Source of the DNA: Actinomycetota bacterium
GTDB taxonomy: Bacteria > Actinomycetota > Geothermincolia > Fen-727 > Anoxymicrobiaceae
Assembly: GCA_016649525.1 (NCBI GenBank)
Contig: JAENXM010000001.1
Span: 1 to 41,263 of the forward strand
Reading direction: 5' to 3'
DNA length: 41,263 nt
The notes under the pieces: model-generated
Told to the model about the DNA's origin: nothing
Databases searched by the model: none
Seen by the model: the letters and a program-made list of their open reading frames with translations, nothing else
Program-made: the position numbers and the translations under genes
Shown here: one piece after another, positions 1-41,263 of the stretch
Position numbering within the stretch: position 1 is the stretch's first letter
Layout: each line of letters begins with the position of its first letter

Positions 1-378
1 ACCGAGGACCTGGAGATGATGGAGGAGGAGGACAGGATCCGCCTCGAGGTGGAGCGGGCCGGGAGCGCGGTCGAGGAGATGTCCGCAGGGGAGCGCGAGG
101 CCCGGGATGCCTACGAGAAGGAGCGCGCGGAAAAAGAACACCAGGTGGCAGAGCTCGAGAGGGAGCGCGACGGCCTCAAGGAGGCTGTCGATGAGGATAC
201 GATCGCCGCGTACGACAAGCTGCTCAAGGAAAAGGGCGGACTGGCGGTTGTAAGGATTGAGAAGGGTAAGAACTGCGGAGGCTGCCACATAGAGTTCAGC
301 AGCAGCAAGATCGACCAGTTCCAGCACGAGCAGGGCATTTTCCGTTGTGAATACTGCCGCAGGATCCTAGTCCAGTGA
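1..378 (+). CDS. C4-type zinc-ribbon / coiled-coil protein (DUF164-like), 5' end cut by the window edge
   Basis: The frame is open from nt 1. A Glu/Arg/Lys-rich coiled coil is followed by the CGGCH...CEYC cysteine pairs. The stop TGA 376-378 overlaps the GTG of the next gene (GTGA). Confidence 0.7.
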   Translation, partial: TEDLEMMEEEDRIRLEVERAGSAVEEMSAGEREARDAYEKERAEKEHQVAELERERDGLKEAVDEDTIAAYDKLLKEKGGLAVVRIEKGKNCGGCHIEFSSSKIDQFQHEQGIFRCEYCRRILVQ

Positions 379-863
379 ACCTCGAGTCGAAGCAGGGACG
401 GAAGGCGGAAGGCAACCGGCTTCATGTGTTCAGCGACGGCGCGGCGCGCGACAACCCCGGGCCCGCTGGCGTCGGGGGGCAGGTCACCGACGAGCGCGGG
501 CGGGTTCTGCTCGAGGTCTCCGAGTACCTGGGGGAAACCACGAACAACGTCGCGGAGTATTACGCCTTGATCCGCGTACTGGAGAGAGCGGTGGGGCTCG
601 GATACGAGCGGTTGAGTATCCACACCGACAGCGAGCTGCTCGCCAACCAGGTGACAGGCGGCTTCAGGGTCAAGAGCAAAGCGCTGAAGCCTTTGCTGGG
701 AAGGGTAAAGGAGCTGCTGGCCGGGTTCCGGCAGGTAGAGGTGGAATATATCCCCAGGGAGAAGAATATCGCGTGCGACGCGCTCGCCAACAGGGCGATT
801 GACGAAGGCCTGTCAGGGCAAAAAAAGCCGATACTGAAGCCGGGTGAAGGGACGCTCTTCTAG
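375..863 (+). CDS. rnhA: ribonuclease HI family protein (stand-alone)
   Basis: Motifs VFSDGAARDNPGPAGVG, NNVAEYYALI, HTDSELL and NIACDALAN match the type-1 RNase H catalytic residues. The GTG start is coupled to the upstream stop. Confidence 0.8.
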   Translation: MNLESKQGRKAEGNRLHVFSDGAARDNPGPAGVGGQVTDERGRVLLEVSEYLGETTNNVAEYYALIRVLERAVGLGYERLSIHTDSELLANQVTGGFRVKSKALKPLLGRVKELLAGFRQVEVEYIPREKNIACDALANRAIDEGLSGQKKPILKPGEGTLF

Positions 864-890
864 GTAGATGACGGGTGAAAGCGGGTACTT

Positions 891-2180
891 ATGGAATGCT
901 GTGTGATCGGTACGGGTTACGTGGGTTTGGTCACCGGCGCCTGCCTCGCGGACCTCGGCCACACAGTTGTCTGCGTTGACCGGGACAGCGAGAAGATAGA
1001 CGCGCTTTCAGCGGGCAGGGTTCCCGTCTACGAGGCGGGACTGGAGGCCCTGGCAACAAAGCATCTCGAGAGCGGGGATCTGAGCTTCACGACAGACATC
1101 CAGGAGGCGGTCTCGAAAAGCCAGTTCGTCTTCATCACCGTCGACACCCCCCCAGACGAGACCGGGCGCGCGGACATAACCCGCGTCGAAGAGGTCGCGC
1201 GCAGTATCGCCGGCTCGATAAACGATTACAAGGTGATAATCAACAAGAGCACGGTCCCGATCGGCAGCACCAAGATGGTCCAGAGGATCATCGAGGAATC
1301 CATGGAGGAGTACCGCGAATACGATGTGGTCTCCAACCCGGAGTTCCTCAGGGAGGGGACGGCCGTCTCGGACTTCATGGATCCGTCGCGAATCGTAATC
1401 GGGAGCGACTCTCAGAAAGCCGTAATGCTTCTGACAGAGCTCTATCGCGGTCTGGACGCCCCCCTGTTCGTCACCGATCCCGTGAGCGCGGAGATGATCA
1501 AGTACGCGTCGAACGCGTTCCTGGCGACGAAGGTGACTTACATAAACGCGATCGCGAACCTCTGCGAGGCCGTCGGGGCCGATGTGCGGGAGGTCGCCCT
1601 TGGAATGGGATACGACGAGCGCATAGGCTTCGAGTTCCTGAAGCCCGGCCCGGGCTTCGGCGGCTCGTGCTTTCCCAAGGACTGCAGGGCTCTTCTTGCG
1701 ATCTCCCGGGACCACGGATACGATTTCGACCTGCTCGAAGGGGTTCTCGAGGTGAACCGCGAGCAGCATGAGCGCACCGTGGCCAAGGTGGAAAGGCTGT
1801 CCGGAGGGTTGAAAGGCAGGAAGGTCGGGGTCCTCGGACTGGCATTCAAGGCCAACACGGATGACGTGCGGGAGTCCCCCGCTGTCAGGGTGACGAAGAT
1901 GCTCATGGAAAGAGGCGCTCATGTTACAGCCTTCGACCCCCGGGCCATGGATAACGCACGCCCGGAGCTGCCGGGGGCGGGCTTTGCGGAGAGCGCGTAC
2001 GAGGCTGTTGAGGACGCCGATGTCCTCGTGCTCCTGACGGAGTGGGACGAGTTCAAGTGGCTCGACTACGAACGCGTGCGCGGGTTGATGGCCAGGCCGC
2101 TCATCGTTGACGCCAGGAACTGCCTGGACCCGGTTGTCTTGAGGAAGCTTGGTTTCACGTACGAAGGGGTAGGCAGATGA
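891..2180 (+). CDS. ugd: UDP-glucose 6-dehydrogenase
   Basis: N-terminal VIGTGYVGL Rossmann motif and the catalytic GFGGSCFPKD motif; 429 aa. Confidence 0.9.
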   Translation: MECCVIGTGYVGLVTGACLADLGHTVVCVDRDSEKIDALSAGRVPVYEAGLEALATKHLESGDLSFTTDIQEAVSKSQFVFITVDTPPDETGRADITRVEEVARSIAGSINDYKVIINKSTVPIGSTKMVQRIIEESMEEYREYDVVSNPEFLREGTAVSDFMDPSRIVIGSDSQKAVMLLTELYRGLDAPLFVTDPVSAEMIKYASNAFLATKVTYINAIANLCEAVGADVREVALGMGYDERIGFEFLKPGPGFGGSCFPKDCRALLAISRDHGYDFDLLEGVLEVNREQHERTVAKVERLSGGLKGRKVGVLGLAFKANTDDVRESPAVRVTKMLMERGAHVTAFDPRAMDNARPELPGAGFAESAYEAVEDADVLVLLTEWDEFKWLDYERVRGLMARPLIVDARNCLDPVVLRKLGFTYEGVGR

Positions 2181-2863
2181 AGTTATCGATAATCATACCG
2201 GCGTACAACGAGCGGAATACCATCAAGGAGATCCTTCGCAGGGTGAGGGCCGTCGACCTCGGAGAGATCGAGAAGGAGATCATTGTCGTTGACGACGGTT
2301 CGACCGACGGTACCGGCGATATCCTGAAGCTCGAGGAGGACTCCACGACCAGGGTAATACGGCATGATGTAAACCGTGGCAAAGGAGCGGCGATACGCGA
2401 TGCCCTTCCCCAGGCCACGGGTGACTACATCATCATCCAGGATGCCGACCTCGAGTACGACCCCGAGGACTTTCGTATCATGCTGGCCCCGGTTTTGAAG
2501 AAGAAAGCCGATGTCGTCTACGGGTCCCGCTTTACCGGCGAGCACCGTGACATGCTCTACTGGCACTGGCTCGGCAACAAGTTCTTGAACTTCGTGACAA
2601 ACGTCCTGTACAACACGACGCTTTCTGACATGGAGACCTGCTACAAGCTGTTCTCCCGCGATTCACTCAAAGGGATCGAGATAGAGTCCGAAGGATTCGA
2701 GGTCGAGCCTGAGATAACGGCCAAGCTGCTCAGGAAAAAGGTCCGCATCTACGAGGTGCCTGTCTCGTACGCGGGGCGGGAGTACGATGAGGGTAAGAAG
2801 ATCGTCTGGATGGACGGGTTCAAGGCCCTCTGGTCCCTGATCAAGTATCGCTTCGTGAGGTGA
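2177..2863 (+). CDS. family-2 glycosyltransferase, polyprenyl-phosphate sugar synthase-like (DPM1/ArnC/GtrB type)
   Basis: LSIIIPAYNE start, VVDDGSTDGT and IIQDADLEYDP (DXD) motifs; short 228-aa soluble GT2. The ATGA overlaps the ugd stop. Confidence 0.8.
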   Translation: MKLSIIIPAYNERNTIKEILRRVRAVDLGEIEKEIIVVDDGSTDGTGDILKLEEDSTTRVIRHDVNRGKGAAIRDALPQATGDYIIIQDADLEYDPEDFRIMLAPVLKKKADVVYGSRFTGEHRDMLYWHWLGNKFLNFVTNVLYNTTLSDMETCYKLFSRDSLKGIEIESEGFEVEPEITAKLLRKKVRIYEVPVSYAGREYDEGKKIVWMDGFKALWSLIKYRFVR

Positions 2864-2897
2864 GGTGCCGGGTCCGGAAAGGATTGGAGGTCTTGTG

Positions 2898-3392
2898 ATG
2901 TCAAAGACAGCGGTGAACGTGATACTTCTCTTCCTGAGCATAGGCCTTGCCGTGGTGGGACAGCTCTCCATGAAGGCGGGAATGAACAAGGTGGGGGAGA
3001 TAAGATCGGAGGACATGAAGCATCCCGTCGAACTGATAGGGAGGGTAATAAAGAGCGCCTGGGCGGTGATCGGCGTCCTGCTGTACGCTATCTCGGCTGT
3101 CTTCTGGCTGGTCGTTCTATCACGGATCAACTTGAGTGTGGCCTACCCCATTGTGGCATTCGGTTATGTTGTGGTTGTCCTGTACTCCTGGTTGGTCTTC
3201 AAGGAGCCGGTGAAGTGGTTTTCCTGGATAGGACTTGCGTTGATAGTGATCGGGGTCGTCATCACGGCACAGGGACTGAAATCAAAGACCGAGAGCGAGT
3301 CGGGTAACCTGAAGGCGCCCACCGCGCAGGTGGCGGTCGCTCCCGGCGATGTGACTGCTAAGAATGAAACCGGTATCGGTAATACTCATTAA
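2898..3392 (+). CDS. small EamA/SMR-like 4-TM membrane protein (ArnE/ArnF-like candidate flippase subunit)
   Basis: Four hydrophobic segments. I chose the ATG at 2898 because GGAGG lies 6 nt upstream; the ORF track starts at GTG 2865. The hydrophilic tail overlaps the next gene by 29 nt. Confidence 0.6.
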   Translation: MSKTAVNVILLFLSIGLAVVGQLSMKAGMNKVGEIRSEDMKHPVELIGRVIKSAWAVIGVLLYAISAVFWLVVLSRINLSVAYPIVAFGYVVVVLYSWLVFKEPVKWFSWIGLALIVIGVVITAQGLKSKTESESGNLKAPTAQVAVAPGDVTAKNETGIGNTH

Positions 3393-4425
3393 CTTCAACG
3401 GCGTCGAGGACCTTGAGGCGTGCCTTCGGTCGCTCTTCCTGCAGGATTACGAGAAGATCGAGCTTTTCCTCATCGACAACGGTTCGACCGACGGCTCACC
3501 CGACGCGCTGCGCGAGTTCGAGCGGGATCCGAAAAACCAGCGCAGGTTCTCCGGTGATTCACCGCGTCTCATTCTGAACGATGAGAACATCGGGTTCAGC
3601 CCGGCTTTGAACCAGGGCGTAAGGGCTTCGACCGGAGAGGTCATAGTACCGCTCAACCCGGATGTCGTCCTCGACAGTGGTTTCATATCCGCAATTGTGG
3701 CGCCGCTCGAGGAGCCCGGCGTGGGAAGCGTTACGGGCAAGCTCTTGAGGTTCCCGCCCGGTGGGGAGAACAACGCCGTCGATTCGGTCGGGCACCAGAT
3801 ATTCAGAAACCGCCTGGCGAAGGACCGCGGTGAGGGTGAACCCGGGGCGACCTCCTATCTCGAGCGCGAGATCGTTTTCGGGACCTGCGGGGCCGCTGCC
3901 GCTTACTCCCGGCGGATGCTCGATGACGTCGCTGTCGACGGCGAGTACTTCGACGAGGCCTTCTTCGCTTTCTGGGAGGACCTCGACCTCGATTGGCGGG
4001 CGAACCTGCGGGGCTGGAGATGCGTCTACGAGCCGACGGCAATCGCCTATCACAGGCGTGGCGGCACCGGTTACAGGAAAACGCTCCTGGTCGAATATCA
4101 TAACTACAAGAACCGGTACCTCATGATTATCAAGAACGATTCCGTGCGGTACCTGCTCCGCAACCTGCCCGGGATCCTGGTGACCGAGGCGCTCAAGGGC
4201 GGCGCGCTGCTGGTCCGGTGCCCGAGGGCAATCCTTTCACTCGTGGAAGTGGTCAGGCTCGTGCCGTCGATGCTGAAGAAAAGGCGCGAGATCCAGGCGA
4301 GAAGGATAGTCCCGGCCGGTGAGATCGAGAGGATGCTGGACCCCTTCAGTTACGGTGACTGGATAAAGAGGCACCTTTTCCATCGCGGCGAGATGATAGA
4401 GGGCGCGGAACGGGAGCTGGCGTGA
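3364..4425 (+). CDS. family-2 glycosyltransferase
   Basis: VSVILINFNG, IDNGSTDGS and FWEDLDLDWR motifs typical of GT2 (rhamnosyl/galactosyl-transferase-like). Confidence 0.8.
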   Translation: MKPVSVILINFNGVEDLEACLRSLFLQDYEKIELFLIDNGSTDGSPDALREFERDPKNQRRFSGDSPRLILNDENIGFSPALNQGVRASTGEVIVPLNPDVVLDSGFISAIVAPLEEPGVGSVTGKLLRFPPGGENNAVDSVGHQIFRNRLAKDRGEGEPGATSYLEREIVFGTCGAAAAYSRRMLDDVAVDGEYFDEAFFAFWEDLDLDWRANLRGWRCVYEPTAIAYHRRGGTGYRKTLLVEYHNYKNRYLMIIKNDSVRYLLRNLPGILVTEALKGGALLVRCPRAILSLVEVVRLVPSMLKKRREIQARRIVPAGEIERMLDPFSYGDWIKRHLFHRGEMIEGAERELA

Positions 4426-5330
4426 ACAGGGTGGCCGCGGTCGTCATCAACCGGAACACGCGCGACTTCCTGCGCGATTGCCTGGCCTCCATCGAGGATC
4501 AGGACTTCGCCGGAGGCATATCGACCTGGGTGATCGACAACGGGTCAAACGACGGAAGCCCGGAGATGGTCATATCCGAGTTCCCTTCCGCCAACCTGGT
4601 CTGGAACTCCCGCAACACCGGGTATGCGCGGGCGTGCAACAAGGGCATAGAGCTCAGCCGCGAGCCCTGCGTCATGATAATGAACAGCGACGTGGTTCTC
4701 CGCCCCGACACGGTCGTGCAGCTCGTCGAGTCCCTCGACAGGAATCCCGGCACGGGGGTGGTCGGTCCGAAAGTTCTGAACAGCGACGGGTCTCTCCAGT
4801 ACTCGTGCCGCAGGTTCCCCTCCATAAAGGAATCGTTCGTGCACGCGTTTGTAGGTATCTTCAAGGCCGGGAACCCTTATTCCGAGAGTTACAGGATGAT
4901 GGACATGGACCGCGAGACCGAGACGGAAGTCGACTGGGTCTCGGGGGCTTTCATGGCGTTGAGAAGGGATGCGCTTTCCGACATCCGCGCCTTCGACGAT
5001 AAGTATTTCATGTACGTCGAGGACGTCGACCTCTGCTGGAGGATGCGGCGGGCGGGCTGGACCGTGAACTACGTGCCGAAGGCGGTCGCGGTCCACCACA
5101 TCGGCATGAGCGGCCGCCAGGTTCCGACCAGGATGGTGTTCTGCCACCACCGCAGTATGCTACGCTTCCATCGGAAGACCTACGAAGGACCGTTGAGGCC
5201 CCTGATCCACGCGGTCGTGGCGGCCGGGGTCGCCGCAAGGTTTCTTCTGATAGTGGCGCTTAATCTGTTTTACCGTATCCGCGCCGCGCTCGGCGGGGCG
5301 AAGCGCGTGATAATGCCAGGGAGACAGTGA
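4422..5330 (+). CDS. family-2 glycosyltransferase, in the WbbL-like position (possible rhamnosyltransferase)
   Basis: AAVVINRNT, IDNGSNDGS, NTGYARACNKG and YVEDVDLCWR motifs; 4-nt overlaps on both sides. Confidence 0.8.
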   Translation: MNRVAAVVINRNTRDFLRDCLASIEDQDFAGGISTWVIDNGSNDGSPEMVISEFPSANLVWNSRNTGYARACNKGIELSREPCVMIMNSDVVLRPDTVVQLVESLDRNPGTGVVGPKVLNSDGSLQYSCRRFPSIKESFVHAFVGIFKAGNPYSESYRMMDMDRETETEVDWVSGAFMALRRDALSDIRAFDDKYFMYVEDVDLCWRMRRAGWTVNYVPKAVAVHHIGMSGRQVPTRMVFCHHRSMLRFHRKTYEGPLRPLIHAVVAAGVAARFLLIVALNLFYRIRAALGGAKRVIMPGRQ

Positions 5331-6280
5331 TGGAGAGAACGCTGGTCACGGGGGCGGATGGCTTTGTCGCCTCGCACCTCATCCCCGAGCTGTTCCACGG
5401 GTGGGGCTGCGAGCTCTTCGGGCTCGGCCTGAGACCGGAGCCTTCCTGCTCCGTGGTGGGGCTCGAGTACCGGGTGGTGGACCTCACCGACTTCGAGGGC
5501 GTCGAGAAGGTGCTCGACGGCTTCCGCCCGGATGCGGTGTTCCACCTGGCCGCCCAGCCGTCTGTCGCCCGCTCCTGGGAGGACCCCTGGTCCACCTACA
5601 GGGTAAACCTGCTCGGCCAGGTGAACCTGATGGAGGCGATGAGAAGGCTCGGTATCGAGGCATCGGTCCATATCGCCTGCTCGAGCGAGGAATACGGACG
5701 GGTCTCTCCCGATGAGATGCCCCTCGACGAGGGGGCGCCCCTGAACCCCTGCAGTCATTACGCGGTGAGCAAGGTCGGCCAGGAGGTGCTCGGGAAGATG
5801 TACAGCGAGGCCTTCTCTTGGAGGGTGCTCATCACGCGGGGGTTCAACCAGGCGGGCCCGGGCCAGTCGCCCGACTTCGTGGTCTCCTCGTTCGCACGCC
5901 AGATAGCCCTGGTGGAGTGCGGCAAGGCCGAGCCGGTCCTGAAAGTGGGGAACCTCGAGGCGCGCCGGGATTTCACAGATGTGCGCGACACAGTCAGGGC
6001 CTACCAGATGGTCATGGAGAAAGGCAGGCCGGGCGCCGCTTACAACGTCTGTTCGGGCGTTGCGAGTGCCATATCAGAGGTACTGGAGATCCTGCTCGGC
6101 ATGTCGGACGCCCGGATAACGGTCGCGAAAGACCCGGCACGCCAGCGCCCCAGTGACATACCGGTCCTTGTCGGAGACAATTCGCTCGTGCGAGAGGAGA
6201 CCGGCTGGCAGCCCGAGATCCCTCTCGAGAAAACTCTGGGGGACACACTCGAATACTGGAGGTCCATCGAGTCGCGGTGA
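5327..6280 (+). CDS. rmd: SDR epimerase/reductase, GDP-4-keto-6-deoxy-D-mannose reductase (Rmd)-like
   Basis: GADGFVASHL Rossmann motif, SSEEYG, YAVSK. It has FNQAGPGQ where Gmd has NHxxPRRG. It is a paralogue of the 7469-8422 gene. Confidence 0.6.
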   Translation: MMERTLVTGADGFVASHLIPELFHGWGCELFGLGLRPEPSCSVVGLEYRVVDLTDFEGVEKVLDGFRPDAVFHLAAQPSVARSWEDPWSTYRVNLLGQVNLMEAMRRLGIEASVHIACSSEEYGRVSPDEMPLDEGAPLNPCSHYAVSKVGQEVLGKMYSEAFSWRVLITRGFNQAGPGQSPDFVVSSFARQIALVECGKAEPVLKVGNLEARRDFTDVRDTVRAYQMVMEKGRPGAAYNVCSGVASAISEVLEILLGMSDARITVAKDPARQRPSDIPVLVGDNSLVREETGWQPEIPLEKTLGDTLEYWRSIESR

Positions 6281-6304
6281 CGCGGTTCCTGGAGGTGAAT
6301 TAAC

Positions 6305-7420
6305 TTGAAGGGAGTCATGCTTGTAGGTGGGTTCGGCACAAGGATGCGACCGCTCACCATCACAACCCCGAAGCCGATGCTCCCACTTGTGAACGTGCCC
6401 TTTCTGGAGGTCGAACTTCTCCACCTGCGAAGGTACGGCGTGGATGAGGTGATACTCTCGACCGGGTACATGCCGGCGGTCTTCGACGCCTACTTCGGTG
6501 ACGGCTCCCGCATCGACATGAGGCTCACGCACATCACCGAGGAAGAGCCGCTCGGGACGTGCGGGGCAGTGAAGAACGTGGCGGAGCTGCTGGGGGAGGA
6601 GCCGGTCATCGTATGCAACGGCGATATCCTCACCGACCTCGACATAGGAGCGCTCATCGAGTATCACCGCGAGAAGGGCGCCGCGGTAACGATAACCCTC
6701 ACCCCGGTCGAGGATCCTACCGCCTACGGTCTCGTGCCGCTGGACGACGACGGCCGCATAAAGGAGTTTCTCGAAAAGCCCTCCTGGGACCAGGTCGTGA
6801 CCGACCTCATCAACGCGGGCACATACGTCATAGACCCCAGGGTCTTCAGACAGGTACCGCCCGACACCAATTACTCCTTCGAAAGGGAGCTCTTCCCCGA
6901 CCTGCTCTCACAGGGCGAGCCGCTTTTCGGGTTTCCGTCCGACTGCTACTGGCTCGACCTCGGCACTCCGGCGAAGTACCTTGCGGCCCACCACGACATA
7001 CTCGAGGGGAGGATCGATGTCTCTTTGAGGGGAGAAGAGATCGCCAGGCGCGTTTTCGCGGGTAACGACGTACAGATCGACGACAGTGCCCGGCTATACG
7101 GCCCGCTTCTCATCGGGGACGGCGCCAGCATCGGCGCCGGTGCCAGTGTCGGGAGGCTCACCTGCCTGGGCGACCGCGTGAAGGTGGGGGCTGGCGCGCA
7201 CGTCGAAGGCGCAGTCATCCTGGACGGGACGGAGCTGGGCGAAGGGTGCGTCGTCGAGCAGAGCATCATAGGCCGCAACACGGTCCTGGGCCCGGAAGTC
7301 CATGTTGCGGAGGGTTCGGTATTGGGTGATAATATCGAGGCCGGTGGAGGGAACGAGTTCCGCAGGGGCATCCGTGTGTGGCCCTCTACTTCCATAGAAG
7401 CGGGAAAGATCAAGTTCTGA
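6305..7420 (+). CDS. manC: mannose-1-phosphate guanylyltransferase-type NDP-sugar pyrophosphorylase with a C-terminal left-handed beta-helix
   Basis: LVGGFGTRMRPLT and PKPMLP motifs, then hexapeptide repeats in the C-terminal third. TTG start. Confidence 0.8.
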   Translation: MKGVMLVGGFGTRMRPLTITTPKPMLPLVNVPFLEVELLHLRRYGVDEVILSTGYMPAVFDAYFGDGSRIDMRLTHITEEEPLGTCGAVKNVAELLGEEPVIVCNGDILTDLDIGALIEYHREKGAAVTITLTPVEDPTAYGLVPLDDDGRIKEFLEKPSWDQVVTDLINAGTYVIDPRVFRQVPPDTNYSFERELFPDLLSQGEPLFGFPSDCYWLDLGTPAKYLAAHHDILEGRIDVSLRGEEIARRVFAGNDVQIDDSARLYGPLLIGDGASIGAGASVGRLTCLGDRVKVGAGAHVEGAVILDGTELGEGCVVEQSIIGRNTVLGPEVHVAEGSVLGDNIEAGGGNEFRRGIRVWPSTSIEAGKIKF

Positions 7421-7468
7421 ACCGGTGTCTTGCCCGGGTTTTGCAGTCGCTGTTCCTGGAGGTGAGTA

Positions 7469-8422
7469 TTGAGGGTTTTAATCACAGGTATGACCGGGTT
7501 CGTCGGCAGTCATCTCGCCGAGTACTGCCTGGGTCGCGGCGACGTCGAGGTCTTCGGGACCGTCAGGTGGCGCAGCCGCATGGACAACGTCCCCGACATT
7601 GTCGACCGGGTGGAGATGATCGACTGCGACCTGCGGGACGCGGTGGCGGTCAAGCACTGCCTCGACGAGGTCAGGCCCGACTTCCTTTTCCACCTGGCGG
7701 CTCAGAGCTTCGTCCCGACGTCCTGGAAGGCGCCCGTGGAGACTATGGTCACGAACATCGTTGGGGAGATAAACGTATTCGAGGCTGTGCGCGACCTTGG
7801 CATCGGGACCAGGATACGGGTGGCCGGCTCCAGCGAGGAGTACGGAAAGGTCTACGAGGATGAGTTACCCATCAAGGAGACGAACCCCTTGAGGCCGCTC
7901 AGCCCCTACGGTGTCAGCAAGGTAGGGCAGGACCTTCTCGGGTACCAGTACCACGAGAGCTACGGCCTTCACGTCGTCAGGACCCGCGCCTTCAACCATA
8001 CAGGTCCGCGGCGCGGCGAACCCTTTGTGTCCAGCAACTTCTCGAAGCAGATCGCGATGGTAGAGAAGGGCAGGAAGGAGCCGGTTATAGAGGTCGGAAA
8101 CCTCGAGGCGCGCCGCGATTATACCGACGTCAGGGACATAGTCAAAGCTTACTGGCTCGCTCTTGAGAGGGGGGAGCCGGGAGATGTTTACAACCTTGGC
8201 TCGGGCAGGGACATAAGTATTCAAACGCTACTCGACATGCTGCTCGAGCTCACAACCGTAGAGATCGAGGTCCGGCAGGACCCCGCGAGGATGCGCCCCT
8301 CGGATGTGATGGTGCTGAGGGCCGATACGACCAAGTTCTTTGAGCTCACCGGCTGGAAGCCGGAGATACCCTTTGACAGGACGCTCAACGACCTCTTGGA
8401 TTACTGGCGCGAAAGGGTATAG
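7469..8422 (+). CDS. gmd: GDP-mannose 4,6-dehydratase (short form)
   Basis: ITGMTGFVGSHL, SSEEYG, YGVSK and FNHTGPRRGEPFV motifs. TTG start after GGAGGTGAG. Confidence 0.8.
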   Translation: MRVLITGMTGFVGSHLAEYCLGRGDVEVFGTVRWRSRMDNVPDIVDRVEMIDCDLRDAVAVKHCLDEVRPDFLFHLAAQSFVPTSWKAPVETMVTNIVGEINVFEAVRDLGIGTRIRVAGSSEEYGKVYEDELPIKETNPLRPLSPYGVSKVGQDLLGYQYHESYGLHVVRTRAFNHTGPRRGEPFVSSNFSKQIAMVEKGRKEPVIEVGNLEARRDYTDVRDIVKAYWLALERGEPGDVYNLGSGRDISIQTLLDMLLELTTVEIEVRQDPARMRPSDVMVLRADTTKFFELTGWKPEIPFDRTLNDLLDYWRERV

Positions 8423-8424
8423 CC

Positions 8425-9858
8425 TTGATCGAGTTCGGCACGGACGGCTGGCGCGGTGTCATCGCCGATGACTTCACCTTCGACAGGATATGGCTCGTCG
8501 CGTGCGCAATCTCGCGTTATGTAAGAAAAACAGCCGGGGCCAGGCCTAGCCTGCTCATAGGTTACGACACGCGTTTCAATTCCGACCTTTTCGCCCAGCT
8601 CTGCTCAATCGCAGCAGCCGCCGAGGGCATCGAAGTGATGGTCGCCGACAGGTTCGTCCCGACCCCCTCGGTCTCTTACGCCACCGTGGACCTCGCCACC
8701 GACGGCGCGATAATGATAACGGCGAGCCACAATCCGCCCCGCTACAACGGCATCAAGTTCAAGGCTCCCTACGGAGGCTCGGCCTCCACCACCATCACCG
8801 CGGCGATCGAGAAGGAGCTTCGCCTGGTGGAGAAGGACCCGCCGGAGAGGCCCGACGTCCTTTTCGAGGACATCCTGGCCGAGGGCACGGTGAAGCTTTT
8901 CGACCCCGGGCCCAGGTACATGGAAAAGGTCGTCTCGATGGTGGACTCGAAAGCCGTAGCGGGAGGCGGGTTAAAGGTACTCTTTGACCCGATGTACGGA
9001 GCGGGGCAGGGCTACTTCCCGGAGGCCATGGAGCGGCTGGGCACGAGCTGCGACCAGATCCACGGCGAGCACAACCCTCTCTTCCCCGGCCTTCAGCCCG
9101 AGCCGATAGGCGACAACCTGAACGAGCTGAGGGAAGCGGTCGTCGCGGGGGAGTACCAGGTCGGCATCGCCGTGGACGGTGACGCGGACCGGGTGACCGC
9201 CATCGACGCGACCGGGCGTTTCATAAGCTCCCACATGGTTTTCGCGCTCCTTTTGAAGCATCTCATCGAGGTTAGGGGATGGACCGGAAACGTTGTCAAG
9301 ACCGTGTCCACCACTTCCATGATAGACAGGCTCTGTGAGAAGTACGGGCTCAAGCTCCACGTCGTGCCCGTCGGCTTCAAGTACATATGCGACCTCATGC
9401 TCGAGGAGGACATACTGATCGGCGGCGAGGAGAGCGGCGGGACCGGCATAAAGAACCACATCCCCGAGCGGGACGGCATCCTGGTGGGGCTGCTGCTCGT
9501 GGAGATAATGGCTACCAGCGGGAAGACCCTCGGCCGGCTAATCGAAGAGCTGATGGACGAGCTAGGGCGCAGGTTCGTGTACCTTCGCAGGGACATCGAG
9601 CTGACCCGGTCGCACAAGGAAGCGCTCCTCGAGAGCCTGCCGGGCTTGAGGCCCGAGGGCATCGGTGGGCTGAAGGTGACAGAGGTGGAGACCATCGACG
9701 GCCTCAAGTTCCACCGCGAGGACGGGTCATGGGTGATGCTCCGGGTCTCGGGGACGGAGGCCGTTGTCAGGGTCTACGCGGAGGCCGTCTCCGAGCAGGA
9801 AGTGGAGGGCCTTGTCGCCGCGGGAGAGAAGCTGATAGGAGAGGCGGCACCCGTCTGA
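8425..9858 (+). CDS. phosphomannomutase/phosphoglucomutase
   Basis: Active-site TASHNP, the metal loop DGDADR and GEESGG. TTG start. Confidence 0.9.
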   Translation: MIEFGTDGWRGVIADDFTFDRIWLVACAISRYVRKTAGARPSLLIGYDTRFNSDLFAQLCSIAAAAEGIEVMVADRFVPTPSVSYATVDLATDGAIMITASHNPPRYNGIKFKAPYGGSASTTITAAIEKELRLVEKDPPERPDVLFEDILAEGTVKLFDPGPRYMEKVVSMVDSKAVAGGGLKVLFDPMYGAGQGYFPEAMERLGTSCDQIHGEHNPLFPGLQPEPIGDNLNELREAVVAGEYQVGIAVDGDADRVTAIDATGRFISSHMVFALLLKHLIEVRGWTGNVVKTVSTTSMIDRLCEKYGLKLHVVPVGFKYICDLMLEEDILIGGEESGGTGIKNHIPERDGILVGLLLVEIMATSGKTLGRLIEELMDELGRRFVYLRRDIELTRSHKEALLESLPGLRPEGIGGLKVTEVETIDGLKFHREDGSWVMLRVSGTEAVVRVYAEAVSEQEVEGLVAAGEKLIGEAAPV

Positions 9859-10949
9859 TGGAGGGCGAAATGGATTACGCCGAGGTCAACCTGGACGACG
9901 TCGAGGGAGTTGCGACAATCGATACCGCGGGGATGCTTGGCGCTCTAGAGAGGTTTCCACAGCAGGTGCGAGAGGCTATCGAGATAGGCCGTGCGCCCGC
10001 TGAACTCCCGGATGCGGCAGACCTGAGGGCTGTGGTTGTCCTGGGCATGGGTGGCTCGGGCATATCGGGTGATGTGGTCGGCTCACTTGCCGCCGACAGC
10101 CTGGGTGTTCCGATGTCTACCGTCAAAGGCTACAGGCTTCCAGGGTTCGTCGATGAGAATACACTGGTCTTCGCCGTCAGCTACTCCGGCAATACCGAGG
10201 AGACGCTTGGCTGTGTAGAGGAGGCGCTCGGGCGAGGCGCCACTGTCGTGGCGGTGACAAGCGGCGGAAGGCTCGCGGAGATCGCGGGTGAGCGCGACCT
10301 GCCGCTCTTCCAGGTGCCGGGGGGACTTCAGCCACGCGCGGCGCTGGGCTACCTGTTCGTACCCGTTCTATCCGCACTGGAGCGCATCGGGCTCGTCCAC
10401 GGTCTTTTAGAAGAGTTGGGCGCCGCCTGCGAGATGCTTGACGAAAGAGTCCAGGAATACGGCGTGGTGACGCCGCTCGACGACAACCCGGCGAAAAGAC
10501 TCGCCAGGGACCTCGTAGGCTTCCTGCCCGTCATTTACGGGTCGGAGGGTCCCCTGGCGGTGGCCGCGCTGCGCTGGAAGGCCCAGTTCAACGAGAACAG
10601 CAAGGTACCCGCTTTCTACAACTGGTTTCCCGAGCTCAACCACAACGAGACGGTCGGCTGGAACCACCTCGAGGATATCGGCTCGCGGTGCCATCTCATC
10701 GTGCTCCGGGAGCAGGATGAGCGCCCCAGGGTCGCCAGGAGGATCGAGATAACCCTTGACCTCATAAAGGACGACGTGGGTCACATCACCCACGTGTTCG
10801 CGAGGGGCTCGAGCCGGGTTGAGCGGCTCCTGGACCTCGTGTGTTTCGGAGACCACACATCCGTCTTCCTTGCGCTCGCCCTCGGGCAGGACCCCACGCC
10901 TGTCACGCGCATCGAGGAGTTCAAGAGGCGTCTGGCAGAACAATCCTGA
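9858..10949 (+). CDS. SIS-domain bifunctional phosphoglucose/phosphomannose isomerase family protein
   Basis: The real start is the ATG at 9858, overlapping the pmm stop (ATGA). The 157 aa that the ORF track adds upstream are Arg-rich off-frame read-through of pmm. GMGGSGISGD and SYSGNTEE motifs. Confidence 0.8.
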   Translation: MEGEMDYAEVNLDDVEGVATIDTAGMLGALERFPQQVREAIEIGRAPAELPDAADLRAVVVLGMGGSGISGDVVGSLAADSLGVPMSTVKGYRLPGFVDENTLVFAVSYSGNTEETLGCVEEALGRGATVVAVTSGGRLAEIAGERDLPLFQVPGGLQPRAALGYLFVPVLSALERIGLVHGLLEELGAACEMLDERVQEYGVVTPLDDNPAKRLARDLVGFLPVIYGSEGPLAVAALRWKAQFNENSKVPAFYNWFPELNHNETVGWNHLEDIGSRCHLIVLREQDERPRVARRIEITLDLIKDDVGHITHVFARGSSRVERLLDLVCFGDHTSVFLALALGQDPTPVTRIEEFKRRLAEQS

Positions 10950-10952
10950 TGC

Positions 10953-10984
10953 AACACCGGTGCCAGGCACCGGTGTTATGTTAC
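10953..10984 (+). terminator. intrinsic terminator candidate ending the glycan operon
   Basis: AACACCGGTGCC (10953-10964) pairs with GGCACCGGTGTT (10966-10977); ATGTTACTCT follows. Confidence 0.5.
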
Positions 10985-11061
10985 TCTAGTAAGCCGGGTC
11001 CCGGGGCTTGCGGGACCTGATTGAGAAGGCGCGCGAATTACGGGAAAGGAGAACGCGTCAA

Positions 11062-12318
11062 ATGGATTACGACATCAAGGACCCTTCCCTTGCGGCGGAG
11101 GGGAAGTCCCGCATCGAGTGGGCGGGCGAACAGATGAAGGTGCTCGGGACAATAAGTGAGCGCTTCGCCAGGGAGAAACCGCTTTCGGGAGTGAGGATAG
11201 GCGCATGCCTTCACGTCACCTGCGAGACCGCGAACCTCATGCTCACGCTCAAGGCAGGGGGAGCCGAGCCTTTCCTGTGTGCCTCCAACCCGTTGTCCAC
11301 CCAGGACGACGTGGCCGCTTCGCTCGTTGAGGATTACGGGGTAAGCGTGTCCGCCATAAAGAGGGAGGACAACGAGACCTACTACAGGCACATAAGGAGC
11401 GTGCTCGGCAAGGACCCGCACATCACCATGGACGACGGGGCCGACCTTGTCACTACCATTCACACCGAGCTCAAGGAGCAGGCGGGTGGGGTGATCGCCG
11501 GTACCGAGGAGACGACCACGGGTGTCATCAGGCTGAGGAGCATGGAGGAGAACGGCGTGTTGCTCTTCCCGGTCGTCGCGGTCAACGACGCGAGAACCAA
11601 GCACCTCTTCGACAACCGGTACGGGACCGGTCAATCCACGATTGACGGGATAATCAGGGCCACGAACCTCCTGCTTGCCGGGAAGGTCCTCGTGATCTTC
11701 GGTTACGGCTGGTGCGGGAGGGGGGTGGCCATGCGTGGTAGGGGCCTCGGCTCGAACGTGATCGTCGTGGAGGTCGATCCACTGAGGGCCCTGGAGGCCG
11801 TGATGGAGGGATTCAGGGTGACGACTTCAATCGAGGCGGCTCGGGAGGGCGATATCTTCATCACCACGACCGGTGACATACATGCCCTTCGACCCGAGCA
11901 CTTTCGCGTGATGAAGGACGGCGCGGTAATGGCGAACTCCGGGCACTTTGATGTCGAGATAGACATCCCGGCGCTCGAGGGGATGTCGACCGGCAAACGA
12001 AAGGTCAGGGAGCACATCGAGGAGTTCACGATGGAAGACGGCCGCCGGCTGCACCTCCTCGCGGAGGGAAGGCTCGTCAACCTGGCCGCGGCGGAGGGGC
12101 ACCCCGCGAGCGTAATGGACATGAGCTTCGCGAACCAGGCGCTCGTCGCGGAGCACGTCTTCACCCATGCGTCTGAGCTCGAGAAGAAGGTCTACGATGT
12201 TCCCCTCCACATAGACGAGGAGATCGCGCGGCTGAAGCTCGAGACAATGGTTATCGAGATAGACAGCCTTACGCCCGAGCAAGAGCAGTACTTGAAGAGC
12301 TGGACCATCGGGACCTGA
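11062..12318 (+). CDS. ahcY: adenosylhomocysteinase
   Basis: [21 protein letters not shown]-terminus and the [11 protein letters not shown] motif. I chose the ATG at 11062 because GGAAAGGAG lies upstream; the track starts at 11008. Confidence 0.9.
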
Positions 12319-12348
12319 TCCGGCAAGGATGATGGAGCGGGGAAAGAG

Positions 12349-13410
12349 ATGCCCGGAGAATCATCGTTCGCCCCTGAACCGGGGGATTCCGTTTTTTTCG
12401 AAGCCGACTCCCTGTGCTTGATAGACCAGACCGCCCTGCCGACTGAGACGGTTGTCCTGCACCTCAAGACTCCGGAGGAGACCGCCTGCGCGATCCGCCG
12501 CCTCGCGGTGAGGGGAGCGATGGCGATCGCGGTCGCGGGGGCCTACGGCGTCCTGCTCGGGGCGCTCGCGGAGGCCGGCGGCGATGCCGCTTCGATGAAG
12601 AACGCGGCGCGCGACTCCATCCGGGTGATCGGCGCTTCACGTCCCACGGCGAGGAACCTCTTCTGGGCGTTGGAGAGGATGGGGGACGCACTGGAGGAAG
12701 GCGACGACGATCCGTCTCTGCTCCTGGAGAGGCTTCGCGAGCGAGCAGATGAGATTGCCTTGGAGACCATCGAGAAGAACAGGCTGCTTGTGGGAGCCGG
12801 CCAGGAGGTTGTCAGTGAGAAGGCGAGCGTACTCACGCACTGCAACTCGGGCGCCCTGGCGGCGCTCCGCTACGGGAGCGCACTGGGCGTCATCATCGAG
12901 GCCCACAGGAAGGGTAAAGATGTCCATGTATACGTGGACGAGACCCGCCCGCTGCTCCAGGGTTCGAGGCTGACCGCCTGGGAACTGGACAGGGAGGGGG
13001 TCCCTTTCACTCTTATCCCCGACAACGCGGCGGGGTTCGTCATGAAGCAGGGGCTGGTCGACCTGGTGATCACCGGCGCCGACCGCATAGCATCAAACGG
13101 CGACACCGCGAACAAGATCGGCACTTACTCGCTCGCCGTGCTTTCCCGGGCGCACGGCATCCCCTTTTACATAGCCGCTCCGGGCTCGACGGTCGATTGG
13201 GATGCTGCGGGTGCAGCCGACATAGTCATCGAGGAGCGCGGCCCCGAGGAGCTCATCACCTGCGGGGATAAGGTCGTCGCGCCGGAAGGAACCAGCGTCT
13301 ACAATCCCGCGTTCGACATCACCACGGCGGATTACATCGAAGGGATAATCACCGAGAAAGGGGTCCTGCGCCGGCCCTACGGCGAGAGCCTCAAGGCACT
13401 TCTGGAATAA
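12349..13410 (+). CDS. mtnA: S-methyl-5-thioribose-1-phosphate isomerase (eIF-2B family)
   Basis: THCNSGALA, VDETRPLLQG and GADRIASNGDTANKIGTY motifs. Confidence 0.85.
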   Translation: MPGESSFAPEPGDSVFFEADSLCLIDQTALPTETVVLHLKTPEETACAIRRLAVRGAMAIAVAGAYGVLLGALAEAGGDAASMKNAARDSIRVIGASRPTARNLFWALERMGDALEEGDDDPSLLLERLRERADEIALETIEKNRLLVGAGQEVVSEKASVLTHCNSGALAALRYGSALGVIIEAHRKGKDVHVYVDETRPLLQGSRLTAWELDREGVPFTLIPDNAAGFVMKQGLVDLVITGADRIASNGDTANKIGTYSLAVLSRAHGIPFYIAAPGSTVDWDAAGAADIVIEERGPEELITCGDKVVAPEGTSVYNPAFDITTADYIEGIITEKGVLRRPYGESLKALLE

Positions 13411-13517
13411 ATAGCAGAGCAAGCTCTGGAGTGTACGGCTCCGGGATGTTAGAATAACCAACGAGGACTTTCCGATCCTCTCCCATCTCTCCAATCGGTA
13501 AAAGGAGTCATCGACGG

Positions 13518-14210
13518 ATGGTCTCTTCTTATGCATATGAGCAGGTCCTCGACCTGGTGTTTCCGACGGTCTGCCTCGGCTGTGGCAAAGCTGGCGGGCG
13601 AATCCTCTGCGAGGGTTGCCTCGCGCGAATCGCCTCCTCGTGCAATCAAGTGGAGCTGGATTCACATAGGGGTTATCCGGAGCATTGCCCTCGACTGAAT
13701 GGATTCCGCGCTGCGGGGCCATATCTCGGTGTTATCAGGGAACTCGTTCTGAGTCTCAAGTCGCACGGGAGGCCGTTCGCGTTCCCGCTGGCGCGCCTCA
13801 TGGTCGCCGCGGCGGGCAACGACCCCGACTACGTAGCTCCAAAGGCGATCTACTACGTTCCCTCCGAGAGGAGCAAAATTAAAGAGCGCGGGCACAACCC
13901 GGCCGAGGTCCTCGCCTGCGCCGTCTCGACACTCCTCGGGAGGCCCCTCAGCCACAGTCTTGAGAAGATAAAGGCGACAGAGGACCAGGACCGGCTGCCC
14001 GCGGTCCTCAGGTGGGGCAATGTCTCGGGCGCCTTCAGGTGCATGCCCGGGTTCAAAGCGCGTGGCTCAGTACTCCTGATAGACGACGTTCTCACCACGG
14101 GGACGACCGCACGGGCCTGCGGAGGAGCACTGCTCGATGCCGGCGCCGACGCTGTTCATGCGCTGGTCGCGGCACGGGCCGTCCTGCGCCGAGGGTACGC
14201 GGCAACTTAA
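13518..14210 (+). CDS. comFC: ComF family phosphoribosyltransferase-domain protein
   Basis: N-terminal CLGCG...CEGC zinc finger and the C-terminal LLIDDVLTTGTT PRT motif. Confidence 0.85.
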   Translation: MVSSYAYEQVLDLVFPTVCLGCGKAGGRILCEGCLARIASSCNQVELDSHRGYPEHCPRLNGFRAAGPYLGVIRELVLSLKSHGRPFAFPLARLMVAAAGNDPDYVAPKAIYYVPSERSKIKERGHNPAEVLACAVSTLLGRPLSHSLEKIKATEDQDRLPAVLRWGNVSGAFRCMPGFKARGSVLLIDDVLTTGTTARACGGALLDAGADAVHALVAARAVLRRGYAAT

Positions 14211-14239
14211 TCCCCCAAACGGGCGTTTTATGATGTCGA

Positions 14240-14268
14240 TTGTAGGGGATAAATGGACCTGCTAAAAT
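14240..14268 (+). promoter_or_regulatory. sigma-70-like promoter candidate upstream of flgM
   Basis: TTGTAG (14240-14245), a 17-nt spacer, then TAAAAT (14263-14268). Confidence 0.3.
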
Positions 14269-14377
14269 GGCCCATAAGCATAGTTCAGATTCTCGTTAGG
14301 TCTGACGATACATATTATGATAAGATTTAATGCGGGGTTCAGACCTAGTTCAGAAGCCGTGGCAAGGTGAGTGCGAG

Positions 14378-14644
14378 ATGCAGCTATCAGACCGAGAAAT
14401 ACAGAACACACTTGACTTGCTCAAGAAACAGAGGTCTGCCGGCGAGGCTGATGTCACATCCTTGAGCGCCGAAGAGATCGAGGGGATTCACGGTGTCGTC
14501 GAGCAGATTGGCGATATGCCCGAGGTCCGGAAGGACAGGGTAGAGAAGATCAAGAGGGCGATCGAGTCCTCGAGCTACAACGTGACCGGCGATGACGTTG
14601 CCAAGAAGCTCATAGGGCGCATTCTCTCGGATAAGATACGTTAG
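14378..14644 (+). CDS. flgM: anti-sigma-28 factor FlgM
   Basis: The C-terminal VRKDRVEKIKRAIESSSYNVTGDDVAKKLI matches the FlgM sigma-28-binding domain. I chose the ATG at 14378 after AAGGTGAG; the track starts at 14330. Confidence 0.7.
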   Translation: MQLSDREIQNTLDLLKKQRSAGEADVTSLSAEEIEGIHGVVEQIGDMPEVRKDRVEKIKRAIESSSYNVTGDDVAKKLIGRILSDKIR

Positions 14645-14704
14645 GCCGCTTTTGGTTATCCATCATCACTCGATAGACCACGTGATTCGTATTATCATTG
14701 CTTT

Positions 14705-14916
14705 GGGATAAGGTCCCGGTCTGTGGTTGAAAGTCGATGCCAGTCGCAGGCGAAACGACCCACGTAAGGCAACAATTGGTTGCTGAGCATGGTGCGACTT
14801 AGGGGTAAGCCCTGCCTCCTTTAAAGGAGAGAAGGGGGAGTGGGCAGGCGCTTCAGTCATGCTTGCAAACCCTCAGCAGGCGAGTGTGGGGTCAAAGACC
14901 AGGTCAGCGGGACCCT
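14705..14916 (+). ncRNA. candidate structured ncRNA (raiA-motif-like; family not verified)
   Basis: It lies in a 423-nt gap with no credible ORF. Nested helices: 14712-14718/14908-14914, 14723-14726/14760-14763, 14781-14787/14872-14878, 14788-14792/14857-14861, 14811-14816/14843-14848 and 14817-14820/14825-14828. It sits between comFC and hpf. Confidence 0.4.
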
Positions 14917-14926
14917 TTCCCATTTT

Positions 14927-15002
14927 GGGTCGGGACTTGATTATTGCGTAGATAACGACAAGTGACGCAATCCAATATAACGCAAGAATCAAGACCTGAC
15001 CC
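14927..15002. repeat. palindromic repeat element, copy 1 (23-nt arms, 30-nt loop)
   Basis: GGGTCGGGACTTGATTATTGCGT (14927-14949) faces ACGCAAGAATCAAGACCTGACCC (14980-15002). The pairing has 20 Watson-Crick pairs, 1 G-T wobble and 2 mismatches. The right arm is identical to copy 2. Confidence 0.8.
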
Positions 15003-15067
15003 ATTGCTGGACACTCATTTAACCGTGTGGTACCCTACCGGATAGTCTACTTAACTGGGGGCTGGTT

Positions 15068-15271
15068 TTGGAAACAGGTGTAGTGAAGTGGTTTAACCCC
15101 GAGAAGGGGTTCGGTTTCATAGAGCGCGAGAACGGAGACGATGTGTTCGTGCACTTCTCCGACATCACCGCGGAGGGCTACCGGACCCTTAACGAAGGCG
15201 AACCGGTGCAGTTCGACGTGGTAGAGGGAGACAGAGGTCCCAAAGCGACCAATGTCCAAAGGCAGACCTGA
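15068..15271 (+). CDS. cspA: cold-shock protein (CspA family)
   Basis: [15 protein letters not shown] (RNP1) and DVFVHFS (RNP2) motifs; 67 aa; TTG start. Confidence 0.9.
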
Positions 15272-15293
15272 GCGCGAAGAAAGCTAGAGCATG

Positions 15294-15342
15294 CAACCCC
15301 ATTTGCCTGCAGGGCGTAAGATGGGGTTGTAATTTTTTTTCT
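15294..15342 (+). terminator. intrinsic terminator after csp
   Basis: CAACCCCAT (15294-15302) pairs with ATGGGGTTG (15321-15329), followed by a T8 run at 15333-15340. Confidence 0.75.
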
Positions 15343-15395
15343 TCCCCGGGAACGCGATCGAACTGTCGTTCTGAACTAAATAGGAGGAAGGTCTG

Positions 15396-15938
15396 TTGCA
15401 GGTCATAGTCAAGGGCAAGAACATCGAGGTTACCGATGCGCTGCGCACTCACGCGGAACAGAAGGTGGCCAAGATAGGGAAGCTCGGGCTCGACTTCAAG
15501 GAGATAGAGGTCAAGCTCGTCGTTGAGAAAAACCCGAGTATAAAGGACAATCAGATAGCGGAGCTTACCCTGGTGGGGGGAGGGCCCCTGCTGCGGGCGA
15601 CCGACCGGGACCGTGACATGTACGTCGCGATTGACAAGGCGGTGTCAAAGCTCCTCAGAAGGACCAAGAAGTTCCACGGGAAGCAGATAGACAGGACCCA
15701 GGCCCAGGAGAGCGCCCTCAGGGTGCCGTCGCCTGAGGAGCCCCCGGAAGAGGAAAGCCAGTCCATAGTCAAGAAGAAGAGGATATCATTGAAGCCGATG
15801 ACGCCCGAGGAAGCGGTCCTCCAGATGGAGATGCTGGGTCATGATTTCTTCGTGTTCACGGACTCGGAGACGGACCAGGCTACGGTGGTCTACAAGCGCA
15901 ACGATGGGAACTTCGGACTTATAGACACTTCCGGGTAG
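15396..15938 (+). CDS. hpf: ribosome hibernation-promoting factor, long form (RaiA/HPF family)
   Basis: An S30AE N-terminal domain (VKGKNIEVTDALR...) and a C-terminal dimerisation domain (MTPEEAVLQMEMLGHDFFVF). AGGAGG lies 8 nt before the TTG start. Confidence 0.9.
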   Translation: MQVIVKGKNIEVTDALRTHAEQKVAKIGKLGLDFKEIEVKLVVEKNPSIKDNQIAELTLVGGGPLLRATDRDRDMYVAIDKAVSKLLRRTKKFHGKQIDRTQAQESALRVPSPEEPPEEESQSIVKKKRISLKPMTPEEAVLQMEMLGHDFFVFTDSETDQATVVYKRNDGNFGLIDTSG

Positions 15939-16031
15939 GAGATTCGAGGCCATGGCGAACTTGATAATAATCGTCAGGAAAAGCTTGAGATACCTCGCAG
16001 AGGTATTCCTGGTTGGAGGTGCGGGGGTGCG

Positions 16032-17636
16032 ATGGTAAAGGGCTCACGTCTCGAGCTTGACGAGTCCCTCTTCGATGGTGATGAGAAGAAGTCTCTGCTC
16101 GGAAGGGGCAGGATCGACAATACCATTGCCGTCGTCGCGGTCCTTGCGCTGGTCCTTGTCGTTCTTTTGGCCATCACCGCTAAGAACGAGAACTGGTGGG
16201 CTGTTTTTCTCATCGGGCTCCTGTTCTTCGCGTCCGAGTTCTTCGCTCTGCCCATGAAGTCGGGAGGGCGCCTTTCGCTTGCCATGCTGCCGCTTGTCAT
16301 AGCGATGATGGTATCGGGTCCCCTGGGCACCGCGGTCGTCCCTCTATTCGCCATTCCGGTGTTCTTCATGGAGCAGGGCGAGTGGGGCGTAAGGCGGATC
16401 GTTTTCAACGCCTGCCAGTATCTGGTCGCTGCGGGCGCCGCGGGCTGGATATTCATGCACACGGGCGGAAAGCTGTTGATCCCCGATGTGTCGAACGGCG
16501 GCAAGCTTCTCCTGCCGTGGATTCTCGCGACCCTTGTCTTCTTCCTGCTGAACACGGTATTCGCCGCGCTGGTGCTTACCCCGGAGGATGACAGGTTGCT
16601 TCGCTTCTGGCGACTCAGGCTTCTGCCCAGGTTCCCCGGCTACGTGCTCTACTCGGGTATCGGTTTCCTCGCGGCGATACTATACGTCAGGCTCGAGTTC
16701 CCGGGCGTGGTTCTCCTGTTCGCGCCCCTGTTAGGGATCAGGGTCGTGTATACACGGTACGCGAAGATGCGCGACGTTTGTGACGATACGACGCTGTCCA
16801 TCATGGAGGCCGTGGAGGGTGGCGGGATGTTCAGCGAAGGACACAGCCTGGGGGTAGCAGATATTGTGGAGGCGATATCCGAGGAGATGAATTTCCAGGA
16901 AGAGGACATCCACTATCTACGCCAGGCGGCGCTGCTCCACGATGTCGGCAAGCTTGCCCTTGATCCCGCGCTAATCGACAAGCCCGGCGTGCTCACGACC
17001 GAGGAATTCGACGAGATAAAGAAGCACCCGCTCATAAGCGCGGAGATAGTCTCTAAAGAGGATTCGTTTGCGCCGGTCGCGCCGTCGGTCACGCATCACC
17101 ACGAGTCGGTGGACGGAAGCGGGTACGTCGACGGCCTCTCGGGTGATACCATCCCGCTGGGTGCGCGTATCCTGGCGGTAGCGGACGCCTTTGACGCGAT
17201 GCAGCGCGCTACATCTTACAGGGAGCCGATAGAACCGTACCTCGCCGCATCCGAGATCATAAGGGGAAAGGGAATACAGTACGACCCGGAAGTGGTGGAC
17301 GCCTTCATCAAAGTTGCGAAGAGGCGCGGCATCTGGGCAGGATCGCGCAAGGAAATACTGAGTGTGTCCGGGGCGGAAGCCGAGGGCGAGCCGCGCCTGA
17401 TTCCCGAAGTGGACCAGCAGAGTCTCGATGAGGCGGCTACCCGGGAGGCGGGAGCCGCTGCTCCGTCTGCGGAGGGGACAGTGTACGGGGAGATGAAAGG
17501 CGAGATAGAGCAGGATATAAGGGAATGGAAGAAGGCTGAAGGTGGAAGAGGACGAAGGGGCCGAACAGAGCAAAAAAGAAGAACGCCGTCTCTCTGGAAG
17601 AAGAAGGCCAAGGAAGACGAGGGGCCGCAGGACTAG
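16032..17636 (+). CDS. multi-pass membrane HD-GYP domain protein (probable c-di-GMP phosphodiesterase) with a charged low-complexity tail
   Basis: About 230 aa of hydrophobic segments come first, followed by the LLHDVGKLAL and HHESVDGSGYVDG (GYP replaced by GYV) motifs. The last ~110 aa are rich in Lys, Arg and Glu. Confidence 0.8.
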   Translation: MVKGSRLELDESLFDGDEKKSLLGRGRIDNTIAVVAVLALVLVVLLAITAKNENWWAVFLIGLLFFASEFFALPMKSGGRLSLAMLPLVIAMMVSGPLGTAVVPLFAIPVFFMEQGEWGVRRIVFNACQYLVAAGAAGWIFMHTGGKLLIPDVSNGGKLLLPWILATLVFFLLNTVFAALVLTPEDDRLLRFWRLRLLPRFPGYVLYSGIGFLAAILYVRLEFPGVVLLFAPLLGIRVVYTRYAKMRDVCDDTTLSIMEAVEGGGMFSEGHSLGVADIVEAISEEMNFQEEDIHYLRQAALLHDVGKLALDPALIDKPGVLTTEEFDEIKKHPLISAEIVSKEDSFAPVAPSVTHHHESVDGSGYVDGLSGDTIPLGARILAVADAFDAMQRATSYREPIEPYLAASEIIRGKGIQYDPEVVDAFIKVAKRRGIWAGSRKEILSVSGAEAEGEPRLIPEVDQQSLDEAATREAGAAAPSAEGTVYGEMKGEIEQDIREWKKAEGGRGRRGRTEQKRRTPSLWKKKAKEDEGPQD

Positions 17637-19099
17637 ACCTGCTCCCGATCTGAGCTTCATAGAGGAAGGGCCCGGGATCGAGGAAGAGGCGCCCGAGTTT
17701 CGTGACATGGAGCTCGAATTTGAGGGACTAGAGCCCGGCCCCGAGGGGGAGGCCCCCGCTCCATCCGAAGAGATGAAACCCGTCCCGGCCATACGGCTGC
17801 GACCGAGGCCTGAGAGAAGAGAATCGGCGAGGCGTCGTGAGCCGCGGGAGCCCGGAGCCGGCGGCGCGCGGGTTATCATCCTGCTGATAGTCGGGGCGGC
17901 TCTCGCCACCCTGGTGGTCTCGATCCTCTATACGAAGCTCAGCCTCATCGACTATGGCAACTTCTTTTTCTACCTGGCCGTTTTCACGCTCTGCGCCGAG
18001 TTCGAGTTGAGGACAAAGGGTGGAGGCTCGCTCAACATGGGCCTGGCCCCGCTTCTGGCGGCCCTGATCTCGCTGCCGGCGGTGCAGGTCGTCTGGGTCT
18101 TCCTTTTCGGTTCCTTGATCGCGATGTTCACCCGGTTGATGGGGAAGGTGACGAAGGACGACGTGTTCGGCATGCTGATCGACTACGCGGGGGTAGGCGC
18201 CGCCGCGACCGTATTCCAGTTCTTCGCGAAGGTGATCCCCAAGAAACCGGAGCTGCACGGCAACTACTGGCCGGGCGTGCTGGTATCGGTTGCGATAGCC
18301 GCCGGGGTCCTGTTCCTCGTCTACCTGGTGCGGTCCACCTTTGTCCTCTCCCAGGAGGGATACCTCCCGGTCGCGGTGTATTTCAAGAGCACGGTTCGCA
18401 GGTCCTGGCTTGCGTTCCTCGCGGTCGGGTTTATCGGTGTCCTGATGGGGCTTATCTACGTAGGGATCGGGATGTGGTCGGTACTGTTCGCGCTGCCCCT
18501 GCTCCTCGTATTCGCGTACGCTTACAACAGGGTGGCGGCGACCGACCGGTACCTGCTCGACACCATACGCATACTGTCCGCGATTCCCGAGGAGACGGGC
18601 AGGATCACGAAGGGTCATGCGGAGCGGGTGGCCGAGCTTTCGGTAGGGGTAGCGCGTGAGCTCGGGCTTTCACCCGAGGACCTCCAGCAGGTGGAGTACG
18701 CGGCTTACCTGCACGACATAGGCGCCATCATGAAGGAAAAACCCGACGAGGAACAACAGCAGCTGATGGAGACGGAAGGTGTAATAGAGGGCGGCATGGA
18801 CATAGTCGGCAAGGTGGATTACCTGGAGGTGGCGGCGGAGATACTGCGGGGCCGCGAGGGCCTCAGGGACCGCGTCGAGGACGTCGACAAGCGCAGGGCG
18901 GTGAGCATGGGCGCGGGCATCCTCCGGGCGGTCGATGACTTTGAACTGCTCGTCCAGGGGACCGAGGGCCGTGAGCCGCTCTCCGAGGGAGACGCCCTCA
19001 TAGAGATGAACCTCGAGAGGGGCGTTCGTTACGACAGCAAGGTACTGCGCGCGATAGCAAAGGTGCTTCCGAGATTACCAAGGGAAGGGGTCTCATCGA

Positions 19100-21607
<2,508 letters not shown>

Positions 21608-21631
21608 TGCAGGTCCTTGAGAGGAGATCCG

Positions 21632-22757
21632 ATGGTTACCGATTTCAGCGAGGCGATTGCTTCCTGCCGCGTTCGGCTTGAGAAAATAGGTGGTTACCTT
21701 TGAAGTCGCTAAATCGCGCGACGAGGTAGAAAGACTCCGCAGGGAGACAAGCTCTCCGGGTTTCTGGGACGACCAGAAAAGGGCCAGGCGGACCATGGCC
21801 CTCCTTTCCCGTCTGGAGGAGGAAGTATCCCGATACGACAGGATAATGACTCACGTGATGGAACTCGAGGAGATGAACCGCATGGGCCTCGAGGAGGATG
21901 ACACCTCTTTCGAGCAGGAGATATCCGGCGGCATTTCCTCACTCGAAAAAGAGATACAAAAGATCGAGACCGCTTCCCTGCTCCAGGGGGAGTTCGACGG
22001 TATGAACGCGATAGTCTCGCTCCACCCTGGCGCGGGCGGGCTCGAGAGCCAGGACTGGGCGGAGATGCTGCTGCGCATGTACCTGCGCTGGGCGGAGCGT
22101 GAAGGTTTCCGGGCGGACCTGAACGATGTCCAGCCGGGCGAGGGCGCGGGGATCAAGAGCGTCACGTTCACGGTCAAGGGGCCGAACGCGTACGGGATGC
22201 TCTCCGTCGAGAAGGGCGTCCACAGGCTTGTACGGATATCACCGTTCGATTTCTCGCGCAGGAGGCACACCTCGTTCGTGTCGCTCGACGTGATACCGGA
22301 GATCGATGAGGAGATTGACATCGATATCGACCCGAAGGACCTGCGGATTGATACGTACCGGTCATCCGGGGCGGGCGGACAGCACGTTAACGTCACCGAC
22401 TCCGCCGTCCGCATCACCCATATCCCGACGGGGATCGTGGTCCAGTGCCAGAACGAGAGGTCGCAGATGAACAACAAGACGATAGCGACGAAGATACTGA
22501 AATCGCGCCTTTTCGAGCTAGCAAGGCGGGAGAAGGTGCAGGAGATAGAGGCGCTGAGGGGCGAACGGAAGGACATCGGCTGGGGAAGCCAGATAAGGTC
22601 TTACGTTTTCCAGCCCTACCAGATGGTAAAGGACCACCGAACGGACGTTGAGACGGGCAACATCCAGGCGGTCATGGACGGCGATATCGACACCTTTATC
22701 GAGGAGGCCCTTCGCTGGAGAAAGAGCCAGGAGAGAAAGCCGGCGACGGGGGACTAG
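21632..22757 (+). CDS. prfB: peptide chain release factor 2, requiring a programmed +1 frameshift at 21698-21703
   Basis: Frame 0 runs from ATG 21632 to GGYL followed by TGA. The +1 frame continues EVAKSRDE and carries the SPF (VRISPFD) and GGQ (SGAGGQHVN) motifs. Confidence 0.9.
21688..21703 (+). promoter_or_regulatory. RF2 autoregulatory +1 frameshift site
   Basis: AGGTGG (SD-like) + TTAC + CTT TGA. Compare E. coli AGGGGG UAU CUU UGA. Confidence 0.85.
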
Positions 22758-22759
22758 AG

Positions 22760-23515
22760 ATGGCGGAAGAACCGAGACTCAAGGCCGACCTTCACGTGCA
22801 TACGATTGCGAGCGGGCACGGCTATTCCACCGTAAGGGAGATCTGCGAGACCGCGGCGGCGCGCGGGCTGGAGCTCGTCGGCATCACGGACCACGGCCCG
22901 GCGATGCCGGGTGGGCCCCACCTCTACCATTTCACGAACCTGATTGTCCTTCCGCGCGTTTTATCAGGGGTGAAGGTATTGAGAAGCGCGGAGTGCAACA
23001 TATTGGATACTGAAGGGAACCTCGACGTCAATGAACGCGCGCTCGATACCCTGGACGTCGTGCACGCGGGACTTCACCCCTTCTGCGGTTATGAGGGAAA
23101 GACCGTAGAGGAGAACACCGAGGCGGTGCTCGCGGCGATCTGGTCGGGGAAGGTGGACATCCTAGTTCACCCGGGCAACCCCTGGTTCCCGCTCGATTAT
23201 CGAACGGTTGTGGAGGCCGCGGCGTCCAAGGGTGTGCTGCTCGAGATCAACAACGCCTCCTTCACGGTGATTCGCAAGGGCAGCGAGAAGAACTGCAGAC
23301 TGATACTGAAGGAGGCCAGAAGGATTGGGGCGAAGGTATGTGTGAGCAGCGACTCGCACGACGCCTCGCTTGTCGGGACGTTCGAGGGAGCCCTGGCCCT
23401 CATCGACGAGGTAGGGATCGACGAGGAGCTTATTGTGAACCGCGGCGCGAGCTCGGTGCTGGGGTTCTTACAATCGCGAGGGAAGGAAATATCGTTCCAG
23501 GGTCAAAATATATAA
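22760..23515 (+). CDS. PHP-domain phosphatase (YcdX-like)
   Basis: DLHVHTIASGHG and GITDHGP motifs, with further His/Asp metal ligands (HPGNP, SSDSHD). Confidence 0.75.
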   Translation: MAEEPRLKADLHVHTIASGHGYSTVREICETAAARGLELVGITDHGPAMPGGPHLYHFTNLIVLPRVLSGVKVLRSAECNILDTEGNLDVNERALDTLDVVHAGLHPFCGYEGKTVEENTEAVLAAIWSGKVDILVHPGNPWFPLDYRTVVEAAASKGVLLEINNASFTVIRKGSEKNCRLILKEARRIGAKVCVSSDSHDASLVGTFEGALALIDEVGIDEELIVNRGASSVLGFLQSRGKEISFQGQNI

Positions 23516-23582
23516 GGCCTCCGGGCGGATGCCGGGCGCAAGCCGTTTCTCCCCGGGTAAGGCAGGCAAAAGTAGTTAACAA

Positions 23583-23611
23583 TTGAAAACATATTCAACA
23601 ATAGTTATCAT
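23583..23611 (+). promoter_or_regulatory. sigma-70-like promoter candidate for ftsEX
   Basis: TTGAAA (23583-23588), a 17-nt spacer, then TATCAT (23606-23611), in an AT-rich island within otherwise GC-rich DNA. Confidence 0.4.
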
Positions 23612-23644
23612 AAATAACAGCTTATAAAGCTGAGAGGAGAGGAA

Positions 23645-24331
23645 TTGATTCGTCTAAGGAGAGTGACCAAGGTCTACCAGGGGAACATCTACGCACTGGA
23701 TGATGTAACGGTGGACGTCGAGAAAAAGGAGTTCGTCTTCATAGTGGGGCCGAGCGGGTCCGGGAAGTCAACATTCATCAAGCTCCTTTTAAAGGAGGAG
23801 GAGGCCACCAGCGGGTCCGTCTACATCGCGGACACCAACGTAGCGGACATCAAGAGGTGGAAGATACCGTACCTGCGCCGCAAGGTCGGGTGTGTCTTCC
23901 AGGACTTCAAGCTGCTGCCCCAGAAGACAATCTACGAGAATGTGGCTTATGCCCTAGAGGTAACCGGCCGCCCCCACAGGGTCATCGAGACATACGTCCC
24001 CGAGGTGCTCAGGCTGGTCGGCCTTTCCCACAAGCTCGACTCTTACCCCGACGAGCTTTCAGGCGGGGAGCAACAGCGCGTATCGATCGCGCGGGCTTTC
24101 GTCAACAGGCCGCCCATTCTGCTCGCGGATGAGCCGACCGGTAACCTAGACCCTACCATGTCAGAAGGGATCGTGAAGCTCCTCGAGGGCATCAACAACA
24201 CCGGGACTACCGTCATCATGGCCACGCACGATCAGAACATCGTCAATGCTTTCAAGAAGAGGGTGGTCGAGCTGCGCGACGGCAGGGTGATCCGGGACCA
24301 GGCGAGAGGTGTCTACGGCTATGGCGATTAA
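23645..24331 (+). CDS. ftsE: cell-division ABC transporter ATP-binding protein FtsE
   Basis: Walker [10 protein letters not shown], signature LSGGEQQRV and Walker B LLADEPTG. Confidence 0.9.
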
Positions 24332-25220
24332 TTTCAGTTATTTCTTCAAGGAATCCACCTCCAGCATGCGGCGCAACATGGCGCTGACACTCGCCGCCAT
24401 CATGGTGACTGCCATCTCGCTAATACTTCTCGGTTTCGTCGGCATGATCGTCCACGCCGGGAACGGGCTGGCCACCAACCTCAAGTACCGGGTCGACGAG
24501 ATCAGGGTATTCCTGAAGGACGATGTCACCACCGAGGAGAGGGAAAGCCTGGAGAGGTTCATCAGGAAGATGACCGAGGTGAAAAGCGTAAGGTACATCT
24601 CCAAGGAGCAGGCCCTGGAGGATTTCAAGGACATGTACAAGGACCAGGCCGACATGCTCAAGCAGATCGAGGGTAACCCGCTTCCCGCGGAGTTCAAGAT
24701 CCGCATGAAGGACCCCAAGTACAACCACGATGTCGCGAAGCGGCTGCAGGCACGTCCCGAGATAAGCAAGGACAGCTCCGGCAAGAAGGAGATAAAGTTC
24801 CCCGAGGACGTTGTGAACAAGGTGTTGCGGTGGACGGGAGCCATACAGAACGTGGGGCTGGTCGTGGTCGTAGCCTTCGGGATAGTGGCCATCGCCCTGG
24901 TCTCGATCACCATCAGGATGGCCATCTACTCGCGCCGCAAGGAGATCGGGATAATGAAGCTCGTCGGCGCCACCAACTGGTTCATCCGCTGGCCGTTCAT
25001 CATGGAAGGTGTCATCGAGGGTTTCATAGGCGCGATCGTCGGGACAATTGCAGCCTTGTTCCTCCATGCCTGGCTCATCTCAAAGGTCGAGCACGCGGCG
25101 GAGAGTAACCTTGTGAGCGCCTCGTATCTTGCTGTGTTGTCGATCCTCCTTATAGTTATCGGGATCATCATCGGAGCGATAGGTAGTGTTTTCGCGCTGA
25201 GAAGGTACATCGAAGTGTAG
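24321..25220 (+). CDS. ftsX: cell-division ABC transporter permease-like protein FtsX
   Basis: One transmembrane segment, an extracytoplasmic domain, then three transmembrane segments. The ATG at 24321 overlaps the ftsE end; the track starts at GTG 24309. Confidence 0.85.
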
Positions 25221-25345
25221 GCTGTTCGCTGCCATGCCGTTACCCCTTGTCGGTGTATCCGTTTTATACTTTACCCGCGTGAACATCTATAAGGATTTGG
25301 TCGCTCATGGCAGACGATAAAACTCGCGATACATAGGACTGGACC

Positions 25346-26698
25346 GTGGAACAGTATTACCCTGACGCCCCCGGCAACCAGGGGCCGCCGGCCGGGCCTC
25401 CGGAGAAGAAGACGTCCAGACTGCGGATGATAGTCCTCGGGGTGGTCCTGGGGATAATCGTAATTGGCGTTCTGGTCGCTGCCGGCGTACTTATCGACAG
25501 GCTCGTTTTCTCTCAGAAGAAGCCTTCCAAAGAGTTCAGGCTCGAGGACTCCGAGTCCTACCAGGAAGCGCTGTTCGATATCAGACAGTACTTCTACGGG
25601 GACTACTCGCAGGAGAAGATAGAAGACGCCGCGCGGAAAGCGGTCGACAAAGAGAAAAAGAAGGGCGTTACATCGGACTCGAAGCTGGAGGACACGGCCC
25701 TGAGCGCCCTTGTTAAGGCGTTGAAGGACCAGCACAGCGAGTATCTGACCGAGAGCGAAGCGGAGAGGCTCAACGAGGACATAAGCGGGAGCTTCTACGG
25801 GATCGGGACGATGCTCAGGGAGGACAAGAAGCTAAAAAGGACCAAGGTCTTCAGCGTCGTAAAGGGGGCACCCGCTGAAAAGGCCGGGATCAAACGGGAC
25901 GACATCATAATGACGGTTGACGGCAAGGACACGACGGGCAAGAGCGTCGATGTCGTCGTCACCTGGATAAGAGGGCAGAAGGGGACCCAGGTGGAACTCA
26001 AGGTATCGCGCCCCGGTGAGAAGAAAGACCTGACGTTCAAGATAACCAGGGAGAAGATAATGATCCCCGAGCTGGAGACCGAGTTGATCGACGGCCGGAT
26101 CGGGTATCTCAAGGTCATGAACTTCAGCGACGGTATCGGGAAGAAGGTGCGGACGGCGGTCAGCGACCTCCAGCAGAAAGGGGCGCGGGGATTCATCCTC
26201 GACCTTCGCAACAACCCGGGGGGCCTGCTCAGCGAGGCCGTGGACGTTGCAAGCGTCTTCATAAACGACGGGACCGTCGTCTCATACCAGACAAAGGGAC
26301 ACGACAGGATCACGGAGACCGCTAAGGGCGGCGCCGAGACGGACCTGCCGCTGGTCGTGCTCGCCAACGGGGCAAGCGCAAGCTCTTCGGAGATAGTCGC
26401 CGGCGCCCTCCAGGACAGGGGTAGGGCAACGCTTGTCGGCAGCAAGACTTACGGTAAGGGCTCGATCCAGAAGCTTTACCAGCTCGACAACAAAGGAGAC
26501 GTCAAACTTACTGTCTCCCTGTACTACCTGCCGAACGGAGAATCCATCGACGGCAAGGGAGTCAAGCCGGATGTAGTGGTCGAGTTCAAGGACGACCTGG
26601 AAAAGGAAGACAAGCAGCAGCTCGACAAGGCCAAGGAAGTCCTGGACGGCCTGATACAGCAGCACGCCGCTGGCGAAGCCCTTCTCCCCGCGGCTTAG
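25346..26698 (+). CDS. S41 family C-terminal processing peptidase with a PDZ domain
   Basis: An N-terminal membrane anchor, a PDZ domain (GAPAEKAGIKRDDII), then LDLRNNPGG and ASASSSEI...GSKTYGKGS (Ser/Lys dyad region). Confidence 0.85.
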   Translation: MEQYYPDAPGNQGPPAGPPEKKTSRLRMIVLGVVLGIIVIGVLVAAGVLIDRLVFSQKKPSKEFRLEDSESYQEALFDIRQYFYGDYSQEKIEDAARKAVDKEKKKGVTSDSKLEDTALSALVKALKDQHSEYLTESEAERLNEDISGSFYGIGTMLREDKKLKRTKVFSVVKGAPAEKAGIKRDDIIMTVDGKDTTGKSVDVVVTWIRGQKGTQVELKVSRPGEKKDLTFKITREKIMIPELETELIDGRIGYLKVMNFSDGIGKKVRTAVSDLQQKGARGFILDLRNNPGGLLSEAVDVASVFINDGTVVSYQTKGHDRITETAKGGAETDLPLVVLANGASASSSEIVAGALQDRGRATLVGSKTYGKGSIQKLYQLDNKGDVKLTVSLYYLPNGESIDGKGVKPDVVVEFKDDLEKEDKQQLDKAKEVLDGLIQQHAAGEALLPAA

Positions 26699-26735
26699 CG
26701 GTCTTTCCTTCGCCCACCACTGCTATACTTGGAAC

Positions 26736-27224
26736 ATGGTAGAGAACGGCGACGGCGGCGGAATCCAGATAAAAGCGACGAACCGGAAGGCGCTCCGCGA
26801 CTACGTTATCGAGGACAGGATGGAAGCGGGGATGGTGCTGCTCGGGAGCGAGATCAAGTCGATCCGCGCGGGGAGGGCGAACCTTCGAGACTCGTATGCT
26901 GCGATAGAGGGCGCTGAGGTCTTCGTCCACGGTATGCACATCTCACCGTACGAGCAGGCGTCCTACTTCGGCCACGAGCCGACCAGGCCCCGGAAGCTTT
27001 TACTGCACAAGGACGAGATAAAGCGTCTCATAGGCAAGATAACCGAGAAAGGCTATACTTTAGTGCCGCTCAAGTTGTACATTAAAGACGGGAAGGCCAA
27101 GCTCGAGCTCGGGCTGGCGCGGGGCCGTCGCAAGTACGACAAGCGCAGGCAGATAGCGGAGCGCGAGGCCGAGCGGGAGATGTCCCGCGCGGTCCGCTAC
27201 GGACGGTCTGGTGCAATCAAGTGA
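26736..27224 (+). CDS. smpB: SsrA-binding protein SmpB
   Basis: NRKALRDYVIED, GSEIKSIR and KLLLHKDEI motifs. It sits directly upstream of the tmRNA. Confidence 0.9.
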   Translation: MVENGDGGGIQIKATNRKALRDYVIEDRMEAGMVLLGSEIKSIRAGRANLRDSYAAIEGAEVFVHGMHISPYEQASYFGHEPTRPRKLLLHKDEIKRLIGKITEKGYTLVPLKLYIKDGKAKLELGLARGRRKYDKRRQIAEREAEREMSRAVRYGRSGAIK

Positions 27225-27230
27225 AACTGT

Positions 27231-27574
27231 GGGGGCGATACGGCTTCGACAGGAGTGATGGAGGCGAGGGTGCGGGCCGAGTTCCAACACCTCGTAAAAC
27301 TGTTGGGAACAAACCAAACGCCGATTCTGAATTGGCTCTGGCCGCTTAAGGTGGCCACGTCTCCCGGGGAGGCCTGCGACCCCGGGTAAGGCGACGTTAG
27401 CAGGATAACCTCCGCGTCGGTGTCCCAACGTCGCGGGGGGAAGCTTCAGCGGGACTGGCGCCGGCAGGGCCGCCTGCGGGCCGGGCCGGCGTGAGAAACA
27501 ACCGCAGGATATGCCCGTAGAGTCCTTCGTCAAAGCTCTCTTGGACGCGGGTTCGACTCCCGCCGCCTCCACCA
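27231..27574 (+). ncRNA. ssrA: transfer-messenger RNA (one-piece)
   Basis: The 5' GGGGGCGAUACGGCUUCGACAGG pairs with the 3' CGCCUCC-ACCA and includes the G3-U wobble. The T-arm is GCGGGUUCGACUCCCGC (27547-27563). The tag ORF ends ...ADSELALAA with TAA at 27347-27349; the resume codon is either GGG 27305 (GNKPNADSELALAA) or GCC 27320. Confidence 0.95.
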
Positions 27575-27620
27575 ACCAATCATGGCCCCATGCGGGAGTC
27601 GAACCCGCGTGGGGGGTGCC

Positions 27621-27647
27621 GGGGGGCTTGCCCCCCGAATAATTTCT
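27621..27647 (+). terminator. hairpin terminator candidate after the tmRNA
   Basis: GGGGGG-CTTG-CCCCCC (27621-27636), followed by GAATAATTTCT. Confidence 0.45.
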
Positions 27648-27739
27648 ATGATGGGGTGGTACAGCAAGACTGCGTGAGCGGGCTTGCGTCCTAGGAGGGG
27701 CGAGAGCCCCTCCTGGAAGAGCGGAGGGAACCGGAGCGA

Positions 27740-27850
27740 GACGTGGTGTTCGACTCCCGCCGCCTCCACCAACCAATCATGGTCCCATGCGGGATGCGAA
27801 CCCGAGGGGGGCATAATCTGCGGGGGGAGCATCCCCCCGCAGTGTGTCAT
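27740..27850 (+). repeat. decayed direct copy of the tmRNA 3' module (T-loop, acceptor, CCA, trailer, hairpin)
   Basis: 27748-27782 is identical to 27551-27585 (35/35). Similarity continues to 27811 with 3 substitutions and a 2-nt length difference. The 5' half of the T-stem is mutated (GTGGTG in place of GCGGG). It has its own 10-bp hairpin at 27818-27842. Confidence 0.85.
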
Positions 27851-27973
27851 TCAACTCGGACGGTAGGGGATGGGTGCCGATACCCGAGCACCGGTTGTTC
27901 TGCTTCGACAGAGCCCTCGATGTCATGAAGAGGATGGGTTGACGGATCCGGGTGTTGACCGCCGGGACACAGT

Positions 27974-29578
27974 CTATTCTTCACCGCGGTCGTAGATGGT
28001 TTCGCCTCCACAAATGGTCTTTTCAACCCGTATGTTTCTGATCTCCGATGGCGCCACAGAGACGGGATTCCTGATAAGCACGACCAGGTCGGCGCGCTTT
28101 CCCGGCGTGATGCTTCCTTTCACGGAATCCTCGAACTGGGCGTACGCGGCGCCGATTGTGAACATGCGCACCGCCTGCTCCGCGGTGACGCACTGCTCCG
28201 GTACGAAACCCTCGCGTGTCACGCAGCACTCGATCGAGTGCAGGACGTCGGTGGACTCTATGGGGCCGTCGGATGCGCCGGCGACCCGTGCCCCCGCCTC
28301 CAACAGCGAGCGATAAGGATACGTCCACTTCAGTCGTTCGGTCCCGATTCTCTTTTCCAGCCAGCCCTTCTCGGAGTGTATGAACTGCGGTTGGCTGGAG
28401 ACGACCAGCCCGATGCGCGCGATATCCTCGATTATTTCCGCGTTGAGCTGCGAGGCGTGCTCGAGCCTGTGGCGGTGTTCGGAGATGGGGTATTCACTCA
28501 GCAGGCGGTCGTAGAGCTCGACACAGGTGCGGTTCCCGGCGTCGCCTATCGCGTGGATGGCGACCTGAAAACCGGCGGTATGCGCCAGCACCATCCGCCG
28601 GTATATCTCCTCGACGTCATGCGTCAGGAAGCCGCGGGTGTCGGGCCGGTCGGCGAATGGCTCGTCCATGAACGCGGTGCACGAGCCGAAGGTGCCGTCC
28701 GCGAATATCTTGATGCCTCCGATGCGGTGCCCGGCGCCGACTTCATCGTTGTGCAGCGGCGTCTGACGGGCGGATGTCAACTGCTCGAGGTCGCTCGCGA
28801 TCAAGAGCCCGTAGAGGTTGACCGGTATGTGTTCGAGGAGCATCTGCATTATCGCTAACTCGAACGCACCGTCGGCGCCTGCGGGCCCTTCCTCGCCGGC
28901 CTGCATCACCGCTCCGGCGGACGTTATCCCGTGGGAGGCGAGCCTCGTAAAAGAGGAGCGTGCGCCCTTGATGAAAACCTGCACGTCGGGCAGGGGTACT
29001 CTGTCCTTGATGAGCAGGGATGCCTCCTCGAGGAACGCGCCGGCGGGATATCCGTCCGGCTCGCGTTCTATCACGCCGCCGTCAGGGTCCGGTGTCGACG
29101 CGGTGACAGCGGCCGTCTCTATCGCGGCCGAATTGGCGAAAACGCTGTGCCCGTCGTGTTTCACGATCATCACCGGACGGTCGGAGCAGGCGGCATCGAG
29201 CTCACGCCTGGTTGGGAATCTCGGCGAGTCCAGGTTCTGCTCGTCAAACTGAAGCCCCACCACCCAGGCATCGCCCGTGGCTTTCCTCGCCGCGGCGCCG
29301 ATCATCGCCTGCAGCTCCTCGATGGTGGTCGCGTCTCGTAGATCGACGTTCGTCTCGAAATAGGCGAGCATCAGGGGGTGAAGGTGAGTGTCTATAAAGC
29401 CTGGCAGCAGGGCGCGGCCGTTCAGGTCAACCTGCTCACAGTCCCGCCCCAGCGCTGACTCGCATTCGTCCTTGGAACCTACCGCGATTATTTTGTCGTC
29501 TCTCACCGCCACGGCTTCGGCTCGGGGCCGCGAATCGTCCACCGTATATATGTCCCCGTTGAAGTAGAACTGCTCCAT
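27974..29578 (-). CDS. amidohydrolase family 3 protein (YtcJ-like metal-dependent hydrolase)
   Basis: LLPGFIDTHLHP metal-binding motif, AIHAIGD and ASDGP; 534 aa. Confidence 0.8.
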   Translation of the reverse strand: MEQFYFNGDIYTVDDSRPRAEAVAVRDDKIIAVGSKDECESALGRDCEQVDLNGRALLPGFIDTHLHPLMLAYFETNVDLRDATTIEELQAMIGAAARKATGDAWVVGLQFDEQNLDSPRFPTRRELDAACSDRPVMIVKHDGHSVFANSAAIETAAVTASTPDPDGGVIEREPDGYPAGAFLEEASLLIKDRVPLPDVQVFIKGARSSFTRLASHGITSAGAVMQAGEEGPAGADGAFELAIMQMLLEHIPVNLYGLLIASDLEQLTSARQTPLHNDEVGAGHRIGGIKIFADGTFGSCTAFMDEPFADRPDTRGFLTHDVEEIYRRMVLAHTAGFQVAIHAIGDAGNRTCVELYDRLLSEYPISEHRHRLEHASQLNAEIIEDIARIGLVVSSQPQFIHSEKGWLEKRIGTERLKWTYPYRSLLEAGARVAGASDGPIESTDVLHSIECCVTREGFVPEQCVTAEQAVRMFTIGAAYAQFEDSVKGSITPGKRADLVVLIRNPVSVAPSEIRNIRVEKTICGGETIYDRGEE

Positions 29579-29587
29579 CTTTATATG

Positions 29588-30700
29588 TCAACCTTCCGTT
29601 ATCACGACCGTCGGCCCGGTCGCGTATTTCTCCAGCGCCTCTTCGTCGAGCTCCACACCCCAGCCCGGGCCTTCCGGTAGGGTGGCTGTGCCGTGCGAGT
29701 AATCGATCGGCTCGGTGATCAGGTCGTCCTCAAGCATGACGTGTCCGAAGAGCTCTGTCTCGTACGGGAATGAGTCGTGCCTCGCGGCCACGATGTTCAG
29801 CTGCGCCGCGGAGGCTATGCCGAGCGTCTGGCTGTGGAGGACCGTGCCGAGTCCCCGTTCTTCTGCGAAGTCGATCGCCCTCAGGGCCTTGGTGATACCG
29901 CCGGGGCGTTCGGAGTTTATGCCGACCACCCCGATGGAACCGAGCTCGACGAGTGTCATGATGTCGTGCAGGGAGAAGCATCCCTCGTGTGCCATCAGGG
30001 GGACTTCGACCTGCTTCTGGACCTTCGCCATCGACACGAAGTCGGTCGCTTCGACCGGCTGTTCGGCAAAGTCTATACCGTACGGTTCTATTGCTTTTAT
30101 CGCGCGAACGGCCTCCTCCGGCGAATATGCCTGGTTATAGTCGACCCTGAGTCGCACCTCGTCGCCGAGCGCGTCTCGCGTTTTCTTGACGATAGTTACA
30201 TCCTCCTCGATGCCCCTGCCGAGCTTCAGTCGGAACGTCCTCCAGCCGTCCTCGTAGAAGAACTCGATGAGCCATACCATTGCGTCTGCTTCCATCAGGG
30301 GTATGAGCGCGGCCAGTTGGAGCTGTTTGACCTGGCGCCCTCCCATGAAATCGTATGCGGGGCGACCGGACGCTCTGCCCATCAGGTCATAACAGGCTAT
30401 GTCGAGGAGCCCCTTCGCGACCTCGTTGCGGGTGAGGTTGATGTCCATTCGGCGGTTGATGCGTTCGATATCGAAGGGATTTTCTCCAATGACATACCGG
30501 TAGAGGCAGTCCCTGATTATAGAGATGATCTGCTCCGGCGACGCACCCGTTTCCGGAAGCCACAGCATCGCTTCACCGAGGCCGAACGTGCCGTCTTCCG
30601 CCGTGAGCCTGCAGATCACGAAATCGCCACCGAGCCACGGTTCCTCTGACCCTATCGCCATGCCGAGCCCGCCCTCGCCCGACTGCATCGCCTCCAGCAC
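29588..30700 (-). CDS. enolase-superfamily enzyme (mandelate racemase/muconate lactonising enzyme family; possible racemase/epimerase)
   Basis: FGLGEA capping-domain motif, FRLKLG, VDYNQAY, DFAEQP and the later acidic ligands. It lies 9 nt upstream of the amidohydrolase. The start is uncertain (GTG 30700, ATG 30688 or ATG 30661). Confidence 0.75.
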   Translation of the reverse strand: MLEAMQSGEGGLGMAIGSEEPWLGGDFVICRLTAEDGTFGLGEAMLWLPETGASPEQIISIIRDCLYRYVIGENPFDIERINRRMDINLTRNEVAKGLLDIACYDLMGRASGRPAYDFMGGRQVKQLQLAALIPLMEADAMVWLIEFFYEDGWRTFRLKLGRGIEEDVTIVKKTRDALGDEVRLRVDYNQAYSPEEAVRAIKAIEPYGIDFAEQPVEATDFVSMAKVQKQVEVPLMAHEGCFSLHDIMTLVELGSIGVVGINSERPGGITKALRAIDFAEERGLGTVLHSQTLGIASAAQLNIVAARHDSFPYETELFGHVMLEDDLITEPIDYSHGTATLPEGPGWGVELDEEALEKYATGPTVVITEG

Positions 30701-30839
30701 CAGGGGCCAGAAGGGAACAAAGACCGGCGTAAGTTCTATTTGGGTAATCGCCGGCCCGTCAGTTAGACCGTCTTCCGATGCCTTGTTGATGTTGCTACTC
30801 CTTCCCTCCGCATCCGTATAATACTGTCATCAATGTGAT

Positions 30840-31547
30840 TTACCAGACAAGAGGAAGCAGGCGGCAGCGGGTCTGTCCCGCGTACTCCCGGTAACCGGGC
30901 AGTTCCTCCTGAAGGGTCCGGTCTTCGAGCGCGGTGCGGGCTATCACTATTAAAATCAGCACGGCGCTCGGTGCGAGCCCCCACCACGAGCCAAGGATGA
31001 GTGGGGCAGCGAACAAAGAGAGAGCCAGTGCCGCATACCCGGGGTGTCTTACGAATTTATACGGACCTGATTTGATGACCTCTTGGCCTCTATCCTCCTG
31101 GATTCGGACGGAGCACTCGAAGTACGGGTTGACCGCCATTGCCCAGGTCGCCACGGCAAATGCTGGCAGGATAAGGACCACTCCTAGAACCGTCAGCCAG
31201 AGCGGCATCGTCGACCACTTGTAGCGGGCGGCATCGAGCCCGCACACGACCACGATCGAGAAACCGAGCGGTAGATAGAGAAAGGCGTAGACCTTGTCGA
31301 ACGTCTTTGTCCCTTCCTTTGAGAACCTGCCGCGTGAGTTGAGCATCTCCGGATTCAATCTTACGCAGACCGACGTGTACGTTATCAGGTAGGCCGAAAC
31401 CAGGCCGACATAAATCCAGGCGTTCACCCAGTCGAGCTTTCCCGCTGAAACAAAAAGGACCACGAAACTCGCTATGGAGCTGAAACAGTATGCTGCGAGC
31501 CATCTCAGCCCTTCGCGATTGAGTCTTACTCTGTTCCTGTCAGGCAT
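30840..31547 (-). CDS. membrane methyltransferase, isoprenylcysteine carboxyl methyltransferase / PEMT family
   Basis: Multiple transmembrane segments and the SGPYKFVRHPGYAA motif. I chose the ATG at 31547 because AAAAGAGGAA precedes it; the track start at 31631 would leave only 11 nt to the divergent gene. Confidence 0.7.
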   Translation of the reverse strand: MPDRNRVRLNREGLRWLAAYCFSSIASFVVLFVSAGKLDWVNAWIYVGLVSAYLITYTSVCVRLNPEMLNSRGRFSKEGTKTFDKVYAFLYLPLGFSIVVVCGLDAARYKWSTMPLWLTVLGVVLILPAFAVATWAMAVNPYFECSVRIQEDRGQEVIKSGPYKFVRHPGYAALALSLFAAPLILGSWWGLAPSAVLILIVIARTALEDRTLQEELPGYREYAGQTRCRLLPLVW

Positions 31548-31642
31548 TTCCTCTTTTACCCCCGTGAATATGTGAATTTTAACACTGTATTGGGATAACA
31601 TATTGAGCACCTGAGTGGGATCAACGTTCATGTGGAGAAAGA

Positions 31643-32521
31643 ATGAGCGTTCTATATGGCGGGATCGAAGCCGGTGGCACGAAGTTTGTCTGCGCGGTGG
31701 GCACCGGTCCCGATGACCTGCATGCTGAAGTCAAAATCCCTACGACCACGCCCGGTGAGACGCTCGCGCTCGCGATTGATTTTTTCAAAGAGCAGGCCGA
31801 CCTTGCCGCGGTCGGTATCGCTACGTTCGGCCCTGTAGACCTCGACCCTGGTTCTTCTACCTACGGTTTCATCACAAGAACACCCAAGCCCGACTGGTCG
31901 AATACTGATCTCGCCGGAACGGTCCGCCGCGCACTGGACATTCCGGTAGCGTTTGATACGGACGTGAACGGAGCGGCGCTGGGAGAGAACCGCTGGGGCG
32001 CCGCGAAGGGGCTCGATACCTTCATCTACCTGACGATCGGCACCGGTATCGGTGGGGGAGGGATGTCAGGCGGCAGACTGCTGCACGGGATGATCCACCC
32101 GGAGATGGGTCATATCCGAATCCCGCACGATTGGGAGCGCGACCCGTTTCCAGGTGTCTGTCCGTACCACGGGGATTGCCTGGAGGGGCTCGCAACGGGC
32201 CCCGCCCTGGAGGAACGCTGGGGGCGGCACTCCGAGACGCTGTCGCCGGAACACCAGGCCTGGGATCTGGAGGCTCACTACCTGGCGCTCGCGCTCGTCA
32301 ATTTCATCTTCACGCTCTCCCCTCAGCGCATCGTGATGGGCGGTGGCGTGATGGAACAGCGGCATCTCTTTCCGTTGATAAGGCAGAAGGTCCTGGAGTT
32401 GCTCAACGAGTACGTGCAGGCGCCCGAGGTACTGGACGATATCGAGGGATACATCGTGCCGCCCGGCCTGGGAAACCGCTCGGGAGTGCTTGGCGCGATC
32501 GCGCTGGCCCAGTCACTGTAG
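31643..32521 (+). CDS. ROK-family fructokinase/hexokinase
   Basis: [16 protein letters not shown]-terminus, DVNGAALGE, and the Cys/His zinc cluster [10 protein letters not shown]. Confidence 0.8.
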
Positions 32522-33361
32522 GCCGTATTTCTTCATCATCTTCCGGATGAAACCGGACCCGTCTCTTAAGAGCGCATCTCCGCTCGGCGCGAGCTGCCTC
32601 CAGACCCAGGTGTTCATCGTCTCGGTGATATCGACAAAGCTCTCAAGGGCCGCATTACCCCGGTAATCCATCTCGCCCAGCGCCTTGAATATGTCGTCCC
32701 AGTCAACAAGGCCCGTGCCGGGCACGCCCCTGTCATTTTCACACAGGTGGTAATGGATGAGGTCCGGCCCGGCCATCTTCGTGGCGTCATAGAAGCTCTT
32801 TTCCTCTATGTTCATGTGGTATGTATCGAGGTGTATCTTCACGTTGTCCTCGCCGATCATATCCTTGAGCTTAAACGCCTGCTCGCAGGTGTTAACCAGG
32901 TACGTCTCGTACCTGTTCACCGGCTCGAGGCCTATGTTGACCCCGAGATCCTTCGCATAGCGGGCGACTTCTCTGAGACATCCGGCGGAATACCTCCAGT
33001 CCTGCTCGCTGGGTCTGTTGCGCGCCTGCTTGACGTGCTGAGAGTAGATGACGCCTGAGAAGCTGTTCGAACCTATATCGCTGGTGGCCTTCACACAGTC
33101 CTTGAGATAATCGACGCCTTTTTTCCGTACATCCTCATCATCGCTGGTTATGTCGGTGTCACCCAGCAAAACCGTAGAGGTCACGGCCCCCAGCCCGGTT
33201 TCTTCCAGACGGCCCCTGATCTCTTCAGCATCGAACACGTCCAGGTCGAGCAGAGGGATCTCGATGAAGTCCATCCCGAAGTCCTTTACTTTATCGATGA
33301 GGCCGAGGGTCTCATTACTCCACCGGGAGCACCAGGCGTAGGCGTGGATTCCTAATTTCAT
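32513..33361 (-). CDS. xylose-isomerase-like TIM-barrel ketose 3-epimerase (D-tagatose / D-psicose 3-epimerase family)
   Basis: [10 protein letters not shown] start, [26 protein letters not shown] and ALESF metal-ligand pattern. Confidence 0.7.
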
Positions 33362-33540
33362 TGCCTTGCCCCTTTTCTCTAGCTACCCCGAGTTATGTGA
33401 AGATTCTATGTCCTGACCCGACCCGTGGCAAAAAGCCCGCTGCCCGGCCTGATGCCGGCGGGTGTTGGAGAATCCGGGCGACCTGTGCAAAAATGGAATG
33501 CCTATTATTATTACGAAAACAAGAGGGACGGGCAGGCTAT

Positions 33541-34365
33541 ATGAAAAACATGCCGATCGGGGTTTTTGACAGCGGGGTCGGAGGCCTCACCGTTGTGAGA
33601 TCCTTGATCGACAGGCTTCCCAGGGAGCATATCATTTACCTGGGGGACGACGCGCGCGGCCCCTATGGACCGAGGGACCCCGAGGAGGTGCGCCGTTTCG
33701 CAAGGGAGATAATCGACTGCATGCTCGGTTTCAACGTGAAGCTCGTTGTCATAGCCTGCAACTCCGCGACCGCGGCCGCACTGGAGGAGGCACAGCGCGA
33801 CTACAACATCCCGGTGGTCGGCGTCATCCTGCCGGGGGTTCGTGCGGCGCTCGGCCGTTCGAGGAACCGCAGGATCGGCGTAACAGGAACGGTGCTGACG
33901 ATCGCGAGCGGCTCCTACGAACGGGCTATCAGGAGGCTCGACCCACGGGCGGAGGTCTTCAGCCGGGCGTGCCCGGAATTCGTTGATTTCGTGGAACGCG
34001 GCGAGGTAGACGGTGAGCACATAGTTGAGATCGCGAAAGGTTACCTGGCGCCGATGGCGGGGGCGGGGGTCGATACCGTTATCCTCGGCTGTACCCACTA
34101 TCCGATGCTGGTGGAGCTGATACAGCGGATTGTCGGGGACGGCGTAGCGCTGATAAGCAGTGCCGACGAGACGGCGGAGGAGGTCGAGGACATACTGGAG
34201 CGCCTCGGCTGGGTCCGGAACGATAACTCGGTCGGTCGTCGTTATTTCCTCGCGACTGGTGATGCTGAGAGGTTCACAGAACTGGGGCAGATGTTTCTCG
34301 GACCTGAGGTAAAAGAAGTAATAGAGGTTAGTTTCGATGCGCGCCCGGAGTTGAGTTTTGATTAG
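33541..34365 (+). CDS. murI: glutamate racemase
   Basis: IGVFDSGVGGLTV, ACNSATA and GCTHYP motifs. The true start is the ATG at 33541 after AGAGGGA; the 60 extra aa in the track are not credible. Confidence 0.9.
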   Translation: MKNMPIGVFDSGVGGLTVVRSLIDRLPREHIIYLGDDARGPYGPRDPEEVRRFAREIIDCMLGFNVKLVVIACNSATAAALEEAQRDYNIPVVGVILPGVRAALGRSRNRRIGVTGTVLTIASGSYERAIRRLDPRAEVFSRACPEFVDFVERGEVDGEHIVEIAKGYLAPMAGAGVDTVILGCTHYPMLVELIQRIVGDGVALISSADETAEEVEDILERLGWVRNDNSVGRRYFLATGDAERFTELGQMFLGPEVKEVIEVSFDARPELSFD

Positions 34366-34377
34366 AGGAGCGATGCG

Positions 34378-35130
34378 GTGACTCTAGAGTTGACGGTCCT
34401 GGGCAGTTGCGGCGGCTACGCGAGGCCTGGACGGGCCTGCAGCGGATATCTTTTTCGGCTCGGGGATAGCGACCTGGTGCTGGACATCGGCGCGGGCGTC
34501 CTTTCGAACATGCTCAAGTACATGGAGGCTGACGCGCTCGATTATCTCGTGATATCGCACCTCCACTACGATCACTATGTCGACATCTACGGTCTCATGA
34601 CCGCCCGCAGGTTCTGGGAGAGCGCACTGCCGCCCCTGCCCGTCCTCGCACCGGCTGTGACCCGGAGTGTCGTCGGGGAGCCGCTCTCCCCCGAGAGCCG
34701 TGAGGAGTTCCTCGACTGCATGGAGTTCATCGACGCGGAGGACCGCGTGCCGGTTCGGTTCGAAGGCTTCGAGATCCGCCCTTTTAAAGCGAAGCATTCC
34801 CAGCCGGCCTTCGGGTACAGGATCACCGCGGACGGGCGGACCGTCTGTTACACGGGCGACACGGACAGAAGCGAACTGCTGGTCGAGATGGCCGACGGGG
34901 CCGACCTGTTCATATGCGAGGCTACTTTCACGAGCGAGGTCAGGGAGAAGATACCCGGTCACCTAACAGCGGTCGAGTCAGGGAGCGTTGCGGCAGCGGC
35001 GAAGGTAGGAAGGCTGCTACTGACCCATGTATGGCCGACGCTCGACGAGGGCCGCGCGGTAGAGGACGCCTCGAAGGTCTTCGGTGGCCCGGTCGATGCC
35101 GCGGTCGACGGTTTGACGCTTGAAATCTGA
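34378..35130 (+). CDS. MBL-fold metallo-hydrolase
   Basis: SHLHYDH motif and a later GDT...H ligand. It occupies the conserved murI-MBL-rph position. Confidence 0.75.
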   Translation: MTLELTVLGSCGGYARPGRACSGYLFRLGDSDLVLDIGAGVLSNMLKYMEADALDYLVISHLHYDHYVDIYGLMTARRFWESALPPLPVLAPAVTRSVVGEPLSPESREEFLDCMEFIDAEDRVPVRFEGFEIRPFKAKHSQPAFGYRITADGRTVCYTGDTDRSELLVEMADGADLFICEATFTSEVREKIPGHLTAVESGSVAAAAKVGRLLLTHVWPTLDEGRAVEDASKVFGGPVDAAVDGLTLEI

Positions 35131-35164
35131 CGCCGCGTATAATGTGGAGAAAAAGGAGGCTCTT

Positions 35165-35902
35165 TTGGTAAGGACGGACGGCAGAAAACCCGACGAGATA
35201 AGGCCGATCAGGATAAGCAGGGATTACATACAGCACGCGGAGGGCTCCGTGCTGATCGAGCTCGGGCGCACCCGGGTCGTATGCACGGTCTCATACGAGG
35301 ACGGCGTGCCGAACTTCCTTAAAAGGAGCGACAGGGGATGGGTGACGGCGGAGTACTCGATGCTGCCCCGCGCAACACCGGTGCGCAGTCCCCGTGAGGC
35401 TATCCTCGGCAGGCCGGGCGGTCGCACCATGGAGATCCAGCGGCTCATCGGCAGGTCGCTGCGGGCCGTCGCGGACCTCACGGCTTTCCCCGATAAGACG
35501 TTCTGGGTCGACTGCGACGTGCTTGAGGCTGACGGAGGCACGCGTACCGCCGCCATAACCGGCGCCTACGTCGCGCTTTGCGATGCCTTCGATACGATGA
35601 TAAACGAAGGGGAACTCGAGAGCATGCCCATCAAGGACTACCTGGCGGCGATAAGCGTCGGGGTGGTGAGCGGTACCTCGTGCCTCGACCTTTGCTTCGA
35701 GGAGGACTTTCACGCCGACGTGGACCTGAACCTCGTTGCGGACGGAAGCGGGAATATCATAGAGATACAGGGTACCGCGGAAGGCAAACCACTGGCGCGC
35801 TCTCAACTGGAGGTCATGGTGGACCTTGCACTTTCCGGGATCTCGGAGCTCATCGAGTACCAGAAGACGGTCCTCACCGAGGAGCGCCGTACCTCTCTCT
35901 GA
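35165..35902 (+). CDS. rph: ribonuclease PH
   Basis: RTDGRKPDEIRP, GWVTAEYSMLPRAT and DCDVLEADGGTRTA motifs. I chose the TTG at 35165, 5 nt after AAGGAGG; the track starts at 35120. Confidence 0.9.
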   Translation: MVRTDGRKPDEIRPIRISRDYIQHAEGSVLIELGRTRVVCTVSYEDGVPNFLKRSDRGWVTAEYSMLPRATPVRSPREAILGRPGGRTMEIQRLIGRSLRAVADLTAFPDKTFWVDCDVLEADGGTRTAAITGAYVALCDAFDTMINEGELESMPIKDYLAAISVGVVSGTSCLDLCFEEDFHADVDLNLVADGSGNIIEIQGTAEGKPLARSQLEVMVDLALSGISELIEYQKTVLTEERRTSL

Positions 35903-35931
35903 CGCGCGGTTCCCCTGTGGACGGGCGGCTT

Positions 35932-36522
35932 ATGGACCTGATTATCGCCACCAGAAACCAGGGCAAGATAGGGGAGATCCGCGAGGCTCTCGACATGCTC
36001 GGCGTTGTCCTTCACACGTTCGAGGAGTTCTCAGAATGGCCCCAGGTCGACGAGGTGGGCCAGACTCTTGAGGAGAACGCGGTGATCAAGGCCGAGGCTC
36101 TGCGAAACCATTTCGATGTGCACACCATCGCGGACGACTCCGGGCTCGAGGTGAACTTCCTCGAGGGGCGCCCGGGTGTGCTCTCATCACGTTACGCAGG
36201 GCCGGAGGAGGACCCGGAACGCAACATCGACCTCCTGCTCAAGGAGCTTACGTCTGTTCCCGAGAACTGGCGCTCGGCGCGCTTTGTGTGCGTCATCGCG
36301 CTGGCGCTGGCCGAAAACGGGCTTCGCGTAACAAAGGGAGAATGTCTGGGCACGATATTGCCGGAAAGAAGAGGGACCGGCGGCTTCGGTTATGACCCGG
36401 TATTCCAGCCTGCCGGATTCTCGAGCTCGATGGCGGAACTTTCCCTCGCGGAGAAGAACTCCATAAGCCACAGGGGAAAAGCGCTTCGGGAGATGAAGAA
36501 GGTACTGGAGGGGCTAATATAG
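35932..36522 (+). CDS. rdgB: non-canonical purine NTP pyrophosphatase (RdgB/HAM1 family)
   Basis: IIATRNQGKIGE, ADDSGLEV, GGFGYDPVF and SHRGKA motifs. ATG at 35932; the upstream part of the track ORF overlaps rph. Confidence 0.9.
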   Translation: MDLIIATRNQGKIGEIREALDMLGVVLHTFEEFSEWPQVDEVGQTLEENAVIKAEALRNHFDVHTIADDSGLEVNFLEGRPGVLSSRYAGPEEDPERNIDLLLKELTSVPENWRSARFVCVIALALAENGLRVTKGECLGTILPERRGTGGFGYDPVFQPAGFSSSMAELSLAEKNSISHRGKALREMKKVLEGLI

Positions 36523-36605
36523 AAGGGGTCAGGTCTTGATTCTTGCGTTGCACTGCATGCGCAAGGGTAATGGTTCAAACGCAAGAATCAAGACCTGACC
36601 CCTTC
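36522..36605. repeat. palindromic repeat element, copy 2 (perfect 28-bp arms, 28-nt loop); possible bidirectional terminator
   Basis: GAAGGGGTCAGGTCTTGATTCTTGCGTT (36522-36549) is the exact reverse complement of 36578-36605. The arms abut the stop codons of the convergent rdgB and phosphatase genes. Confidence 0.85.
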
Positions 36606-37309
36606 TAAGACAGAGCGAGAGCCAGCAAGCCGTGAAGGAAGCGGGTAACCTCGGCGTTTATCTGGCGGGCGCACCTCTCGGTCTCTTCGGTGGTCCCGCC
36701 GATCGGGTCGTGTATGTTGCTGACCTGGTAGAAGCACGGGGAAAACCGTGTCATCAGCTCGTGCAAGTCCATCGGCACGTCCGGTAGCGGCCTCAGAAGC
36801 TTCCGGAGGGCGCTCACCAGGGCCGAAGCGGCACAATCGATTGCCTCAACCAGCTCGACCCGGGATAGTCCTCCGGCGACCTCCTGCCAGTCACTTTCAT
36901 CGAGGGTTATCCCGCGGTTCTCTAAAAGGGTCTCGATTGCGCCGTTGACCTCGACGAGGGCGAAGAGTTTGTTCTTGAACTCCGGGAACCTGTACGCGAT
37001 CTGGTAGCACTGCTGGCGCGTCATGGTAAGTACGAGGTCGGAACGCCTGATGATATCCTCGGAGAGCCTTGACGCGGTGGACCCGCATTCCGGTACACCC
37101 AGAAACTCGAGCGCCTGCACGCAATCCGGGTGCGGCGCGGAATTCTCGACTGCCTCGAGGCCGCTCGACTCAGCCTCGAACGAGGTGGCCTTTTCGCCGA
37201 GGAGCTCTCCCGCGCGCGCCAGGAACACGCTCTCGGCGATAACGCTTCTCATGATGTTCCCCGAGCAGACGAAAAGGATCCTCACGGGCGGTTTAATTCG
37301 GGGGTTCAA
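36605..37309 (-). CDS. low-molecular-weight phosphatase (LMW-PTP / YwlE-like) with a ~75-aa insertion
   Basis: P-loop VCSGNIMRS (CX5R-S) at residues 15-22. The DP loop IHDPIGGT appears only at about residue 200, whereas canonical enzymes are about 150 aa in total. Confidence 0.7.
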   Translation of the reverse strand: MNPRIKPPVRILFVCSGNIMRSVIAESVFLARAGELLGEKATSFEAESSGLEAVENSAPHPDCVQALEFLGVPECGSTASRLSEDIIRRSDLVLTMTRQQCYQIAYRFPEFKNKLFALVEVNGAIETLLENRGITLDESDWQEVAGGLSRVELVEAIDCAASALVSALRKLLRPLPDVPMDLHELMTRFSPCFYQVSNIHDPIGGTTEETERCARQINAEVTRFLHGLLALALS

Positions 37310-38310
37310 CTGGCGCCCGGGGCCGCGATTGACGATGAGGGCGGCGCGATGACGTTGAGCGCCTGGGGCTCCAGGGACAGGCGGATCTTCGTGCCCCGGG
37401 GATAGAAGTAGACCTCCCCGTCCTCCTGCGCGTAGAGGTCATCGAGGATATCAATGTCCACGCTTTCACAAGTGGACATCTCGACCGTGGACATCCTGCC
37501 GTGTTTTCCCTTTAAGAGCATCAGCCCCGTGACAAGTACCTTGGCCGCGTGCATCGGCTTGGCTATGGCTATGTGTATCTTACCGTCGTCGGGCTTCGCG
37601 TCGGGTGCGATGAGAAGGTTGCGCCCGTATCTGTTGATGTTCGAGAAGACCCCGTCGACAAGGTTGCCGCTGTACTCGAAGCCGTTGGCCTTCACATCGA
37701 CCCGGTAGGTCTCAATCCCTTTGAACATGGCTATTGCGGCCTTTTTCAGCGACGCGTACCAGTAACCGGGGACTCCGAACCTCTTGTACTTCTGCGAGCG
37801 GTGCGCGAGCTCGCCGTCCAGCCCGACCGCGAAGACATTGCTGCAGTACTTCACGGTTCGTCCCGTGCCCTCGATCTCCATCTTTATAAGGTCGACCGTC
37901 TGGATGTTGAAATCGACCATAGCGTTGAGGGCGCTCTCCACGGTCTCGAAACCGACGGCACGGCAGAAATCGTTCGCGGTGCCTGCCGGTATCGGCACCA
38001 GGACCACGTTGTTGTTGGAGCGCGAGAGCATGACGTTGTTGATGACCTGGTTTATCGCGCCGTCTCCCCCGAAGACCATTATCACCCTCGAGCCGCCGAA
38101 CCTCTTTGACCAGAACTGGACGGTGGAGCCAAGGTCGTCCGGATGGTCGGTGGAGGTCTCCTCGAGGTCCATACCCTCCCGGCGGATGAGGCTGCGCGTT
38201 CGCGACGCGAGCTCCGAGCCTTTCTTGCTCATGGGGTTCACGACCACGAGCATGCGCTTCTCGATGGTCTTCACCCGGTCGATGAAACGGAGCCTTTCAG
38301 GGTTTGTCAT
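37306..38310 (-). CDS. diacylglycerol kinase-family lipid kinase (YegS/BmrU-like)
   Basis: LVVVNPMSKKG and VFGGDGAINQV motifs. I chose the ATG at 38310 after GAGGGAG. The stop overlaps the phosphatase start (ATGA). Confidence 0.8.
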   Translation of the reverse strand: MTNPERLRFIDRVKTIEKRMLVVVNPMSKKGSELASRTRSLIRREGMDLEETSTDHPDDLGSTVQFWSKRFGGSRVIMVFGGDGAINQVINNVMLSRSNNNVVLVPIPAGTANDFCRAVGFETVESALNAMVDFNIQTVDLIKMEIEGTGRTVKYCSNVFAVGLDGELAHRSQKYKRFGVPGYWYASLKKAAIAMFKGIETYRVDVKANGFEYSGNLVDGVFSNINRYGRNLLIAPDAKPDDGKIHIAIAKPMHAAKVLVTGLMLLKGKHGRMSTVEMSTCESVDIDILDDLYAQEDGEVYFYPRGTKIRLSLEPQALNVIAPPSSSIAAPGAS

Positions 38311-38454
38311 GGCGTAACTCCCTCGTAAGAGGTGATGAAAAGTATAGCACCGGCCATATATGCCCACAAGCGACTGTCGGCCAAACCGTGGACTCGAAAA
38401 GATATAGAATCTCAAGTGCTCGAGTATTCAGCCGGGAGGCAAGGGGGTACTGCT

Positions 38455-39348
38455 ATGAAGAGGTTCCAGGGGATATTCACGGTCATGCTCACCGCCTACG
38501 ACAGCGAGGGGAAGATCGACCGAGAGGCCATGAAGGATTTGACCGAGTACCAGGTCGGCTCGGGGGTCCACGGCCTGGTCGTGCTGGGCAGCAACGGTGA
38601 ATGCCCCTATCTGACACACGATCTTCAGAGAGACGCAATCGACGTCGTCGTCGAATCGTGTTCCGGAAGGGTCCCGGTGATCGTGGGGATAAACGAGAGG
38701 GGGACGGAACAGGCTGTGGAAATGGCGAAATGCGCGGAAGGCGCGGGCGCAGACGGACTGCTGGTAGCGCTTCCTCTCTTCTACCCGCTCGAGGAGGATT
38801 CCGTCTATGAGCACTACGAGACGATATCCCGGGCGGTGAGACTCCCGGTCCTTTTCTATAACTGGCCTGCGAACACGCAGCTCAAGCTGTCGCCTGCGTC
38901 CATCGCCCGCCTGTCGGAGATCGAGAACATCGTGGGGGCAAAGGAGACCATATTCGACGTCGAGGAGGTAAGGGCGCTGGTTGACGCGGCGGATGAGGAT
39001 TTCTGCGTCTTTACCGGTATGACTCTCAATCTTGTCGCGACGATGGAGGCAGGGGCCTGCGGCGCGATCTGCCCGCTGCCCAACGTGATCCCTGAGACCA
39101 CGGTCGCGCTGTATGAGGCGATTGTCGCCGGTGACTCCGAGAAGGCCGCGAGCATCCAGAACGAGGTCTACGCGTGCGCGCCGCTTCTCGCCTCTTCGGC
39201 GGCGCCCCACGCCATGATGAAGGAAGCAGTACGTCTCCTCGGGCACCCTTTCAACGCGGCGGTAAAGGGCCCGCTGCCCCCGCTGAGTCCCGAGCAGGCG
39301 GACACGGTGAGAGAGACGCTCAAGGGAGCGGGGCTGATTTCCGGTTAG
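38455..39348 (+). CDS. dihydrodipicolinate synthase / N-acetylneuraminate lyase family aldolase
   Basis: GLVVLGSNGECPYL, FYNWP and the Schiff-base region IVGAKET. ATG at 38455 after GGGAGG. Confidence 0.75.
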   Translation: MKRFQGIFTVMLTAYDSEGKIDREAMKDLTEYQVGSGVHGLVVLGSNGECPYLTHDLQRDAIDVVVESCSGRVPVIVGINERGTEQAVEMAKCAEGAGADGLLVALPLFYPLEEDSVYEHYETISRAVRLPVLFYNWPANTQLKLSPASIARLSEIENIVGAKETIFDVEEVRALVDAADEDFCVFTGMTLNLVATMEAGACGAICPLPNVIPETTVALYEAIVAGDSEKAASIQNEVYACAPLLASSAAPHAMMKEAVRLLGHPFNAAVKGPLPPLSPEQADTVRETLKGAGLISG

Positions 39349-39364
39349 CTCGAGAGGAGATTAT

Positions 39365-40039
39365 TTGAAGCTGATTGCGCACCGGGGAGGGCGGGGCTTC
39401 GGCACCGACAACACGCTGGAGGCGATGGAGAGGGCTGCGGCCTCCGGGGTCCGCATGATAGAGACGGATGTAAGGAGGACGCAGGACGGAGAGCTGGTCG
39501 TCTGCCACGACGGCACGATCTGGGGCCGCATCGTCAGCAGGACTGACTACGAGGAGCTCAAAAGGCTGGACCCGGACAGGCCCCTGCTCTCGGAGGTCCT
39601 GGAGAGGCTCGCGGGCTGGGTCACCTTCAACATCGAGGTCAAGGAAGCGCCCGTGCGGGAGGTCGGAGAGATGCTCGAGGCCTACAATATCGAGCACGAA
39701 ACGCTCGTGACCTCGTTCAACAGGACTTTCCTTGACGAACTGAAGAGCATATTCCCGAAGGCAAGGGCCGGTTATCTCTACAGGATGTCCTACCGCCATG
39801 AAAGGAAGCTGCAGAATGCGGTCGAGGCCGGGGCGGAGATCGTGCTGCCGCACTTCAACAGCATAGACAAGGAACTGGTGGAGCAGGCTCACGACCTCGG
39901 GCTCGAGGTGTACGCATGGACCGTTAACAACGAGCATGACCTGGTCCGGCTCACCGACTGGGGCGTGGACGGGGTCGTGACGGACCGCTATCTCGAGTTC
40001 AAGGAGTTCATGGAGGGGGTACGGCTCGCGTTCCAGTGA
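39365..40039 (+). CDS. glycerophosphodiester phosphodiesterase family protein
   Basis: IAHRGG, DNTLEAM, IETDV and AWTVN motifs. TTG start 16 nt after the preceding stop. Confidence 0.8.
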   Translation: MKLIAHRGGRGFGTDNTLEAMERAAASGVRMIETDVRRTQDGELVVCHDGTIWGRIVSRTDYEELKRLDPDRPLLSEVLERLAGWVTFNIEVKEAPVREVGEMLEAYNIEHETLVTSFNRTFLDELKSIFPKARAGYLYRMSYRHERKLQNAVEAGAEIVLPHFNSIDKELVEQAHDLGLEVYAWTVNNEHDLVRLTDWGVDGVVTDRYLEFKEFMEGVRLAFQ

Positions 40040-40041
40040 CG

Positions 40042-41025
40042 CTACTCGTAGCCGTCGGGATGCTCGCGGTGCCACTTCCAGGCGGTCTCTACTATCCCGT
40101 CGAGGTCCCTGAACACAGGCTCCCAGCCGAGCTCTTCCCTTGTCCTGTCCGACGAGGCGACTAGCGACGGCGGGTCTCCCGCGCGGCGTCCGGACTCGAC
40201 GACCTCGAAGTCCGCAGCGGTAACGCGCCTTACTGATTCGATCACTTCTCGCACGGAGAACCCGTTGCCGTTCCCCAGGTTGTAGACACGGCTTTCACCG
40301 CCGCCCTCGAGGTGCTCGAGCGCCAGCATGTGCGCGCGGCAGAGGTCGAGGATATGGATGTAATCGCGTACACAGGTGCCGTCGGGAGTCGGGTAGTCAG
40401 TGCCGTAAACGGTGGCTTCAGGCTCTTTTCCGAGGGCCGCGGCTATGACTCTAGGGATGAGGTGCGTCTCGGGATCATGGTCCTCGCCCAGCCCGTTCTG
40501 GAGGTCGGCCCCGGCTGCGTTGAAGTAGCGGAGCGACGCGTACCTCACGGCGTTTATCTTTGAGAGCTCCGCGAGTATCCTTTCGAACATCAGTTTGGAT
40601 AACCCGTAGGGGTTTATCGGCTCGGTGGGCGAGTCCTCGACGATGGGTACGCTCGCGGGCACTCCATAGGTCGCGGCGGTCGATGAGAAGACGAGCCGGT
40701 AACAGCCGACCTCGACCATCGCGCTGAGCAGGTTGAGCCCGCCGCCCACGTTGTTCCTGAAGTACTTGAGAGGGTTCAGCATCGACTCGCCTACCAGGCT
40801 GTGCGCCGCGAAGTGGAGACAGGCATCGGGCTTGAACCGCCGGCACGCGTCGCGCACGGAGGCGAGGTCCTCCAGGCTGACAACCTGCAGGTCCGCTCCT
40901 TCGACCGCTTCCCGGTGCCCGCACGAGAGGTCGTCCAGGACGAGGACGGTGTGGCCCCCGTCTATGAGCATAGAAACCATGACCGATCCAATATACCCGG
41001 CTCCCCCAGTAACGAGAGTCCTCAT
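40042..41025 (-). CDS. galE: UDP-glucose 4-epimerase
   Basis: VTGGAGYIGS, SSTAATYG, YGLSK and YFNAAGA motifs. AGGAGG precedes the ATG. Confidence 0.9.
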   Translation of the reverse strand: MRTLVTGGAGYIGSVMVSMLIDGGHTVLVLDDLSCGHREAVEGADLQVVSLEDLASVRDACRRFKPDACLHFAAHSLVGESMLNPLKYFRNNVGGGLNLLSAMVEVGCYRLVFSSTAATYGVPASVPIVEDSPTEPINPYGLSKLMFERILAELSKINAVRYASLRYFNAAGADLQNGLGEDHDPETHLIPRVIAAALGKEPEATVYGTDYPTPDGTCVRDYIHILDLCRAHMLALEHLEGGGESRVYNLGNGNGFSVREVIESVRRVTAADFEVVESGRRAGDPPSLVASSDRTREELGWEPVFRDLDGIVETAWKWHREHPDGYE

Positions 41026-41037
41026 CCGGCCTGCCTC

Positions 41038-41263
41038 CTAGAGCTTGCGCGCGCCCTCTCCGGGAGAGGACACGATGAACTCGGCATCATAGTGGGTCGC
41101 CTGCCAGTAAAGCCCCGGGACACGCCTCAGGTAGCGATCCAGTGCCTTTTCCTGGATGAGAGCTATCACGCATCCGCCGAATCCGGCGCCCGTCATCCGG
41201 CATCCCCAGACGCCGAGCTGGTTGAGCGAGATGTCCTGGAGCGCGTCGAGCTCCGGACATGAC
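41038..41263 (-). CDS. galK: galactokinase, C-terminal fragment (gene continues beyond the window)
   Basis: My own translation of the minus strand gives ...GVWGCRMTGAGFGGCVIALIQEKALDRYLRRVPGLYWQATHYDAEFIVSSPGEGARKL*, which contains GHMP kinase motif 3. The stop is at 41038-41040. This ORF is not in the supplied track because it is open-ended. Confidence 0.75.
   Translation of the reverse strand, partial: SCPELDALQDISLNQLGVWGCRMTGAGFGGCVIALIQEKALDRYLRRVPGLYWQATHYDAEFIVSSPGEGARKL

What the first reader, a model, noticed from the sequence alone, without database searches (positions are those of the whole stretch)
14705..14916. A ~210-nt multi-helix RNA candidate in the comFC...hpf interval, the position typical of the raiA motif
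The flgM-csp gap (14645-15067) is the longest coding-free stretch in the window. Its only ORF is a 64-aa antisense one with no start context.

Several nested complementary segments are visible:
- GGTCCCG 14712-14718 with CGGGACC 14908-14914 (closing stem)
- GTGG 14723-14726 with CCAC 14760-14763
- TGCTGAG 14781-14787 with CTCAGCA 14872-14878
- CATGG 14788-14792 with TCATG 14857-14861
- CCTGCC 14811-14816 with GGCAGG 14843-14848, enclosing the UCCU-UUAA-AGGA hairpin and a purine-rich GAGAAGGGGGAGU strand

A weak TCGATA-17-TATCAT promoter (14670-14698) would start transcription at about 14705. The palindrome at 14927-15002 follows directly and could terminate the transcript.

The raiA motif is a large ncRNA of unknown biochemical function in Actinomycetota and Bacillota. 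It is typically found downstream of comFC and upstream of raiA/hpf, which is the neighbourhood here (comFC 13518-14210, hpf 15396-15938). I cannot recall the consensus well enough to confirm membership. It could instead be a 6S-like RNA or an unclassified one.
Basis: partly seen in the sequence, partly recalled or inferred. Interest (0 to 1): 0.7.

Follow-up and report, generated by a model that had tools for sequence, protein, structure and literature searches.

The report
A standard raiA (ModT) noncoding RNA

Summary
Window 14710-14916 (+) is a full-length raiA motif RNA (Rfam RF03072): 175 bits against a gathering score of 101.3, E 1.5e-44, model 1-209/209. It keeps 79 of 85 highly conserved consensus positions. 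It also keeps every element of the published cryo-EM architecture: P1a/b/c with the GU and GGU bulges, the GAA(A) junction, P3a/b, PK1, PK2 and P4-P8.

Of his five helices, only the closing stem belongs to the real fold. The small UCCU/AGGA hairpin he mentioned is also real (P7).

The contig is from a metagenome. Its closest relatives are Geothermincolia/Anoxymicrobiaceae MAGs (Actinomycetota). Twelve related loci carry the same RNA in the order ComFC-FlgM-raiA-Csp-Hpf-HD-GYP.

The RNA looks like a separate gene. It has a positionally conserved promoter. csp has its own conserved promoter and its own terminator.

The palindrome after the RNA is not a dedicated terminator. It is one copy of a dispersed hairpin repeat (second copy at 36520-36607) from a widespread GGGGTCAGG...CCTGACCCC family.

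Published work shows raiA/ModT acts in trans on growth-phase transitions, partly through c-di-GMP. Its biochemistry is still unknown. Verdict: already known, low interest.

The parts
14670..14698 (+). Promoter-like site of the raiA RNA gene: TCGATA (14670-75), 17-nt spacer, TATCAT (14693-98). The predicted transcription start is about 14705.
   Evidence: One search gives a 9/12 match, which alone is no better than chance. One search shows the same two hexamers (TTGnnn-17-TAnCAT) aligned in 9 relatives, although the flanking sequence is otherwise unconserved. That this is a sigma-70-type promoter is inferred.
14710..14916 (+). raiA motif RNA (ModT), 207 nt, of the subtype without P2 and with the P6-P7-P8 domain.
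   Evidence: RF03072, 175 bits, gathering score 101.3, E 1.5e-44, model 1-209/209; 79 of 85 highly conserved consensus positions are identical; 98.5% of cells paired on the 13-sequence alignment.
14710..14728 (+). 5' strands of P1a (14710-18), the GU bulge (14719-20), P1b (14721-23) and P1c (14724-28). Their partners are 14908-16, 14905-07 and 14897-901, with the GGU bulge at 14902-04.
   Evidence: P1a has 5 pairs with changes on both sides. P1b, P1c and both bulges are invariant in 13 sequences. The layout follows PMC12968392.
14729..14759 (+). GAAA junction (14729-32) and the P3 hairpin. P3a is GUCG 14733-36 with CGAC 14756-59. The internal loop is AU / GAAA. P3b is GCC 14739-41 with GGC 14749-51. 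The apical loop AGUCGCA is 14742-48.
   Evidence: Mapped by hand onto the cryo-EM architecture. All pairs are standard in 13 of 13 sequences, but they are nearly invariant, so there is no covariation.
14793..14799 (+). 3' strand of pseudoknot PK1 (UGCGACU), pairing with the P3b loop at 14742-48. PK2 is U14790-A14894 and G14791-C14893.
   Evidence: PK1 is 7 pairs and 100% paired, with one pair varying U-G / C-G / U-A. PK2 is 96% paired. Rfam writes PK1 as a nested helix.
14760..14788 (+). P4 5' strand CCAC (14760-63, pairing with GUGG 14886-89) and the P5 hairpin (14764-88).
   Evidence: P4 is invariant and 100% paired. P5 has one compensatory pair (GC to CG) and two pairs that change on one side only.
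14799..14808 (+). Single-stranded linker UUAGGGGUAA, a variant of the conserved UUAGA(C/A)GUAA that has been proposed as the KhpA/KhpB binding site.
   Evidence: A14803 is replaced by G. The same variant is present in 12 of the 13 aligned clade sequences (L012 reads UUAGGUGUAA) and in the distant L055. The proposal is in PMC12968392.
14811..14880 (+). P6 (14811-15/14876-80), P7 hairpin (14816-20/14825-29) and P8 (about 14833-73). The P8 internal loop lacks 2 nt of the consensus E-loop strand.
   Evidence: P6 is invariant, P7 has 4 compensatory pairs, and the P8 base has 2; four of the six deviations from conserved positions fall in P8.
14917..14926 (+). U-rich tract (UUCCCAUUUU) directly after the P1 3' strand. 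It is a possible end of a short isoform.
   Evidence: most relatives have T5-T7 runs at this position. The comparison with ModT(S) in PMC11706538 is an inference.
14927..15002 (.). Long hairpin, with arms 14927-49 and 14980-15002. It is one copy of a dispersed palindromic repeat. It may form the 3' stem-loop of a read-through isoform.
   Evidence: A second copy lies at 36520-36607. The 16-mer occurs 4 times against 0.26 expected. Related elements follow raiA in L011, L012, L013 and L015. There is no T-run after it.
15008..15036 (+). The csp gene's own promoter-like site: TGGACA (15008-13), 17-nt spacer, TGg-TACCCT (15031-36).
   Evidence: this block is conserved in all 11 aligned relatives, while the sequence between raiA and it is not. 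The promoter function is inferred.
15068..15271 (+). Cold-shock protein gene, followed by its own intrinsic terminator (hairpin 15292-15331, then U8 at 15333-40).
   Evidence: CSD domain, 101 bits; hairpin at -30.1 kcal/mol, z-score -2.9, followed by UUUUUUUU.
13518..14210 (+). Divergent ComF/GntX-family gene (comFC-like), the usual upstream neighbour of raiA RNA.
   Evidence: TIGR00201 matched over 1-189/190, E 1e-13, but below the trusted cutoff; conserved at this position in 10 relatives.
14378..14644 (+). flgM (anti-sigma-28 factor), lying between comFC and the RNA.
   Evidence: Conserved at this position in 11 relatives.
15396..15938 (+). Long-form ribosome hibernation factor gene (hpf/raiA), the gene that gave the motif its name.
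   Evidence: the Ribosomal_S30AE and Ribosom_S30AE_C domains. TIGR00741 above its cutoff.
16032..19152 (+). Two membrane-anchored HD-GYP-type (HD_5) proteins. The first carries HHE..DGSGYV, so it is a candidate c-di-GMP phosphodiesterase. The second lacks those motifs.
   Evidence: Found next to hpf in 12 of 13 raiA-bearing loci and in only 1 of 37 others. That contrast is confounded by phylogeny.

Best explanation
Window 14710-14916 (+) encodes a raiA motif RNA, called ModT in Clostridioides difficile. It belongs to an uncultured, deep-branching actinobacterium of the Geothermincolia/Anoxymicrobiaceae lineage.

**What is shown here**
- The sequence fits the family's covariance model at full length.
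- It contains every conserved structural element.
- It is conserved in the same place in 12 related genomes.

**What I infer from the sequence**
- It is its own transcription unit. Transcription would start at a conserved sigma-70-like promoter, at about 14705.
- The transcript would end either at the U-rich tract right after the P1 stem, giving about 215 nt, or after read-through into the following hairpin repeat, giving about 300 nt. C. difficile ModT has a comparable short and long pair of isoforms.
- csp and hpf downstream have their own signals.

**What I take from published experiments on other species**
- The RNA folds into a compact core locked by two pseudoknots, with the P1 arm protruding.
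- It accumulates to very high levels.
- It acts in trans on the switch from growth to stationary phase. In C. difficile this works partly by lowering c-di-GMP.

**My committed guess for the biochemistry**
- About 40%: a stable scaffold or receptor RNA that binds a protein partner or a small ligand through the exposed UUAG..GUAA linker and the conserved core.
- About 20%: a trans-acting ribozyme.
- Remainder: something else.
For: **Identity**
- RF03072 scores 175 bits against 101.3, E 1.5e-44, untruncated.
- 79 of 85 highly conserved positions are kept.
- 51 of 57 model pairs are standard.
- The literature-based fold, including PK1 and PK2, is 98.5% paired on 13 sequences. Twelve pairs change on both sides. 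Slid controls give only 31-43% pairing.

**Context**
- The gene order is ComF-family, FlgM, RNA, Csp, Hpf, HD-GYP x2, SecA, PrfB. This matches the published associations with comFC, raiA, secA, prfB, cyclic-dinucleotide signalling and motility genes.
- Relatives are named Actinomycetota or Geothermincolia.

**Independent gene**
- The raiA promoter is positionally conserved.
- The csp promoter is conserved, while the 83-270 nt between raiA and it are unconserved and variable in length.
- csp has its own terminator.

**Trans action, abundance, isoforms, c-di-GMP link and structure**
- PMC10861870, PMC11706538 and PMC12968392.
Against: - There is no expression data for this organism. The promoter, the 3' ends and the isoforms are all inferred.
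- The promoter match alone is at chance level.
- No canonical intrinsic terminator follows the RNA.
- The conserved linker differs at two positions (UUAGGGGUAA), and the P8 E-loop strand is 2 nt short. The partner interactions described in Clostridia may therefore not transfer.
- Core helices P1b, P1c, P3, P4 and P6 are invariant in my alignment. Here they are supported by conservation and by the published structures, not by covariation.
- The protein-partner evidence is inconsistent between papers. The Kd for KhpA/KhpB is only about 2 uM.
- The biochemical function is unknown in every species.
Confidence: 0.9

Rival explanations
1. The RNA is a cis-acting riboswitch or leader that controls csp and/or hpf downstream. 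This is what the Rfam type label ('Cis-reg; riboswitch') and the motif's name suggest.
For: - Rfam 15 lists RF03072 as 'Cis-reg; riboswitch'.
- The RNA lies upstream of csp and hpf on the same strand, and no canonical terminator separates it from csp.
- In vivo probing in C. difficile showed growth-phase-dependent reactivity changes, which is compatible with ligand binding.
Against: - csp has its own conserved promoter, 92 nt after the RNA.
- The spacer is unconserved, ranges from 83 to 270 nt, and accepts insertions of a mobile-looking palindrome.
- csp ends in its own terminator before hpf.
- There is no expression platform overlapping a ribosome-binding site.
- Knockouts in two species are complemented in trans.
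Confidence: 0.04
2. The RNA is a trans-acting ribozyme: an RNase P-like single-copy catalyst that acts on an invariant substrate, possibly one in cyclic-dinucleotide metabolism.
For: - About 25% of positions are conserved at 97% or more, and the core is pseudoknotted. Most large conserved bacterial ncRNAs of known function are catalytic. This is the argument of Soares et al..
- tRNA and 5S levels change in the modT mutant.
- In this lineage the RNA sits next to HD-GYP genes.
Against: - No self-processing or other catalysis has been observed in vitro.
- The cryo-EM structures revealed no recognised active site or known ligand pocket.
- Nothing in this window bears on catalysis.
Confidence: 0.18
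3. The region is a 6S-like RNA, some other unclassified RNA, or a chance set of complementary segments.
For: The MFE z-score of the region is only -2.0.
Against: - A permissive Rfam scan of both strands found no 6S or other family. The next-best hits are microRNA hairpin models on the palindrome, and cspA at 18 bits against a gathering score of 78.
- The raiA E-value is 1.5e-44.
- Twelve syntenic homologues exist.
Confidence: 0.01

Closest known systems
raiA motif RNA, Rfam RF03072 (Weinberg et al. 2017, PMC5737381; Soares et al. 2024, PMC10861870), also called ModT of Clostridioides difficile (Lence et al. 2024, PMC11706538)
   Same: - Full-length covariance-model match.
- P1a/b/c with the GU and GGU bulges, the GAA(A) junction, kinked P3a/b, PK1, PK2 and P4-P8.
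- Located downstream of a ComF-family gene and upstream of hpf, with secA and prfB nearby.
- One copy in the window.
- The host phylum is Actinomycetota.
- The G+C content (58%) is typical of a structured RNA.
   Different: - flgM and csp are inserted between the RNA and its canonical neighbours.
- The linker reads UUAGGGGUAA, not UUAGA(C/A)GUAA.
- The P8 internal loop lacks 2 nt of the E-loop consensus.
- The RNA is followed by a dispersed palindromic repeat, not by a canonical rho-independent terminator.
- The host class (Geothermincolia-like) is not among the classes named in the 2024 survey as holding most raiA-bearing organisms. I could not check whether it was nevertheless included.
Ca-raiA, the Clostridium acetobutylicum raiA RNA solved by cryo-EM (He et al. 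2026, PMC12968392)
   Same: It is the same subtype: no P2, a three-way J1 junction with the U-GAA-A tetraloop-like turn, and P6-P7-P8 present. The length is similar (207 nt against 204 nt).
   Different: The sequences of the peripheral stems P5, P7 and P8 differ. In Ca-raiA the P8 E-loop docks on PK1. Here that loop is shortened, so the docking cannot be assumed.
REP/BIME-type and MITE-type intergenic palindromic repeats (relevant only to the hairpin at 14927-15002)
   Same: - It is a dispersed, intergenic, highly stable hairpin.
- It is found between convergent genes and after transcription units.
- It shows a presence/absence polymorphism between close relatives.
   Different: - The conserved termini are GGGGTCAGG...CCTGACCCC, with variable interiors. 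This is not the GTAG-type REP head.
- No associated transposase was seen.
- I found no description of this family, and there is no Rfam match.

Membership tests
raiA motif RNA (RF03072) | The covariance-model score reaches the curated gathering threshold over the full model. | tested here: met
   175 bits against 101.3, model 1-209/209, not truncated. One search gives the same hit under the permissive filters.
raiA motif RNA (RF03072) | Closing stem P1 in three segments: a 9-bp P1a, a GU bulge, P1b, a GGU bulge and P1c. | tested here: met
   P1a is 14710-18/14908-16, with 8 of 9 standard pairs and 5 pairs covarying. Both bulges, P1b and P1c are invariant in 13 sequences.
raiA motif RNA (RF03072) | A GAA(A) tetraloop-like junction after P1c (subtype without P2), and a kinked P3a/P3b hairpin with an A-rich asymmetric loop. 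| tested here: met
   U-GAAA-G is at 14728-33. P3a is GUCG/CGAC, the loop is AU//GAAA, and P3b is GCC/GGC. The sequence matches, but there is no variation to test covariation.
raiA motif RNA (RF03072) | Pseudoknots PK1 (P3b loop with the linker) and PK2. | tested here: met
   PK1 is 7 bp and 100% paired in 13 sequences. PK2 is U-A and G-C, 96% paired. The two pairs are C-G and G-C in the solved Nocardioides structure, so the first is changed on both sides.
raiA motif RNA (RF03072) | A highly conserved single-stranded linker, UUAGA(C/A)GUAA, between PK1 and P6. | tested here: inconclusive
   The window has UUAGGGGUAA, matching 8 of 10 positions. The same variant is in 12 of the 13 aligned clade members and in L055. 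It is therefore a lineage variant, not decay.
raiA motif RNA (RF03072) | A P6-P7-P8 multi-stem domain with an E-loop in P8 (present in 68% of members). | tested here: inconclusive
   P6, P7 and the base of P8 are present, and P7 and P8 covary. The E-loop strand lacks 2 nt and three conserved positions differ. Whether P8 docks cannot be judged from sequence.
raiA motif RNA (RF03072) | Genomic position downstream of comFC (74% of members) and upstream of raiA/hpf (66% of members). | tested here: met
   a ComF-family gene lies upstream and a long-form Hpf downstream, with flgM and csp interposed. This order holds in 10-11 relatives.
raiA motif RNA (RF03072) | The host belongs to Bacillota or Actinomycetota. 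| tested here: met
   the closest Hpf loci (67-76% identity) come from MAGs named Actinomycetota, Candidatus Geothermincolia or Candidatus Anoxymicrobiaceae. The window itself is an unnamed metagenome contig.
raiA motif RNA (RF03072) | An abundant, stable transcript that acts in trans. | not testable with these tools
   Only sequence signals are available: conserved promoters for the RNA and, separately, for csp.
6S RNA | A match to the 6S/SsrS covariance models, with a long helix and a central bubble. | tested here: not met
   no 6S hit at E up to 10 on either strand of 14200-15450.
Cis-acting riboswitch | An aptamer joined to an expression platform (terminator or RBS sequestration) directly upstream of the regulated ORF. 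| tested here: not met
   No terminator-like site was found. A conserved promoter lies between the RNA and csp. The spacer varies in length and sequence.
cspA thermoregulator (RF01766) | The covariance-model score reaches the gathering threshold. | tested here: not met
   18.4 bits against 78.

The most novel reading that the evidence does not exclude
In this deep-branching actinobacterial lineage the raiA RNA sits in a conserved block: FlgM, raiA, (Csp), Hpf, HD-GYP, HD-GYP. The most novel reading not excluded is that the RNA takes a direct part in c-di-GMP turnover, for example as a receptor or cofactor for the neighbouring HD-GYP phosphodiesterases. On this reading, the lineage-wide G-rich linker (UUAGGGGUAA) and the altered P8 loop would mark a different partner interface from the one in Clostridia. 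If true, this lineage would be a useful second system for finding the long-sought biochemical function.
Probability: 0.08. Interest if true: 0.7.

Novelty: already known. Interest (0 to 1): 0.22.

Why it matters
raiA/ModT is one of the most widespread large bacterial ncRNAs whose biochemical function is still unknown, so correct annotation matters. This copy adds no new kind of element. It gives three modest things.
- **A corrected helix map.** This matters for anyone using the first-stage sketch.
- **Independent transcription.** Sequence evidence from a second phylum supports the RNA being a separately transcribed gene. Rfam's 'Cis-reg; riboswitch' label is therefore misleading for annotation pipelines.
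- **A possible model lineage.** In this lineage the RNA is tightly syntenic with motility (FlgM) and c-di-GMP (HD-GYP) genes and carries a variant of the supposedly invariant linker. This fits the c-di-GMP link found in C. difficile and could guide the choice of model organisms.

Tried and rejected
- **MFE folding of the region.** The z-score is only -2.0 and the fold cannot show the pseudoknots. It is not informative for membership.
All four are rejected as parts of the native fold: GTGG/CCAC, TGCTGAG/CTCAGCA, CATGG/TCATG and CCTGCC/GGCAGG.
- **The palindrome as a dedicated intrinsic terminator.** Rejected. It has no T-run, there is a second copy elsewhere, and it is absent in L010 but present in L011.
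- **The palindrome as a known RNA family.** Only sub-threshold microRNA hairpin matches were found.
- **A literature search for GGGGTCAGG/CCTGACCCC.** It returned only eukaryotic nuclear-receptor and primer hits.
- **More divergent raiA examples among the other Hpf loci.** Only L055 was found, so the covariation test rests on 13 fairly close sequences.
- **HD-GYP adjacency as independent evidence.** The contrast is real but confounded by phylogeny. Soares et al. had already noted cyclic-dinucleotide genes near raiA.
- **My own ORF caller for the gene context of the palindrome family.** It is too noisy and misclassified the window's own copy. I use it only as a trend.
- **A sigma-28 promoter upstream of the RNA, suggested by the flgM neighbour.** Rejected because the aligned relatives conserve TTG at -35 and TAnCAT at -10, not the sigma-28 motif.
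Full report
**1. The observation**

Scanning the whole window against Rfam 15 at gathering thresholds gave two hits. One is raiA RNA (RF03072) at 14710-14916 (+): 175 bits against a gathering score of 101.3, E 1.5e-44, model positions 1-209 of 209, not truncated. The other is the tmRNA at 27231-27574.

A permissive scan (E up to 10) of 14200-15450 on both strands added nothing credible.
- There was no 6S and no riboswitch.
- The cspA thermoregulator scored 18 bits against a gathering score of 78.
- Generic microRNA-hairpin models matched the palindrome below threshold.

The window RNA is identical to the model at 79 of its 85 highly conserved consensus positions. Of the 57 model pairs, 51 are standard pairs.

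**2.

I projected the Rfam structure onto the sequence and compared it pair by pair.
- The closing stem (14712-18/14908-14) agrees at 7 of 7 pairs.
- The other four listed helices share no pair with the family fold.
- The UCCU-UUAA-AGGA hairpin he mentioned is real; it is P7.

On an alignment of the window with 12 homologues (A1), his helices fare as follows.
- CATGG/TCATG and CCTGCC/GGCAGG are paired in only about 53% of cells. Their 3' partners lie in the variable tip of P8.
- TGCTGAG/CTCAGCA is maintained within the close clade only because both strands are conserved. In L014 and L015 a GC-to-CG switch keeps the P5 pair (columns 60-74) and breaks his pair (columns 74-189).
- GTGG/CCAC joins two invariant strands. 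The published structures assign them to P1c, and to P4 (CCAC 14760-63 with GUGG 14886-89).

**3. The actual architecture**

I used the 2024 consensus (PMC10861870) and the 2026 cryo-EM structures (PMC12968392) to map the elements.

| Element | Coordinates |
|---|---|
| P1a | 14710-18 / 14908-16 |
| GU bulge | 14719-20 |
| P1b | 14721-23 / 14905-07 |
| GGU bulge | 14902-04 |
| P1c | 14724-28 / 14897-901 |
| GAAA turn | 14729-32 |
| P3a | 14733-36 / 14756-59 |
| P3 internal loop | AU // GAAA |
| P3b | 14739-41 / 14749-51 |
| PK1 | 14742-48 / 14793-99 |
| P4 | 14760-63 / 14886-89 |
| P5 | 14764-88 |
| PK2 | U14790-A14894, G14791-C14893 |
| Linker | 14799-808 |
| P6 | 14811-15 / 14876-80 |
| P7 | 14816-20 / 14825-29 |
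| P8 | about 14833-73 |

There is no P2. The RNA is therefore of the same subtype as the solved C. acetobutylicum RNA.

Counted on A1, this fold with both pseudoknots behaves as follows.
- 98.5% of cells are paired.
- 12 pairs change on both sides, in P1a, P5, P7 and P8.
- None of 500 shuffles reaches the observed values.
- Slid controls give 31-43% pairing.

The core helices (P1b, P1c, P3, P4, P6) never vary in this set. My data therefore support them by conservation only, and the covariation evidence for them is the published one.

Two deviations are worth recording.
- The supposedly near-invariant linker UUAGA(C/A)GUAA reads UUAGGGGUAA. The same variant is in 12 of the 13 aligned clade members (L012 reads UUAGGUGUAA) and in the distant L055.
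- The P8 internal loop lacks 2 nt of the E-loop consensus, and three further conserved P8 positions differ.

**4. Origin and relatives**

The Hpf protein is encoded verbatim on ENA metagenome contig ERZ27271186 k141_3330172, which is 41,867 nt long.

The nearest Hpf loci among GTDB species representatives (67-76% identity) are MAGs labelled Actinomycetota, Candidatus Geothermincolia, Candidatus Anoxymicrobiaceae and Candidatus Geohydrothermomicrobium.
- Twelve of the thirteen closest loci carry a full-length raiA RNA (167-181 bits) about 500 nt upstream of hpf. The thirteenth is cut off upstream.
- Among 40 more distant loci, only L055 has one.

Gene order is conserved.
- The close clade has MtnA, ComF-family, FlgM, raiA RNA, Csp, Hpf, HD-GYP, HD-GYP.
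- The sister clade (L014, L015) lacks csp.
- In the window the series continues with SecA, PrfB, FtsE, FtsX, SmpB and tmRNA.

This matches the published neighbourhood of comFC (74%), raiA/hpf (66%), secA and prfB, together with genes for cyclic-dinucleotide signalling and motility.

The comFC assignment rests on a full-length match to TIGR00201 that is below the trusted cutoff.

The HD-GYP adjacency is seen in 12 of 13 raiA-bearing loci and in 1 of 37 others, and that one locus is truncated upstream. This is lineage-specific synteny, so it is not independent evidence.

**5. Transcription-unit anatomy (inferred from sequence)**

- *raiA promoter.* The TCGATA-17-TATCAT match (14670-98) is no better than chance alone: 1 found, 1.1 expected. 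It does align with TTGnnn-17-TAnCAT in nine relatives, in otherwise unconserved sequence. In the window the RNA starts about 11 nt after the -10 hexamer. Relatives have leaders of 30-40 nt.
- *3' end.* Directly after P1 most relatives have a T5-T7 run. The window has UUCCCAUUUU.
- *csp promoter.* A block conserved in all 11 aligned loci lies just upstream of csp: TGGACA-17-TGnTA(A/C)CCT, at window 15008-36.
- *csp terminator.* csp is followed by its own hairpin plus a U8 run (15292-15340; -30.1 kcal/mol, z-score -2.9).

So raiA, csp and hpf look like three separate units. This argues against the reading that the RNA is only the csp 5' UTR, and against Rfam's 'Cis-reg; riboswitch' type label. 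It agrees with the trans-complementation reported in two species.

**6. The palindrome at 14927-15002**

It is real: 23-nt arms and a 30-nt loop. It has no T-run and was not scored as a terminator. It is one copy of a dispersed repeat.
- A perfect 30-bp-stem version lies at 36520-36607, between the convergent Ham1/RdgB and LMW-phosphatase genes. It folds at -59.6 kcal/mol with a z-score of -12.
- The 16-mer GGGTCAGGTCTTGATT occurs 4 times in the window against 0.26 expected.
- Elements with the same termini follow raiA in L011, L012 (two copies), L013 and the distant L015.
- L011 carries a roughly 96-nt insert with the element, which the otherwise near-identical L010 lacks.

- In these hits, 8.9 of the 11 positions just inside the fixed termini are complementary, against 2.9 after shuffling the interiors.
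- The flanks are A-rich on the left and T-rich on the right.
- A rough gene-context count gave 23 convergent, 27 tandem and 12 divergent. My caller is unreliable, so this is only a trend.

The element thus resembles a REP/MITE-like hairpin that tends to sit at gene 3' ends. It may well form the 3' stem-loop of a read-through raiA isoform and protect that isoform from exonucleases, as proposed for the C. difficile long isoform ModT(L). It is not specific to raiA.

**7. How it most likely works**

*Shown here:* identity, fold elements, synteny and probable autonomy as a gene.

*Taken from experiments in other species:*
- Deleting it delays entry into stationary phase and reduces sporulation and aggregation.
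- The phenotypes are complemented in trans.
- In C. difficile the sporulation defect runs through raised c-di-GMP, via DccA.
- The fold is a rigid pseudoknotted core with a protruding, length-conserved P1 and an exposed 10-nt linker.
- KhpA/KhpB bind with a Kd of about 2 uM. Earlier RIP-type data did not find KhpB binding.

*My estimates:*
- About 40% for a scaffold or receptor RNA that engages a protein or small ligand.
- About 20% for a trans-acting ribozyme.
- About 4% for a cis regulator.
- The rest unknown.

**8. Verdict**

This is a routine, full-length member of a known family, in a phylum where the family is known. Novelty: already known. Interest is low for the element itself. The side observations may be worth a separate look: the linker variant, the FlgM/HD-GYP synteny and the GGGGTCAGG hairpin family.

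Noticed in passing
window 14927-15002 and 36520-36607; L011 2528-2613; L012 (two copies downstream of raiA); L013 2528-2584; L015 2747-2827; metagenome loci L084-L203: A family of long hairpin repeats with conserved termini (GGGGTCAGG(T/C)CTTG...CAAG(A/G)CCTGACCCC) and variable interiors.
- The window holds two copies, one of them between convergent genes.
- L011 has the element and the near-identical L010 lacks it.
- The flanks are A-rich and T-rich.
- Some copies are built from tandem GGGGTCA heptamers.
- There is no Rfam family, and I found no description in the literature.
   Followed up: partly
window 27585-27650 (just downstream of tmRNA 27231-27574): A perfect 19-nt inverted copy of the tmRNA T-arm region lies 28 nt downstream of it (27592-27610 against 27545-63). 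Read on the minus strand it looks like the 3' half of a tRNA, with a T-arm and a 7-nt acceptor strand, but ARAGORN finds no tRNA there. It could be the remnant of an integration site or of a decayed tRNA gene. A G6/C6 hairpin with a T-rich tail follows at about 27611-27650 and is probably the tmRNA terminator.
   Followed up: partly
window 16032-17636 and 17542-19152: Two consecutive membrane-anchored HD-GYP-family (HD_5) proteins lie directly after hpf. The first has HHE...DGSGYV, that is GYV in place of GYP, and a weak MASE9-like N-terminus. The second lacks the HHE/GYP motifs and may be a degenerate sensor. The pair is conserved next to hpf in every raiA-bearing relative of this lineage and is absent from the other Hpf loci.
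   Followed up: partly
window 14799-14808; the same positions in L004-L016 and L055: The raiA linker, reported as highly conserved UUAGA(C/A)GUAA and proposed as the KhpA/KhpB binding site, reads UUAGGGGUAA in 12 of the 13 aligned sequences of this lineage (L012 has UUAGGUGUAA) and in a distant P2-containing actinobacterial member (L055). The neighbouring P8 E-loop strand is 2 nt shorter than the consensus in the window's clade but intact in L014 and L015.
   Followed up: partly
L017, L018, L021 (Actinomycetota MAGs): These loci keep the order MtnA...ComF-family, Csp, Hpf. Only about 20-30 nt separate comF from csp, and there is no raiA hit within 3 kb. The RNA has therefore been lost from, or was never present at, this otherwise conserved position in a neighbouring actinobacterial group.
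   Followed up: no
Rfam RF03072 record (as returned): Rfam 15 types raiA as 'Cis-reg; riboswitch'. The experimental papers (PMC10861870, PMC11706538) show trans-complementation and argue explicitly against a cis-regulatory role. Annotation pipelines that copy the type label will mislabel this gene.
   Followed up: yes
window 891-10949 and 40042-41025: A large cluster for sugar-nucleotide and glycosyltransferase functions occupies the left quarter of the window: UDP-glucose dehydrogenase, three GT2 genes, two dehydratase/epimerase genes, a nucleotidyltransferase, a phosphomannomutase and a PGI-like SIS protein. Another epimerase gene lies at the right end. This is ordinary cell-envelope polysaccharide biosynthesis.
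   Followed up: no

Follow-up and report, generated by a model that had tools for sequence, protein, structure and literature searches.

What has placed a second copy of the end of the ssrA gene directly behind the first in this actinomycetotal contig? Large islands that carry an integrase classically integrate at the ends of tRNA and tmRNA genes, and ssrA is a frequent target among them. The window (the whole stretch of DNA that was analyzed, 41,263 nucleotides) carries an ssrA gene whose 3′ part is repeated a short distance downstream. The initial annotation had read this as an att-like insertion signature without an integrase, left by an almost completely deleted island, by a very small nonautonomous integrative element, or by a tandem duplication. 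Three features define the locus.

27231 to 27574, plus strand: ssrA (tmRNA), called by ARAGORN and matching Rfam RF00023 with 168 bits across the full model.
27551 to 27614, plus strand: DR1, the first direct-repeat copy, from a repeat search and alignment, with the exact core at 27551 to 27585.
27744 to 27811, plus strand: DR2, the second copy of the gene end, from the repeat search and alignment, with the same junction in a close relative.

The tmRNA encodes the tag ADSELALAA, and its T-arm (27547 to 27563), acceptor strand, and CCA (27572 to 27574) are all intact. DR1 comprises the T-loop, 3′ T-stem, acceptor strand, CCA, a linker, and an inverted T-arm. DR2 reads, in order, a crippled 5′ T-stem (TGGTG), T-loop, 3′ T-stem, acceptor strand, and CCA, and its exact core is followed by a second linker (linker′), a decayed inverted T-arm′ (27789 to 27804), and a G-run (27806 to 27811). 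The repeat proved to be as it had been described: 27551 to 27585 recurs at 27748 to 27782 in 35 of 35 positions, a core that includes 11 trailer bases, and the longer similarity spans 64 nt (27551 to 27614 and 27748 to 27811) at 92% identity and a 197-nt spacing. The tetranucleotide GACG stands at both 27544 and 27740, and a G6/C6 hairpin accompanies each copy (27620 to 27637 and 27818 to 27842). The second copy is indeed unable to fold as a T-arm because TGGTG replaces the 5′ T-stem half, GCGGG, of the gene. The 173-nt interior between the gene end and its repeat contains no gene or gene fragment. The feature characteristic of the T-loop class is therefore present, since the 3′ part of the gene from the T-loop onward is directly repeated around an insert while the tmRNA is intact, and the proposed att-like signature without an integrase holds.

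We consider it probable that positions 27575 to 27747, together with the repeated gene end, form a 197-nt unit belonging to a family of highly structured miniature insertion elements that encode no protein, and that a truncated second unit follows at 27772 to 27842. Matches to the family were scored with a covariance model, R1, which extends from hairpin H1 to the terminal motif GAGCGACG. The parts of the unit are as follows.

27575 to 27591, plus strand: linker ACCAATCATGGCCCCAT, delimited from the sequence and by comparison with the close relative.
27592 to 27610, plus strand: inverted T-arm ("address") GCGGGAGTCGAACCCGCGT, a perfect 19-nt complement of 27545 to 27563, and supported by target matching over 25 copies.
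27611 to 27616, plus strand: G-run, which lies directly 3′ of the address in nearly all copies.
27620 to 27637, plus strand: hairpin H1 (CGGGGGG-CTTG-CCCCCCG), followed by AATAATTTCT, from a terminator scan and covariation in helix 1.
27638 to 27652, plus strand: AT-rich spacer AATAATTTCTATGAT, with the family consensus AATCTAT, from alignments.
27653 to 27743, plus strand: element body Y, from covariation and conservation, with an R1 match at 27611 to 27743 (88.8 bits).
27818 to 27842, plus strand: H1′ (CTGCGGGGGGA-GCA-TCCCCCCGCAG), which is the hairpin of X′, a truncated second unit, identified from an inverted repeat and a partial R1 match at 27806 to 27879 (35 bits).

The perfect 19-nt inverted repeat between the tmRNA T-arm and the trailer was absent from the initial description of this direct repeat. 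We refer to the left part of the unit (27575 to 27652) as X and to the right part (27653 to 27743) as Y; DR2 begins at 27744. Within X, a C-run of the linker (27586 to 27591) is able to pair with GTGGGG at 27609 to 27614, and H1 is the only terminator-like site that the terminator scan found downstream of ssrA. Y contains the motif GGGGTGGTACAGC, a variable hairpin Hv (27664 to 27687), and a hairpin H2 with a GAGA loop (27690 to 27716), and its right terminus reads ...GGAGCGAGACG in the window, where the family consensus is GAGCGACG. DR2 is followed by a second X, made of linker′, the decayed inverted T-arm, the G-run, and H1′. No recognizable Y lies 3′ of H1′ (the nhmmer match covers only profile positions 9 to 108), and the locus is thus taken to hold about 1.5 units. 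Across the family, a unit reads from the CCA of the gene through a linker (often with a C-run), the inverted T-arm of that same gene, the G-run, H1 (G6-loop-C6), and AATCTAT into the middle part, which consists of GGGGGGT(G)ACAGCG, the variable hairpin, H2 (TAGGGGGG-loop-CCCCCCTA), and GGAGCGA; a slot of variable length, the fixed end GAGCGACG, and the repeat of the gene end complete it on the right. The edges of the repeat vary among copies, on the left from before the T-arm to the T-loop and on the right from the CCA to about 60 nt beyond it, giving duplications of about 17 nt to more than 60 nt. Such variable edges are unusual for conservative site-specific recombination.

About 90 nt of the sequence between the two copies had been described as unrelated. 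We found instead that the approximately 170 nt between the repeats form a conserved, covarying body that is present at many tRNA genes. All genomes used in this study, including that of the window (G000; 90% complete), are MAGs, in which repeats of this size break or misjoin assemblies. A search for further copies of the spacer, which the initial annotation had suggested, recovered the same body behind other tRNA genes of G000. In 7 of its 41 tRNA and tmRNA genes, a second copy of the gene's own 3′ 20-mer lies 86 to 184 nt downstream, and the common body is found in five of the seven (tmRNA, Ala-CGC, Met, Arg-TCT, and Pro-CGG). In the remaining two, Ser and Ile, the short insert is of a different kind. 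At least 10 loci of G000 carry the element, whole or partial; two other contigs resemble the second copy, with one match overlapping a tRNA, and further copies lie on contigs C332, C94, and C392, often at contig ends.

The distribution of R1 matches extends well beyond this genome. Within the taxonomic family, 12 of 17 genomes had matches, with up to 13 copies in some of them; within the class, 15 of 51 did, among them members of two sister families in the same order and of one further family, to which G030 with its 21 copies belongs. None of the 24 genomes of a further sister family (f6) carries the element. Among 151 genomes sampled from the phylum, 5 had matches, two of these being from distant families, and the copies in both distant families are tRNA linked. 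Flanks were inspected for 20 copies, 15 of which immediately follow a tRNA or tmRNA gene on the same strand, with at least 12 kinds of gene represented. Copies stand directly 3′ of ssrA in five other genomes (G001, G002, G011, G012, and G017), and genera without the element at ssrA also exist. A scan of 185,579 species for the H2 hairpin returned matches in other phyla that lack the element. In a permissive scan of Rfam 15, the tmRNA alone matched, the next model being the permuted tmRNA on the T-arm region with 29.5 bits against a cutoff of 47, and a limited literature search, which is no proof of absence, returned no description of such elements. Collectively, it is well supported that these are hairpin-rich elements of about 130 to 230 nt whose insertion sites are tRNA and tmRNA gene ends and which bring a replacement end with them.

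This distribution weighs heavily on the idea that the locus is the remnant of an island or prophage that integrated into ssrA and then lost nearly everything between attL and attR. A duplicated gene end without an integrase, at a gene that islands often target, is what such a history would leave. However, the 170 nt are a conserved covarying unit with homologues at many tRNA genes and in many genomes, the body is 98.9% conserved in the close relative, and the interior holds no gene fragments, which makes a deleted island very improbable. The repeat had also been thought to mark the start of a 5.4-kb block at 27974 to 33361. We found no support for it as an att boundary of that block, as the window contains no third copy of the gene end and the same downstream gene adjoins the array in the close relative.

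The body folds into a structure that has been maintained by paired substitutions. The covariation test used 46 distinct copies in an alignment fitted to the model, which favors structure, although the margin was large: 95.5% of the cells were paired, both sides had changed in compensation in 18 of the 25 pairs, and 150 double-change cells were observed versus 37 ± 6 in shuffles and 6 to 23 with slid partners. Wobble pairs were 26 G·T versus 5 A·C, and this excess identifies the folding strand as the tRNA-sense strand. An antisense tRNA-like gene was also considered and rejected, as ARAGORN found none and the wobbles favor the sense strand. The loops of H2 are almost all of the GNRA type, which suggests RNA; single-stranded DNA, however, can also form stable loops of the d(GCGAAAGC) type and stable G·T pairs.

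Each unit carries an inverted segment that resembles the T-arm of the gene beside it. Over 25 copies, this segment matched the T-arm of its own host gene at a mean of 15.2 of 19 positions versus 12.8 of 19 for other tRNAs. The own host ranked first, ties included, in 17 of the 25 copies, and none of 20,000 permutations reached the observed sum, a result whose true significance is lower because related copies are not independent. Positions 51 to 61 are complemented in 83 to 100% of the copies; how far the complement reaches into the 5′ T-stem or past it before the G-run begins differs from copy to copy. We asked whether inverted T-arms are a general property of tRNA loci and rejected this, since the strong ones among the tRNA loci of G000 are confined to loci with the element. 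In G018, the bodies are about 94.6% identical, yet the central 10 nt or so of the inverted segment track the T-loop and stem of each host gene. Where the DR2 loop is altered, the inverted segment agrees with the intact gene and not with DR2. The fixed right end, ...GCGACGGTTCGT, joins the target sequence between T-loop positions 58 and 59. In G001, a gene without an encoded CCA is followed by a DR2 that likewise lacks it. The tail must therefore have been copied from DNA or a primary transcript and not from mature tRNA, and, for the same reason, the odd bases at T-loop positions 58 and 59 are no mark of copying from a mature, modified tRNA. A hypervariable slot of 27 to 32 nt in the G018 copies was considered as a guide to the local target and discarded, as it has only chance 7- to 8-mers in common with it.

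Comparison of related genomes documents occupied and empty sites. G002 and G011 are congeners; tRNA-Gln is followed by a 193-nt insert in G002 and by none in G011. At tRNA-Leu, G002 has a 207-nt insert, and the native flank that stands directly after the CCA in G011 resumes in G002 exactly after the CCA of DR2, so that the insert is precisely delimited. Bursts are apparent from the mean identity of the bodies, which reaches 94.6% in both G018 and G030 and marks their copies as young, while the G000 paralogues average 69%. G030 also contains minimal units of 107 to 126 nt that have no tRNA tail and open with a small hairpin, GGGTTCG-nnnn-CGAACCC. These sit inside the loops of REP-like host palindromes, as in ..TTGACAAAAGGG/unit/TCTGACCCTTTTGTCAA.., of the form GGG/../TCTGACCC (slashes mark the junctions). 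The top of the stem and the loop of these palindromes are T-arm-like, and some of the units occur in arrays of up to four. Tandem arrays were found behind tRNA genes as well, at Arg in G001 and at Ala in G018. In a tree of the copies, which rests on about 125 nt and carries a weak signal, copies group by genome and not by target, and the ssrA-linked copies are scattered. In two G018 copies, the closing tail belongs to another tRNA; rearrangement or misassembly is possible there.

The ssrA locus itself was followed into a close relative, represented by three metagenomic contigs that were found with the 30-mer coding for the tmRNA tag. The relative matches the window at 332 of 344 tmRNA positions (96.5%), at 93% in smpB, and at 88% in the downstream gene (75% at third-codon positions). 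Its ssrA is followed by two complete units (197 and 232 nt) that differ only by a 35-nt insert in the linker, and then by a further gene end, the third, whose linker and inverted T-arm lead directly into the same downstream gene; no empty ssrA site was found in this relative. The number of units thus varies between close relatives, with two full units and a partial third against about 1.5, and unequal exchange may account for that change. The odd junction GACG/TGGTG/TTCGAC is identical in the two, and the insertion is accordingly older than the split of the two lineages. Varying unit numbers (about 1.5 versus about 2.3) and two nearly identical units would also be expected if the locus had arisen purely by local tandem duplication of the ssrA 3′ region, through slippage or unequal exchange. 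We regard this origin as highly unlikely: the same body lies behind unrelated tRNA genes, each with its own tail and inverted T-arm, and unequal exchange can alter the number of units but cannot make the unit. Among the three origins offered by the initial annotation, the deleted island and the simple tandem duplication fall away, and the very small nonautonomous integrative element stands.

Conservation between the window and the relative is uneven along the unit. The linker, at 70.6% identity, evolves at a near-neutral rate; the inverted T-arm is 89.5% identical, the G-run with H1 96.3% (26/27), and Y 98.9% (90/91). The conservation of Y has a P value of ~1e-4 even at an average divergence of 12%. 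With 90 of 91 positions retained amid diverged neighbors, the body must be constrained or homogenized and is not decaying, and set against the 75% identity at third-codon positions, such conservation accords with selection by the host at least as readily as with a selfish element. The initial annotation had held that a conserved two-copy arrangement among relatives would point to a functional trailer and away from an integration scar. The arrangement and its spacer are indeed conserved in five other genera and in the close metagenomic relative, yet empty and occupied orthologous tRNA sites exist, and we conclude that the element is both inserted and conserved.

These observations lend some weight to the proposal that the units are a host-selected structured RNA module, a trailer cotranscribed with the tRNA or tmRNA that would act, for instance, in termination, processing, or stability or as a small RNA released when the tRNA 3′ end is processed, with insertion explaining only its past spread. 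This proposal partly overlaps our preferred explanation, and the two may coexist. It would explain why Y and the G-run with H1 are better conserved than smpB and third-codon positions, with Y exceeding even the tmRNA, why H2 has GNRA loops and the wobbles favor the sense strand by 26 to 5, why every examined copy that adjoins a tRNA or tmRNA gene is downstream and co-oriented, why H1 is the sole terminator-like site after ssrA, and why the ssrA arrangement recurs in six genera. It fits less well with the patchy spread of the element (none of the 24 f6 genomes and absence from 5 of 17 genomes of its own family), with the empty sites in congeners, and with bursts of near-identical copies and tandem arrays, some of them inside palindromes that are not tRNA genes. 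Moreover, Y would not be cotranscribed if H1 terminates transcription, the loops and G·T pairs do not discriminate RNA from single-stranded DNA, and no Rfam family matches. On balance, an RNA module as the main explanation is a possibility that we hold only tentatively.

If the units are insertion elements without proteins, an enzyme encoded elsewhere would presumably move them. The tyrosine recombinases of G000 are XerD and XerC-like only, and the same picture holds in G018 (84% complete), whose copies are young and whose only tyrosine recombinases are two Xer-sized proteins; neither genome showed a phage-type integrase, and such an enzyme was set aside as the mover. Integrases of about 380 aa are present in G001, G002, G017, and G030. 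A cis-mobilizable miniature element, moved in trans by a phage- or ICE-type tyrosine integrase through double-stranded attP × attB recombination with a crossover in the T-loop, would accord with these enzymes, with the direct repeat from T-loop to CCA (the classic att signature of the T-loop class), with the restoration of the gene by an element-borne end, and with tandem accretion. We nevertheless consider it unlikely. In addition to the restriction of G000 and G018 to XerC/XerD-type enzymes, the searches revealed no relative that shares these ends and carries an integrase: matches to the right-end pattern were small elements or at control level, orphan right ends were at background, and viral contigs gave 0 matches to the element. 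Further, one family of bodies is found at no fewer than 15 tRNA species, for which a single integrase/attP pair does not account, and its repeat boundaries are variable.

Other candidates fared no better; no mobilizing enzyme came to light, nor did a circular or free form or an excision joint. A serine recombinase was rejected as the mover, none being found in G001 and G002. A retroelement (retron, group II intron, or SINE-like) was also rejected, given 0 matches to RVT_1 in five burst genomes and a DR2 without CCA in G001. G000 encodes a RAYT (NF047646, 85 bits), and Y1_Tnp was found in 19 of 24 genomes of the element-free f6 but not in G018; a REP/BIME-RAYT partnership was dismissed because the presence of RAYT genes does not follow that of the element and no G6/C6 hairpins flank them. 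The possibility of a larger element delimited by distant tRNA ends was discounted too, as the second ends of tRNA-Pro(ggg) and tRNA-Ser(tga), kilobases away, flank ordinary genes, with no integrase between them and with other types of repeat.

As a working guess, we favor insertion elements that move as a folded single strand and are mobilized in trans. The elements target the T-arm of a tRNA or tmRNA gene or, in a single genome, host hairpins that resemble one. The gene remains intact after insertion because the element is preceded by a complete 3′ end; on the right, a second, unselected copy of the gene end is joined to GAGCGACG within or just before the T-loop. The T-arm, inverted T-arm, and G-run could form a long hairpin that mimics the target T-arm, and movement may proceed through folded single-stranded DNA of the sense strand or an RNA intermediate, with an enzyme not encoded in the element. 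The host XerC/XerD recombinases, the sole tyrosine recombinases in two element-bearing genomes, are candidates and nothing more. The integrated order (target-left, gene tail, inverted T-arm, body, fixed end, and target-right) is that predicted for insertion of a folded single strand, as in CTXφ and XerCD. The wobble bias toward the sense strand and the retention of the GGTTCG/CGAACC hairpin in minimal units fit this model. No known recombinase scheme accounts for the variable repeat edges, the tandem arrays, or a tail and an address specific to each target.

A bolder version of this model is that the inverted T-arm is a working address, through which the folded single strand pairs with or mimics the target hairpin, and that the address and the tail are rewritten at each target by housekeeping enzymes only (XerC/XerD or those of replication and repair). 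We regard this as a long shot; if true, it would describe a mobile element of essential RNA genes that has no protein of its own and retargets itself.

Known systems share some of these properties. The T-loop-class integrative elements of tRNA and tmRNA genes, which Williams is said to have described in 2002 and which reportedly comprise tyrosine-integrase islands and prophages, resemble the present elements in insertion at the T-loop or 3′ end, flanking repeats of the gene end, an intact gene, and tandem accretion. Unlike them, the unit here is about 130 to 230 nt without an integrase or any other gene, one body serves many tRNA species, and there are an inverted target T-arm, variable repeat edges, and sites in hairpins that are not tRNA genes. 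CIMEs (of the Streptococcus ICESt1/ICESt3 type) and bacterial MITEs are similarly nonautonomous, bounded by repeats that resemble recombination sites, and presumably moved in trans. They differ in that no cognate ICE or IS was found for the present family, whose interior is a covarying fold and not a deletion remnant, and which has neither clear terminal inverted repeats nor a short, fixed target duplication, both GGTTCG/CGAACC arms lying at the left end. A folded hairpin of inverted, target-like arms at one end is also found in CTXφ attP(+)/XerCD (IMEX), integron attC/IntI, IS200/IS605, and REP/RAYT systems. The order in CTXφ-type models (target-left, arm, loop, inverted arm, body, arm, and target-right) matches that of the elements, as does the wobble bias toward one strand, and the presence of Xer recombinases alone in two element-bearing genomes adds to the likeness with CTXφ/XerCD. 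On the other hand, the searches turned up neither a dif-like site or core nor an integron integrase, RAYT presence does not follow that of the element, IS200/IS605 insertion is not known to duplicate the target, and none of these folded-strand systems is known to copy its target as the present elements do.

The gene-end signature that is usually associated with large islands is thus produced here by a gene-free unit of about 130 to 230 nt, and by a whole family of such units. The family stands out by its presence at many tRNA species in several lineages, by the direct and the mirror copy of the target in each unit, and by a body that is more conserved than its coding neighbors. If the units are mobile without an enzyme of their own, they raise the question of what moves them and how target-specific sequence is acquired; if they are kept for the host, they would represent an unrecognized class of tRNA/tmRNA trailer RNA. 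In practical terms, the elements break assemblies, with many copies at contig ends, and mimic island scars in annotation. A similar tandem architecture lies downstream of the tRNA-Val gene in a MAG of "Bacillati bacterium ANGP1," which has no R1 match; since this architecture is alike yet missed by R1, a wider superfamily beyond the R1-detected family is likely.

The window carries GACCGCCGGGACACAGTCTATTCTTCA at positions 27957-27983, immediately ahead of the stop codon that ends the downstream gene. In the close relative, whose metagenomic contigs hold two full units and a partial third at ssrA, the equivalent place is taken by the third gene end and linker. The window stretch shows only weak sequence similarity to these in an alignment and is possibly the decayed remains of a third repeat. 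At the ssrA locus of the related genome G006 (L013), a tandem repeat of ~110 nt (TTCCCCCATCGTGGAGAAAAGGTTGTAGGCCAGTTGGAACGATGGGGACCCCGACCAC..) lies downstream of ssrA where the element would otherwise stand, the element being the protein-less structured unit that follows tRNA and tmRNA genes. The window also contains a raiA RNA motif.

Window 14710-14916, + strand: raiA RNA motif (RF03072, 175 bits)

Repeated tRNA gene ends were also found outside the window in its own genome, G000. A 3′ portion of tRNA-Ser(tga) that begins at the anticodon loop and ends with CCA is scattered over at least 12 sites, and an expanded insert, ggggtcaccgcgcgcc..gcgcgtggggcgg, often precedes the T-loop in these dispersed copies. 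No integrase is present between them in G000; ordinary genes occur there instead.

G000 contigs C28, C56, C113, C212, C232, and C365: copies of the tRNA-Ser(tga) 3′ part

A second copy of the tRNA-Pro(ggg) 3′ part is located 3.3 kb downstream of the first (G000 contig C303, 4687-7967), and the two copies enclose a gene for a 749-aa subtilisin-like protease, with no integrase between them. G000 further harbors a second, shorter kind of tRNA-tail insert, at tRNA-Ile (C305), where it measures 86 nt, and at tRNA-Ser (C28). This type is characterized by the motif GGGGTCACCGCGC-hairpin-GCGTGGGGYGGTTCGA and, as in the main element, is bounded by the gene-end repeat. The same motif was identified downstream of ssrA in another genus, where it comes after a plain terminator (G008 and G014; L030 and L029).

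Other genomes provided similar or different repeats. In "Bacillati bacterium ANGP1" (VBAP01000009, L151), tandem units behind tRNA-Val share the architecture of the element, including a segment that resembles an inverted T-arm, a G-run, G/C hairpins, the sequence ..GCGAC, and a repeat of the stretch from T-arm to CCA; these units gave no match to R1, the covariance model of the element. The Gaiellales MAG La5_metabat2.068 encodes a different conserved structured repeat of ~200 nt (..ggttggcagcccgaaaactctccgcagg..ggggggacgggagtcccccc..cggggggcgagagccccccgg) in at least 4 copies (L145, L163, L168, and L213), one of which follows tRNA-Phe.

In the related genome G030, a REP-like palindrome family (..GGTTGACAAAAGGG-TCTGA-CCCTTTTGTCAACC..) constitutes the insertion sites of minimal units, the 107- to 126-nt copies that lack a tRNA tail.

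G030 loci L069, L070, L072, L124-L130, and L136: REP-like palindromes with minimal units

Near-identical element copies in G018 (L073-L075) vary in a hypervariable slot of 27 to 32 nt, which is closed by GCGGG/CCCGC, flanked by GAGCGAGCGGGCGTAGTG and CCCGCGAGCGACG, and unrelated in sequence to the local DNA with which it was compared. The length of this slot ranges from 0 to 170 nt in the element copies of other genomes.
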